From Tubulanus polymorphus (taxonomy: Eukaryota > Animalia > Nemertea), in contig NC_134036.1 in the NCBI RefSeq assembly GCF_964204645.1, positions 8,608,030 through 8,672,029 of the forward strand: a DNA stretch of 64,000 nucleotides, read 5' to 3'. Numbering within the stretch: the stretch's first letter is position 1; every line of letters starts with the position of its first letter. A model generated the notes under the pieces. That model had not been told where the DNA came from. It ran no database searches and worked only from the letters and a program-made list of their open reading frames with translations. Shown in pieces: positions 1 through 64,000 of this stretch. The position numbers were made by a program, and so were the translations under genes.

Positions 1-779
1 GATCTTGTTTCAACTTGCGCACCTAAAATACATATCAAATAAGTTCTAATTGATTGATTTATTCTTTGTATGCCAGCTTTAGTAAAACCTTCACTATTTT
101 CTAAAATGGAATTAACCCAACCATTATTGTTTTGTTGTTGTATATTATTATAATATTTAGGTAATTCATACCAATTTAGTGTTCTTATATCTGAATTTGT
201 CATTATTTCCCAAATTCGTTAGTATATAATATTCCTAATCCACCCATTGTTCCAATTTTTGCTCTAAAATCCTTATTTGAATTAATATTAAATTCATTAC
301 GTATTTTATAAAACTCAGAAAAATTAATATTATTATTCAATTCTTTAAAATATTTTGAACCTGGTAAAGGACATTCTAATTCATCTAATATTAATTTTAT
401 TTGAAAATAAGTATGAAATCTAAAAAGTGATAAAATCAATGGTAAACTCGGTTTATTTAAATGATCATTCCAACTAATTCCACATCCTGTTGTTGCGCAA
501 TAAACAGCAAAATTTAATTGGTTCTGCCAATACTTCATATTAGATTTTAATAACCATTGTTTTGCCTCATTTAAATTTTTGAAATTAATTTCATAAACAT
601 TGAATATATTTTTCCATCTTTACATGAAAATTATTACTTTCAGTAACAGAAATATATAAATCAATTAATGAATTTAGAGCTTCATTTCTATATGAAATAT
701 CTTTATTAAAATCTATTGCAGGAATATTATATTTAATTGATTTATTATATTGGAAAGCTTTTGGAAAACTATCTACCAT
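1..779 (-). pseudogene. Viral protein of unknown function, frameshifted, runs off the window
   Basis: ORFs 591..779 and 203..538 (YWQNQLNFAVYCATTGCGIS...FRFHTYFQIK...CPLPG) plus a further frame near 1-130 (GFTKAGIQRINQSIRTYLICILGAQVETRS). I recall these motifs from invertebrate Polinton-like elements; unverified. Confidence 0.6.
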
Positions 780-795
780 TTATATAATTAAAAAA

Positions 796-1197
796 TTAAT
801 AATTTATTAATTCTTTGAATAATTTATCTTGTTCTTCAACTGTTATATGGCCATTTAAACTTATTATATAATCTAGTGTATTCTTTAATTTATTAATTTC
901 TTTATTACTTTTTATATTTAATTTTGAACTTATACCAGTTAAAACACTTGACGATAATCCTAACACACCAATTGATACAGCTAAAGGTGTAAATGGTGAA
1001 ACTATTGCTAAAAATGTTATTACAGAACTAATTGTAACCGAACCACTTATAATCAAATAATATATAATTTTACTTTTTAAATATTTTTTCTTTTTTATCT
1101 TTAAGTCACTTTCAAATTCTAATATTTGTTTTTCTAAATATATTTTTAATTCAGTTTTATTTATATGATGAGGAATAATATAAATATTATCATCCAT
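796..1197 (-). CDS. Small viral membrane protein with two hydrophobic helices
   Basis: 133 aa; hydrophobic segments IIYYLIISGSVTISSVITFLAIV and PLAVSIGVLGLSSSVLTGI flanked by charged helical regions; TAAATG start. Confidence 0.65.
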   Translation of the reverse strand: MDDNIYIIPHHINKTELKIYLEKQILEFESDLKIKKKKYLKSKIIYYLIISGSVTISSVITFLAIVSPFTPLAVSIGVLGLSSSVLTGISSKLNIKSNKEINKLKNTLDYIISLNGHITVEEQDKLFKELINY

Positions 1198-1216
1198 TTA
1201 TTTAGCAAAAAAATTA

Positions 1217-1639
1217 CTAATTAGTAAACTTATAAGCAACAAATATAACAATAACTGTTCCACCTAAAATCCATATTATTTCATATTTCTGTTGTTCTTT
1301 ACTCGGGGTATAATAATCTGATAATTTTGGTTTGTATAGACGTAATTTTTCTTTATTGGTTACCGCGTTATATAAACTCATTGCATCATCAACTGATTGA
1401 AAATCTCTATGTGAAATCTTCTGATCATATAATTCCTTGTTAATATAATCCATATACTTTTGCCTCTTTTCTCTATATTCTTCTGCAGCTTTATTGTATT
1501 TCTCTAATGCTAAGTTATGCCTTTTTTGTTCTGTTAATGATCCATTTTTATCAATATGCTTAAATAAATAACCACCACCAGTAAATGCTAAAGCGTTAAC
1601 AATTGCTGATACTATAATAGTTATAACTGCAGAAGCCAT
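1217..1639 (-). CDS. Small viral protein with hydrophobic termini and a central coiled coil
   Basis: 140 aa; MASAVITIIVSAIVNALAFTGG...KRHNLALEK...PKLSDYYTPS...IIWILGGTVIVIFV; TAAATG start. Confidence 0.7.
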   Translation of the reverse strand: MASAVITIIVSAIVNALAFTGGGYLFKHIDKNGSLTEQKRHNLALEKYNKAAEEYREKRQKYMDYINKELYDQKISHRDFQSVDDAMSLYNAVTNKEKLRLYKPKLSDYYTPSKEQQKYEIIWILGGTVIVIFVAYKFTN

Positions 1640-1663
1640 TTATTTAGTAAAATAATTACGCAT

Positions 1664-1878
1664 TTATATAGGAGGAATATATTTTTGTTTTTCCAAATAA
1701 TCAATAGTTAAATTAGATAAAGTAACTGCTAATGTTAATTTTCATTGATACCAAATCTATCAACATTAACACTTCCCATTTTAAATACTTTTTTTAATAC
1801 CGTTGAATAACCAACAGTTCCAACTGATAGTAATGCTCCATTATATAATCCAGTTATTATCCACTTATCATCACTCAT
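1664..1878 (-). pseudogene. Small hydrophobic viral protein, frameshifted (not in the ORF track)
   Basis: MSDDKWIITGLYNGALLSVGTVGYSTVLKKVFKMG...frameshift...LTLAVTLSNLTIDYLEKQKYIPPI*; TAAATG start at 1878. Confidence 0.6.
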
Positions 1879-1881
1879 TTA

Positions 1882-2235
1882 TTAATCAAAAAAATTACAA
1901 TCTTCAAAATATTTAGTTAACTTATTTATGATTAATTCAACATTTATTTCATTACTAGTTTCATTTGTATATATTTCAATTATTATTTTTTCAATATCTT
2001 CTATGATAAAATCTTCATCTAATTCATAAAATCTTAAAGATTCTCTAATTAAATTAGTAATCTTTTGTACATTTAAAGTTTCTTTATCTATTGTTGTTTC
2101 ATACTCAAATGTTGTTTTATTAGAAAATGCAATATTTTTAATATGTATAATTACATCAGTAATGTTAAATTTCATTTCTTTCTCATGTTTAAAATCAAAT
2201 CCAAAACATATACTCGGTCCAACAGTTATATTCAT
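1882..2235 (-). CDS. Hypothetical acidic viral protein
   Basis: 117-aa open ORF in the gene array with a TAAATG start; no motif recognised. Confidence 0.55.
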   Translation of the reverse strand: MNITVGPSICFGFDFKHEKEMKFNITDVIIHIKNIAFSNKTTFEYETTIDKETLNVQKITNLIRESLRFYELDEDFIIEDIEKIIIEIYTNETSNEINVELIINKLTKYFEDCNFFD

Positions 2236-2251
2236 TTATATAATGAAAAAT

Positions 2252-3011
2252 TTACTCTTTACATCTTAAAACTAATTCATAAATTACGGGAAAGTTATTT
2301 AAATCAATTAAATAACCATTATGATTTCTTATTTCTAATTTGAAATTATTGAAATGTGGAATACATGGTTTAAAATCACATTCAGCTAAATTATAATTTA
2401 TTTGCGCTCCAAATTGTTTAACATTTTTTCATGGTAAAATATTTAATACACAAGAATTACAAGTTATATCTTTAGTTGCTTCAAATGTTTTTGTAGGATC
2501 AATTAAATTGCAATAAATATAAAAATTTGTAAAAGGCATTAAATTTGATCTACCTTCTGCGTTTACTGTAACAATATCTGGGTTAATTCCTAACAGTTTA
2601 GCTAAAGGTTTTCTTACTGTAAATTTAAATTGTTCTTCATGAGCTAACCTAATCTTTATTTTATTAGAACTATCACTTTTTGAAAATCTAATACTAAATC
2701 CGGAATCACTTCCTAATTTAGCTCGAGCTTTTCTATTAATTTCTTGTGCTAATGTATCTAAATTATATAATCCTGGTTTTAAATATATAAAAAACCATTT
2801 ATTCCTTTTTTTTGTAAAAGATTGAAAAAATTAAATGTTCTAGACTTTTATCCGATATATTGTAAAATGAGTTACATAAACTTATATTTACTACTTTTAA
2901 ATCAACACAATTCTTAAATTCTCTATCTAATTGTATTAGTAAATTATGTGATTTATAATTTGAAAGTTTTCTAGAATCAACAAATATTCTGTATTCTTTT
3001 AATTCTACCAT
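2252..3011 (-). pseudogene. Minor capsid (penton) protein, Polinton/PLV/virophage type, disrupted
   Basis: IFVDSR...NISLCNSFYNI, then after a frameshift KPGLYN...LAKLLG...FYIYCNLI...LEIRNHNGYLIDLNNFPVIYELVL: the usual mCP motif order. One frameshift and one internal stop. Confidence 0.75.
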
Positions 3012-3081
3012 TTATTTATAACATAAAAAAAATTACCGCTCATCACTAAAAATTAATTTTAATAAATTTTTTCCTTAATAA

Positions 3082-4414
3082 ATGGATGAGAAGATAGCAT
3101 GCGAAATTTGTGGTGAACTTCTAAGAAAAAGTAATATGGCTCGACATATGAAAAAACATGATGAAAATTATAAACCCCCTAAACTAAACTGCCCAAAATG
3201 TTATAAATTATTTTCAAGAAATTATGATAAAAAAACATTCAGAGAAGTGTAAAATTAATGGCGTAACGGCTAATGTTGATAGTAACGAAAGTAATAGTAA
3301 TTCTGTTGAAGTTGAACCTGAAATTATTTGGAAAAGACCTTTCTTATTCTATGACAAGGATAATATAAAAGATCATTTCTGCGAGCCTTGTCGAATGAAA
3401 TTTAGGCCTGAAAATATAGAAGATTGGGAGAATCATCAATTTCATAAAGTACATATAGATAAAATTTCTAATAAATTTGAAACTGAATACAATAAAAGAA
3501 AAAATATTTTATTAGAAAAAATAAAATATGAGAAAACGTTACCAGATAATAAAGAAACAGTTGAAAAGTTAGAAAAACAATAGAATGAATTAACAAGAAA
3601 AACATATTATTGTAAATATTGTAAATTGATTATTACAACAAGTAATTTAGATCTACATAATAGAACAATAAAACATAAAGAAAACGTTAGAAAATACCAA
3701 GAGCTTAATGAAGATCTATTATCAAGCTATGATAGAAAAAATGCCCACAATGTATTTATGAGTACTTAAGACAAAAAGGTCCTGTGATATTTTGTAATGA
3801 ATGTGGATGGCAAAAAGAATTTATGGGGTGATGAAAAAACTAGAAATATTCTTATAGAACCAAAATTAAATTATCTAGATGAAATATTTAAGATATTTTC
3901 TATGGAAGATCATACACCAGAATATATGCAATGGCTTGAAAAAATGAAAATAATAGAAAATAAAAATGGTGAAATAACTAAAAAAGATATTATAAAAACA
4001 ATAATTCCATTAACATTTAACACAAAAGAAAAGAAAATGTATTTATATTTATTATTTAACGATTATTATTATTATGAAAAACCTAAATTAACAGAAGAAG
4101 ATATGGAAAATATAAAAAAAACATTCAAAAAAATATTAATGTATCATTTGGAAAATAGAATAACAGATTCAATTAATTATGAATTCTTTTTAAATAAGAT
4201 TGTGAATTATTTAAACATCGATATTATAATTCCATTTGATGAATTAACAAACAAAAAGAAAACAAAGAGAGCGAGATGAAATGTGGCACAATATAACACG
4301 TTATTTAAATGAGAAAAATGAAATGGAAGAACCTAAACAAATTATACAAAAACAATTGAATGAAAGAGAAGAAACCAGTAGCGATTTCGAGTTTGATGAT
4401 ATTGATCCATTTTA
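3082..4414 (+). pseudogene. Multi-zinc-finger viral protein, disrupted
   Basis: ATG at 3082: CEICGELLRKSNMARHMKKH, CPKC...H...C, CEPC...HQFHKVH, CKYC...HNRTIKH. Pieces 3224..3583 and 3797..4279 are separated by stops and frameshifts; 3' end approximate. Confidence 0.6.
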
Positions 4415-4867
4415 ATAACCATAAGGTAATTTTTTTATACCATCATCTAAAATATGCCTTTTATCATCAAATGGATTCAAACTAGTTTTTTCAACTTCAT
4501 TAATGTACATCTCGTGATCTTCTGATCTTAAACAATTCATTTTGTGTTTCATTACAATTGAGTTATATAAACACTTTATATAATCTTGAAATTCGATATG
4601 TTTATCAACCACATGTTTTGTTATTCCTTTTAACTTTTTAGCTTCATGATCTTTTAATCTATAACTATACATTTTACTTCTTATCCCAACAAATTCAATC
4701 ATTTCATCACCCCCTAATTCATCTTTAAATTTACCAGGAATCTTTTTATTATCATTGCTAAATAGTTCATGATCTTTGGGATAATTGCTAAAATCAAAAT
4801 GATGTTTTAATGTTTTTATGTCTTTTGTTATGTCATTTGTCTTGATTTTTAGTATGTACGCATCAGT

Positions 4868-5921
4868 ATTGAACGCAATTAATGGAAATCCACAGTTAAA
4901 TGTACGATCTTCAGTTGATAAATCATAACATAATCTGTTGGGTTATATATTTCAAATAAATCTTTAACTTCTTCTGTTACCTCATTTTCTACATGGCTCA
5001 AATTAAAGCAATTTGGTTTAGATTTAATCAATCCAATATTTATATTAAAACCTAATGAATTGCATAATATATTCAATCCTGATATAGCAACTTTTCCTTT
5101 TTGAACTAAAGATATCGTTTTGCGGTTTTTGAAACTTCTTGAACCATCTGCAGCATAGAACGCAATGAAGAACCACTTTCTTAAATTATTTTTTGCATTT
5201 AATACATAATCTGGAACTATCTTTTCTTTTGTTGAAGTATTACTTTTCACTATTGCATGAATATAGAATTCATCATTATATTTTATAGCAAAATCTTTAG
5301 GATTATTTACAAGTATTCTATAAACTGCTGATGATTTCATAACATCCATGATTCTAAATGTTTTATGTGAATAAACTTCTTCACAGAATTTCTTAATTCT
5401 TTCTAATAATTTTAAGTCTTGATTGCATAAATACCAAAAATATTTATTACCCCAAACATAATTATACACACCTGCTGAACCATTACCCATGAAAAATCCT
5501 TTGATAAAATATTCTTTTTCTTCTAATGTTTCGGGTTCTATATTATAAATATTATCAATAATTTCATCGAATGACATATGATTCATTCTTTGGAAAAATC
5601 TTATATGTAATAATTCATCTCCAATTTTTATATCAGTTGGTTTTCTTTCATCACCATTTCGTTTAATTAAACTATGATCTTCTGTAACATCTACAAACCC
5701 TAATTTAGTTCTAACTCTATAGATTTTCTTATTTGTTTTATGTCTAATAATATTCTTTAATTTTTTCCATCCATTTCTTGTCCAAACATCCATTAAACCA
5801 TTTATTTGTATTAATTCTTTTTCACCGTATGAAATATAACATTCATTTTGTTTTGGAATTATTTCTGAAATTCTTCTTATCAATATTTTATCATTACATT
5901 TTAATAATATTGGGGTGTCCC
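4868..5921 (-). mobile_element. Intein with LAGLIDADG homing endonuclease in pPolB motif C (N-terminal junction deleted)
   Basis: DTPILL (block A remnant), VDVTEDHSL (block B TxxH), FIKGFFMGNGS and FFIAFYAADGS (LAGLIDADG pair). After a 1-nt frameshift near 4928 it reads YVYDLSTEDRTFNCGFPLIAFN, then extein T-D-A-Y-I-L and polymerase FDFSNYP...PGKFKDE. Confidence 0.92.
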
Positions 5922-6511
5922 AAAAAGTGGTTGTAAAACATTATAATAAAAATCATACATTAATAATTTTGATACGTCTAAAACAGTTGAACCAATGAAT
6001 ATAGGTTTATTAAATTTCATTGACGTTCTTTTTAATTTAACTGCTGTTAAATAATCTTCAAATCTTTTATTTCCTAAATGTCTAAGACTTGATTGTAAAT
6101 GTCTTAATCTTTCAGAATTATTTACTAATTCAATATCATTTCTATTTCTAATATTTTCACATGTTTTACCATAAAAACTATTATTCATTAATTTGAAGAA
6201 ATATTTTTCAAAATCTGTTTTTGATATGGTTCTCTGTTGAGTATTAAAATCTATATATTTTTCTAACCACTTCGATTGATTAAATTCAATATATCTATGT
6301 ACTTTCTTTAATTTCATTCCTTGTTTAAGATAAAATTTTAACATTCTATAATGAACAATATAATTGTATTTATTATTTTGAGTAAGTATTAATTTTTCTG
6401 TAAAAACATGATCTTTCGGTTCTATTTTCTTCTGGTATTCACTTAAATAACTATCATCTACGACTTAATGTTCTCGGCAATAAGGTAAGTTTCTTGTTTT
6501 AAACTTTATAT

Positions 6512-7325
6512 CTTATGGAATACCTCAAGGGCCATACGACTTACGAGTTACGTTTTACGACTTACGAGTTACGTTTTACGAGTTATAATTTACGTTTTAC
6601 GAGTTACTTATACACTTCCATCAATACGTTACGACTTCCGATTTACGACTTACGTTTTACGACTTACGTTTTACGAATTGCACGTTTTTCACTAATTGGC
6701 TTCGGATATCCGAAGCGCGTAATTCAAAGAACGGGTTTCAAAATGAAGTCGAATTGTCATTTCAAACAGCATAATAAGAGTAATTTATTGTACATAGTGA
6801 ATCAATCTCGACTGCAGTGGTCTATTACAGGGCAGAAAACCTGCGCGTTGGCCATCTGCTGTGCGAACCTTCTCAAAATCTATTAAATGCTGACAATACA
6901 TTTCACACTGACTGATGACTGCCCCGTTACGTGCACGATGATTTTAATAGACGATATTTCAATAGATCTTAGCTGGAAATAATTTTAATAATTAGAACAA
7001 GATTCATCAATTTAGAAAAAATGTATTTATTTTTTGAAAACACTGGGCTGCATACGGCCATCCATCATCGTTACAGTTATTCGTCTAATAATTACACCCA
7101 CACAGTGAAATGCCTACCACGTGGCCACTGTCCTTGAACTCTTGCGAACCGAAACTCCAACACTCGTAAATCGTAACTCGTAATTCGTAAAATGTATTTA
7201 AGTTGTAATTCGTAACTCATAAAACGGAAGTCGTAACGAATATTCAAGGAAATGTATAAGTAACTCGTAAAACGTAACTCGTAAGTCGTAAAACGTAACT
7301 CGTATGGCCCTTGAGGTATTCCATA
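6512..7325. mobile_element. Non-autonomous TIR transposon (MITE) inserted in pPolB
   Basis: TIR TATGGAATACCTCAAGGGCCATACG / CGTATGGCCCTTGAGGTATTCCATA; subterminal TTACG repeats; ATAT on both sides (6508-6511, 7326-7329). Removal restores YPENIKFKTRNLPYC. Confidence 0.9.
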
Positions 7326-10300
7326 ATATTTTCAGGATATTCTAAATCAACTACAAAGAAATAACCAATTGGTGCTTCATCTTTTAAACTCGCAATTGCG
7401 CTTTCCCAATCAGTTTTATCACCATTTTCAACTTCTGTTAATATAAAATTTTTTTATGGTTGAGGTTGCATCATTGCCCAACCATATAAATTATTGGCGT
7501 CAATATATAATAATTCATATTCATCATTTGCTTTAAAATATCTATCTCCCATAACACCACTAATTCCACCTCTAATTGATTTTTCAAATAATAAAACCAT
7601 GTCTGGTTCTTTTAATAAATCTAATTCTACATTTGTATATTTTAAACCACATTGCCAGGTTAAACGAGGACTAGAGTAGCAATAACAAGGATCAACATTA
7701 AAATGATTCAAATTAACTTCTCTAAATTTTTCAAATATGTCAGCCAATATCATAACATCTGATTTTAAATATAAATCAACTAATTCACCATAATTTTTCA
7801 TCTTAAAATGGTTCCAAATATTTAATGTTCTATTAAACACTTCATCTTTCACATACTCCTCTTTTGATTGATCATAAAATTGATCTTTTAATAATTATGT
7901 TACATTAAAATCATTGTCTGTTTTATAAAATGGATAAGGAATTGCACCTTTATATCTCAATAATTTAAAATCTTGTTCATTTGGATAAAAATATTGAGTT
8001 ATCATAAAGTCATTATCAACTAAACTTTTTGATAAATTATCTAATGAACTTGCTAGAAATCTATAAGAATCTAAAAATCTAATGCAACCAAATTGAAATG
8101 AAATATAATTTTCAGATGTTTTAGCTAATATTTTAACATATTTTCTTACATTTACACCATTCATAGCATTATATTCTTCTATTTCTTGATTAATTGCGCC
8201 CAATTTTCCCGATAATTGTTTTATAAATAGATAGGTATCATAGCCTGATAAGTTATTAAATAATATAGGAACGAAATTTACTTTTTTAGCTTGTAAATTA
8301 CAATATTACAATATTTTGAATTTAAATGATCATGATCTCTAACTTTTTTATCAAATGTATAAAAACGTTTTTCACAATAACAACAATGAGTTGCATAATT
8401 AAAATCAATTTCATCCTCTTTTGTCATAACTATTCTTTTATTTTTGTATAATAATTCTGCAAAATCACTTTCTAATTCAATTATTTTGTTACAAAAATCA
8501 TAAACTAAATTTTCACCTCTAAAAGAAATATATTGACTTTCATATAATTCAGGGTAATTTGATTTCATGTAAATTCCCTAAGCAGCAGCTCTTTGATGAA
8601 CTTTTTTAACTGTATTACTGTATTTATAATTGGTGGGTCTTGAATTATATCTTCATTTACTTCATTTCCTTTATCCATTGATTTTAATAATTGCTTTTTG
8701 TTATATATTTCTTTTCTATCTTGATCAGTTAATTCTTTATTCAACGATTCAAAATCCCCATAAATTACAAATGGAACAATATTTTTAAATTTATGATTAG
8801 TAAATTTCAATTTATAATCTTTTTCTGTTGGCATTATTAATTTACAAAAAACTTTATTATCACATAATTCTTTATGTTTTAGTAACGCATTCTCAGTTCT
8901 AAATTGAGATAAACATTTTCTACATAGATAAATTTTATTATGGTGATCACTTTCTGTTCTAAAGAATAAATCAATTTGTTTTAACCACATATAATGTTCA
9001 TTTTCATCTTTTTTGTAATATAACAAATCTATAGCATTTTCATCATCATTATATTCTGTTAAATATAAAGCTTCCAATGTATAATCTTTAATATTTTCAC
9101 CTTTTGTCTTTGGTAATTGCATTAATTCGAATACATTTATTTTTAAATTATTAATTTTTTCTATTTTGGGTATCATTTTTATAGTTACTGGATATTGATC
9201 AATTTTATATAATGTTTCATATTTCCGGTAATTTGTTATTCTAAAACTATGTGTAATCTTCTGTTGGGTGTAAGCAACTAATAATTGACCATAGAAAACA
9301 TTTATTATCTTCATTTTGAATATTTATTACTGCTTTTGTTGTAAATGGTAATTTAATATAAGATGATGCTTTAATATCCTTTTCTGTTGTAAAGTTTGAA
9401 TCTTTTTTAAACATTGTTTTACTTTTTGATGTTTTATTCCTTTTTGTATTATAAACATTTAAATCTAAAAATATAATTTCATTCAATGATAAACCAGAAC
9501 CCTCAAAATATCTTTCTTCAATATGACGTTTAAATTCATTAAATAGTTTTTCTAACTTCTTTTATTTGCGTTTTTGAAATTATTTCTTCAGAGAGTGTTT
9601 GAATATTATAATCCATTTTCTCTTCTGACTTTAAAAAACTTACTTTCCCAGAGATACTAATTTTTGGATATTCAACATCTGTTATCAAATCTAGTATTTT
9701 TTCTATTATTTCATTAAATTTACTCTAATCTTCTATTGTTGTACCTTTAAAAATCTAAATATAATAGCTGCAGGACCAATTTTACTACGTAATGTTTCTA
9801 ATATTTCAATTGTATCTTTTATTTCTAGTGAATCAATATAATTTCTAACATTTTCCATGTAAGGTTTATTTGAAATGGATTTAGTTTTTGAAGTTGGTTT
9901 TTTTACGTTTTGAGGTTTATCGTCGAAATAAACTTTTCCTAAAACATTATTACTCAAATTTTGATGGTGTTTTTGTGATTCGAGATGTCTATTATAATTC
10001 CTTTTTACTATAAATTCATTACAAACTTCACATTTTATTTCATCCACATTCATATTTTCTAATCGTTCTTTTCTTTCATTGGAATTTTCTGGAGTTTCAA
10101 AATCTATTACATTTTTCATATGATTTGCAGATTTTTCATGTCGTGATTTTTGGGATTTTTTACAATATTGGCAATAATATTGATTTTTAATGACATTATT
10201 GTTTTCTGTATGTTGTTCATTCTCTGAATCAATTCTGAAATAATTTCTATTAAAACGTTTTGCGACTTTAATCCGAGTTGTTATGTCGTAATTATTTCCC

Positions 10301-10883
10301 AATTTGTTTTTTAAATCTCATGTCCCCGGAAAGCTTCAGTAATATATGGTTGATGTGGTAAAAATTACCGTATTCAGACAAATTTCTTTTGTACGGTAAC
10401 ACGATCTGAGTGACATACATTTTTTTACTGGAAACCGGTATAGAGTTGCGTTTTAGCGCCAAATAAAAACTCTTTGCCGATTCATGGACCTATTCTATTA
10501 GACTAATAAAAAGGATTCTTGTTCGGTATAGATAATAAATACCTGAGACATTAGAATGATAATCAAAACTTTTTTAACGGGAACATTTTTAACGCTCGCA
10601 TACAATAACATTTTCGTCATGACCGAATTGATAACTTAACCATGAACGTGTATCCCCTTGTAACCAGCTTAATGCTGGGCTCCAAAAATGCTTTTCGTAC
10701 ACCCCCTGGAACGATGCCATCCGTTCACTGGCCGTTTCTATGCGGAGATGGCTGTTCATCGAAATATTTGCTCTGAATGAAATTCTTTTTAACGTAACTC
10801 CAGACATACCATAGTCTGACCGGTGAACAGAACTCCCTGACCTGGCACGTAGAGCTTACTCTAGTTCATACTTTCAGGCATCT

Positions 10884-11628
10884 CTTACAGACTGATTGTA
10901 CCGTACCCTCAGTCACCTCTCCTTACAGACCGATTGTACTGTACCCTCAGTCATCTCTCCTTACAGACTGATTGTACTGTACCCTCAGTCATCTCCCCTT
11001 TCAGACTGACTGTACTGTACCCTCAGTCATCTCTCCTTACAGACTGATTGTACTGTACCCTCAGTCATCTCCCCTTTCAGACTGACTGTACTGTACCCTC
11101 AGTCATCTCTCCTTACAGACTGATTGTACTGTACCCTCAGTCATCTCCCCTTTCAGACTGACTGTACTGTACCCTCAGTCATCTCTCCTTACAGACTGAT
11201 TGTACTGTACCCTCAGTCATCTCCCCTTTCAGACTGACTGTACTGTACCCTCAGTCATCTCTCCTTACAGACTGATTGTACTGTACCCTCAGTCATCTCC
11301 CCTTTCAGACTGACTGTACTGTACCCTCAGTCATCTCTCCTTGCAGACTGATTGTACTGTACCCTCAGTCATCTCCCCTTACAGACTGACTGTACTGTAC
11401 CCTCAGTCATCTCCCCTTACAGACTGATTGTACTGTACCCTCAGTCATCTCCCCTTACAGACTGACTGTACTGTACCCTCTGTCATCTCCCCTTACAGAC
11501 TGATTGTACTGTACACTTAGTCATCTCCCCTTACATACTGGTTGTGTTGTCCTCACTCATCTCTCCTTTCAGACTGATGTACTGTATCCTCAGTCATCTC
11601 CCCTTGCAGTCTAATTGTATTGTACCAG
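10884..11628 (+). repeat. 38-bp minisatellite array 1 (~19-20 units)
   Basis: Unit CAGACTGATTGTACTGTACCCTCAGTCATCTCYCCTTA. Confidence 0.95.
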
Positions 11629-12443
11629 TCACCGGTTGCCAGTACAGTAAAGCATAGTTAAGAACCTTTGCGCGAATTTGGTCGAAAGCGATGTCGACGG
11701 TGAAGTCCACTGACCTCATTACGATCGACAATGTAGATTTACCTCTTCATGCACATAAATGCTAAATGTGTGTGTACTTCCCGATTTCAAAATTCTGAAA
11801 TAATTTCTATTAAAACGTTTTGCGACTTTAATCCGAGTTGTTATGTCGTAATTATTTCCCAATTTGTTTTTTAAATCTCATGTCCCCGGAAAGCTTCAGT
11901 AATATATGGTTGATGTGGTAAAAATTACCGTATTCAGACAAATTTCTTTTGTACGGTAACACGATCTGAGTGACATACATTTTTTTACTGGAAACCGGTA
12001 TAGAGTTGCGTTTTAGCGCCAAATAAAAACTCTTTGCCGATTCATGGACCTATTCTATTAGACTAATAAAAAGGATTCTTGTTCGGTATAGATAATAAAT
12101 ACCTGAGACATTAGAATGATAATCAAAACTTTTTTAACGGGAACATTTTTAACGCTCGCATACAATAACATTTTCGTCATGACCGAATTGATAACTTAAC
12201 CATGAACGTGTATCCCCTTGTAACCAGCTTAATGCTGGGCTCCAAAAATGCTTTTCGTACACCCCCTGGAACGATGCCATCCGTTCACTGGCCGTTTCTA
12301 TGCGGAGATGGCTGTTCATCGAAATATTTGCTCTGAATGAAATTCTTTTTAACGTAACTCCAGACATACCATAGTCTGACCGGTGAACAGAACTCCCTGA
12401 CCAGGCACGTAGAGCTTACTCTAGTTCATACTTTCAGGCATCT

Positions 12444-13452
12444 CTTACAGACTGATTGTACCGTACCCTCAGTCACCTCTCCTACAGACCGATTGTACTG
12501 TACCCTCAGTCATCTCTCCTTACAGACTGATTGTACTGTACACTCAGTCATCTCTCCTTGCAGACTGATTGTACTGTACCCTCAGTCATCTCTCCTTACA
12601 GACTGATTGTACTGTACCCTCAGTCATCTCTCCTTGCAGACTGATTGTACTGTACCCTCAGTCATCACCCCTTACAGACTGGTTGTACTGTACTCTCACT
12701 CATCTCACCTTACAGACTGATTGTACTGTACCCTCAGTCATCCCTCCTTGCATACTGGTTGTACCGTAGCCTCAGTCATATCCCCTTACAGACTGATCGT
12801 ACTATACCTTCAGTCATCTCCCTTGCATACTGATTGTACTGTACACTCAGTCATCTCTCCTTGCAGACTGATTGTACTGTACCCTCAGTCATCTCTCCTT
12901 ACAGACTGATTGTACTGTACCCTCAGTCATCTCTCCTTGCAGACTGATTGTACTGTACCCTCAGTCATCACCCCTTACAGACTGGTTGTACTGTACTCTC
13001 ACTCATCTTACCTTACAGACTGATCGTACTATACCTTCAGTCATCTCCCCTTGCATACTGATTGTACTGTACCCTCAGTCATCTCCCCATATAGACTGAC
13101 TGTACTGTACCCTCAGTCATCTCTCCTTGCAGACTGATTGTACTGTACCCTCATTCATCTTCCTTTATAGACTGACTGTACTGTACCCTCAGTCATCTCC
13201 CCTTACAGACTGATTGTACTGTACCCTCATTCATCTCCCTTTATAGACTGACTGTACTGTACCCTCAGTCATCTCCCCTTACAGACTGACTGTACTGTAC
13301 CCTCTGTCATCTCCCCTTACAGACTGATTGTACTGTGCACTTAGTCATCTCCCCTTACATACTGGTTGTGTTGTCCTCACTCATCTCTCCTTTCAGACTG
13401 ATGTACTGTATCCTCAGTCATCTCCCCTTGCAGTCTAATTGTATTGTACCAG
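12444..13452 (+). repeat. 38-bp minisatellite array 2 (~26 units)
   Basis: Same unit, with more variant copies. Confidence 0.95.
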
Positions 13453-14152
13453 TCACCGGTTGCCAGTACAGTAAAGCATAGTTAAGAACCTTCGCGCGAA
13501 TTTGGTCGAAAGCGATGTCGACGGTGTTCCCTATCTTTTTATATCGGTGTACAATTGATATCGATAAAGCTTTATTTCAATGAATCAGATAGATTTTTTG
13601 ACATACTTAAAAGGTGGTCTACGATTTTGACATTCGCCGACGAAATGACTCGTCATATAAAGCAATGGAATACGGACGATATTTCCTTGTCGAAACGATC
13701 ATTTCGATATCTTTGCTAATCTTTTTGTGCGGTCTGATCAACTCTGGCACAATATACATTCCTGCATGCTGTTATCCAGACACTTTGAAATCCATTCCAC
13801 ATCATCGCATGTAAAAAAACGAATTGTGCTTTTGCCGGTCGCCTTTTTTGGCATATTTATAATGCGATGCAACACAGAATAACGAGTTGAAGAACAGCCA
13901 TACAGAACAAATGTATCTCTTTGTAACCTGGTTTCTTGGAAACCCACAAATGTTGTTGTTGCACCGCCTGGAACGTGCTGAGGGAGTCGCAATCACAAGT
14001 AAAAATGGACCCCAGATCAAAGGTCGATGGGTCGAAAAATGAAATGGTGATAGAGTGCATTTTATAATTTTTGAATTTCAACTAATGTATAAGAATAATG
14101 AAATTTAAAGTTGAGCCCACCTATAGTTGGCCGCAATATTTCATCTTTTTCT

Positions 14153-16427
14153 TGTACTTTACCCTCAGACATTTCTCCTCGCAGACTGATTGTATGGTAC
14201 CTTCAGTGACCCTCAGTCATCTCTCCTTACAGACTGATTGTACTGTACCCTCAGTCATCTCTCCTTGCAGACTGATTGTACTGTACCCTCAGTCATCACC
14301 CCTTACAGACTGGTTGTACTGTACTCTCACTCATCTCACCTTACAGACTGATCGTACTATACCTTCAGTCATCTCCCCTTGCATACTGATTGTACTGTAC
14401 CCTCAGTCATCTCCCCATATAGACTGACTGTACTGTACCCTCAGTCATCTCTCCTTGCAGACTGATTGTACTGTACCCTCATTCATCTTCCTTTATAGAC
14501 TGACTGTACTGTACCCTCAGTCATCTCCCCTTACAGACTGATTGTACTGTACCCTCAGTCATCTCCCCTTGCATACTGATTGTACTGTACCCTCATTCAT
14601 CTTCCTTTATAGACTGACTGTACTGTACCCTCAGTCATCTCTCCTTACAGACTGATTGTACTGTACCCTCAGTCATCTCCCCTTGCATACTGATTGTACT
14701 GTACCCTCAGTCATCTCCCCATATAGACTGACTGTACTGTACCCTCAGTCATCTCTCCTTGCAGACTGATTGTACTGTACCCTCATTCATCTTCCTTTAT
14801 AGACTGACTGTACTGTACCCTCAGTCATCTCTCCTTACAGACTGATTGTACTGTACCCTCAGTCATCTCCCCTTGCATACTGATTGTACTGTACCCTCAG
14901 TCATCTCCCCATATAGACTGACTGTACTGTACCCTCAGTCATCTCTCCTTGCAGACTGATTGTACTGTACCCTCATTCATCTTCCTTTATAGACTGACTG
15001 TACTGTACCCTCAGTCATCTCCCCTTACAGACTGATTGTACTGTACCCTCATTCATCTCCCTTTATAGACTGACTGTACTGTACCCTCAGTCATCTCCCC
15101 TTACAGACTGATTGTACTGTACCCTCAGTTACCTCCTGTTGCAGACTGATTGTACTGTACCCTCAGTCATCTCTCCTTGCAGACTGATTGTACTGTACCC
15201 TCAGTCATCACCCCTTACAGACTGGTTGTACTGTACTCTCACTCATCTCACCTTACAGACTGATTGTACTGTACCCTCAGTCATCCCTCCTTGCAGACTG
15301 ATTGTACTGTACCCTCATTCATCTCCCTTTATAGACTGACTGTACTGTACCCTCAGTCATCTCCCCTTACAGACTGATTGTACTGTATCCTCATTCATCT
15401 CCCTTTATAGACTGACTGTACTGTACCCTCAGTCATCTCCCCTTACAGACTGATTGTACTGTACCCTCAGTTATCTCCTGTTGCAGACTGATTGTACTGT
15501 ACCCTCAGTCATATCCCCTTACAGACTGATCGTACTATACCTTCAGTCATCTCCCCTTGTAGACTGATTGTACTGTACCCTCAGTCATCTCCCCATATAG
15601 ACTGACTGTACTGTACCCTCAGTCATCTCTCCTTGCAGACTGATTGTACTGTACCCTCAGTCATCTCCCCTTGCAGACTGATTCTACTGTACCCTCATTC
15701 ATCTCCCTTTATAGACTGACTGTACTGTACCCTCAGTCATCTCCCCTTACAGACTGATTGTACTGTACCCTCATTCATCTCCCTTTATAGACTGACTGTA
15801 CTGTACCCTCAGTCATCTCCCCTTACAGACTGATTGTACTGTACCCTCAGTTATCTCCTGTTGCAGACTGATTGTACTGTACCCTCAGTTATCTCTCCTT
15901 AAATACTTATTGTACTGTACCCTCAGTCATCTCCTGTTGCAGACTGATTGTACTGTACCCTCAGTTATCTCCTGTTGCAGACTGATTGTACTGTACCCTC
16001 AGTCATCTCACCTTACAGAATGATTGTACTGTACCCTCATTCATCTCTCCTTACAGACTGATTGTGCTGTACCCTCAGTCATCTCACCTTACAGACTGAT
16101 TGTACTGTACCCTCAGTCATCTCCCCTTGCAGACTGATTGTACTGTACCCTCAGTCATCTCCCCTTGTAGACTGACTGTACTGTACCCTCAGTCATCTCC
16201 CCTTACAGACTGACTGTACTGTACCCTCAGTCATCTCCCCTTTTAGACTGACTGTACTGTACCCTCAGTCATCTTCCTTGCAGACTAATAATTGTACTGT
16301 ACCCTCAGTCATCTCCCCTTGCAGACTGGTTGTACTGTACCCTCAATCATCTCCCCCCTTGCATACTGATTGTACTGTACCCTCAATCATCTCCCCTTGC
16401 AGACTGATTGTACTGTACCGTCAGTCA
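14153..16427 (+). repeat. 38-bp minisatellite array 3 (~60 units)
   Basis: Same unit; shares runs of variant units with array 2. Confidence 0.95.
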
Positions 16428-17180
16428 AGGTAGCGTAGGTCGGTTGGTCGTTGCGAGGCGATCGTCGCGAGGACCTACGCCCGGTTTAAGGTTTATAAGT
16501 GTTACAAGGTAAATTGTAACGACGCTCCAATAAATTAGTCTTGATCTTTCGCATATGATTACATCCCTCATCGCCCGTCGGTGTTGGAAAAATTGGGTCG
16601 ATCGGACATAACATGGTCGTCCTGTGATTTGTTTTGCCCAACAATTTTATTTTACCCTGAATTCGGAGGGCCTGTAGCTTCATGGTGGTTTGTCATTTTT
16701 CATTGAAATTCATGATGGGCTCCTTTGTGAAGGGATCTTTAACGTATCAGAGGGGTTTTGCGGTCAATTGTCACGCATCAATCGTCGGCTATTTGATACA
16801 TTTCCTCGCATGCAATTGGAAATACCCAATTATTTTTGTTTTTTTGCCATCAGGGAGGTCAAATAATGAATCATATAGAACTTTTCAGTTCAGTAATTCG
16901 TTGTTACCTTCAAAATCTTTTGCAAAATCGTAGCTCATTACATGATTCTACATTACATGGTTCTATGAATGGTTACAGTTTCGACGTCATCGGTTTAATC
17001 GTGCACGGTCACCAGTGGGCGTTGATTAAGAGAATAACTTAGTATTTCCATATCATGTCGGTCACCAGTGGGCGTTGATTAAGAGAATAACTTAGTATTT
17101 CCATATCATGTCGGTAGCTAGACGTATTTCTTTAACACGATAATTATTTTGCTCATAACAAGCTTTATGATTGACGGTGG

Positions 17181-18949
17181 TGTTGCAGACTGAGACAACA
17201 TGAACAGATAAATGCAGCGGCGTAATTGCAAACTGGTGTTTATTACCGTTTTCTACAATACAAATTAACATTTCTCATTATATAAATATGTCATAAATGA
17301 AATAACTGAATTACAGAATTAATGTACTTGTATATGTACTTACAAATCGTACGCCTAATCGCCAACATGACATTCGGTGAGTAAAATACAGAGTATTACT
17401 ACTGGTGACATATCAGTACCTGTTTATATACCAATCAAACCGTCACACACAGTGAGCGGCTTAGGATAAGCTATAATACAATATATGCCTTGATATTACA
17501 ATAATCCTACATAGAAAACTACAAACTGGAATAACATGATAATACTCTAAATTTAAAATCTTACAGCGCCCCCTTGATACTAGTTACAAATAATGGTGTC
17601 AATCAAATAGTTACGATTAATAGCTTAACAACAGTTACAAAGAATTTTAAGTACTTTTCAGACACACAAAACAAGATCAGATTTCTGAGGCAACATGCAT
17701 TTAAATTCTTTTGTAACAATAATTAAGACACAGATTCTTCAAGGACACAAACCTTGGTCACGGGCCGTAAATACTCAGATCTGTCTGAGGTTCGAATCCT
17801 TACAGTTCGCACTCTGCCATCTTCACTTGGGATTGTGCAAACTACACAAAGACCAACCAATGACCAACGTGTCCTTGGCAAGTTTTCATCAACTAAAAGA
17901 ACTAAATCATTAACTTTGACATTTTTACAATCGCCAAACCATTTACCTCTTGCAGTGAGGGTCGGAAGGTATTCCTTCTGTCACCGTCGCCAAAAGTTAT
18001 CAGCTATGATTTGTGACTTACGCCATTATTTGCGACTATTAATTTCTTGCGTCTCGAATCTACCTGGAGGCATTACGTCGCTGGCGCCCCCATGTAAAAA
18101 GTGATTCGGAGTGATCGCTGTGAAATCATTAGCATCACTACTGTTGTATGTAAGTGGGCGGCTATTTATCGTCGCTTCTACTTCTATAAGTGCTGAATGC
18201 AGTACTGAATCTGATACACAATTACCCTTTAGGACTACCATAAGTGTTCTCTTTACAGAACCAACTAGCCGCTCCCATGCCCCTCCAAAATGGGGAGCAT
18301 GAGCTCAATTTCATCCGCATCTTCTAAAACTGAAACGTATGACTGGTGGGCCGACTGTAGTGATTTTAAACAGCTAGCAATACGTTGTTTCAACGATTCT
18401 CTGTGAAGATCTGACTGTTCTTTCGTTGATTTCACTTTCTCGAGCGAACGAGTAAGCCACCCTGCCAGGCTAGCACGAGTGCCCTTTAATTTCTGTCTTC
18501 GTTCAGCTGTTGACGGTTGATCCTCGTCTTGAGACATCATACAGCAGATTTATAACTTTATGTTGCAGACTGAGACAACATGAAAAGATAAATGCTGCGG
18601 CGTAATTGCAAACTGGTGTTTATTACCGTTTTCTACAATACAAATTAACATTGCTCATTATATAAATATGTCATAAATGCAATAACTGAATTACAGAATT
18701 AATGTACTTGTATATGTACTTACAAATCGTACGCCTAATCGCCAACATGACATTCGGTGAGAAACATACAGAGTATTACTACTGGTGACATATCAGTACC
18801 TGTTTATATACCAATCAAACCGTCACACACAGTGAGCGGCTTAGGATAAGCTATTGTGAATACAATATATGCCTTGATATTACAATAATCCTACATAGAA
18901 AACTACAAACTGGAATAACATAATAATACTCTAAATATAAAATCTAACA
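17181..18949 (-). mobile_element. BEL/Pao LTR retrotransposon, internally deleted
   Basis: LTRs 17181-17565 and 18561-18949 (TG...CA); TSD GGTGG at 17176-80 and 18950-54; PPT AAGGGGGCGC beside the 3' LTR. The gag N-terminus (18540) joins near 18300 to the integrase C-terminus APHFGGAWERLVGSVK...EATINSRPLT...TPNHFL...KEYLPTL...DGRVRTV...RPVTK. Confidence 0.92.
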
Positions 18950-21900
18950 GGTGGTGACTTTCAAAGTCACTGGTTTCTATACGTTACTGGACCTCTAGTT
19001 ATTCACAGCTTTGATCATTCATTCGCTAACATTACTATTCGTTATCGCTATTGTAATACATTATCACTTTCTATTATTATGGTTGTTGATTTATTTACCA
19101 TAAGCAAATATTGCATACGTTTTTCCTGTTCAATTACAAGCCGATATTATTACATTATATACTCATATATGATTCATCCATGCATGTATTTAGTATCATT
19201 ATTCGTTATTCTTATCATTCATTTATTGTTATCGATTACTAATTGATTATTGTTAAATTGTTATCTTAATTATTTTTTGGCACCTGCTTTCATCCACTAG
19301 GCAGTCGGTGACCATTACGCGTGTGAGATACTAGCAAATATTGAATATGGTATGTAATATCGTTTATGTTTGGAAGAAATGAATGATTTTCTATTCTAAT
19401 TCTACTAAAAGATTTATACCAATCACAAAAAATCGTGATATTCTCGCAACGGCTCGTTATATTTCAAATTCGAACGTTGGAATCCGTTGATTTCCATGGA
19501 TATACCCCAGTAATCTCCCCTTGCAGACAGGCACTGGATATTTCTAGTAGGTGAATGGTGATCTCCCAGGTTATCCAAGTTCTCGGTGTGCAATCATTTG
19601 TCTGTTCGAACACAGTACGTCAAATCGGGTAAAAGGCACCCGTCGTTAGGTTGGTACCATATAAATCCTTCATCGAAAACTGACTGCATCTCGAGTATCA
19701 ATGCGAAAAGGTTTGGATGATTGCATCTCCCAATGCGATAAAGTTTGAATGCGTTTTGAGCGAGGGTTGAGCAATGATGCGTACGGTTCACAGCTTAGAA
19801 TTAAATTGACATAGTTAACGTTTATCAAATCGATTTGCGTTTTGGAGAGAAATCAAACGCGTACATCGATGTATCGGCATTAAAACGCGTTCCAATCGTG
19901 TGTAAGATGCGCGGTTCAACACGCAAACGATTTGCCTATTTCGTTAAGTTTGTTCAAAGCTGCACCGTAGTTGCGGAGAACTATCGTTCAGAATAAGACA
20001 GTTAACTTACATAACGAAGGCCGCGTACGCGATGCGATTAGATAGAACTAACGTTCAAACCCGTGAAATTCGGGGGAAAAATTACAAGGGCACACAATTT
20101 GTGAGCCATAAAAAAATAATTACCTTTCTGTACTAGGCCTAAAGCCAAATGTGAATGAAAATAAATCGCCCAAAAAAAAAGGCGATCTAATGAGTGAGTC
20201 ATTATGGGATTTGAAACTAAACTACAGTCGCACTTCGTAACTACGAACGTCAGAAGACTAGGAAAGATATATTCGTTACAAACATTGATAAGTAGCTGTT
20301 ATTCGCTATGTTTTAAATCGTTCGCTTTATCTATCTGGAATAAAATTCGTGTTTCGTAAATAAACCGATGAATATTCGGGGTCGGTATAACGACGTGCTC
20401 CTGTAACTGCTAACGGGAATGGGCAAGTAGGTCTAGTAAGAACAGGATAAGTTATCAAATGCTTAGATAAGTTTGCTTTGTCTTAAACATTTGAGTAGTT
20501 TGAAATCAATTTCAGGGCATTGTCTAATTCTAGTTTTTTTTTCGGTGGTTTTCAATCAAGGTGACATTCGGGTAGAATTCGTTCTATTTCTTAGTAGCGG
20601 GTTGACAATTAAATCGGAGCTATTCACACAGTGCCACGTGCGGTATTCGTAGTAACTAAAATTTACAGAAGATGTGATACAGTCGTTATTGAAATGGCCA
20701 TCCTGACCGTACTAGAGTCAAACCGCCAACATATGTGTATAACCATGTATGTATGTATGAGAATTCTACACATCCGCAGTTTCGTCCAGCTTAGAGGGAA
20801 GAGAACGCGAGATCAAAGACGCATGGACCATTCACTAGCTGTTCTGCGCCACGAATAGAACCAGCTTCGCGCCGCGCGCGCGTCAGCCGTATTTCATACT
20901 TTCATCGCTCTTTGTGACGTATCCGAGCCTGCCCGCGATCTTTAAAAAGGCATTACTTCTCATAGACGTTGGCGCATTATCTCAAAACATGTTTTTACGA
21001 AAGGAAGGTTAGGCCTTTTTAGTTTTGCTAATATCGGCAGTGCGTATGATGGATATCTATAACCAAATGTCGAGAAACAATCTCCATAGCAAAAGCGTCT
21101 TCAACACTTTGCCAAACAGTGGATGTGATTGTCTATCTACGGGCGGTGGGCGGGGTAAATCTCAATGAAATTCGCCTGCTGGCGGAACACGAGTCTAATG
21201 TGGACCAAAAGCGCCGGTTGAAATAAACGCTGTTTTTGTTTTCTATTATGGGCTGACACGGTAACGCTTCTAGTTTGGCGTGGTTCACGATATTAGTTAC
21301 TTTCGAATTGTTTTAGGTATAAAGTCCGAACTAGAGTAATACCCGCGGAAACCACGGGTGATTTCCTTTGGCCTAGAACTTCAAACTGTTTAATTTATTC
21401 GCAATGGTATTAGGTCGGGCCATTTAAAATCTATGTGCCCATGCTCGTGGAGCGCCTATGAGCTTTGATGACCTATAGCCGCGGAGACTGGGAACTATCG
21501 GAGGTAAACAAACTATGGACAGAGCTACGCGGGACTCCAACTCCTGACCCTATTAGGTGCAAGTTTTGTGGTCTACATTGCGACTGCATAACGTTATTGT
21601 GCTGTAGACTTGCTTTGATGCAGTAAGAATCTATAATTATAATTCCTGCTTACTGATTGGCTGAAATTTTGCGCGCTTCCGTTCGTCCCCCCCCCTATAA
21701 ATATTTTCACACACTGTTTATACCCGTAGCATTAGTTTATACAATGGTTGACTACCGCACACAATTGAAAAGCCCACTTCTTCTCCACGGCGACACTATT
21801 CTATTTGCAACATAGTTTCGTATTAATATATAGATACTAACCGGGAGAAGTTGAACTCGATTTCTTACAACAGGAATTTATCATTCAAAGCAGGCTGCAA

Positions 21901-21954
21901 TATATATGTATCTAATCGTTCATATATATACAAGTAATAGTATCTCGTAGTTGA

Positions 21955-22072
21955 CCTCCCTGCCTCACTCCCTGCCTGCCTGTCTGCCTCCCGGCTCCCT
22001 GCCTGCCTCCCTGTCTGCCTCACTCCCTGCCTGCCTCCCTACCTGTCTGCCTCCCTCCCTGCCTGCCTCCCT
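21955..22072. repeat. (CCTG/CCCT)n simple repeat
   Basis: Direct inspection. Confidence 0.85.
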
Positions 22073-22709
22073 CTAGCACTTACTGGCAAATAACGTGTAT
22101 ATAGTAACATCCGATTGGTGACGATTAATCAGCAATATAAACGACAGATGATGGTTTATCTGCAATGGAAATGAATTATCAGCAGTGAGAATTTGACTAA
22201 TATTTGTGGAGGTGAATCATGTCTTTTGTACTTTACAGTTACAACAAGTGATAATATTAAAAAGATGCAACCCTGTCTAACCCTGACTAATTGTATTGCA
22301 CAGATTAATAACTAGCTGAAATTACTAATGCAAGGTGATTATGGATAATGAATGTTAGAAAAGTTTTCAAGGAGCACGGAGAACAATACACATACTTAAT
22401 ACTTTATTGTGAAATCTACACATCTATCTAAAAGTAATCTTAGTGTATCCATGTGTAGACTAAAAAAATAATTCCAATAATTTCTATGCACTGATACACA
22501 AAATAAAATCCTTGTTACAAGCAGTTTCTCCTGATTTTGACTAATCTCATTTCACAGAATAATAGCAGTTTACTGTCTGAAACTGATTATCACAATATGC
22601 AGTAGTATTACAAATTATCATAAATGCCACGGTTTTAAATGTAGATTAATACAGTCAGACACCTCACAACGTTCATAGAAGAATGAAGAACTAAAGTTAA
22701 TTACTTTTC

Positions 22710-24860
22710 TTAAAAAATGTCAAGAAAAGTCATGCGACGTGGATTTCGCCTCGCAAATTCATCAATTACAGCAGACACATCTACCTCCGTTTCATAATGG
22801 ACTGCCATTTAGTCTGTCCTGACTCATAGTAGACCTCATGTAGGATTTAAGTCGGCGCAAAGCAGAAACAGAACGCTCACACTGGCAACTAGTGACCGGA
22901 ATCGTACCTAAAACACGCAGTGCAGTACTAATGTGACACGGATCTAGAGGCAGACAATGACAGGAGCACATAATTAAAAAAAGGGCAATCTAAAGAAAAG
23001 GCACTATCCATGAGCTGGCGTAGCGATGTCGGTTTCTTCTCCTGCCTGCTCCAATAAGCCTCCCAAAGTAGCAGTTCTGATGAAATGTTGGCACAAGATG
23101 GAAAATCACTAGAACACTGATCACAAAACTGTAGAAAGCATTTTTTCCAGTCACTGCTCGCAACTGACATTAAATTTGGCATCACCAATTCGTGTTGATT
23201 CAGCATTCCAGTGACCACCTTGATTCGTTGCAATATCATTCAGGGTCGCTATCACTGGTTCAATGAGTTCAGAAAATGTCTCCATCACATCTAAACGCTG
23301 AACCCATATCGTTTTACAAACATCTAACAGTTTCCGCTTTTTCGTTTCAGGGACCATATTTTCTATATTTTCAGCTAACAGCTCATCTTTTTTGGGCGAG
23401 AATGAGAAAAACTTGCTCAACTCACCAAGCGTGTCTAACATGTTTCTGATAGCTTGAATCTGGCAGGAGGACATCAAACAAAGGTTCAAACGTTGAGAAG
23501 CACAATTGGTGTACAAGGCTTTGGGAAATTGTACCGCAATTAATGATGATACGCCCTTGTTCTTTCCAGCTACATTGCCTGCCCCATCATAACACTGACC
23601 TCTACAGTTAGCCATATCTAGTGCGAGGTCTTTAACGGCAGTTTTAATATATTCCGCTAGATCAGCTCCAGATGTCCCATCATCACAATGGATAAACCAT
23701 AGAAAATCTTCCTGAATTTCTCCATCACCGTCCACATATCTTATTACCAACGCCAATTGTTCCTTATTACTGGAGTCCGCTGCCTCATCAGCAATTATCG
23801 CAAAGAGTTTGGCTTCAATTAGCCTATCCACTATCGATTATTCGATTTGATCTCCAACACAATTTATAATTTGGTTTTGCACAATTTTTGAACGATATGT
23901 CGCATTTTTAGCACAGGTTTCCGTATGATTTGCCGGTATTATATCGCCACCATCAATTCTAAAATCTAAAAGTCTCTGAAATAATCCATTATTTGTACTT
24001 TTATCTGAGTATGATGCTTAATCATCTCGGTGTCCTCGAAAAAGGAAAGCACTGTTTTCCCAGAAAGAGCACACACACTGGACCAAGGACTCAAAAATCC
24101 TACGATTATCCGCAAAACGCTCACTCCTGGCTTGGTCTAACTGAACATCGACCGGAACCACTTTATTCGTCATCATACGTATAAAATTCTGCTTATCGAT
24201 AACAGCATTGCGATGCATGTCCAATTGCCTTTGATGTTTTCCATTTCACTACAGGTTTTGTATACAAACGCTCAATCGGCTTCCCACCTTTGAAAGCACC
24301 GTCCAGATTTTCTGAATATACCAACCAAGGAAACATTTTGAACCATTTATCGATGAACGCCCGGCTCTTCTCACCACCTTTTTGACGTGGAAAAGAATAA
24401 TCTTCATTTGGTGTCCAAATGTTCCTTAAGACAGCATATATCTCCGCATTAGGAAGTTTTGAAGTCATATCACCTCATCCTCCCCCGGCAGGGATTCGAA
24501 CCTGATGGCATCGAGATTGCCACGGCACGAAACCCTGCCATAATCGACCGTGTGCGCAGATACACGCGCAGTTCAGATGATGCGATTTTTAGCCAATCAG
24601 AAATCCCGTTTTATTTTAGCCCGGGTTTTCCCATTTATAGTTCTTCCTTGAAATTTGCCTCAACGATTATACAACGAGCAATCTGATTGGTGCCGCCAGT
24701 TTTCGTTCGGAAAGCTGCGCATGTACCTGCGCACCCGGTCTACTGATGCAGGGGTTCGTGCCGTGGCTGAGTGTAGCGATGCCATCAGGTTCGAGTCCCT
24801 GCAGAGGGCGGATGTATCACCTGTGTACACTGAAATATCTCTATCTGGATTGGACATGCT
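22710..24860 (-). pseudogene. hAT transposase (ZMYM/P52rIPK-like, DUF4371 type), decayed
   Basis: WTP..YSFP..WFKMFPWLVYS, FRGHRDD, FAIIADEAADSSNKEQL, RGQCYDGAGNVAG, and C-terminal dimerisation motif IPVTSCQCERSVSALRRLKSYMRSTMSQDRL; several frameshifts. Confidence 0.88.
24476..24814. mobile_element. MITE with 8-bp TSD inserted in the hAT gene
   Basis: TIR CATCC...GCAGGGATTCGAACCTGATGGCATCG; TSD TATCACCT at 24468-75 and 24815-22. Removal rejoins DISVYTGD-MTSKLPNAE. Confidence 0.88.
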
Positions 24861-26260
24861 GCAAAATACAAATATGAAAAAACTTCTTAAGAAAGGAATT
24901 TGGGAAGCTCATAAAGCTTATAAGACCTATAGAACATGGAATGAACGTGTCTAATTTGAATAGCGCTTTTGATGACTTTGTCAGCGTTTAAGTTATGTAA
25001 TGTTGAAATCAAGTTTATTTCAAGATAACAAATATTTCATTTTATCATTTTTACTATTATGATTATGATTTAGATACAGTTATGATTAAATCCTAACCTG
25101 ACACATGATTTTAAGATTTAAGGCCTACATGAAGCTGTTATCGTTAGAATCTGTTGGTAAAGGGCCGTATAAATCATCATCTGTATCGGAATCGTCCATC
25201 GAAATATCACCATAAGAATCATTTAAAGAAGTGTCATCATACACTACATCATTGGTACTAGCAGCATCAACCATTTTCTCACTACAAAATTCATCAATCA
25301 CCGATGTCACATGCGGAATCATTCTCACTAGTATTTGGCTCGCTTTAAATAAAAATAATATCTTACTTGTTAAACAGACTCCCACACTGGTTGGTTCAAT
25401 CATTCTATCAAAAACAGATACCTAATCCATGGACAGACAGCGACCACGTGTAAATTGATGCCCTTTTCAAAAATAAATGTGCCCTTTTCTTGAGAACAGA
25501 CCACCACCACGAGTAACAAATGCCTTTTTTAGAATATGATTGTGCCCTTTTCTTCAGAATAGTCCGCCCCCACGAGTAACAAATACCCTTTTTGAGAATA
25601 AATGTGCCCTTTTTTCTTTTGACTTTTTTAACGATGATGATAGACAGCCGCCACGCAATGCCACTGAGTATTGGAGAAACTAATATGCCTTCAGGAAAGT
25701 AAAAATGTGTCCTTTTCTTGAGAAAATGACTTTGTCTCATATTTCCTCACACGTATTCACTTTTGATTAGTAGGCCTTTCATCAATTTTCATCATCATCA
25801 AATTGTTCTATACTTACGTCTTTTTGAATAAGAAATCAATTCCATGATTGTTCTTCTTTGCTACGGTATGTATCTCCTGAAGTCGACGTTTTCGTTAAGC
25901 ATGATTGCCTTCAAATCTGGGGCCGTCATATCTTATTGATAATCTTAAAAACCACGTTCATGACGCTAGAACACATACGAAATTCGCGGAAGTTATCGTA
26001 CCGGGTGTAGTTTATTTCCTGGTTCACACTAAAATGCGGATGTAAATCGTGGACTGCGGACTTTAGTTGTGCAGGTAGAAATCGCGGTAAAAAAATGTTT
26101 TTCGCACTTTTTTCAAAATGGGCACAGAATTTGCGACAGGAGCACGTCCTTTGCGTGCTCCCGTCTAGATCCGCCCCTGAATGTGACTTCGAGATAGTAG
26201 TTTATTTCAACCTTTCGACTAATAGTCATCTTCAGGAATAAGGAGATACTACAAAAATTA

Positions 26261-26262
<2 letters not shown>

Positions 26263-26342
<80 letters not shown>
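26263..26342. repeat. (AT)n microsatellite
   Basis: About 40 perfect AT units. Confidence 0.97.
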
Positions 26343-26344
<2 letters not shown>

Positions 26345-26756
26345 AAATAAGTTCGGATCGTGATAAAAGTGAGCCGCGTGCACGCGTTCACGTTTACGTG
26401 CGAATGAATAAAGTTGTTGATATTGGATCATCACTGACCGCGCGTCGATGAGTCACTTCAGAAATCGAAAATTTGGATGTGGACCATAAACAAATGTATA
26501 TCTTTGGTCATATTTTATCGCATTTAACATGTTTCCAGTTGAAGAGATGTAAGGCTGTACGAGCTTTTTCCTTATACTTCAGCTTGTTGTCCAAGACGGG
26601 CTAGTTGACGCTAATAGCTTGAAGTTTCTTTTTGCTAACCGTGACACTTTGTAAGTACCAACCGTTTGTGCTCAGGGGGCTAAAATTTGGGTACCGCAAT
26701 TTCGAACTGCTATAGAAACCAGGCTGCGGATCACTATTATATCCGATATCATTATA

Positions 26757-27069
26757 GATGCCATCTCAGTGTCATCCACCCACGGCACGAACCTCGGCCA
26801 CAGTAGACCGGGTGCGCAGATACATGCGCGGCTTGGCCGCGCGAAAACTTGCGGCACCAATCAGATCAATCAGATTGTTCGCTGAGGTAAATTTCACAGA
26901 AGAACTATAAATTTCAAAACCTGGGCTAAAATAAAAGTGGATTCTTGATTGGCTGATGATGACATCATCTTAGCTACGCATGTAGCTGCGCACTCGGTCT
27001 AGTCTGGCAGAGTTTCGTACCGTGGCAATCTCGATGCCATCAGGTTCGAATCTCTGCCAGGGGAGAATG
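26757..27069. mobile_element. Second, partial copy of the 24476 MITE family
   Basis: Shares CACGGCACGAA...GTGCGCAGATAC and the right end GATGCCATCAGGTTCGAATCTCTGCCAGGGG. Confidence 0.7.
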
Positions 27070-27939
27070 CGTCAATGTACGTAGAAATACATCCAAATCT
27101 GATATTGTTTTGTAGTCGAATGAAACACTCTAATCCCATGCCCGTAGGTACTGCGGAAAGTGCCCCTGCCCCAATATCTGATAGCCTTTTTTATTCTGCA
27201 AAACGACGCTTTTTCCTCGTAATATTCAATATCTAGTAAGATACATATGCATTCCACTGCGCCTGCACTGGCTTTATCCAATGACCCACATCGCTATAGT
27301 GTGTACCGTTGTGGTAACGTATATCTACCAGTGTTGTGGTAATGATTTCTCTCGTCGATGTTGCGAGGGACACTCTCATAGGCCGGATCACAGTCCTTGG
27401 TTTTGACTTTCTTACAAGGCTCCCAGATATGACTTAACAATTTCTTAAGTTATCTATTTGTTTATTATCTCTTACCAGATGTATACAAGATCATTCCCCG
27501 GAGCTCCCCCTAAAACCTATTCTCTCCAGCCTCCCTCTAAAGCTTTCTTAAACCCATTTATATCATTTTATCTTTAGTAACGTGTGCATGCCCTCTTCCA
27601 CACATGGCTTGGAATTCATGGCTTGTGACGTATTCATACGTCACAAAATTCCTCCCATCCATGTATGTCAACTTCGCGGGTTCGTACGGAAGTGTCCCGG
27701 GGACATGAGGAACATAAATCGAACGTATCATCATTTCTAAGTTCATAAATCGAATGTATGTCTCGTTTTCTTCGCTCGAAAATCGTACGTATTTTTGGTT
27801 TTTTCATTCGAAAAATCAAAATATTTTCTGTTTTGAAAAAACGGCGGTGTTTCATGCTTCAGCATGTGGTTTTTTTTTGCACGAGACACGTTTTGTCGGT
27901 CAATGCAAAAAAAATATTTTATGATAATATATAACTAAT

Positions 27940-28079
27940 CTACTTCGGTATTCTCAATATGATATACACCACAATGACCAGAGTCAGTGTCATCTGTAAG
28001 GTGACGACTACTGCGATATCTATCGGATTACCTCGCCACGCCGCAAGTGGTGACATCGCCAGTGAATGGGCTTTCAGAG
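27940..28079 (-). CDS. Tentative terminal exon: hydrophobic TM or GPI-signal tail
   Basis: Phase-1 frame ALKAHS...[25 protein letters not shown]; weaker AAG acceptor. Confidence 0.45.
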
Positions 28080-31000
28080 CTTGTAAATACAATCTCAATA
28101 ACAACAACTGCATGTTTACATGTGTAGTGAGCTGAGTAGTCATCGTTTTATTTCCAGTTTATCGAAAAATTATAATAATTAAAGAATTTCAATCGTTACA
28201 TCCACCGTCGTCGCGTTCGATGTCCACGCATTCTCCCTGCGCCCTGTTTGGCTCGTTATCACTACAGTTGGTGTATATCTGCAAGAAAACACATCGGAGC
28301 CATTAATAACGCGATGACGCGAGCGTTTTTGATCCGCGCACGGGATTTGTGCCGGATATGCAGGCCCGGGAAAACCGCTTTCAAACGCTGGTACCACGCA
28401 ATTGCAGGCAAGGAGAATCCGCCAGGTTCGCTAGTGGTTGCCGCGATTCAATTTCTTATACATTTTTATCGAACTCGAACCAACTTTTCTCGCTAGCAAA
28501 TCAATTTCCAGCAAAAACATTCCATACACTCATTGGGAATGTCATTCATTTATAACGCATTCCCATTAAGTTTTGATCCTTTCCCAGTTTGTATCAAAGT
28601 ACCAATTATTTGTCATAGAGTCCTGAAAGGTTGATAATTTTACACATAAATCCATATAAACGTGTCATCTATACCACAAAACACTTTACCGATTTCTTCA
28701 TGTGTCCCTCCATTTTGAATTTTTGTATTTGTATTACTTTGTACGAATATTACAATGTGACCGGGCCTTGATCATCGTTACGATCCGGCGCCGGTCAGGG
28801 AGGGGGGAGGGAAGCCGTAGGTCGGTCGTCCGTCCGTTCGTCAGTGTGCCGGCGGTGCTGGTTCGAAAAACGACAATGTGCTGACCGGGTCTTGATCAGC
28901 GTTACGACCCAGCGCAGTGAGGGAGGGATGGAGGCAGTAGGACAGTCGTCCACCCGTTAGTCAGTCTGCCGGCAGTGATGGTTGTTCGAAAAACGACTAA
29001 GTGGTGACCGGGCCTTGATCAGTGTTGCGATCCGGCACCGGTCAGGGGGGGGGGGTGGAGGTAGTAGGTGGGTCGTCCACCCGTTAGTCAGTCTGCCTGC
29101 AGTGATGGTTGTTCGAAAAACGACTAAGTGCTGACCGGGCCTTGATCAGCGTTACGACCCGGCGCTGGTCAGGGAGGGAGGGAGAGAGGCAGTAGGTCGG
29201 TCGTCCGTCCGTTCGTCAGTGTGCCGGCGGTGGTTGTTCGAAAAATGACTAAGTGCTGACCGGGCCTTGATCAGCGTTACGACCCGGCGCAGTGAGGGAG
29301 GGAGGGAGGCACTAGGACAGTCGTCCGCCCGTTAGTCAGTGTGCCGGTGGTGGTTGTTCGAAAAACGACTAAGTGCTGACCGGGCCTTGATCAGCGTTAT
29401 GACCCAGCGCAGTGAGGGAGGGAGGGTGGCAGTAGGACAGTCGTCCACCCGTTAGTCAGTGTGCCGGCAGTGATGGTTGTTCGAAAAACGTACTAAAAAT
29501 GGAAAATAAAATTAATTTATTTACGGACCAGTTTAAGGAGTTATAGTCAGATTACGTAGGCTATTCGTGAACAAAACGCGGAATTCGCACAGCAGAAACT
29601 GCGCACTATATGTTCTTTCATTATCGTCGACAAAGAGGAGCGATATTCGCAAATTGGATTCGGGAGGGGTGTAAACATTAGAGATCGTGGCCATTTTTAT
29701 CGTAATCAATTTCAGTTGAAGCCGATACCACAATTCTCATTGGTTTGAAAGTCAAACCACGAAGTCCCTATTTGGTAAAACGTTATTAGAAATTTAAAAC
29801 CGAAAGGAAAAAGTCATGTTAGATTCATTATTAGATACGTAGAGATTTTGTTAGCTGCAACTATTCGTTGAATGAACTGGCGTCCTTGTATGAAAGTTAG
29901 AATAAAAATGTATTAAATCATCGGTTTAGCGAGTTTTTAGTATAGAATTCTGTTTTTTTGTTTTGTTTTGCTCTAACAAACGCATTAATTCATCCATGAT
30001 AATGATAATTATAGAATTCATCTTTATATAGCGCTTAATCTCATAATGACTTAAAGCGCTTACAAAGTAATATACAACATTATCTTCGGATAGAAGAAAG
30101 TATTCCATTGAGCTAAAACATTTCAGTTGTTAGTTCCATTAAAGATATGCGTTCTAAGTATTTTCGTAACGATTTGAATGGACTCACTCTCTCGTATATG
30201 TTTTTGAGGTAAGTTCCATATCTAAAGTATCTGAAACTACTTTACCGAGTGCCTCAGGCTAAATCAACGGTCCACCTCATTGCAAACAATCACCAGCCAT
30301 AGAAATGTTTAATCCTCCTACTACAATAATGCGCAATAATCTCTATAAAATCATAATTTTTGAGATAATAGCTCCTAGATTTCATAGGTTTTATTTCAAC
30401 CGGTGCGACCGTCATATGAACATTTACATCAATTTATGGAGCCGACTTATTCGCCATTTCAAACGTTTTAGATAAAAAGGCCTCTTTACTGGACTGTGTT
30501 ATATTGATAAAAAATAGAATGAACTTAAATGATCAAGCGTAGCCCATTCATCAAAATTCTTATTACGATTTAATTCAATACTTAACTAACCCTCAAACTA
30601 GTGGAACATGTTATTTTTCATAAACACTGTACTTGAATAGCAGGGTGGCGTGGCTTACCTTTAACAATTTTCGACTGGCAATGGTTGATGAAAAATATAT
30701 AACCCGCTTCCCACGAGCATTGACACTCGTATCCACGGGCGGCTTCCCCGGAAACACTGCAGTCAAATTCACAACCGCAACCTGCGTAAAATTCAACATT
30801 CAAATGATTCGTAACTTATTGGAAAGGAAACAATCGGATTTCAGCACCTACATATATATCACGTTCGTAATTATGCGTTTGAAAATGCACTAATAAAATG
30901 TCTAACTTTCAATTGGAAATATCTTGCCCGATATGCTGAATACATGTGCAGTGTGGACGATCTATTTTTCAAAACGTGCTGTTATGTGTAATGTCAGCCG

Positions 31001-34000
31001 GTTTGTAGTTTAGTTTCAATCACCCTCGCTTGCCAGGGTTTCGATTACCACTCGCTGAAGCTTACGCTTATACAAACCCTGGCCGCAAACCCTTTATTGG
31101 TTTATTACATCACCCTCGATTTCTTGGGTTCAGCGCCCACTAGTCTATATATCTAGCCAATCAGTTGCATTTTCATCGGCACGACGTCCGCTCTTTAAAT
31201 ACCACGCATCTTATTGGCTAGATATATAGACTGGTGGCCGCCGAGTTGGAACCTGTCCGCCCAAGGAATCGTGGGCGATGTAATAATCAAATGAAAGGTT
31301 TGCGGCCAGGGGGTGGCAATAAAACCCTCGCAAGCGAGGCTGATTTTCAAATAAACATACCTCAGTGATGTCCTGAACACGTGTGAACTGAAGACTACAA
31401 CTACTACTTGGAAAATGGGTTTAATGTCGTGCGTCTGTAGTTCATTTTAGTTTAGGTGAAACGTGAAATTCGGAACGATCGGTTTTTGAAAGTGCGTTGA
31501 TGAAATGATGATGCGTGGTAGTAGAATAACCACACTCAAACGGGGAGAACAGATAAAATCCCGTTAAATATTTATTCGTTTAATTAACGTTTTGACCTCA
31601 AACTAGAGATCATTCTCATACATGATACAATCATTCATCTCACACCCGACGACGATCTCTATTGTGTGATCGAAACGTCGTGTCTGTTCAATTATGTTCG
31701 ATCGAATGAATTCTCGATTTTAAACCGTATTTTAATCCGTATATAGCAGGTTTCTATATTAACCGATGTCTGGTGTTAGTAGTTTCGCTTTCAATTCAGA
31801 ATGTGATATTCTTAACTGGCCCATCGTCTAAGCTGAAATCCTGCGAGTGAAAATGAGCGGGAATGCAGGGTTCAATCGGCAGAAATGGCTGTATAGTTGT
31901 TATACGTACTATGACACTTGTTTTCGTATAACACGTCATCGCTGTTACAAGCGCTACATTCGTAATCGTTCAGTTTATCCGTACACGTGGTAGCGGATTC
32001 AGCACCGCACGGCGCTAACAAACAATCGTCGATATCTGCGAGAAAACAAAAATACGTCATCAAAAGAGGATAAATCCCGTACAATTTATTATATGGCTTC
32101 CCCATCACCGGGGAAATCAGGCAAACGAGAGTAGGACAAACTGTACATTCATGTTTTTTTTCTGTGTTGTTAGTTTTTATTTTGTATCCCGTATAACAAA
32201 GTATTATCAGTTTTGAATATATCCACGTATTGAAAAGGTTTTTTTGTGATGGCTAGGCTGCTTTATTATTAGTTTAGAGTACCGTACCTAAGTACGGACT
32301 GCTTTATTCTTAGTTTAGAGTACCCAAGTATTTACAGAGAAACTTTACAAACTGAATCGCAGTGTTCCATATGTGACCACAATGTGTCGATAGAAAAGGA
32401 ACTATATGTTCATGGGTCGAAGAAGTAAATTTCTTTCGAATGGAGAGCAACTTTGGAATTTTCCCACAAGTACGTATGTGAAACATTGGGCTTATAAGAT
32501 AGCGCGGGTGATTCGACACGATTAAGAACCTTTGAAACCTACGATCGACAGTTCTCAAATTTGTGGCCAGCTAGTTACGAGGGGTCCGTAGTTGACGCCG
32601 TGGGTTGTCTAGGGCTGTACTGACCGACGAGAGCCCTTTCAATAAGACTCGACGAAGCAATCTGCGATGATGAAAAGACGAAATATTTCCGGGAAGTCGG
32701 TCAGATTTTAGTTGCTAAATCGTTATACTGTTTTTGTTATATACAACTCAAAACTACGATTATTCGGCTCAAGTCCATTTTAGCATCAAATAGTTCCAGC
32801 AGAGAATTATCACATCGGACAGGTATTTAACATTAATACGCCAGTATTGGACTTAATGAATCTCACCTACATAGCGACATACACACGAACGCACATACCG
32901 ACAAACCGGTGACTGGTGCCTAGGATCGAGTGGCTGTGTGGTGCGTGGATTACCCTTATAAGAAGTGGCTAGGATCGAGGGAATGGGATTTCGTGTGGAT
33001 TACCCGTGGCTGAATCGAGGGACTATAGGTACGTCGGTTTGTCGATTTGTCGGTATGTCCGCGCGTAGAAAAAAAAACTCAAAATGCATAGCCAAATTAC
33101 ACCTTTTATACAATGTAACTTCCACGCTATATTGGATTTGAACCGATTAGTCGCAGTTTTACACCGAGTCCTCTCCCCGTAGAACTGGACATACGGAAGA
33201 TAAGATTAGAAAATAAGACTTGTTTATATGTATCCCCTAATTAAAATGTAATCTAAGTTGCATGAATATATTTTTGTAATGATGGCAATTCAAAAGTGTA
33301 AATGTTGTTTTTAGGGTAGACTGACGGCGTGTCTCTGACAGCGTTCTTCTGCTCGCTCTCTCGCTCATTAATTCATTCGGTCATTCATTAATATACTAAT
33401 CCAGTCAATATAGTATCGAGGTAGCACAGAATAAAGGATTCGCATATTAAGACACAACGAAAATTTCCTCATTTTTAATTTGAAATTTGTTATGACCTTG
33501 ACCTTGAATCAATTAACCTTGACCGTGAATCAATTTAGGAATGCTATACCGGCAACGCATATCGGAATATATGAATTTTGAAGCTAAGATTGTATTTTCA
33601 TCACGATCAAAAGCACTTTCTCAACTTACCGACACATTTCCCATCAACGAATTCATATCCGGAATCGCAGTCGGAGTCAATGATTTCTATTTGAAAACAA
33701 AAACATCAAATGAGATGAACCGTTGAAATAATGATTTGTGTATCATTTCTAGTTCACTTGCTGCGGTTAATCGATCGTTGGATTTTCGAATTGCACTCTT
33801 TCCAGTCGTTTTCGTCGACTATACGTCGTAGAAAATACAATGAATAAACGCTAGGAATTTGGCAATTAATTTGCAAATAACAACATATAAACTCACCCCC
33901 CCCCCCCCTTAATACCTTACAGTCATGCTCTGTATGATAATAGAAAACAAATAAAAGATGGAAAGACAATTTAAAATTTTGTAGTGGGTCACTTTTTAAG

Positions 34001-37000
34001 GGCTAAAACAAATGTCGATATATGATATGTAATTTTGTTTCGACTTAAAATTAAATTCTATTTTTAACTACTGACATTGTGGCTCAACTTCGTTTTCTGG
34101 TTAAGAGGTTCAGGCGGCGAATAACAGTACAGATTTATACGCAAATGGCATTGTCGAAAAAAATATCCTTCTGCAATCCGACAATCAGAAACATTGTCGA
34201 AGAAATTTCTTTCGACAATCCGACAATCAGGAGCAGCCTCAAAGAAATTCCGGCTGAAATGTCCTTATATGAACCAGAAGTGGATGGGATCGAGTCGCTG
34301 CTGGTTTGCGTGGATTACCTTTACAAAAAGTGGCTGGGATCGATGGCTGGTCGTTTGTATGGATTACCTATATAAGTGGCTGGGATCGAGGGACTGTGCG
34401 CTTGCGTAGATAACTCCTATATAAAAGTAGCTGGGATCGAACGACTGGGTGTTTGCGAAGATTACCATTGTACAAAGTGGCTGGGATCTAAAGACTGTAT
34501 GTCGAGATGTCGATATGTGACAAAAGACGATTGACGCGCATTTCACTTTTTAATTTTCATTAGGGACCTATTATTACGAGGACTGCATTTGCGGTTTTTT
34601 GGGGAAACTATGGTAAATAAACTCAAATAGTCACATTAAGAAATTAATATTTATTATGGGATTGTCGGATTGTCGATGGAAATTTTCTCGACATTGCTTG
34701 GTTTCTGATTTTCGGATTGTCGAAGGAGATTTTTTCGACAATGCTTCCAATTTTCGCATTGTCGAAGGAATTTTTTTCGACAATGCTTCCGATTTTCGCA
34801 TTGTCGAAGGAATTTTTTTCGACAATGCTTCTGATTGTCGAAGGAAGGTCTCCGGATATTGGACAAAAAACGCATTAAGCAGTTTGTCCCTACGACCTCG
34901 GCACTATTCAACCAGGAAACGAAGACAAAGCACGCAGCTCTTGTCAGCTGCGGATAGTTTATATCAATTTGTTATTTTTAAAGTTTATATCCGTTTGATA
35001 ACGGTCGACTGAAACTGGCACTCATATAATACTTACCGATACACTTTCTGTTTGCCAAGATAAATCCCGCATCGCAAGAAGTGCACGTAAAATCGTTGAT
35101 CTGATCGGTACATTGACCTTGATTACCGCACGGATTACCCTCACAGTCATCGACGCTGTCAACTAAATAGTTAAAAACAGATTGAAAGTCTATTGGAATT
35201 CATAGAGGATTGCACTTGTGGACATCATCCCTCGAATCAAAGTGCCCCGCACGATGAGCCGAGACCACTCCTGATTATTTTATATTTTAAAACAAACCCT
35301 CGTTAATTCGTTCTTTTGTTGTGCTGATCAGACTACACTGCTCTCTATGCTAGATATGCATTGCAGTGTGAATCGTTCGCATAGGCTACAGGAAGGCCAC
35401 GGCTGCGGTCAGAACCAAAACACTAAGCTCTGTGGAACAGTAACCTCTCTTATTTAAAAAAAAAATTACCCCCATAAGGATTGAACATGAAAGTCATGAT
35501 TGACACATGCAAGTCACATATAGAAAATCAGACATGATGAGATCCGAGAGTTTTTAGTGGATTTTTATGAAATATGAGGGGTTACTGTGCCACAGAGCTT
35601 ACTGCTTTGGCTCTGACCGCAGCCGAGGTCCATTGTATGACACGCGGATGTCCACTCAATTCAAGTTGAAATGAACGTTAAATAAACGATTACGTATACT
35701 GACCTTTCAAATAAATGCGACCATCATTTGGGAAACAACCTTTCGGGAAACTCTCTAGATTTTTTGGCTGAACAATAGCATTGTCGTTATGAAACTCCAG
35801 TCCGTCAACGCAAGATATTTCACTACGCCGTTCATGCCATTTGTTCTAAAATGTATCGGGGTAAAATAAGTTGAACAAGGAACGAAATTCTTAATACGGA
35901 CTTTTCTAAATTTACATGGTGGTGCATGTCAACAGTATCGAAATAAAACGTCAGTACGTATACTTCTTACCATGACCATCGAATCCAGTCTGTTCTCGGC
36001 GCCTTTACCAGAGAAACACATAACAAACCCAAACTTAATTGACTTGGCAGTCCATGGGGCACAGCTGTGCATCCGCGTCTCCACAAGGTTGTTTTGAAGC
36101 TGTTCACAGACTGTGGACCTTAATGGCAACTGCTAGATTCTGAGCATTCTTTATGATTTTTCGTAAAGAGTTCAGACTTACTCATTATCGTATAGAATTA
36201 GAATACGCACGCTTTAATTACGGCGATGCGCAGTTTGCCAGAATCATTTGTAGTTTCTTGGGAAACTTTAACTAGGCCACAAGCGAGGCACGCTTTTCAT
36301 ATACATGTACGTGACTAGATCAATACGGTCACACATTTAAAACATCGAGTCTTTAACGCGCGCGTGTGTGAAGCATGAATATACGTAACGAAGCATGTGT
36401 TTTTTCCGAAAAGAGTTGTACATGTAGTTCCAACATTAAATAAATGAGTAAATCAACAAATAAGCTATGTTTTCCGACGAAATTCAAAAGGGTAAGAGAT
36501 TGTATTACTGCATTGAATATTTTGAAAGTTCCGTAGAGAAACTATACATCTTTCGCAACTTACATTGGAAACAAGTGTCATATATGATAGCAAACGTGAA
36601 CTTCGCTAATGCGAAAGTCCATAAAAATCAAATATAATCAAATATAAAAGCCAATATTACTAGATATTAGGCCGGGCTTTCGAAAGGGTGCGTACGTAGG
36701 TCAAAATGTCACTGCGACGGAACTGTCGCTAGCAGTTGCAGAGGATCACATCACCACAATTCATCGGCAGTCGCCCCTTACGTAGGTTTATCGAAAACTA
36801 AAATATAACTTGTAACGCACTGATAACGGGTTTTCTGCGTATTATCATCATTTTGATAATTTGAATGACCTCGATTAATGACAATGGAAAAGTCACATGG
36901 AAATAATGGCCGGAATAAAGTTACGATGTTAGTGTGTGTTTATCGTGGATCTATCTAAGAACTGATGCGATCACACGGAGACGATTTTGTCCGCGCCTTA

Positions 37001-40000
37001 TTACAGAGCGCGCTCACACGCAAACCAGTCACTCGAAACTAAACAATGCTAAAGCAAAGCTAAATCTGACTACGTCCTGGTTCGACGTGTTGATCAGGCC
37101 AAACATGCACCGGACCATCTGGCATCCGTGTGAATACAGTTGTTCGGGGCCAGAATTTTCCCCTGGCCGACTACGACGAGGCTTATGATTGGCGCCAGAC
37201 CTACCACCGGGACCAAGTGTGATTCTCGTGACGTGAAATCAAACGAAATCAATGAAAATTGCACGTATATACAATACCTTTGACTCATCGATTACAAATC
37301 CAGTACCATACAAATCTATTTTGAATTTGTTTTCGCTATCAGAGGTGATACTCTTAAATTGGACAATACCGAGTGGCGGTGGTCGTTTACCCTCCGTTCT
37401 TGCGAAGTTCATATCCATCAAATCTATACTGTCATCCTAGAGGAAATCATGAAGCGTGTACATATATTAGGACGAAGAAGTGAATAGCGGGCACTGACCG
37501 GTGATCGAACCTGGGCCTCGTACATAAAAAATAAGCGTGCTAATCAGTAGACCGATAGCGCATAGAGACCACTCTAGGTCAGTGATTTTACAGCTTGATG
37601 TCGTATTTTGCGTAACGGAATGTACTTTATAAAGGCGACAATTGAAATACAATATATTACGTATAAGGTATTAATCTGTCATCAAAAACACGATAGGCTC
37701 TGCTGTTTTAGCTGGGGACTACTATACAACGAGACGAGTAGTACTTTTAATGTTTAAGGTTTCGCTACAAATGTATAGAAACTTCAGCAGGTGAATGGGT
37801 AGAGTAGAGTCGATGGTAAAACAACAGTATTTATAGGCAAACTGACACTGATTACAGAGAACTGAGTGAGAAGGAAGATTACAAATATATTGATGAGTGA
37901 CGTGATAATTAATTACTAAGTGAGTGAGTAGATATATAATTGATTACAGAAAATAAACTAGAATAAATCAAAGAGAAATGAATCTAAGTAAAACTAAATC
38001 AAAGTAAAATAAGCAGAGAGTAACTAAGAGCAACGAATGACAAAAATGGAAGTCCGAGGGATAAATCCAGATTTCATAACAAACGGAATCACCGCGTTGA
38101 ATTACAGTTTTTGTTCCATGATTTCGCACGAATGTTCATTTTATGGTTGATTATTTTCGATATTCCCATCGATGTGTTGGCCACTTTAGAAAGGCAAATA
38201 CTGGTCTCTTTCGTGCGTGACATTTATTGATCTCCCGATCATATCTACTGGTAGCTCATTAAATGAAAGAGGTGTAAGGGACACTTTGGAGCTACTGTCT
38301 GTCACACCTGCTCTCCGTGCGACGGTTTGGTCCGTAATTTCGTTAATAATCAATTGATTTGTGAATACTATCTATCAATTTGTTCAGTTTGATATGTGCA
38401 TTCAGAAATAAATTATGAATTGGCATAAATTTGTTCGTGTTTTCATCTATCGGCAATTTTTTACCGAGCATTACGCGAGCGTATGCTGAGTTCACTATCG
38501 CTGATACATGAAAACAAAAACAACTTTAGTAAAAATCTTTTATTTCTGAATGCAAATTCCTTACTGAACAAATAGTTGCGTAACATAGGTATGTAAACCG
38601 ATTATTAACGAAAGTACGGACCAAACGTCGCACGGAGAGCATGAGTGACAAACTGTAATAAAGCCCCATCGTTTACCATTCTGAGAGATTTTAGTGGTCA
38701 GTTGAAAAAGCTTTCTTGTTTTCGCTGATTAAGCGTACATTTTTGGGTGGCCCAATTATTTCTCATTTTCATCAACTAACTATCATGCTAATTGAATTCA
38801 CATTCCAGTAAAGCTGTAATATTTCAGTTGATTCAGAGGTCGCGAATTTTGTGGAATGCACTCTGTATATCTGCATTTAGTCTTTCGATTTCAAAATTAT
38901 TTCACTCCCGGCAGGTGTGGTGGGTGGGTGGACATAAAAATGAAAACAAATCAAATCGGAGATAACTTTACCTTGATGTTGTATCGAACTTTAGAGTATA
39001 AACTGGTCCCAGCGAATCCATTATCTCGAACTGCAGTACGAATCAACAAGCTATAATTATTCTCATCTCCGCTTTCTAGAGTTAAATACTCGACTGGTAC
39101 CGCTCCCAGTTCGGCCATGAATTTACAGTAAACCTTCATGAATTTGCCGGAGCTCCTCAGAATGTAGTAATCGCCGTCGGTGCTGCTGCCCGTTCTTTTC
39201 AAATTCAGACACGAAGTCGGCGCTGGATTGCTGCTACTCGTCATTTCGTCCGACGGATAATCGACTATTATTTGTATAGGAATGTACCTGTTACAAACAA
39301 TGATAAGCAATGAACTCTCGTATGGCATAATTGGAAATGGAAACAGGGCAGGGACGGACACAGAGAGACGGAGATAATCAGGGACAGAGACAGAAACATA
39401 GACAGAGACAGAGACACAGAGACAGAGACAGTGAAGACAGAGAATACAGAGACAGAGAATAACGGGGACGGGGACGGGGACGGAGACCGAGACAGAGACA
39501 GATACACAGAGACAGAGACAGGGACACAGAGACAGAGAATACAGAGACGGAGAATAACGGGGACGGGGACGGAGACCGAGACAGAGACAGATACACAGAG
39601 ACAGAGACAGGGACAGGGATTTGGACATAAATATGGGCATGGACATGGATAGAGACAGAGACAGGGACAGGGACATGGACATGAACAGGGACAGGAACAG
39701 GGACAGAGATATGGGCAGAGACAGGGACAGAGACATAGACAGAGACAGGGACATGGACAGGGACAGAGGCAGGGACAGTGACAGGGACAGAGACAGGGAC
39801 AGGGTGAAGACGTAAGTTGTGTACCTGCTGACTGGTAAAATACCAGATGATATCGATCCGCCTACGTATGCACGAATAGTTTCACCACTCAATAACCTCC
39901 AATCAGACTTTGTTACAGTTTGGAATTTCGGAAAAAAACTAGTCGCTTCCGCGTTAGGATTACCGCCATCAGGAACACGCCAAAACTATTTGAAAAATTT

Positions 40001-43000
40001 CATATCGTTAGACATTCGTTAATATATTGAGGCTCAAACTTACATATTTATTATCACAATATACAGGATAATGGATTGACTTCTCATTCGGAGATTGTTG
40101 GCACAGTTTCAAAGAATTGGAAGAACCGACCCATTGCGTTAACAACCCGTTCAAACTAATTATGTACTATTTTCAGCACATCTCCCAGGAGTTTTGAAGG
40201 AGTTTTGTTTAAAGAGGCGAGTTTCTAACGCTCTTAATCAGCAATATTTGGCTCGGCTTTGGCAACAATTTATATTAACAATTTATATATACTAATTTAT
40301 GTATGGTATGGTATGGTATGGTATGGTGTGTGGTGTGGTGTGGTGTTGCGTGGCGTGGCATGGCATGGCGTGGCGTGGCGTGGCGTGGCGTGGCGTGGCG
40401 TGGCGTGTTGTGGTGTGGTATACGGTATGGTATATGGCATGGCATGGTACTAATGGTGCTAATCCCCGTTCCACTCACACTCGCATACACACACCAATCA
40501 CATCGCTAGTTTACCAGGCAAAAGAGATTAGATTAGATCTGAAACGATCGGCGTTTAACGTTTCTATTGCTATGTACACTTACTACGTCTTTGAATTCAA
40601 ATCCCGTGCCGATCAAGTCCACGTTTAAAGAGCCAGCCAGAATATACTTTCCTCTGCAACCCCAGCCTAAGCCGTAGTCGTAGTCCTTTTTCGTATAAGG
40701 TATCGTGCCTGCTGTAATTTCTCTGTACGTACCGTCCCCGGCGTCGATTACCAAGTTGCCCTATACATATAGACAAACAAACAAGAAGCATCTTTCATTC
40801 CGCTCGTTATTTCGTTTAATTCGTATTTATTTGTTAAAATAATGGGGAGGTACAACGCAAAGTTTTCCCGCCAGATGGCGTGACGTTTACTCAGCCTTTC
40901 GTTGTCAAAATCAGTTCATTTTCGATGAACTTCAAACTGAATTTTAGGCTCCCGAATCCACGCATTACCATTCAAGCCAACAAATATACTTTAAATTCAT
41001 TTTTCTACTTAGATAGGTGTAGTTTCCATAACATTTGATGTATTTAAGAGAAAAGTTCATTCGGTTTTCATTGAAATGTAGAAGAAATTGGAGTAACTAC
41101 TAGCGAACCTGGTGGATCCTTGCTTGCCACAGCAGCGTTGTAGGTACCCATCATACCCGGGTGATACGCTGATATGACGGATAATGATATAGATGTTACT
41201 AATTCAGTGTAGAGGACAATGAACGGTCCCACGATTGATGAAACAAGAGTTAGATAAGTTTTTCTAGCTATATTCAGATATACGGTACCGTAGTAAACCC
41301 AGACGATAAACTTAAAATACCATCGACTGCCTTTGGTGGCAGATTCTGGCCAAGTATAAAACACACAAGAAACCAAGTTCAGTGCAGTGCGCCGATATAT
41401 CGCCTGCTTCCTGCGTCCGTTTAAAAAAGCAAAACAAAGAGAACATTTTGGCACGCTTCTGCGTGGTAATATTCGTGTTTGTGCAGCGCAAAAATCGACG
41501 CAGAAATGAAGGATATACTTTGTTTTGCGCTGAATATGGTTTTCTAGATGTTTGGCCCGAATCGGCTATACCACAACTGCGAGATCGTCATTATAAGATT
41601 AGAATATACGTATCAGTCGAACCCGACATGGTTGTAATATGATCCCGAAAGGAACAAGGTCTTTGTGCTGCCCGGCCTTCCAAACTAGCGTAACCGCACG
41701 CATCAATACGCCCCAATATGAAAACTCGATCAGAATGCAGTTCATCTTCGATCTACTGCGCTCAACATAAAGCAGCTTTATTCAACAAACCGTTTCTTAC
41801 AAGCGCTCCAATTATTTGGCAAAACACCTCCTCCTCTATTAGAAATGCAAACAACATAGGTAGTTTTGTTATATTGATTAAAAAACAGTTCATATATTAA
41901 CGATCATATGAATAATTTCTGAAAAACTTGGAAGGAATTAATATTTCAATTAATTGATAATGCTCATTTCACGTTCATCATCATTTCACCTCATTTCACC
42001 ACATTCCATTTGTAATTCCCTATTTTCATATCATGGGTTCATCGCCCCTTTTGAGCACAGCCTTTATATTAAGGACGCATCCCGGCACTGTAACTTTTGA
42101 AATTTATTACTAAAAATATATAATATATGTTAATTAATTCTGTAAGTATATACTTGTTATTGCAGCGCAAAATAAACATATATTCAATTCAATATTCAAC
42201 GACTAAGAAGTTGATCCAAACCGTCGATGCAAGATTTTTCATTTCGCATCATTTGAGAAACTACAGATATAAATATTTCGGTTTGATCGGATATTACGCT
42301 TAAAGGCAAGCTGTATAACACTGGCGGCCAAATGGACAAGTTCCATTGGTCGTCTGGTTGCTTTCTATGTTCAAGACACTTGGTTCGATCCCCGGTGAGT
42401 GCGCGTAATTTCGTGGTCACTTCTATTCTCACTACGTGGCGCTGCGGACAGACGGTAAGAAATCAGTTTGGCTTTGGTTTTCCTCGCTGTCGGGCGTGCT
42501 TGTGCGGTTGTGTTGGTTCACAACTTGGCCTTGAGCTGTGACCATGTACTTTTGTTGATCTGTGTGTCCTCTTTTGTGCAGTTTGGAGTCAGTCGTCCGG
42601 GGTATTCCACTGTGTGTGGAATAGGGGGTAGTCCACTGTGTGTGGTCGGATCCAATGTGTTTGGATAGATTTTTGAAGCCCACTGTGCGCGGGCGTCCAA
42701 TGTGTTTGGACCAAATTTCTAGCGATCCAATGTGTTTGGATAGATTTTTGAAGCCCACTTTGTGCGGGCGTCCAATGTGTTTGGACCAATTTCTGAGCGA
42801 TCCAATGTGTTTTGATAGATTTTGAAAGCCCACCGCGCGCGGGCGTCCAATGTGTTTGGACCAAATTTTTAGCGATCCAATGTGTTTGGATAGATTTTTG
42901 AAGCCCACTTTGTGCGGGCGTCTAATGTGTTTGGACCAATTTCTGAGCGATCCAATGTGTTTTGATAGATTTTGAAAGCCCACTGTGCCCCGGCGTCCAA

Positions 43001-46000
43001 TGTGTTTGGACCAAATTTTTAGCGATGCAATGTGTTTGGAGGGAATTTGAAGCCCACTGTGTGCGGGCGTCCAATGTGTTTGGACAAACTTGCTGTAGCC
43101 ACTGGGTGTGGATATGAAGCTGTGTGCGTCACAGTACTGTGCGTCTCTTTGCCTGCTGGATGCGGGATGGAGGTCTGCCCCGGAGTGTGAGAGAAAAGAA
43201 TGCAAGAATCGATACGTTTACGAATAAAGAGTGATAATTAATGAATGAATTTTTAGGGCAGGGAAAACTCGAGCGGTCAGGGTTGTTGGATTTATGTGAG
43301 ATTTATCGGTCAGGGAGTTCGCCTCTTATATCGGTTTTCTGATTTAGTTTGCTCCGTTTGACGTGTGACAAATACCTTACATTTTGCAGTTTTACGCGAG
43401 CACTCAGATCTTAGCATTTTCATATTTATTGTTTACGCAGCTTCGTGTTGCGTTTGCCCTTGTATTCCACGGGTTTTGCTTGTTGGTCAATTTGTCTTTT
43501 ACCGTTTTCCGAGGTGGAAATGAAATTGCAAAAGATTTGGCGTCTGAAACCTGTCGATTGTTTACGCTGGTAATAAAGTTAGGTCGTCGATCAGTTTCAA
43601 TGTGTTGTTCATATTGCGTCCTGTTTTCAATTCTCTAGCCGTTGTTAGGCTTCGGTCATGTTGGCTGGGGGGTTGGTTTAGTATACTCCTTTTAGTTGCC
43701 TTGGGATACGGTACGATCTGCTTTGAAGGTGTGGATGCTATTCTCGACGATTGTGGTTACTGTTGGGTAACTATTGAGGGGTTGCTTTTCCTTCCCTATG
43801 GTTATGTTACCGCGGTTGATGATGCTTACAAACCATTGTACGTGTACATTTGAGCGACTAGGGAGGTTCAGTCCCGTAAGGCTTTGTTCGGTGCGTCGCT
43901 TGGGTTGTACCGGTTTTTCCCCATATCTGTATATTTCGGTGGTATGTCCGCACAACAGGGAGTGAGAATATTATACTATAATCGATGAATCGTCACTTGC
44001 CACAAGCGGAATCTTCGATCGCAAGTTGCACATCGAATCGAGACTGCTCTTAAGTTGTTCGAAATAAAACTAACTTATTTCAAAGTCTAATGTTTGCTGA
44101 TCGAGCCTCGTTGTAAATGTATCGCCGGCGAGACTATGACTGGTTCACGCGAGTTTTCTGCAGTGCGCACTATACGGAGTGTCGTAAAAAAGAATTACAT
44201 TTGAGATTACATTACAAGATTACATTTGTCTACTGAATGGTTGCTTTCATTAGTATCATTAGTATCTTCTATATAGTGTTCTATTTGATCGTACGCATAG
44301 ATATTTCAATGTCTGTTTTAAATTCACCGTTGATCTCAACGATGAAGTTTGGTTGAATGAGTGAATACAAATATAAGCGCATTGTATGGTTATGAAGGAT
44401 CCATGCAGCTTACCTCGCTGTCCGGTAGGAAAACACGAAGTTTGCGCCATTCGGCTTCGTAATTGTTCGGCGCATCGCAGCCGACTTTAACGAAATTTTG
44501 CTCCGGCTGGACGTTCAAATATTCTTTCGGGCTTTCCGTGTTCATATCTTTGCAGTAAACGTGGGTGCTTTTTTCGCGGCCGTCGTGTTGAAACTTCACC
44601 AAGTAGGTGCCGTCGTAGTTTACAGAATTCTCTCTTTTATATCTCAAACACGGCGACTTGATAGGATTGCAGTGCACAGCTGGATGTAATACAAGTTATT
44701 ATATATTATGACGACATACGCTGCCCCCGTTCCTTTTAGATTAAATCGTAGATATACAGAGGTTGTCTCTGAAAATGTGTCACCCAAGCCTTAAGGTTAG
44801 TTTTTCATTAACTATGATTTTAGTTATCATTTTTGGGGGTAAGGTTGGTAGAATGATGTGTCAAATTAATTAAACATTGAGCTTAACTGCAATGGTAAAA
44901 TGGTGATGATATTGAACAAGTCCCAGAGAAGCTTAATTAGTAATGAGGCCCAACAATTTTATCAAGTAGAAATCGGCTTCAGTTGATTTAATTATCTGGT
45001 TTCGAATTATGTGAAGTGGCAACAGAACAATTATCAATAAACGTATATAATGTTATAATCATTATTTGTTGTATTTTGTTCTACTCCATTTTAAGGACCA
45101 TACAAAAACATGGTATGTGCAGCCATGCATGACTTATTTATTGCAGTTAAACATTCCATCCTAGAGTCAACCAACATCCAGGTCTACCAACTTAACCACC
45201 CAAAAATATATCTCAATTATAGTTAATGAATGATTTATCATTAAGCTACGGAAATACAATTTTTGAGACACCCTGTAGAATAAAAGCGTTTTATTCCATT
45301 TTAGCTCTTAACGTTTCGGCCTTCAAGCCTTAATCGTTTATGGTGGGATTCGGGCCGCAATGATAAACAAGAATACATAATACGTAACTGATCATAATCA
45401 TATGTTATTGAATATTCATACTTTATATTTGTATATTTGAAAAATACGTGGAATTCATTATACCAGAGAAAAAAAAACTAAAGCGTTCCATTACCTACAC
45501 ATTCCGAACAATATTCCCAACGTGTCTCCGGATCAGTGGTATAACACCAGGCTCCGAGCCCCTCCCGGTAAGGATTCCTGCAATAGTTCGACGCGGTTTC
45601 CTTGTCTACCAGACTATCGTAAACACGATGTTTGTGGGGTGATTGTGAATTCCAAGCCTGACACGTTTTCCCGGACCACGTTTGACTCGCAGTTCCCTTG
45701 TAGTCGCCAGCCATTTCGCCGAGGCTACATTCTAAATAAAAAGAAGTATCGAATCGAAACTACTGACCATAACATTGTTCCTGCGTACGACGTTCCTTGT
45801 CGCTATTTAGGTAACGATCAGAGACAAGTTTTATGTAGATTTGCTCTAAGATAATCACAGGAAACATTGTTAAACCAAGACGTTACTAAAAGCCTAGGGC
45901 CCTGATTTAACGACTGGTACCGTATTAATTTTCCGAACACAATTGAAAGTGAATCGCGTTAGCCCCCGGGTTAAAGTTAATAAATACCAGTTAGTTAGCA

Positions 46001-48601
46001 CCAACTAGCCGTAGGGTTACATTGATTATCGAACTATAAAACCGAACTTACCCGCCTGCTAGCTTTTGAAGCTAGGGTTATTAGATTCAGCCCCCGGTTT
46101 CAAAGTTGATTAAGAAATCACAGTCTATAATACCGCCCTTAGACGATCATACAATTATAATAAAGAAGTTTCCAGTTTCTAGGCGCCATTTCGTGGCCAT
46201 CCCACGAGGTCCCCATTGTTGCGATAATTTGCGCTCATTTCTAAAACATAAGTTTTGATTTAATGCCATGTAGCTCTGCAGTCCCTTGCTTGATTAACTT
46301 CATTTATAGACCATTCTAAGGAAATGAAATGCGGATATTTACTGGTGATTCTTGGATTTTTTGAATGCAACAATCGAGAGCAGTGACGGTGTAAAACCAA
46401 GGACCGCATATTTTAACCACGCGTCGAAAAATTGCGATTTTCATAGATTTTGAAATATCTAAGTGGTTAATAAAGCTAGATTTTCCATCGTTATTGTGGT
46501 TATGGAGCGTAATTTACAATTTCTGCGTTGAAATTTCTTAGATGTAAAATGGCGCCTAGAAAGTTCACAGAAAGTTCATAAACTCAAAAAAGTGCATCCT
46601 TTAATGCCCAGTGTTCCATATATGACATCAATTTGTTGATTGAAAGCGTACAAGCTACGTTCTGGCCATGGGTCGTATATGACCCTTTGGGTCGTAGTGG
46701 TAAATTTACTTTCATGGAGCGCCACCTGGTGAGTTTTCTACCAACCGACAGGGCTCATATATGGAACATTGGGCTTTTAAGGTAGCATAGGTGCTATAAA
46801 ACACAGCTGTCTCACCCACCATCAACAGTTCTTAAATTCATGACCAGCTACTAAGGAGGGTTCATATTTGACCCGCGGGGCATGTATACTTTAGATACAG
46901 TAGTATTGTATTTATTTATTACTCATCACAGTTGGACAAACTGGTCTAAATCTAAATCACCACGATTTATCAGATGGTAGTCTATTGAAGAAAGCGTAAT
47001 AAGTATCGAAAAAGGATAGGTTATAAATTACACGAAGAAGGTTCAATTCCTGGTCAACTACGATTCGACAGCCCCGAGAAGAAACGTTCTTCTTTCAGGT
47101 TTTTCAATAAAAGGATATCCAAATTTGTTTATATTGATGCAATGAGCTTTTATCTAGTTGATTAGTGTATCTGTTTAAAAAAGACAAATTATCGATCATA
47201 TTTTGAATATTCATCGTTACATTTGATTATATATTGAGTAATAAGTTCGATCAATTCTACCTGGAAACCAAAGCGTTCGATCTGTTACTTATACAACGAT
47301 GTAGGCAATAATCGACCGGTCGAAATTCCAGTGCCAAAAATCCACCAAATTTGATTTCACAACAAAATCTGACAAAATATATCAATATTATTAAGTTGAA
47401 AAAATCTTTTTCGTGAATGCAAAATTATATGGCGTCGGTCATTATATTCATCTCGGATAATCTGTGAATTGATACAAGCTACATACGACATATTTTTTTT
47501 TTACCTGCTAAGCGCCACACAGGGCATTATAGGTGGGTTCGATGTTTCTTTTGCCCAATGGGGGAGAGACCAGAGAAGAACCTTCGACCAAGAAACTCTG
47601 TCGCCACCAGGGTTTGACCCCATAAAGCCTGGATTGACGAGACCAGCGACCGGCGACTTAACCCACTCGGCCACTGCGCCTCTCTCGACATAACGACAAA
47701 ACGACATAATTCTGTGACTTTAGGCAAGTAACGTTCAAGCTACATGCATTAAGAATGATATTATCGTAAGTTTGAAAAAAGAAATAAACGTTTAAAGTAA
47801 CGATAGAATATCTGTATACAAATGTATTCCTAAATCTTGACGTATAACGTATTATCTACGTAGTTTTTCACTCTAGTTTGATTGAAAACTGAATTTGGAG
47901 GATTTGTACCAAGTGGACTGGGGTGGGGGTATTTACCGGGGGATTTTAATTTGTCGGATTGTTACCTGTTACCCATTCACAATCGGAACACGGTTCCGTA
48001 GTTGCCGTATTAGCGATAAAACACCAGGCTCCGAGCGGTCCTTTGTCAGGGTTCCTGCAATAATTCGACGCAGTTTCCTTGTCTTCCAGCATGTCGTAAT
48101 AGCCTTCCATGAGAGGTTGTCCATATTTCCAGGGATGACACGTTTTACCAGACCGCGTTCGATTCACAGTTCCTCTGTAATCATTACCATAAGCGGGGAT
48201 ACTACTGCAGTCTAAAATAAAAAGAAATATCCAATATAGTGGGAAGGACGTAGGGACGGAGGGAGGGAGGGAAGGAGGGAGGGAAGGAGGGAGGGAGGGA
48301 GGGAGGGAGGCAGGCAGGGAGGCAGGGAGGGAGGCAGGCAGGGAGGCAGGCAGGGAGAAAGGGAGGGAGGATGGGAGGAAGGAAGGGAGGGAGAAAGGGA
48401 GGGAGGGAGGATGGGAGGGAGGAAGGGAGGGAGAAAGGGGAGGAAGGGAAGATATCTTGTTTGAATTCAGTGCTTTACTGAGGTCATTGAACACTAACTG
48501 ATATTTGACAAGACGATTAGAATTCAAATCTGTAGATCATTCTTACCGGCACTCAGGAAATAAACCAGTAACAAAACGAACGAATATCTCATGTAAGTCA
48601 T
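27940..48601 (-). CDS. Host gene (13 exons): signal peptide, Kringle x2, GON x2, EGF x3, hydrophobic C-terminal tail
   Basis: GT-AG exons with compatible phases: 48601-48547, 48211-47966, 45731-45495, 44679-44414, 40760-40584, 39985-39825, 39287-38972, 37436-37278, 36129-36009, 35754-35704, 35162-35037, 32035-31910, 30781-30659, plus a tentative terminal exon 28079-27940. Confidence 0.75.
28757..29490 (+). repeat. ~122-bp GC-rich tandem repeat, 6 copies
   Basis: Units start TGACCGGGCCTTGATCA and end GTTCGAAAAACG. Confidence 0.92.
30659..30781 (-). CDS. Exon: EGF-like domain 3
   Basis: [34 protein letters not shown]; CAG acceptor, AAG|GTAAG donor, phase 1-1. Confidence 0.72.
31642..31683 (+). 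ncRNA. Minimal type I hammerhead ribozyme remnant (Penelope-like), core variant
   Basis: ACAC-CCGACGA-CGATC(loop)GATC-GAAAC-GTC-GTGT; stems I and II pair; core reads CCGACGA instead of CTGANGA. Confidence 0.55.
31910..32035 (-). CDS. Exon: calcium-binding EGF-like domain 2
   Basis: [42 protein letters not shown]; phase 1-1. Confidence 0.88.
34150..34845. repeat. TTGTCGA/CGACAAT repeats in both orientations plus ~50-bp AAGTGGCTGGGATCGA repeats (MITE remnants)
   Basis: Short repeats at 34150-34230 and 34660-34845; ~50-bp units at 34277-34500, also at 32910-33030. Confidence 0.6.
35037..35162 (-). CDS. Exon: calcium-binding EGF-like domain 1 (not in the ORF track)
   Basis: [41 protein letters not shown]; phase 1-1. 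Confidence 0.9.
35389..35635. mobile_element. TA-flanked MITE (Tc1/mariner type)
   Basis: ~60-bp imperfect TIR CGGCTGCGGTCAGA..AAGCTCTGTGG / CCACAGAGCTT..TCTGACCGCAGCCG; TA at both ends. Confidence 0.7.
35704..35754 (-). CDS. 51-bp micro-exon: end of GON domain 2
   Basis: [17 protein letters not shown]; phase 1-1; AAG|GTCAGT donor. Confidence 0.55.
36009..36129 (-). CDS. Exon: GON domain 2 continuation (donor tentative)
   Basis: CAG acceptor; LPLRSTVC...FVMCFS; phase-1 donor G|GTAAAG fits the next exon. Confidence 0.5.
37278..37436 (-). CDS. Exon: GON domain 2, middle part
   Basis: [14 protein letters not shown]...[10 protein letters not shown]; phase 0-0. Confidence 0.8.
38295..38655. mobile_element. 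TA-flanked MITE (Tc1/mariner type)
   Basis: TIR TGTCAC..TGCTCTCCGTGCGACG..TTTGGTCCGTA..TTCGTTAATAATC and its reverse complement; TA flanks. Confidence 0.8.
38972..39287 (-). CDS. Exon: GON domain 2, N-terminal part
   Basis: PTSCLNLK...DGDYYI...KVYCKFM...PVEYLTL..G.ENNYS...GTSLYSKVR. Confidence 0.85.
39350..39805. repeat. (GACAGA/GGGACA)n simple repeat
   Basis: Direct inspection; source of spurious SLSLS and DRDRD ORFs. Confidence 0.92.
39825..39985 (-). CDS. Exon: GON domain 1, C-terminal part
   Basis: Open frame FWRVPDGG...[14 protein letters not shown]; phase 0 to 2 matches both neighbours. Confidence 0.65.
40300..40447. repeat. Pentanucleotide repeat (GGTAT/GGTGT/GGCGT)
   Basis: Direct inspection. 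Confidence 0.92.
40584..40760 (-). CDS. Exon: GON domain 1, middle part
   Basis: [10 protein letters not shown]...YGLGWGC...[12 protein letters not shown]; TAG acceptor, GTAAGT donor. Confidence 0.8.
41700..41900 (+). mobile_element. 3' fragment of a CR1/L2-group LINE
   Basis: KTRS...[27 protein letters not shown] resembles the ORF2 C-terminus. Confidence 0.45.
42649..43085. repeat. 75-bp tandem repeat (~6 units, two TCCAATGTGTTTGGA subunits each)
   Basis: Unit starts at 42649, 42724, 42799, 42874, 42949 and 43024. Confidence 0.92.
44414..44679 (-). CDS. Exon: GON domain 1, N-terminal part
   Basis: PCLRYK...DGTYLV...[19 protein letters not shown]...WRKLRV; donor GAG|GTAAG. Confidence 0.82.
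44757..45275. mobile_element. TA-flanked Tc1/mariner-type MITE
   Basis: TA-CAGAGGTTGTCTC ... GAGACACCCTG-TA, with inner inverted segments. Confidence 0.7.
45495..45731 (-). CDS. Exon: Kringle domain 2
   Basis: [27 protein letters not shown]...NYCRNP...[18 protein letters not shown]; phase 1-1. Confidence 0.92.
46605..46776. mobile_element. TTAA-flanked MITE (Kolobok/piggyBac type)
   Basis: TIR GCCCAGTGTTCCATATATGA / TCATATATGGAACATTGGGC; TTAA on both sides; related copy near 32360-32495. Confidence 0.75.
47493..47685 (-). mobile_element. tRNA-derived SINE
   Basis: A box TGGCCGAGTGG, B-box-like GGGTCAAACCC, poly(A) tail, flanking direct repeat CGACATA. Confidence 0.8.
47966..48211 (-). CDS. 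Exon: Kringle domain 1
   Basis: [21 protein letters not shown]...NYCRNPD..GAWCF...C..C; six cysteines. Confidence 0.9.
48255..48450. repeat. (GGGA/GGCA)n purine-rich repeat
   Basis: Direct inspection. Confidence 0.9.
48547..48601 (-). CDS. Exon: signal peptide
   Basis: [18 protein letters not shown] followed by G|GTAAGA donor, phase 1, matching the Kringle exon. Confidence 0.65.
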
Positions 48602-49619
48602 CTAGAATTAGATAAACATTATACGTACATTTGTGAGGTGATAAGTTCAGCATTTTATCGAGATTGGTTAATAGTTTATAGATTTCAGACAGATCGTTGT
48701 AGTTTCTAGATTTGCGATATCGAACTAATAAATAATCATGATCTTTTTGGTTTCTAGATCCCCAATATATAAGACTTATATATACGACATATTATATATA
48801 TTCCGAATAATTTATTCCGATTTAATGTTTACGAGACAGATCTCTGAAGTTTCTAGAGCCCCGAAGTCGGACTGAGATCTACGAGGCAAATCGCTTTAGC
48901 TTCTACATCCCCGACATCAGACCAATATCGACGATGAAAGTGTTAATTATGATAATCGACACCTTGTATTGTCAGTTGCTTTCAACATAATTGCCGAGTA
49001 ACACCGACTAAGACCGGATAGCCAGCATTAGCGAAAAACGGGGTGTCACATAAATAATCGCAAAACATCTTCTCTTGTCGACACTTACGAGAATAATGAA
49101 ATATGATCGCATATTCGCTCTATTCGAAAACAAAACAAAAACCTCTAATATGGGAACTCTTTCTTTTCAACATTTCAATGGATTTTCGATCATTATACTC
49201 TCTTCCGAGGATCTATCACGTCTATTCCTTCGATCATTCTGAGATACCAAATTCCTTTCACTAGAAAAGCATTCCGAATTAACGCTTTAATTATCAACAC
49301 GCCAAGAATAAACGCGAAATAAATATTACGCATATAGGACAAGCTGTATAACCACTAGCCTATATCCATTTCCCCAGTGACATCAACTCCCCCTATGTAG
49401 AGGCTACTCGTCCACTATGGAGTATTAGGAGGAAATGACTTTTCGCGGACGAATGGGCACGGAGGCAAGACAGATACATATAGGGAGGGTGGGAGGGAGC
49501 AAAAAAGCGGATCGCAAGTCAACAGGGGAGGGGAAACGTGAGGGTCCATCCAGCCACAATACGGACTCGTCGTCCACCGAGTCTTCAGGCAAACTGCGTA
49601 GTGTCAGATTATTACACCG

Positions 49620-50655
49620 GTGGTGCTGATGTCACTGAGAAACTTGGCCACTTATAGACAACAAGCTCGAGGGATTGTTCAGTTCGTCACAGAAGCACTT
49701 GAAACTGAAGAAAAATCAATTGCCTACATGCGGGAAAATGGACTTTTAGCAAGTTCCAAAAATTGCCAAGTGAATATATTAAAAAACAAATTGCATTTCT
49801 ATTTTTCTTTAGTCAATTCCAGTTCTCTGATATCAGTTTCAACACGGTTAAGCCTTCAAAATCACAGTAGATTCATTATTTATTTTCAGCACTGTCAACG
49901 TGAGATGCGCCTCCAAAAAAAAAAAACAAACGTGGGGACGGCGAAATATGGCATTGTTACGTGGATACGCGACGGCTCTTTTTTTTCAAAATCAAAAATG
50001 AAACTTTCGCAGCTGATGCTTACAGTTTACTGTTTCGGTTTAGATTTGCAACAGTTTGAAGTCATGACATTGCAACCGGATACTACAACTATTATGGAAT
50101 GTTACAGATTGTTACAAGACGTCATGTCTACGGCATTAGTTCAAGCGCCTTTGAAATTCTCCGAACTTGCCACTGATATGGGTGTGGTCGAAATCTACGA
50201 GAGTAAAATTTGGCTAAAAAGCCAAATATCATAGAGGTAGAAGCAGGCAAAATACATGGGTTTTTGGACTTTGTGAGCGGGGAACAAGATACGTTCATCT
50301 GGAAGTTGTTTCGAGACATGACATCCCAACATTAATACCAACAATTGAAAAGACCGTTCCAAAAGGTGCAACTATTTTCTCGGACCAATGGTCTTCTTAT
50401 CATTGTTTAACAGAAAGGGGATACAAACATGACACTTTTAACCATTCGAATGAATTCAAATCCAAAACGGGCGTCTGTACCAATAGTATTGAAGGGTCCT
50501 TAGTGAAACACAAAATATAAGAAAGAAAGGGGGTAGTGGCAACAATGCTTCCATTTTATTTAGACGAATTTATGTATAGACATCGGTATGGTCATTCAAA
50601 TGGGGACGTTTTCTATGTACTAATATCTGATATCACCAAGCAGTATAACTTTTCA
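49620..50655 (+). pseudogene. Merlin (IS1016/ISXO2-like) transposase, decayed
   Basis: IRDGSFFSKSK, VVEIYESK, WVFG, TIFSDQWSSY, H.TFNHSNEF...GVCTNSIEG, YLDEFMYR across frameshifts. Confidence 0.85.
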
Positions 50656-50869
50656 TAAAAGATTCTGAAATTCTGACTGTGAATAAAATAATTGTTCGAT
50701 GTTTCCAGGATTACTTATCGTTGTCTTCGTGTTTCCATATGAATTTTCATAAAAGGTTTCTACATATATAGTTATACCCATATAAATAGGGTATGGCCAA
50801 TTCTCTGTGTACAGTAACAGGTTGTCTTCTAGTAAGAAACTTGACCAGAAATGTGTAGAACAAGTCTAC

Positions 50870-51105
50870 CAAACAACCTACAGATTGAAGTTACCATGGC
50901 AAGAAGTTTTCAAAAAGGATATGGCAACATGGCTTCAAACGTTTGAAGAAGTGCACAACATCCCACGAGACATAGTTTCAGCTTGCCTTCTGGCTTTATG
51001 TGGGAGCATGGCAAGCCCAACGACGAAAATATGCGCTGGACAAATAAATACCACGTTAAATAACTACTTCGTAACTATGTGCGACCCCGGCGGTGGTAAA
51101 CATTC
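50870..51105 (+). pseudogene. Fragment of a DUF3987-like P-loop protein
   Basis: LPWQEVF...WL...LLALCGSM...LNNYFVTMCDPGGGK (Walker A-like), then the frame loses coherence. Confidence 0.45.
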
Positions 51106-54100
51106 CAGCACTCATCGATGTCAATTCCCTGAGAGCAGCCTTGTCTCTACTAAATGTAATGAATCAACAAAAGATTTTGTTCATTTCCGTAAGTATTTCC
51201 ACTCACTGCTAATAATTATTGGCCAAATTTATTGGTCTTAATTATTGTCAATGGCTATGCCTCTCATAATAATCGTTTACTTTTATTTCATTATGTCATG
51301 AAATACATTAATATAATTTTCTACTATATATTCTTATCGTTTAGGCCGCCACAGCGACATCATGTGATCAAGGAAAATCGTCATGCCGTATTCCACCAAT
51401 TAAGTCTTTTAGAGGTCGCATTCTAAGGACTATATGCTACTAACCAGGCCCTTTAGTCGACAGCCGCCAAATACAGCGACATACAAAAGGCTCTCTAGTT
51501 CAACAAATTATAGGTACGCTATGCTCACTTCAAATTAATAACATGTTATTTTACATTTTACAACAATCGCAATTAATCTACGCTATCCACATTATTATGT
51601 TGACCACAGTATCGTTATTTCGGCGTTTATTTCAATTTCAGTTGAACTACAAGCACAAGCGAGTGCGGGAATCGGTAAGTATACCGACCGCAAAATGCGC
51701 AAGGCTACTCGACACATTGTCTATAAACCGGCACCAGAGACAATGGCACCTGATGCGACGCAGCTTAAAACCCTTTCCGTGCTGACTAATTAATACCCAA
51801 TAGTGCTGGAGAAAATGTGAAAATTTGGGAAAATTCCACCCTAGTGTGTTAAATAACGGGAATACCGCAATAGTGCGTCTACACCGTGGTGCGGTGTATC
51901 GTTAGGTACTAATATTTCACTATGTTTGACGGGTGCTGAAATCTTTGTATAGAGATAAAAACTAAAAACTAAATACATCAATACACCGCAGTGCGTTGTA
52001 CTAGCAAAATCCATACACTGCACTGCGGTGTAGACGCACTGAAAGGGTTTTTGAAGTGCCGGAATAAATCAGGACACTTATACCGCGAAATCTGGGATAC
52101 CACCGGGGTGTCTGACCAACTAATAGACTTATGCATAGCTGAACATCCTTACATAGAGCTTCTGAGAGACATACTGACTCAGGCAGCGTAAACTGAGGCC
52201 GAAACTGATAACAACGATGACGATGATAACTAAATTTTATTGTGTCATAATTTCTTATAGAAAACCTAATACATTAATACGTTGTTTATTTACTTCTCTT
52301 GTTTGTATGTGTTTTGTGGTCACCCGTCAACCTGTCAACCCACGATCCTTGTACATAAATTGGCTACAACATTGCATCGTGTTATCCGTCGATCTTCAAC
52401 CAGCGGGTGAAATATGCACTCTATCATCTCTCCAATGGGCCAACCAACAAACAACCAACAGTAGTCAACTGTCACTAGTCGTCGGTCAACCTGTACAAGA
52501 ACTGTTCCTTCACTGCGCATTAATACCAAATTATCAATGTATTCATGCGCCAATGTATTAATGCGCTGATACATTAACCGCACAACTTATTAACTCTACG
52601 CCAAGGCACTATACTATGCTATATCCGACTTGGGCCCATCTGAGCTCCGACGAAGATGTACGTTTTGACGAAGTGAAAGACCAAGAATGGGGAATCCGCT
52701 GGCAATCTTAACAAATATAGGGGATATTTGCAAAATCACATGGATTTTCGTGCAGAAAGTACGTACTATAAACATTAACCCCCCCCCCCCTTGGAAAGGT
52801 ATGTACGCTTTGATGTTTTTTCCACAATGGCTATAGGCCTACTTTTTATTCTCCTATCTTCGTTTGAACTACCACTTTCATCGTCATCGTCAAGTTTGCG
52901 TCCAAAAACTCTACAAGGTCCACGTGATTAAAACACTATTTTCTACACCCCTTATATTATCTGCGCTATTCTATGAAATAAGTGTTGAATTGAAGTAACA
53001 TTAAATAATAAAAATGATTATAGTAATTTGCATAGCACAGTTTTCCAAGTAAAAAAATCAAAGGCGCTTTTCCAGAAGATTGGTTAAAATGAGCACAGAA
53101 CAGTTTGTTTTTTATGAAAATATTGAACTCAGTAAGTGACATATTAAACAGAGTTTGCCGATAGTCGATGCGATATTGATAACAATGACAACAGTGCTAC
53201 CAGCTGGCGACATCAATGACATAACATTAATAATGCAAGTTTTTAAGACTATCACAAAACAGGCCATCCGAACCTACTTCTGACACTTCATCTTTTGCAC
53301 GTCGAGCTTTCCGACGTCTAGCTGTTTGAATAAATCAAACCTGCACAATTTGTGTCATCTCAATCTGGAGCAACATTTGGCCACGTATATTTCGTCATTT
53401 CAAATTATTATTTTCGAAATATACAAAGATTGTCTACCGACCCAATTTTAACATTTTGGTGAAATAACCTTTTTCAAAAATATATACGCAACTGAGCGAC
53501 ATCAAAACTCTCCATTCTAATAGATATGTGTTTCTTTTTAGTAAAATCGTGTGATGTCGGCACCGAAATCGACATCACAAAAAAATGGTTTATTACATCG
53601 GATTAAACAATTTGTTTCCGGAAGTGGTACATTTGTGCTCAGAGAACTTTGCTAATCAGACATTGATGGCGACCTTGGATTGTAAAATTCCAGGAATTGT
53701 GTGCGATCTATATTCTATAGGCCTATTCAAGATTTCGATGTTTTTATTTTCATAAACAGTTTCCAAGTTTGAAATATGTTCAAAATGTAGTATCTTATAG
53801 TGTAGTGTACAGAAAAAAATCCTCAACCATTTATAACTGTGCTAGCTCCTAATCATATTTTTCAATGGAAATTTGGTCCTGTAAAAATTATTTACGGTTA
53901 CCAACCCATTGTCCCATTTTTCTATAAAGAGAAAAGAATCCTACCTACATAGAGATTTTGAGAAATATTATTTTTCGATGTGACCTAAAGGACATCTCAA
54001 AAGCAACTGTTGTGCGACTAGTTTTTCCCAGAGGGGCGCCTTTAAACTGTTAAATAATCTCTATGCGCCATAAAACAATTCTTCGTTATAATTAAAAAAA

Positions 54101-56569
54101 ATTGTTATCATAATTATTATTGAAATTATTATCATCAAGCGAAATGTTAACAAGTAACAATAATAACAATATCTTCAAGACCGATAGAGCTTACCTTTAA
54201 CCCGATCTTAACAAGTCGATATACTGAAGATGAAATAAATCTCGAAGCAAATTTGGGCGCCTTTGAGTGACTACCTCGAAAGGTGCCTACCAATGACAAC
54301 TTCGAAAGCTGACGCATTAATTCCATTCACTGGGAACTAATCGTTACTTTCAACTCGAAGCGAAGTTTAGAATTCGCTCAATTCACGCAGAAGCATCTTC
54401 AATAATATCATTGATCGGCAATTTCTGATAGTTCTCCAAAGGTTCATCGAGCAATCTTTTCTAGTTCACCTGGTAACAGCTGATACGAGATCATCACAGT
54501 TTCGATTAGTCAATTCTGTTGTTTCATACACATATAAATTGTGTTAATACAACTTGAATACAATTGTAATTTCAATTGGCTTCTTTTTTCAAAATTTATT
54601 AGAAAATATCTATATTCATTCATTTCCAATTCGATTAAAAACTCGATTGAAAATGTTTATAATAATGATGATAATATTTATTTCGCCATGCACATATGCA
54701 GTATAAATGATGTATAGATTATAAACAATTCTTTGATCGGCAATATCTGATATCTAGAAGTTCATCGAGCAATCTGTTCCACTTCTATAAGTTTCCATAA
54801 GTTCACCTCCAGTTCTCCTGGTAACAGCTGATACGAGATAACCACAGTTTTGATTACCTAGTCAATTATGTTGTTTCATATACATGTGATCAATTGCCTC
54901 TAAAGATGACTTCTCCAAAAAATAAGCTAACAACTAGGCAATCTCATGGGATCTGCTGACAACTATACTGGTGGCTGCCAAAATTCGAACTCTCTCCCTC
55001 TCTACTCTCTCCCTCTACCAAGTTTCAACCACGTGATCTCTCCCTACCAAATTTAGTATGGTTTCTACAGAATCTGCAGCCGCCATCAACCACTCTCCGA
55101 CTAGAAATATATTTCCAACCACCAACACTGCATACCAAGTTTCTGAATCATGTTTTCTGAACTATTCCTTTAGACTAAGCTATTTACATTTCCTGTTTGC
55201 TTCGTTAAAACCAACTCTTCACGTTAAATCATTATTTTTATTTGTTTCCCCGGACGTTATTAATATTCATATCATTATTTGATTAACCCTAGTCAACTAT
55301 CACATGAATCGTGGTAAAACAACTTGAATACAATTGTAATTTCAAGTGGATCTTTATCAAATTTAATAAATAATACATGTGGTTGCATTCATTTATAATT
55401 CGAATAAAAACTCGATTGAAAATGTTTACGGGTGATTAAACTACTTCCTAGAGGAATACAAGTGACATTAACTAACAACTGGTTTTCGGTTTGGGTTGGA
55501 CCCCTCCCTCATCAATTGTTGAGCCCTGTTACTGGGGACCCTTGGCTTTTGTTATATTTGATAGAAACAATCTATTGATATTTTTTGCTGACTTTACGCG
55601 CATATTTTTAAATGTCGATATGGTTTATAAAACCTACTGGTAGCAATCCGATGCTGGATCTCTTGTATATTTCTCAAAAAAAGAAATATGGTTAAATTTC
55701 TGAAATTCATCAATTTCCCCTCGACAAGACTTTCCCACTTTCTTCTGTTCGCATCAATTTCTGGATGCAGGAGACTAATAATCCTGGAGGCAGTTTCCAA
55801 AATAGCTATGTGTGAACAGGACGAGCGCCAACACATCCAGCATGAATGCTAACATATTTTAATCGATTTCAACGATGGGGTGATTTCTTAGTCGTGAAAT
55901 TGCGACGTCTCCTATGCGTCCTTATCATATAATGGAAGTATCTCTGGGTCGATGGTTTTGGCTGCATATGTCTATATCCATACTCGGGGAATACCTGCAA
56001 TTTTTCCATTGCGAAGTTACACTCGATAGCATGAATGAAAATGTACACACTTTTATTTTTATTCAGTATTCTTCTCGAAGTGGTTATTATTTTTTATTCA
56101 TTCTTCAAATTTAAAACGATACCAAATTATCACGGTTTGAATAATATCAATTACATTATTTTACAAATTCGTAGACAGTACAGTTTTACATTACACACGA
56201 GTCTCATCAAAATGTCACTTATTTCTAGCTTTCAATAAACGCCCCCTCGCTATAGATATCTGTACATTTTCAAGCCTTACTACCCAACGTCCCCCCCCCA
56301 CCCTATATTATATGAACGTACAAATATGTAATGAAAAGTCTGGCCGTTCATATGTCGAGGGTACGTTTAACAACACTAAATGTCCATGATAATTGTCGCA
56401 TATATTTCATCTATATTCTATATTCCTTTAATGTTTTTAAATGTTTACGTATAATAGCTCTTCGTTTCAGTTTGTCTGTGTCGTAATGTGTTAATTGTTG
56501 TTCGTCTCGCTGTCATGTCAACCGCTGTCATTCCCGCTTAATCACGATATGAACGTGTGGTTTGATCTC

Positions 56570-58300
56570 ATGATATTACTTTATGCTGACGATACTTTTG
56601 TTACTAGCCGATAGTGTCTCTCTTATTTACAAATTATGTTGAACCAAGTAGTTGAGTACTGTGAAAGATGGAAATAAATTAATAATCAACGTCGATAAAT
56701 CGAATGCAATCGTGTTTGAGAGGAGAAAGCCCGCTAGGCTACCCACTTTTTAGATCCGTGATACCACCCTATAGAGACCGTGTCAGAATTTAAATACCTC
56801 GGCATTCTTTTTAACTATACTTGAAACTTTGTTAAAGGCCGACTTCAAGTATAAAAGGCTCATCATCTGTCAGACATGGCAGTATCTGTGAACCCATGGA
56901 GCAGTCAAGAGCTCCGCCGTTGAAACTGGAATTTCCGTAATATCTCTGTCAGTTAACCGATTTGGACCCTCCTTTTTGTCAGGGATATGTGTAAACATGT
57001 AATATAGTCATATCTATGGTTTAAAATTTAGTTTAAGCCCTCCTTCATGCATAAATTAGCAATTTACTTAGTGCATTCTTCAAATTTTCAAATCTTTGAA
57101 TGACAAGCTGGGAGGAGTTATTCACCTCACCACATAGAGCACAGTGACCTGTAGCCATAAACCTATATAAACAAAACAGTTGCAGCTCTCTAGTGCGTAA
57201 TTTTGGGGGTTAGAAAACTTTTGACCTGAAAGTTATATCAAACTGAAAATTTATATATCATCTTAACTCCTCATCAGTAACAATGTGTGAAAATTTCATC
57301 AAAATCGGACAAAAATTGAATAAATTGAAAATACAGATTTTATGTTCAACTCCATTATTACTGGAGGAATTCTTATAAAAAAACATCTACAAAATCAGCG
57401 AATTCTAATTAAGAAGATTACTATGACCAAAATGATATCAAACGTATACGAAAAAAGTTTTTTTTATGTATAACTGTGATACTGTGTGATACTGGTCGGA
57501 GCCAGATGTGTTCCAGTAAACACTATAAACAAACTACCGCTTGCTAGTTGCTAGTGGGATGTGGCCTGCACTGCAAATCTCAAGTACCAACCGGTGGGTT
57601 TTTGGACCTCCATTTGAGTCGGCCTTTAAATGTAGAAAGGCGATCTGTGATCATGCCAAGAAGGCATTATTTTTTGTATTACAGCAAGTACAGAGGCACT
57701 GTTTGGATATCGATGCCTCGTTCCAGATTGTTGATGCTCTAGCGAGGTTTGGGGTTTTATCAATTTAGATGCCGTTGAAAAAATTCATTTAAAATGGTTT
57801 GTAAGTATCTCATGAAGCTACACCAAGTGCAACGGTATATGGTGAGCTAGGGCGATTCCCTATTCAAAATCAAATAAGAATAAAAATGGTTATATTTTGG
57901 GGCCATCTCATCATGCAGGAGTCATCTCACTCTGCGAAAATGTATAGAGTTTTGCTAAATAATCATGTTAATGGCAATAGTAGTAAACGAATATCATGCG
58001 TAAAATCAACGTTAGAAAATTGTGGCCTAGGTTACATTTGGTACGAGCAGTCCTTCCCAAACATTCGATATCTAACGGAGTTAGTCAAACAACGACTACA
58101 GGACGATTTTAAACAAAATTTGCATCAATCTCTTGAATATTACTCAAAACTAGACACTTATCGTAGCATTAAATTAGAATGGTGCTCAAAGATTTGTACT
58201 TAACCTACCAATGGATTTACGTTCGGCTCTTATCCGACTTAGATGCTTTAATCACCCGCTACCTATTGAAACTGGTAGATACCAAAACATACCAAGGGGC
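56570..58300 (+). mobile_element. CR1/L2-group LINE reverse transcriptase 3' portion, decayed
   Basis: LLYADDT, EYCERW, INVDKS, EFKYLGILF, VYGELGRFPI, RLRCFNHPLPIETGRY; split by a TTAA element. Confidence 0.85.
56836..57625. mobile_element. TTAA-flanked non-autonomous element (Kolobok-like) nested in the LINE
   Basis: TTAA-AGGCCGACT ... AGTCGGCCT-TTAA; the LINE frame resumes after it. Confidence 0.82.
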
Positions 58301-58594
58301 GAAATTCCTGGTATGTAAAATTCCTGGTATGTAAATGAGGGCGCCAGAACGCCGGAACGCCTAAACGAAAAAAAACGTCCAATTTTATCTAAAAGTTCGT
58401 TTTGGCGTGCCAAAACAAAGAAAATTCCGTTTTGGCGCCCCTCGACGTTTTTCGTTGTTTTGGCGGGGGCGCCAAAACAGGATTTTCTTTGTTTGGTGCG
58501 CCAAAACGAACTTCCAGGTAAAATTGTACGTTTTTTTTCGTTTTGGCGTTCTGGCGTTCTGGCGCCCTAATTTACTTACCAGGAATTTTACGCT
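58298..58594. mobile_element. MITE with GGCGCCAAAAC subterminal repeats
   Basis: TIR AAATTCCTGGTA.GTAAAT / ATTTACTTACCAGGAATTT. Confidence 0.7.
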
Positions 58595-59511
58595 ATGGCC
58601 CTTATCAGCCACCATACTCTTCGCTCTGTTCCGGATTTCCGACGTCGACCATTCTTCACGAATAGGACAGAAAATAGCTTTGCTAAATACGTCGATAAAA
58701 TGCCTTGAAAAGCATCTCGGATTTTTGCTTCGTTAAACGACATGTAGTTAGTTCATAAAGCTCTTGTTTAACACTGTGTTGATTACAAATGTCTATATGA
58801 TTTACGTAAATATCAAAACGGACATGAAATACAGTATGAACAAATGGGAGATCGATTACGAATTATTATACAACTATAAGCATATTAAGTTTTTATTAAG
58901 TGGCTAGATTTATTCATCAATAATTCATTCAAATTATTCTTATACAATCCTCCCCGCCACTACATTATATTCTATATGAGTATTTACATTTTTTTCATAT
59001 CTCGGATACACGCAATACACCTTGTGAAATCTGGACTTTCCCCTCTAGAAGATGTGCCTATCTGCTAGCTTCTTTGTGCCATTGTATTGATTAAATTATT
59101 CATAAAGAATATCCTTCCTACGAGTTCCCGAACAAAGTTGATGACCATTAGAACCTGTTCTTGAAAAAAAAAAAATAAACAATTCGTCAAGAGTATATCC
59201 GAGGTGATGCCCTGTACACATGTGATGTCAGGACGATCAGAAATTAAAAAAGCATAGTGACTCTTGAAGGTCTATCAGTATAGCTGACATTTTAATTCCT
59301 TCGTTTAACATGTATAAACAACGTCAGAAAATATCTCGGATATGTTCATAGATCGAGATATGATAAATGAGATATAATAACAATGTGGCTGCTGAATATT
59401 TCATCGAATATCTACGGTTAACAAGCATTTGTTTTTTTTTTCATCAAATATAAAGAGTTATTCTAGGTGCGTGTCAAACATGAATTTTAACTTATTACTA
59501 ACATTATTTTC

Positions 59512-60645
59512 AAGTAACCACTAGTCATGGGGTGCATTCCAAAATTTTAGATTTTCCATTATTTGACATCGATACGCGGTAAAGGATCGAATGACGCGGG
59601 TCCAATGTATTAATTCAGTCTATCTATTTGAAATATTGGCTTTCAATGGTGTTTCATTTTTAAACCGGTTTTTTAGAAATCAAATCACCTGTCAGTCACT
59701 CCTACCACGAGCCGAACTGAGCGAAAAATCTGTTTACAATGACCAACGGGCGTGTCGTGTATAAAACCAGTTAGCGAGAATAATCCATTTTACAGTTGCT
59801 TGCCACCATTTTGTTAGGGTACCTTTGTCCCGTATTGTTGGGTCATTTTTTTCTCTTTTTTAAAAACTATCCGTGATGTGTGTTGTATCATATTTCATCT
59901 GTCCATGGATGGATTTTGACAGTTTCAGCAACAATCAAACCGCGTGAATCTCTAGTTTTCAGTTATCTAAAAATCATTTCTCAAATTTGCAACAATGCGA
60001 CATGAGAGCGATATAAGAATAGGTGGTCAGTTTTTGCCGCAAACATAGAAATCCAGGGTACTGAACTTTGAAGTTCGTTATTTTCAGAAATGATTTTCTA
60101 AAAAAATCCAAACATTTCAAGCACTGTGCGCATAAACAACCCCTTTCAGGTGAATTTTGACATTTTAAGATATCTTGCCTAGTTTTTTTCCTATCGCTCT
60201 TTAACTGCAGCGCGTGTATTGTCATTCCGAGATTCGGCGGTGTTTTCTTTGCGTGTATTTGCGTGTATATGGGTGTTATTTCTTCATTTTCACTACACTT
60301 GTCTCTACGGAAAATGGTTTTAATTGTTGGTACGAGTGTCAGGTTTAAATATTAAGTAACCACTAGTCACAGGGGTACATTCCAAAAAGTATTTAGATTT
60401 TCCATTATTTGACAGCGATACGCGGTAAAGCATCGAATGACGCGGGTCCAATGTATTAATTCAGTCTATCTATTTGAAATATTGGCTTTCAATGTGTTTC
60501 ATTTTTAAACCGGTTTCTTAGAAATGCAATCACCCATCAGTCACGAGTGTGTAAGGCTCCCCTCTACTACGAGCCGAACTGTGCGAAAAACCTGTTTACA
60601 ATGAACAATATAATACGGGCGTGTCGTGTAAACCAGTTAGCGAGA
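59512..60645 (+). repeat. Pair of ~270-290 bp direct repeats (59512-59779, 60354-60645)
   Basis: Both start AAGTAACCACTAGTCA and end AACCAGTTAGCGAGA, with scattered indels. Confidence 0.85.
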
Positions 60646-61799
60646 GTGGATTGATGAATTCGATTCTCAGACGCGTGTTTGTCACATCTGTTCCGCCTAG
60701 AATGTGTTTATATATTTAGATACTTTTTCACATCCACATTTCGATTCGGTTCATTCAGCTCCGTAATCGGTCTCGCAGTATACAGCAAGGGTCAAGGTTT
60801 CTTTAACTTATATCAAACATGTATCGTTCAATGCCCGCTTTCTAATTCATAAGTATTCGTGCCCTTCTTTTCAACTAAACTGTCTCTGTATAAATTATGT
60901 AATCGCAAGAATGCGTGTATTATGTATGAACTTGTTTTCGTGCTCCGTGCAAATGTAACTTTTTTTGTGCTAAACCGTAACTAATTGTAATTGTAATTCA
61001 GCTCTGAACCCAGTTCCACAATCTGTGAGTGTTCAATTTGACTCACGACCATCGTATTATAAACTGCCTGACACCTTTTTTGATAGGTTTTTTGTTCGAT
61101 AATAATATTCGATGAATCGAATTTACACAATTTTCACAATATATGAAATAAATACACGTTTTCTACAGTCGAAAATGTTCAGTTTTGATGCTCTAGAATC
61201 ATTGATGGAATTAATGTCAAACGGTGGCTCACACGTGCACGCACATCTTTATCTAACTGTATCATCAGTTAAACTGAACGAATAGCGGTTTAAATGCGAT
61301 GTGTAATCTTCCTGTTCTGATTTCGCGTAGATAAATATCTTCAAATGTCGGCGGTTTTTTAAGCGGGCGGTTTAAAAGCGCATTTGATGCGAATGGGGCG
61401 TGGTCTAGTTGAGTGACACGCGCACCCTAACGCAGACTGCCACGTAACACATTTCGATCACTTAAGTTTATTTACATCGATTTTGTTCTTAGACTCTAGC
61501 AGTTCATTTTAAACGTTTTAATGCGGACGATGCCCACAGTGTAAAGCATTTCGAACAGTGTAAGTGCATCGGATTTGATAGAATAATTCTCGTCGAGGGG
61601 CGTGTCATTGACAATAAGTAGCCTGCAGTCAATGGCGTGATGGTCGTTATTGTGAGTTGGTTGTAGTTTGAGTGTTTGAAAAGTACGTGAACCTGCAAGG
61701 AGGGAGGGAGAAATCGCAGTTCAAATTCTCCCGATTAGAATTCGAAATCTATGCCTAAAACATTCAAAATTAAATTAACAACTATTGGAACTTCAATTG

Positions 61800-61990
61800 T
61801 CAAATTCATAACCTACGCGTAATAGATTTAAATTAAGATTGCCTTATTTTAGAACTGTAACTAGAAAATCTTCTGTCAAAATATCCGGTCCCCTATTATG
61901 GAATACTCAATCAGAATCAATTCGATCATTACAAAGCGAACCTGCCTTTAAGCGTACCTACATTAAATCTTTATTCAACACTTTGTAAAT
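61800..61990 (+). mobile_element. 3' fragment of a CR1/L2-group LINE
   Basis: RTVTRKSSVKISGPLLWNTQSESIRSLQSEPAFKRTYIK. Confidence 0.55.
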
Positions 61991-63429
61991 TTCCATTCTA
62001 TACAAAACCAGATGCTTCTGTGTGATACGGCTTAGATAGACGGTTTCAGTCTCTCCGTGTAGCCCCATTATCCTGTTACATTTTTCTTCGTTTAATCATA
62101 CTTATTATATCGTCTTATAATGTAACGTTTTAATGAAAATGAATTTCAATTTCAATGGCGCAGTTTAGTATGTAACGCAGGCTTTACTGGTTATTTTCAC
62201 GATGAAAATCGCGCGCTCGTACCCTGCGCTTTCGGGAAATAAAATCTGGGCCAGTGTCTTAACCCTGCAGAGACAATAATCTACCGATCCTTTTCCGGTA
62301 AGGCAAGTTTATATTTTCTATTGATTGTAAATATTGTATATTTTTACCGTGATACAGAAGAAAATCCTATTTGATAATAATCATCAGTTCACAAACTTTA
62401 CCTTGTCAGCTGTTATACCAATGGCTAGCTGGATTGGTAGATATATTTCGCACGAAACTCGCCGAAGGAACGCTCGACAGCGGGATTCTACCGACGAATC
62501 TGATTAAATTTCACCCATCGATTTTTATATTGCAGCCATTGTTCGCATCAGATTGACCACCCGAGTCTATATTGTTTCATTTGACTGTTACGGTATGAAA
62601 CTAGCTGATGAAAACATCCAGAACGTTTCAAGAACATCCGTTAAGAATCGACGTGAAGAAAATAAGGAAATAGATCTTTCGATCGTTTTTTTTTGTGAGG
62701 ATTGAAGAATATAAACGCGCTAAAAGCAATAAGGTCCTTAAGGTTAGTACTGAAATTTTAACCTACGAGGATGAGTTTTGCTACGTTACGTCAATTTGCG
62801 CTTTATTATGTTGAAAATTGAATTAACAGTCACAGGGTTGACGCTCTTGATCGGTGTCGAAACAATTGATGACACATACATTCGATAAGTTAGTATGACG
62901 CCACGTTTCAAATCTATGGGCATCGCGTCGATGTGAACGAGAGATTGGAACACGTGTCGAACTTATCGATATACACAAACTGAATAATTCATTCATATCT
63001 AACGAGGCGTTAACTAAATGAAATCTAACGAGGCGTTAACTACTTAACGATTCAATAGTTATCAATAAATGTCGCTACAAAGCATTGCATTAATCGATCT
63101 TTCGTAGCTTGAAACTTTAATTCAACAGAATTAAAGTTTTTCGATACGTTCGGGAAAAAATTACCGGAACCAGAACTGGAATTTTGCATACAGTTGCCGG
63201 ATCCTTCCCTCTTCAAGGATATTCGTGGTGGAATTAGAGAGCTTATTGGTGGTGGAATTAGCTTGTCCGCCGTGTACCGCCGACAATATGACGGAATATT
63301 TGAGCTGTTCCGCTAAGAAAATTGAAGAGAAGATTGAAGATTTGTTTAAAGAAAGGTGATTGTAGGCCTAAGGCTGTCTCTATTTTCATAATGTTTACTG
63401 TATTGCACTTTCCTAGTGACAATTGTATA

Positions 63430-63625
63430 TTTCTAGATACGTCCGATATATAAGGTCGACCGTCAAGAATGATCTGACATTTATAAAAGGGAATGTTAGG
63501 GCAGAAATGCGAAAAGCAAGATCTTACGGTGTTGAAATAAGTCTGAACCGTGATGGGGTGGTTGTCAAGTGTCACTGTGACTGCGCAGTGGGCCAGGGAC
63601 CAACGGCACACTGCAAACACGTCAT
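63430..63625 (+). pseudogene. SWIM zinc-finger fragment, probably from a transposon accessory gene
   Basis: IKGNVRAEMRK..Y.VEI...KCHCDCAVGQGPTAHCKHV (CxC...CxH). Confidence 0.7.
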
Positions 63626-64000
63626 TTGTATTGATACGCCGGTCACAATCCTCTCCTTAGTCGTTAATTAATAAAAGCAATAATCGGTCCCTGGCGAGAG
63701 AACGTGTCCGCGCACAAACCCAAGTAAAACTAGAATACCGGAAATTTTGAATGGATATAACAATACAAGATGAATTTATTTACCTTAATATTCAAACACA
63801 GTTCTCCAGTTCAACACAATCCAAATCCTAGCTCTAAATTCCTATTACACTCTCCTGTTGGTAACCCGTCCTGAATCAAGTCCCAGACCAGCTTTTAACA
63901 AGTATCTACGAGTGTCTTTTGAGTGTCTCCCGAGTGACTCCTGAGTGTCTACCGAGTGTCTGCTCTCTCAACATGCGGGTCCCTTTTCTAGAAAGAATCG

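What the first reader, a model, noticed from the sequence alone, without database searches (positions are those of the whole stretch)
4868..5921. Giant-virus-type homing intein inside the protein-primed polymerase of an animal endogenous Polinton-like virus
Seen: a ~350-codon insert with Hint blocks (DTPILL, TEDH, YVYDL..N) and two LAGLIDADG motifs, ending exactly before Thr-Asp of polymerase motif C. Known: YxD|TD is the pol-c site used by PolB inteins of archaea and of giant viruses such as Mimivirus; true inteins are not a feature of animal nuclear genes. From memory, VWT..GW..(L/I)K..IRHKT.KKIYRV.T..G.(V/I)DVTEDHSL closely matches the Mimivirus PolB intein. Inference: the intein moved from an RNA-primed giant-virus PolB into a distantly related pPolB during co-infection, then entered an animal germline. 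I know of no well-described case, but cannot confirm novelty.
Basis: partly seen in the sequence, partly recalled or inferred. Interest (0 to 1): 0.92.

Follow-up and report, generated by a model that had tools for sequence, protein, structure and literature searches.

The report
Giant-virus-type intein in animal Polintons
A virus-like Polinton element in this animal's genome carries an intein (a protein insert predicted to splice itself out) in the catalytic motif of its DNA polymerase, in some copies and not in others; inteins are held to be absent from animal genomes, and this one likely came from a giant virus and likely spreads between copies by cutting empty ones.

Summary
Real, and wider than this window. 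Window 4868-5919 (minus strand) is a Hint/LAGLIDADG intein at the pol-c site (YxD|TD) of a Polinton-type protein-primed polymerase (pPolB). This copy is broken: it has lost the N-terminal junction and has a frameshift and a transposon-like insert. Reads of the same species show tens of copies, with and without the intein. Databases hold intact intein-bearing pPolBs in five other lineages, one from a distant pPolB class. All pPolB inteins tested form one group (100/99). They share a shortened C-terminal block with one group of giant-virus PolB inteins; the six that could be named are Imitervirales. The direction of transfer is not proven (AU p=0.36), and Mimivirus was not tested. In one multicopy family, all 11 fixed differences between plus and minus copies lie beside the site, as homing or target escape would leave. 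Splicing and cutting are untested. Ten literature searches and five intein look-ups in this scan's notes found no earlier description. Precedents: inteins in algal endogenous giant viruses and an insect iridovirus.

The parts
4868..5919 (-). Intein at the pol-c site: Hint N-part (blocks A remnant and B), two LAGLIDADG motifs, Hint C-part ending in Asn. Broken in this copy: N-terminal junction missing, frameshift near 4925, first LAGLIDADG motif without its catalytic acid.
4412..4867 (-). C-extein of the pPolB, starting with Thr-Asp of polymerase motif C
   Evidence: 75-77% identical to intein-free P0213/P0214
5920..6507 (-). N-extein next to the intein, holding polymerase motif B (KLMNNSFYGK); last residues before the site are missing in this copy
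   Evidence: (74.7% to P0213)
6508..7325 (.). 818-bp non-coding insert with inverted arms (MITE-like), GC 37%, interrupting the pPolB; absent from many copies
   Evidence: joint 6507->7326 in 144 reads of X5; arms 6510-6579/7260-7329; GC
7326..10225 (-). N-terminal part of the pPolB in several frames (exonuclease region, endonuclease VII-like insert with VRDHDH, motif A)
   Evidence: Pfam DNA_pol_B_2 E 1.5e-5 and 4e-4; tblastn map
2429..2830 (-). Piece of a probable minor capsid (penton) gene
   Evidence: ESM Atlas features: DUF5901 cluster 0.96, Sputnik V18/19 0.95, recognition below the tool's 2300 mark; single-sequence fold unusable
777..3084 (.). Seven copies of an upstream motif AATT(A/T)TT-N5-14-TAAATG, each at an ORF start of the element (six on -, one on +)
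   Evidence: 7 seen, shuffle mean 0.59, 0 of 300 shuffles; pattern drawn from the instances
10225..10231 (.). Right end of this element copy, at the start of the pPolB, joined to low-copy DNA of about 37-45% GC
   Evidence: GC step; depth falls from about 590 to about 8 and 309 reads run on into other sequence at 10224
38951..39985 (-). Host exon with a GON domain (animal gene; context only)
   Evidence: Pfam PF08685 E 1.2e-9
47946..48536 (-). Host exon with a Kringle domain (context only)
   Evidence: Pfam PF00051 E 4.4e-14

Best explanation
This is a broken chromosomal copy of a Polinton-type element whose protein-primed DNA polymerase carries a Hint/LAGLIDADG intein at the motif-C (pol-c) site; intact members are predicted to splice out of the polymerase and likely spread by cutting empty copies, and the family likely came once from a giant-virus polymerase. 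Shown: the position, the domain content, the intact reading frames in relatives, the coexistence of full and empty sites in one species and in one database cluster, the single group that pPolB inteins form, and the patchy spread over the polymerase tree. Inferred: (1) splicing by the class 1 route (Ser1, TxxH, terminal Asn, Thr+1), needed because the insert splits the catalytic DTD motif; (2) homing, in which the endonuclease cuts the empty motif-C DNA and repair copies the intein with a short stretch of flank; (3) entry from an Imitervirales PolB in a co-infected cell, probably long ago and possibly in a protist host; (4) later gains, losses and one jump between pPolB classes; (5) arrival in the animal germline as cargo of the integrating element.
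For: Domains and junction. Intact relatives with YxD|S...N|TD and both LAGLIDADG motifs: P0077, P0079, P0086, P0087 and 7 of 15 listed members of the P0234 cluster. Empty sites in the same species: joints 4869->5920, 4858->5920, 4818->5920 (22 reads, 16 starts) and a 385-bp contig; depth 115-266 inside the intein against 366-744 in most extein bins. One group of 7 pPolB inteins, 100/99, with the C-terminal block cut away. Short C-terminal block in 6 of 6 complete pPolB inteins and 21 of 132 others; with that block kept, the two groups join at SH-aLRT 96 and 83. 8 changes of state on a 64-row polymerase tree, 7 forced by starred branches. P0079 exteins 20-37% identical in short weak hits to the other class, its intein 42-46%. 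11 of 11 fixed plus/minus differences lie from 7 residues before to 44 after the site in 1191 positions; 28 scored control pairs show 46 differences within 15 residues against 61 expected. Chromosomal residence: MITE-like insert, copy-specific breaks, animal exons.
Against: No splicing or cleavage data, and no structure model of the intein. The window copy cannot work. A tree with pPolB inteins outside all giant-virus inteins is not rejected (p-AU 0.364); without the C-terminal block the sister group is unresolved, and FastTree did not join the two groups. A tree with P0079 outside the other pPolB inteins is not rejected either (p-AU 0.698, and it scored higher). Empty copies of the P0234 family also differ among themselves at the site (8 of 23 differences for P0471/P0475), and one control pair had 5 of 7 differences there, so the clustering is not specific to intein gain; copies are related, so the binomial p-values overstate. 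Among the plus copies the intein is slightly more variable than the exteins (97.9 against 99.2%), which does not suggest a very recent sweep. No listed read or contig spans the junction at 10,225-10,231. Hosts of the database proteins are unknown.
Confidence: 0.72

Rival explanations
1. The intein is real but no longer mobile: it was gained once in an ancestor of these pPolBs and the patchy pattern comes from repeated loss and ordinary recombination between subfamilies, not from homing.
For: Among endonuclease VII-type pPolBs the intein groups match the polymerase groups (P0086/87; P0234/P0002 family; window with P0077 side). Empty alleles differ among themselves at the site. Change counts cannot tell gain from loss.
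Against: Both LAGLIDADG motifs are intact in 7 of 7 full-length P0234-family copies and in P0077, P0079, P0086, P0087 at only 40-60% identity between lineages; an idle endonuclease is expected to decay (established knowledge). Only 3 of the 120 best extein relatives and 0 of 40 further loci carry it, which would need many losses. P0079 needs a transfer between classes.
Confidence: 0.17
2. The intein did not come from a giant virus: it is old in pPolBs or came from a third source (archaeal, phage or protist), and the giant-virus group with the same C-terminal block received it from a Polinton-like virus or from the same source.
For: p-AU 0.364 for pPolB inteins grouped with the outgroups; long stem (0.5) and midpoint root on the pPolB branch; outgroups are long-branched.
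Against: Giant-virus-type PolB inteins are far more diverse in every search (132 of 139 dereplicated rows are not pPolB). The rooted quick tree nests pPolB inteins deep among them (steps at 84, 92, 81, 85, 83). The long form of the C-terminal block is the common one and is seen in a phage-like outgroup (L028), so the short form looks derived.
Confidence: 0.08
3. The stretch is an assembly chimera or a contaminant: a free virus or giant-virus fragment joined to animal DNA.
For: No listed read spans the right-hand junction; it abuts a duplicated host segment (94.5% over 1.4 kb); the left end lies outside the window.
Against: The polymerase is broken by frameshifts, stops and an 818-bp insert of host-like GC. 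Reads cover intein and exteins in four runs from two studies, one of them by its record a different sample of the same species. Intact relatives have the same precise junctions.
Confidence: 0.03

Closest known systems
Mimivirus PolB intein and the pol-c intein allele (Ogata et al. 2005, PMC549080; passages seen)
   Same: Same site in motif C (YGD|TDS there), Ser/Asn/Thr splice residues, TxxH block, LAGLIDADG endonuclease.
   Different: Host is a protein-primed Polinton polymerase of about 1200 aa, not an RNA-primed delta-like PolB; the target reads YMD, YLD, YQD or ASD before TD in different lineages; the element sits in an animal chromosome. The Mimivirus sequence itself was not compared.
PolB inteins of marine Imitervirales IM_01 and IM_07 genomes (loci L009, L044, L049, L052, L079, L086; names from the supplement of PMC8575486)
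   Same: About 40% identity over the whole intein for the best of this group (L001, L002) and the shared short C-terminal block FNxGFPLIVxN.
   Different: RNA-primed PolB hosts (PF00136); sister relation rests on the C-terminal block.
Inteins in endogenous giant-virus DNA polymerases of Klebsormidium, Tetrabaena and a labyrinthulomycete (Gallot-Lavallee et al. 2023, PMC10710043; section 8 and passages seen)
   Same: Viral polymerase inteins resident on nuclear scaffolds.
   Different: Algal and protist hosts, giant-virus-like polymerases; no Polinton, Maverick, protein-primed or Metazoa term in its two held supplements.
HNH and VSR nuclease inserts of Polinton pPolBs (Jeong et al. 2023, PMC10748475; Krupovic et al. 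2024, PMC11161782; passages seen)
   Same: Nuclease domains inside Polinton pPolBs; Krupovic et al. suggest in one sentence that they result from intein invasions.
   Different: The passages seen name HNH, VSR and GIY-YIG nucleases, not Hint or LAGLIDADG domains; 'intein' occurs 0 times in Jeong et al. and its held supplement. The insert here has splice junctions and splits the catalytic motif.
Chilo iridescent virus intein (named in PMC549080)
   Same: An intein in a virus that infects animals.
   Different: Glutamine-type intein in a non-integrating giant virus; its host gene is ribonucleotide reductase (recalled, no call).

Membership tests
Class 1 intein, pol-c allele | Hint N-terminal region with block B TxxH | tested here: met
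   TIGR01445 above cut-off in the window; TEDH invariant or nearly so in alignment
Class 1 intein, pol-c allele | N-terminal nucleophile directly after YxD | tested here: met
   Met in the family (Ser1 in P0077, P0079, P0086, P0087, P0234 cluster); the junction is missing in the window copy itself
Class 1 intein, pol-c allele | Terminal Asn followed by Thr+1 of motif C | tested here: met
   out of frame with the body in this copy
Class 1 intein, pol-c allele | Penultimate His | tested here: inconclusive
   His in P0234, P0078, P0086, P0087; Phe in the window, Ser in P0077, Lys in P0079 and in the sister giant-virus group
Class 1 intein, pol-c allele | LAGLIDADG endonuclease with two motifs | tested here: met
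   PF14528 above cut-off in P0077, P0079, P0087, P0234; below cut-off and one motif defective in the window
Class 1 intein, pol-c allele | Precise in-frame insert with empty alleles in relatives | tested here: met
   1537-aa plus and 1186-1193-aa minus proteins 97-98.7% identical; empty-site joints in reads
Class 1 intein, pol-c allele | Self-splicing activity | not testable with these tools
   needs expression
Homing intein | Site-specific cutting and copying into empty alleles | tested here: inconclusive
   Differences cluster at the site, protein level only; other causes not excluded
Polinton/Maverick (Polintoviricetes-type element) | Protein-primed PolB | tested here: met
   PF03175 hits; 57-77% identity to pPolBs
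Polinton/Maverick (Polintoviricetes-type element) | Integrase, A32 ATPase, double jelly-roll capsid, protease | tested here: inconclusive
   None found in window 1-10,230, which holds only part of the element. Contigs of 15.6-17 kb with the same pPolB class (33-37% identity) carry rve, Pox_A32 and DJR genes, but none of the window's other ORFs hits them
Polinton/Maverick (Polintoviricetes-type element) | Minor capsid (penton) gene | tested here: inconclusive
   ESM feature hits 0.95-0.98 with low recognition; fold pLDDT 46
Polinton/Maverick (Polintoviricetes-type element) | Terminal inverted repeats and target-site duplication | not testable with these tools
   Left end outside the window, right end truncated, no genome held
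RNA-primed giant-virus PolB | Exteins like PF00136 PolB | tested here: not met
   No PF00136 hit; all ten best BLAST hits of each extein piece are pPolBs in a set that held several hundred PF00136 proteins
Animal Hedgehog/Hint domain | Hint domain without homing endonuclease at the C-terminal end of a secreted protein | tested here: not met
   LAGLIDADG motifs present, polymerase on both sides, no Pfam Hint hit at E 0.1

The most novel reading that the evidence does not exclude
An intein homing cycle is running inside animal germ lines: intact Polinton copies make a spliced polymerase and a LAGLIDADG nuclease that cuts empty copies in the same nucleus or virus factory, and empty copies escape by changing the codons around the catalytic motif. 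The intein entered from an Imitervirales helper virus and has crossed between pPolB classes. The TAAATG gene starts would mark an element that still depends on a giant-virus-type helper.
Probability: 0.35. Interest if true: 0.92.

Novelty: new variant of a known kind. Interest (0 to 1): 0.8.

Why it matters
[quoted passage not shown] Here a canonical intein sits in tens of copies in an animal genome, with empty target sites beside it. It lies in an integrated viral gene, not a host gene, which tempers the surprise. It makes an old question testable: whether animals lack inteins because they never meet them or because homing fails in their germ lines. It is also a marker of DNA exchange between giant viruses and Polintons, which bears on whether animal Polintons share cells with Nucleocytoviricota. 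It adds protein-primed polymerases to the hosts of the pol-c allele and gives a natural series of full and empty targets at 94-99% identity.

Tried and rejected
No genome is held for the window, so copies could not be listed with their flanks. The profile search of 1.84 billion representatives added only fragments of the P0234/P0002-type family among its best 150. P0213 and the penton-like piece found no loci in IMG/VR. PHROGs gave only a weak endonuclease hit. ORF 203-619 stayed unexplained. The penton fold was unusable. No structure model of the intein was obtained, so its fold rests on profile and sequence hits. No RNA holder listed. The 'best rPolB' column mislabelled two pPolBs and was not used; the 'rPolBc' label includes five topoisomerase-type hosts; the labels pPolB1/pPolB2 in my scripts do not match those of Jeong et al. 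and I assign no published group name. Rejected: Hedgehog-type Hint, NCLDV PolB exteins, spliceosomal or group I intron (the insert is an in-frame protein insert in intact relatives).

Full report
OBSERVATION. Window 1 to about 10,230 is 22-25% GC apart from one insert; the rest is 33-48%. On the minus strand a polymerase runs in pieces from about 10,190 to 4412. The intact relative P0077 maps onto it in order: N-extein to 5919, intein 5919-4927, then the intein tail and C-extein 4927-4415. The intein body passes the NCBIfam cut-off for the intein N-terminal region, hits Pfam Intein_splicing and LAGLIDADG_3 below their cut-offs, and best matches PI-PkoII among solved structures. Its end reads FNCGFPLIAFN|TDAY, so it stops directly before Thr-Asp of motif C. 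This is the pol-c site described for Mimivirus and archaea (PMC549080, passages). The window copy is dead: the N-terminal junction is missing at 5919/5920, the frame shifts near 4925, the first LAGLIDADG motif lacks its catalytic acid, and an 818-bp insert with inverted arms splits the gene at 6508-7325.

SETTING. The exteins are protein-primed type: Pfam DNA_pol_B_2, and 72-77% identity next to the site to the intein-free pPolBs P0213, P0214 and P0216. Contigs of 15.6-17 kb with the same pPolB class, at 33-37% identity, carry integrase, A32 ATPase and double jelly-roll capsid genes (34 ORFs of 4 loci scanned). The window holds only part of the element. I found a probable penton piece (weak by the tool's own mark) but no integrase, ATPase, major capsid or terminal repeat, and its other ORFs hit none of 40 related loci. 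Membership in the Polintons therefore rests on the polymerase. The flank is animal: Kringle (E 4e-14) and GON (E 1e-9) exons, a BEL-type DUF5641 piece and a DUF4371 transposase piece; that GON domains are metazoan is recalled.

COPIES IN THE SAME SPECIES. In raw reads X5 (12% of the run read; by its record another sample and study of the same species label) depth is 214-1066 over the element and 4-11 in three flank bins away from the satellite, so the family has tens of copies. At 80% likeness depth is 115-266 inside the intein and 366-744 in most extein bins. Joints skip the intein: 4818->5920 in 22 reads with 16 starts, 4858->5920 in 8 reads, 4869->5920 in 2 reads, and one 385-bp contig of X2. 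The joint at 4869 lies on the intein's C-terminal edge. At the frameshift 126 of 162 reads differ from the window, and 85 reads carry extra letters at the N-terminal junction, so these breaks are particular to this copy. No listed read or contig spans the junction with host DNA at 10,225-10,231; integration rests on the assembly, the decay and the insert.

THE FAMILY. The 22 best of 45 hits of the intein are pPolB-type pieces. Longer proteins include intact intein-bearing pPolBs: P0077 (1693 aa, intein 60% identical), P0086, P0087, P0079 and P0234. Of 15 listed members of the 136-member P0234 cluster, on contigs of 57 kb to 1 Mb, 7 are full-length with the intein and all splice and nuclease motifs, 6 have an empty site, and 2 do not reach it. 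The intein is rare overall: 3 of the 120 best extein relatives and 0 of 40 further loci. On a 64-row polymerase tree its presence changes 8 times, 7 forced by starred branches; shuffles give 10.4. The window's polymerase groups with three empty relatives (100), not with P0077. P0079 is another pPolB class (PF03175 E 9e-32): its exteins give only weak hits to the rest, while its intein is 42-46% identical to theirs. The hosts of these database proteins are not known; some may be protist viruses.

ORIGIN. From 237 complete inteins I kept 217 rows of 300-480 aa and dereplicated them to 138, plus P0234. In a 37-row careful tree built without the C-terminal block the 7 pPolB inteins form one group (100/99), and the window pairs with P0077 (97/89). 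A C-terminal block one residue shorter than usual is present in 6 of 6 complete pPolB inteins and 21 of 132 others. Of 12 genome ids looked up, 11 of them from that group, 6 were in the table of PMC8575486, all marine Imitervirales (five IM_01, one IM_07; supplement rows). With the block kept, quick trees join the two groups at 96 (52 rows) and 83 (30 rows, rooted on three long-branched outgroups). Against this: FastTree on 139 rows did not join them, the join is unresolved without the block, and a tree with pPolB inteins outside all giant-virus inteins is not rejected (p-AU 0.364). A tree with P0079 as sister to the other pPolB inteins is not rejected (0.698). A giant-virus donor is the best reading, at about 75%, but not shown.

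SIGN OF HOMING. Between 7 plus copies and the 3 closest minus copies of the P0234 family there are 11 fixed differences in 1191 positions. All lie from 7 residues before to 44 after the site, 8 within 15. In 28 scored control pairs of intein-free proteins (33 tried, 5 not scored) 46 of 2535 differences fell within 15 residues, against 61 expected, so the region is not variable by nature. This is what co-conversion during homing leaves (established knowledge). But empty copies of that family also differ among themselves at the site, and three control pairs were enriched there. This fits target escape or recombination between subfamilies as well. The copies are related, so I give no weight to the p-values.

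HOW IT LIKELY WORKS. Shown: an in-frame insert that splits the catalytic motif, intact in many relatives, with empty alleles beside it. Inferred: the precursor must splice (Ser1, TxxH, Asn, Thr+1) to give an active polymerase; the released nuclease cuts empty motif-C DNA in other copies; repair copies the intein with some flank. A multicopy element gives it the empty targets that a single-copy animal gene would not. Seven ORFs of the element start with TAAATG behind a T-run (pattern drawn from the instances). TAAATG is the poxvirus late-promoter core (recalled; reading prompted by note e1-8580207, unchecked there). If it marks use of a giant-virus-type RNA polymerase, it supplies the shared compartment for the first transfer; Polinton-like viruses are reported with entomopoxviruses (PMC11296320, abstract start and passages). 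This step is the weakest.

WHAT IS IN PRINT. Ten searches of the held library listed no paper on Hint/LAGLIDADG inteins in Polinton pPolBs. 'Intein' occurs 0 times in PMC8502044, PMC10748475, PMC11131425 and bioRxiv 2026.06.19.733378 and in the held supplements of the first two (long files may be cut). PMC11161782 says in one sentence that nuclease inserts of pPolBs may result from intein invasions. PMC12220804 and PMC3671162 mention inteins only in general (passages). PMC10710043 reports inteins in giant-virus-like polymerases on nuclear scaffolds of algae and a protist (section 8). [quoted passage not shown] Subscription papers, Repbase, InBase and bioRxiv supplements were not seen. Five look-ups in this scan's notes by sequence, place and words, plus one broad word search, showed no intein in a Polinton.

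VERDICT. A known kind of element, the pol-c homing intein, in a host class and a genomic setting where I found no description: new variant of a known kind, interest 0.8. The intein is near certain, the giant-virus donor likely, ongoing homing about even.

Noticed in passing
window 777-3084: Seven ORF starts share AATT(A/T)TT-N5-14-TAAATG, a poxvirus-late-like start; of 40 related loci only L207 has most ORFs (7 of 8) starting at TAAATG.
   Followed up: partly
window 6508-7325: MITE-like insert with inverted arms built of TTACGAG/TTACGTT repeats, itself multicopy by read depth; family not identified.
   Followed up: partly
window 10231-11626 and 11791-13187: Segmental duplication of 1.4 kb at 94.5% that begins exactly at the element's right end and includes a satellite of about 41 bp.
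   Followed up: partly
P0226, P0469, P0471 and others: Motif C reads DCDS instead of DTDS in 19 of 117 intein-free pPolBs; a possible escape from the endonuclease, untested.
   Followed up: no
window 203-619, 796-1197, 1217-1639, 1882-2235: Small ORFs of the element with no Pfam or PHROG assignment; two have hydrophobic stretches.
   Followed up: partly
P0081, L170, L174, L184, L187: Related inteins sit at a D|TDG site of topoisomerase II-type proteins; P0081 seems to hold three inteins, a sign of non-allelic spread of this family.
   Followed up: no
window 31872-48536 (-): Exons of an animal gene or genes with EGF-like, GON and Kringle domains.
   Followed up: partly
L219-L236: Polinton-type pPolB contigs are binned into bacterial and archaeal MAGs of GTDB, probably as contaminants.
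   Followed up: no
window 17720-18550 and 22928-24474: Decayed BEL/Pao-type retrotransposon and hAT-type transposase pieces in the flank.
   Followed up: no
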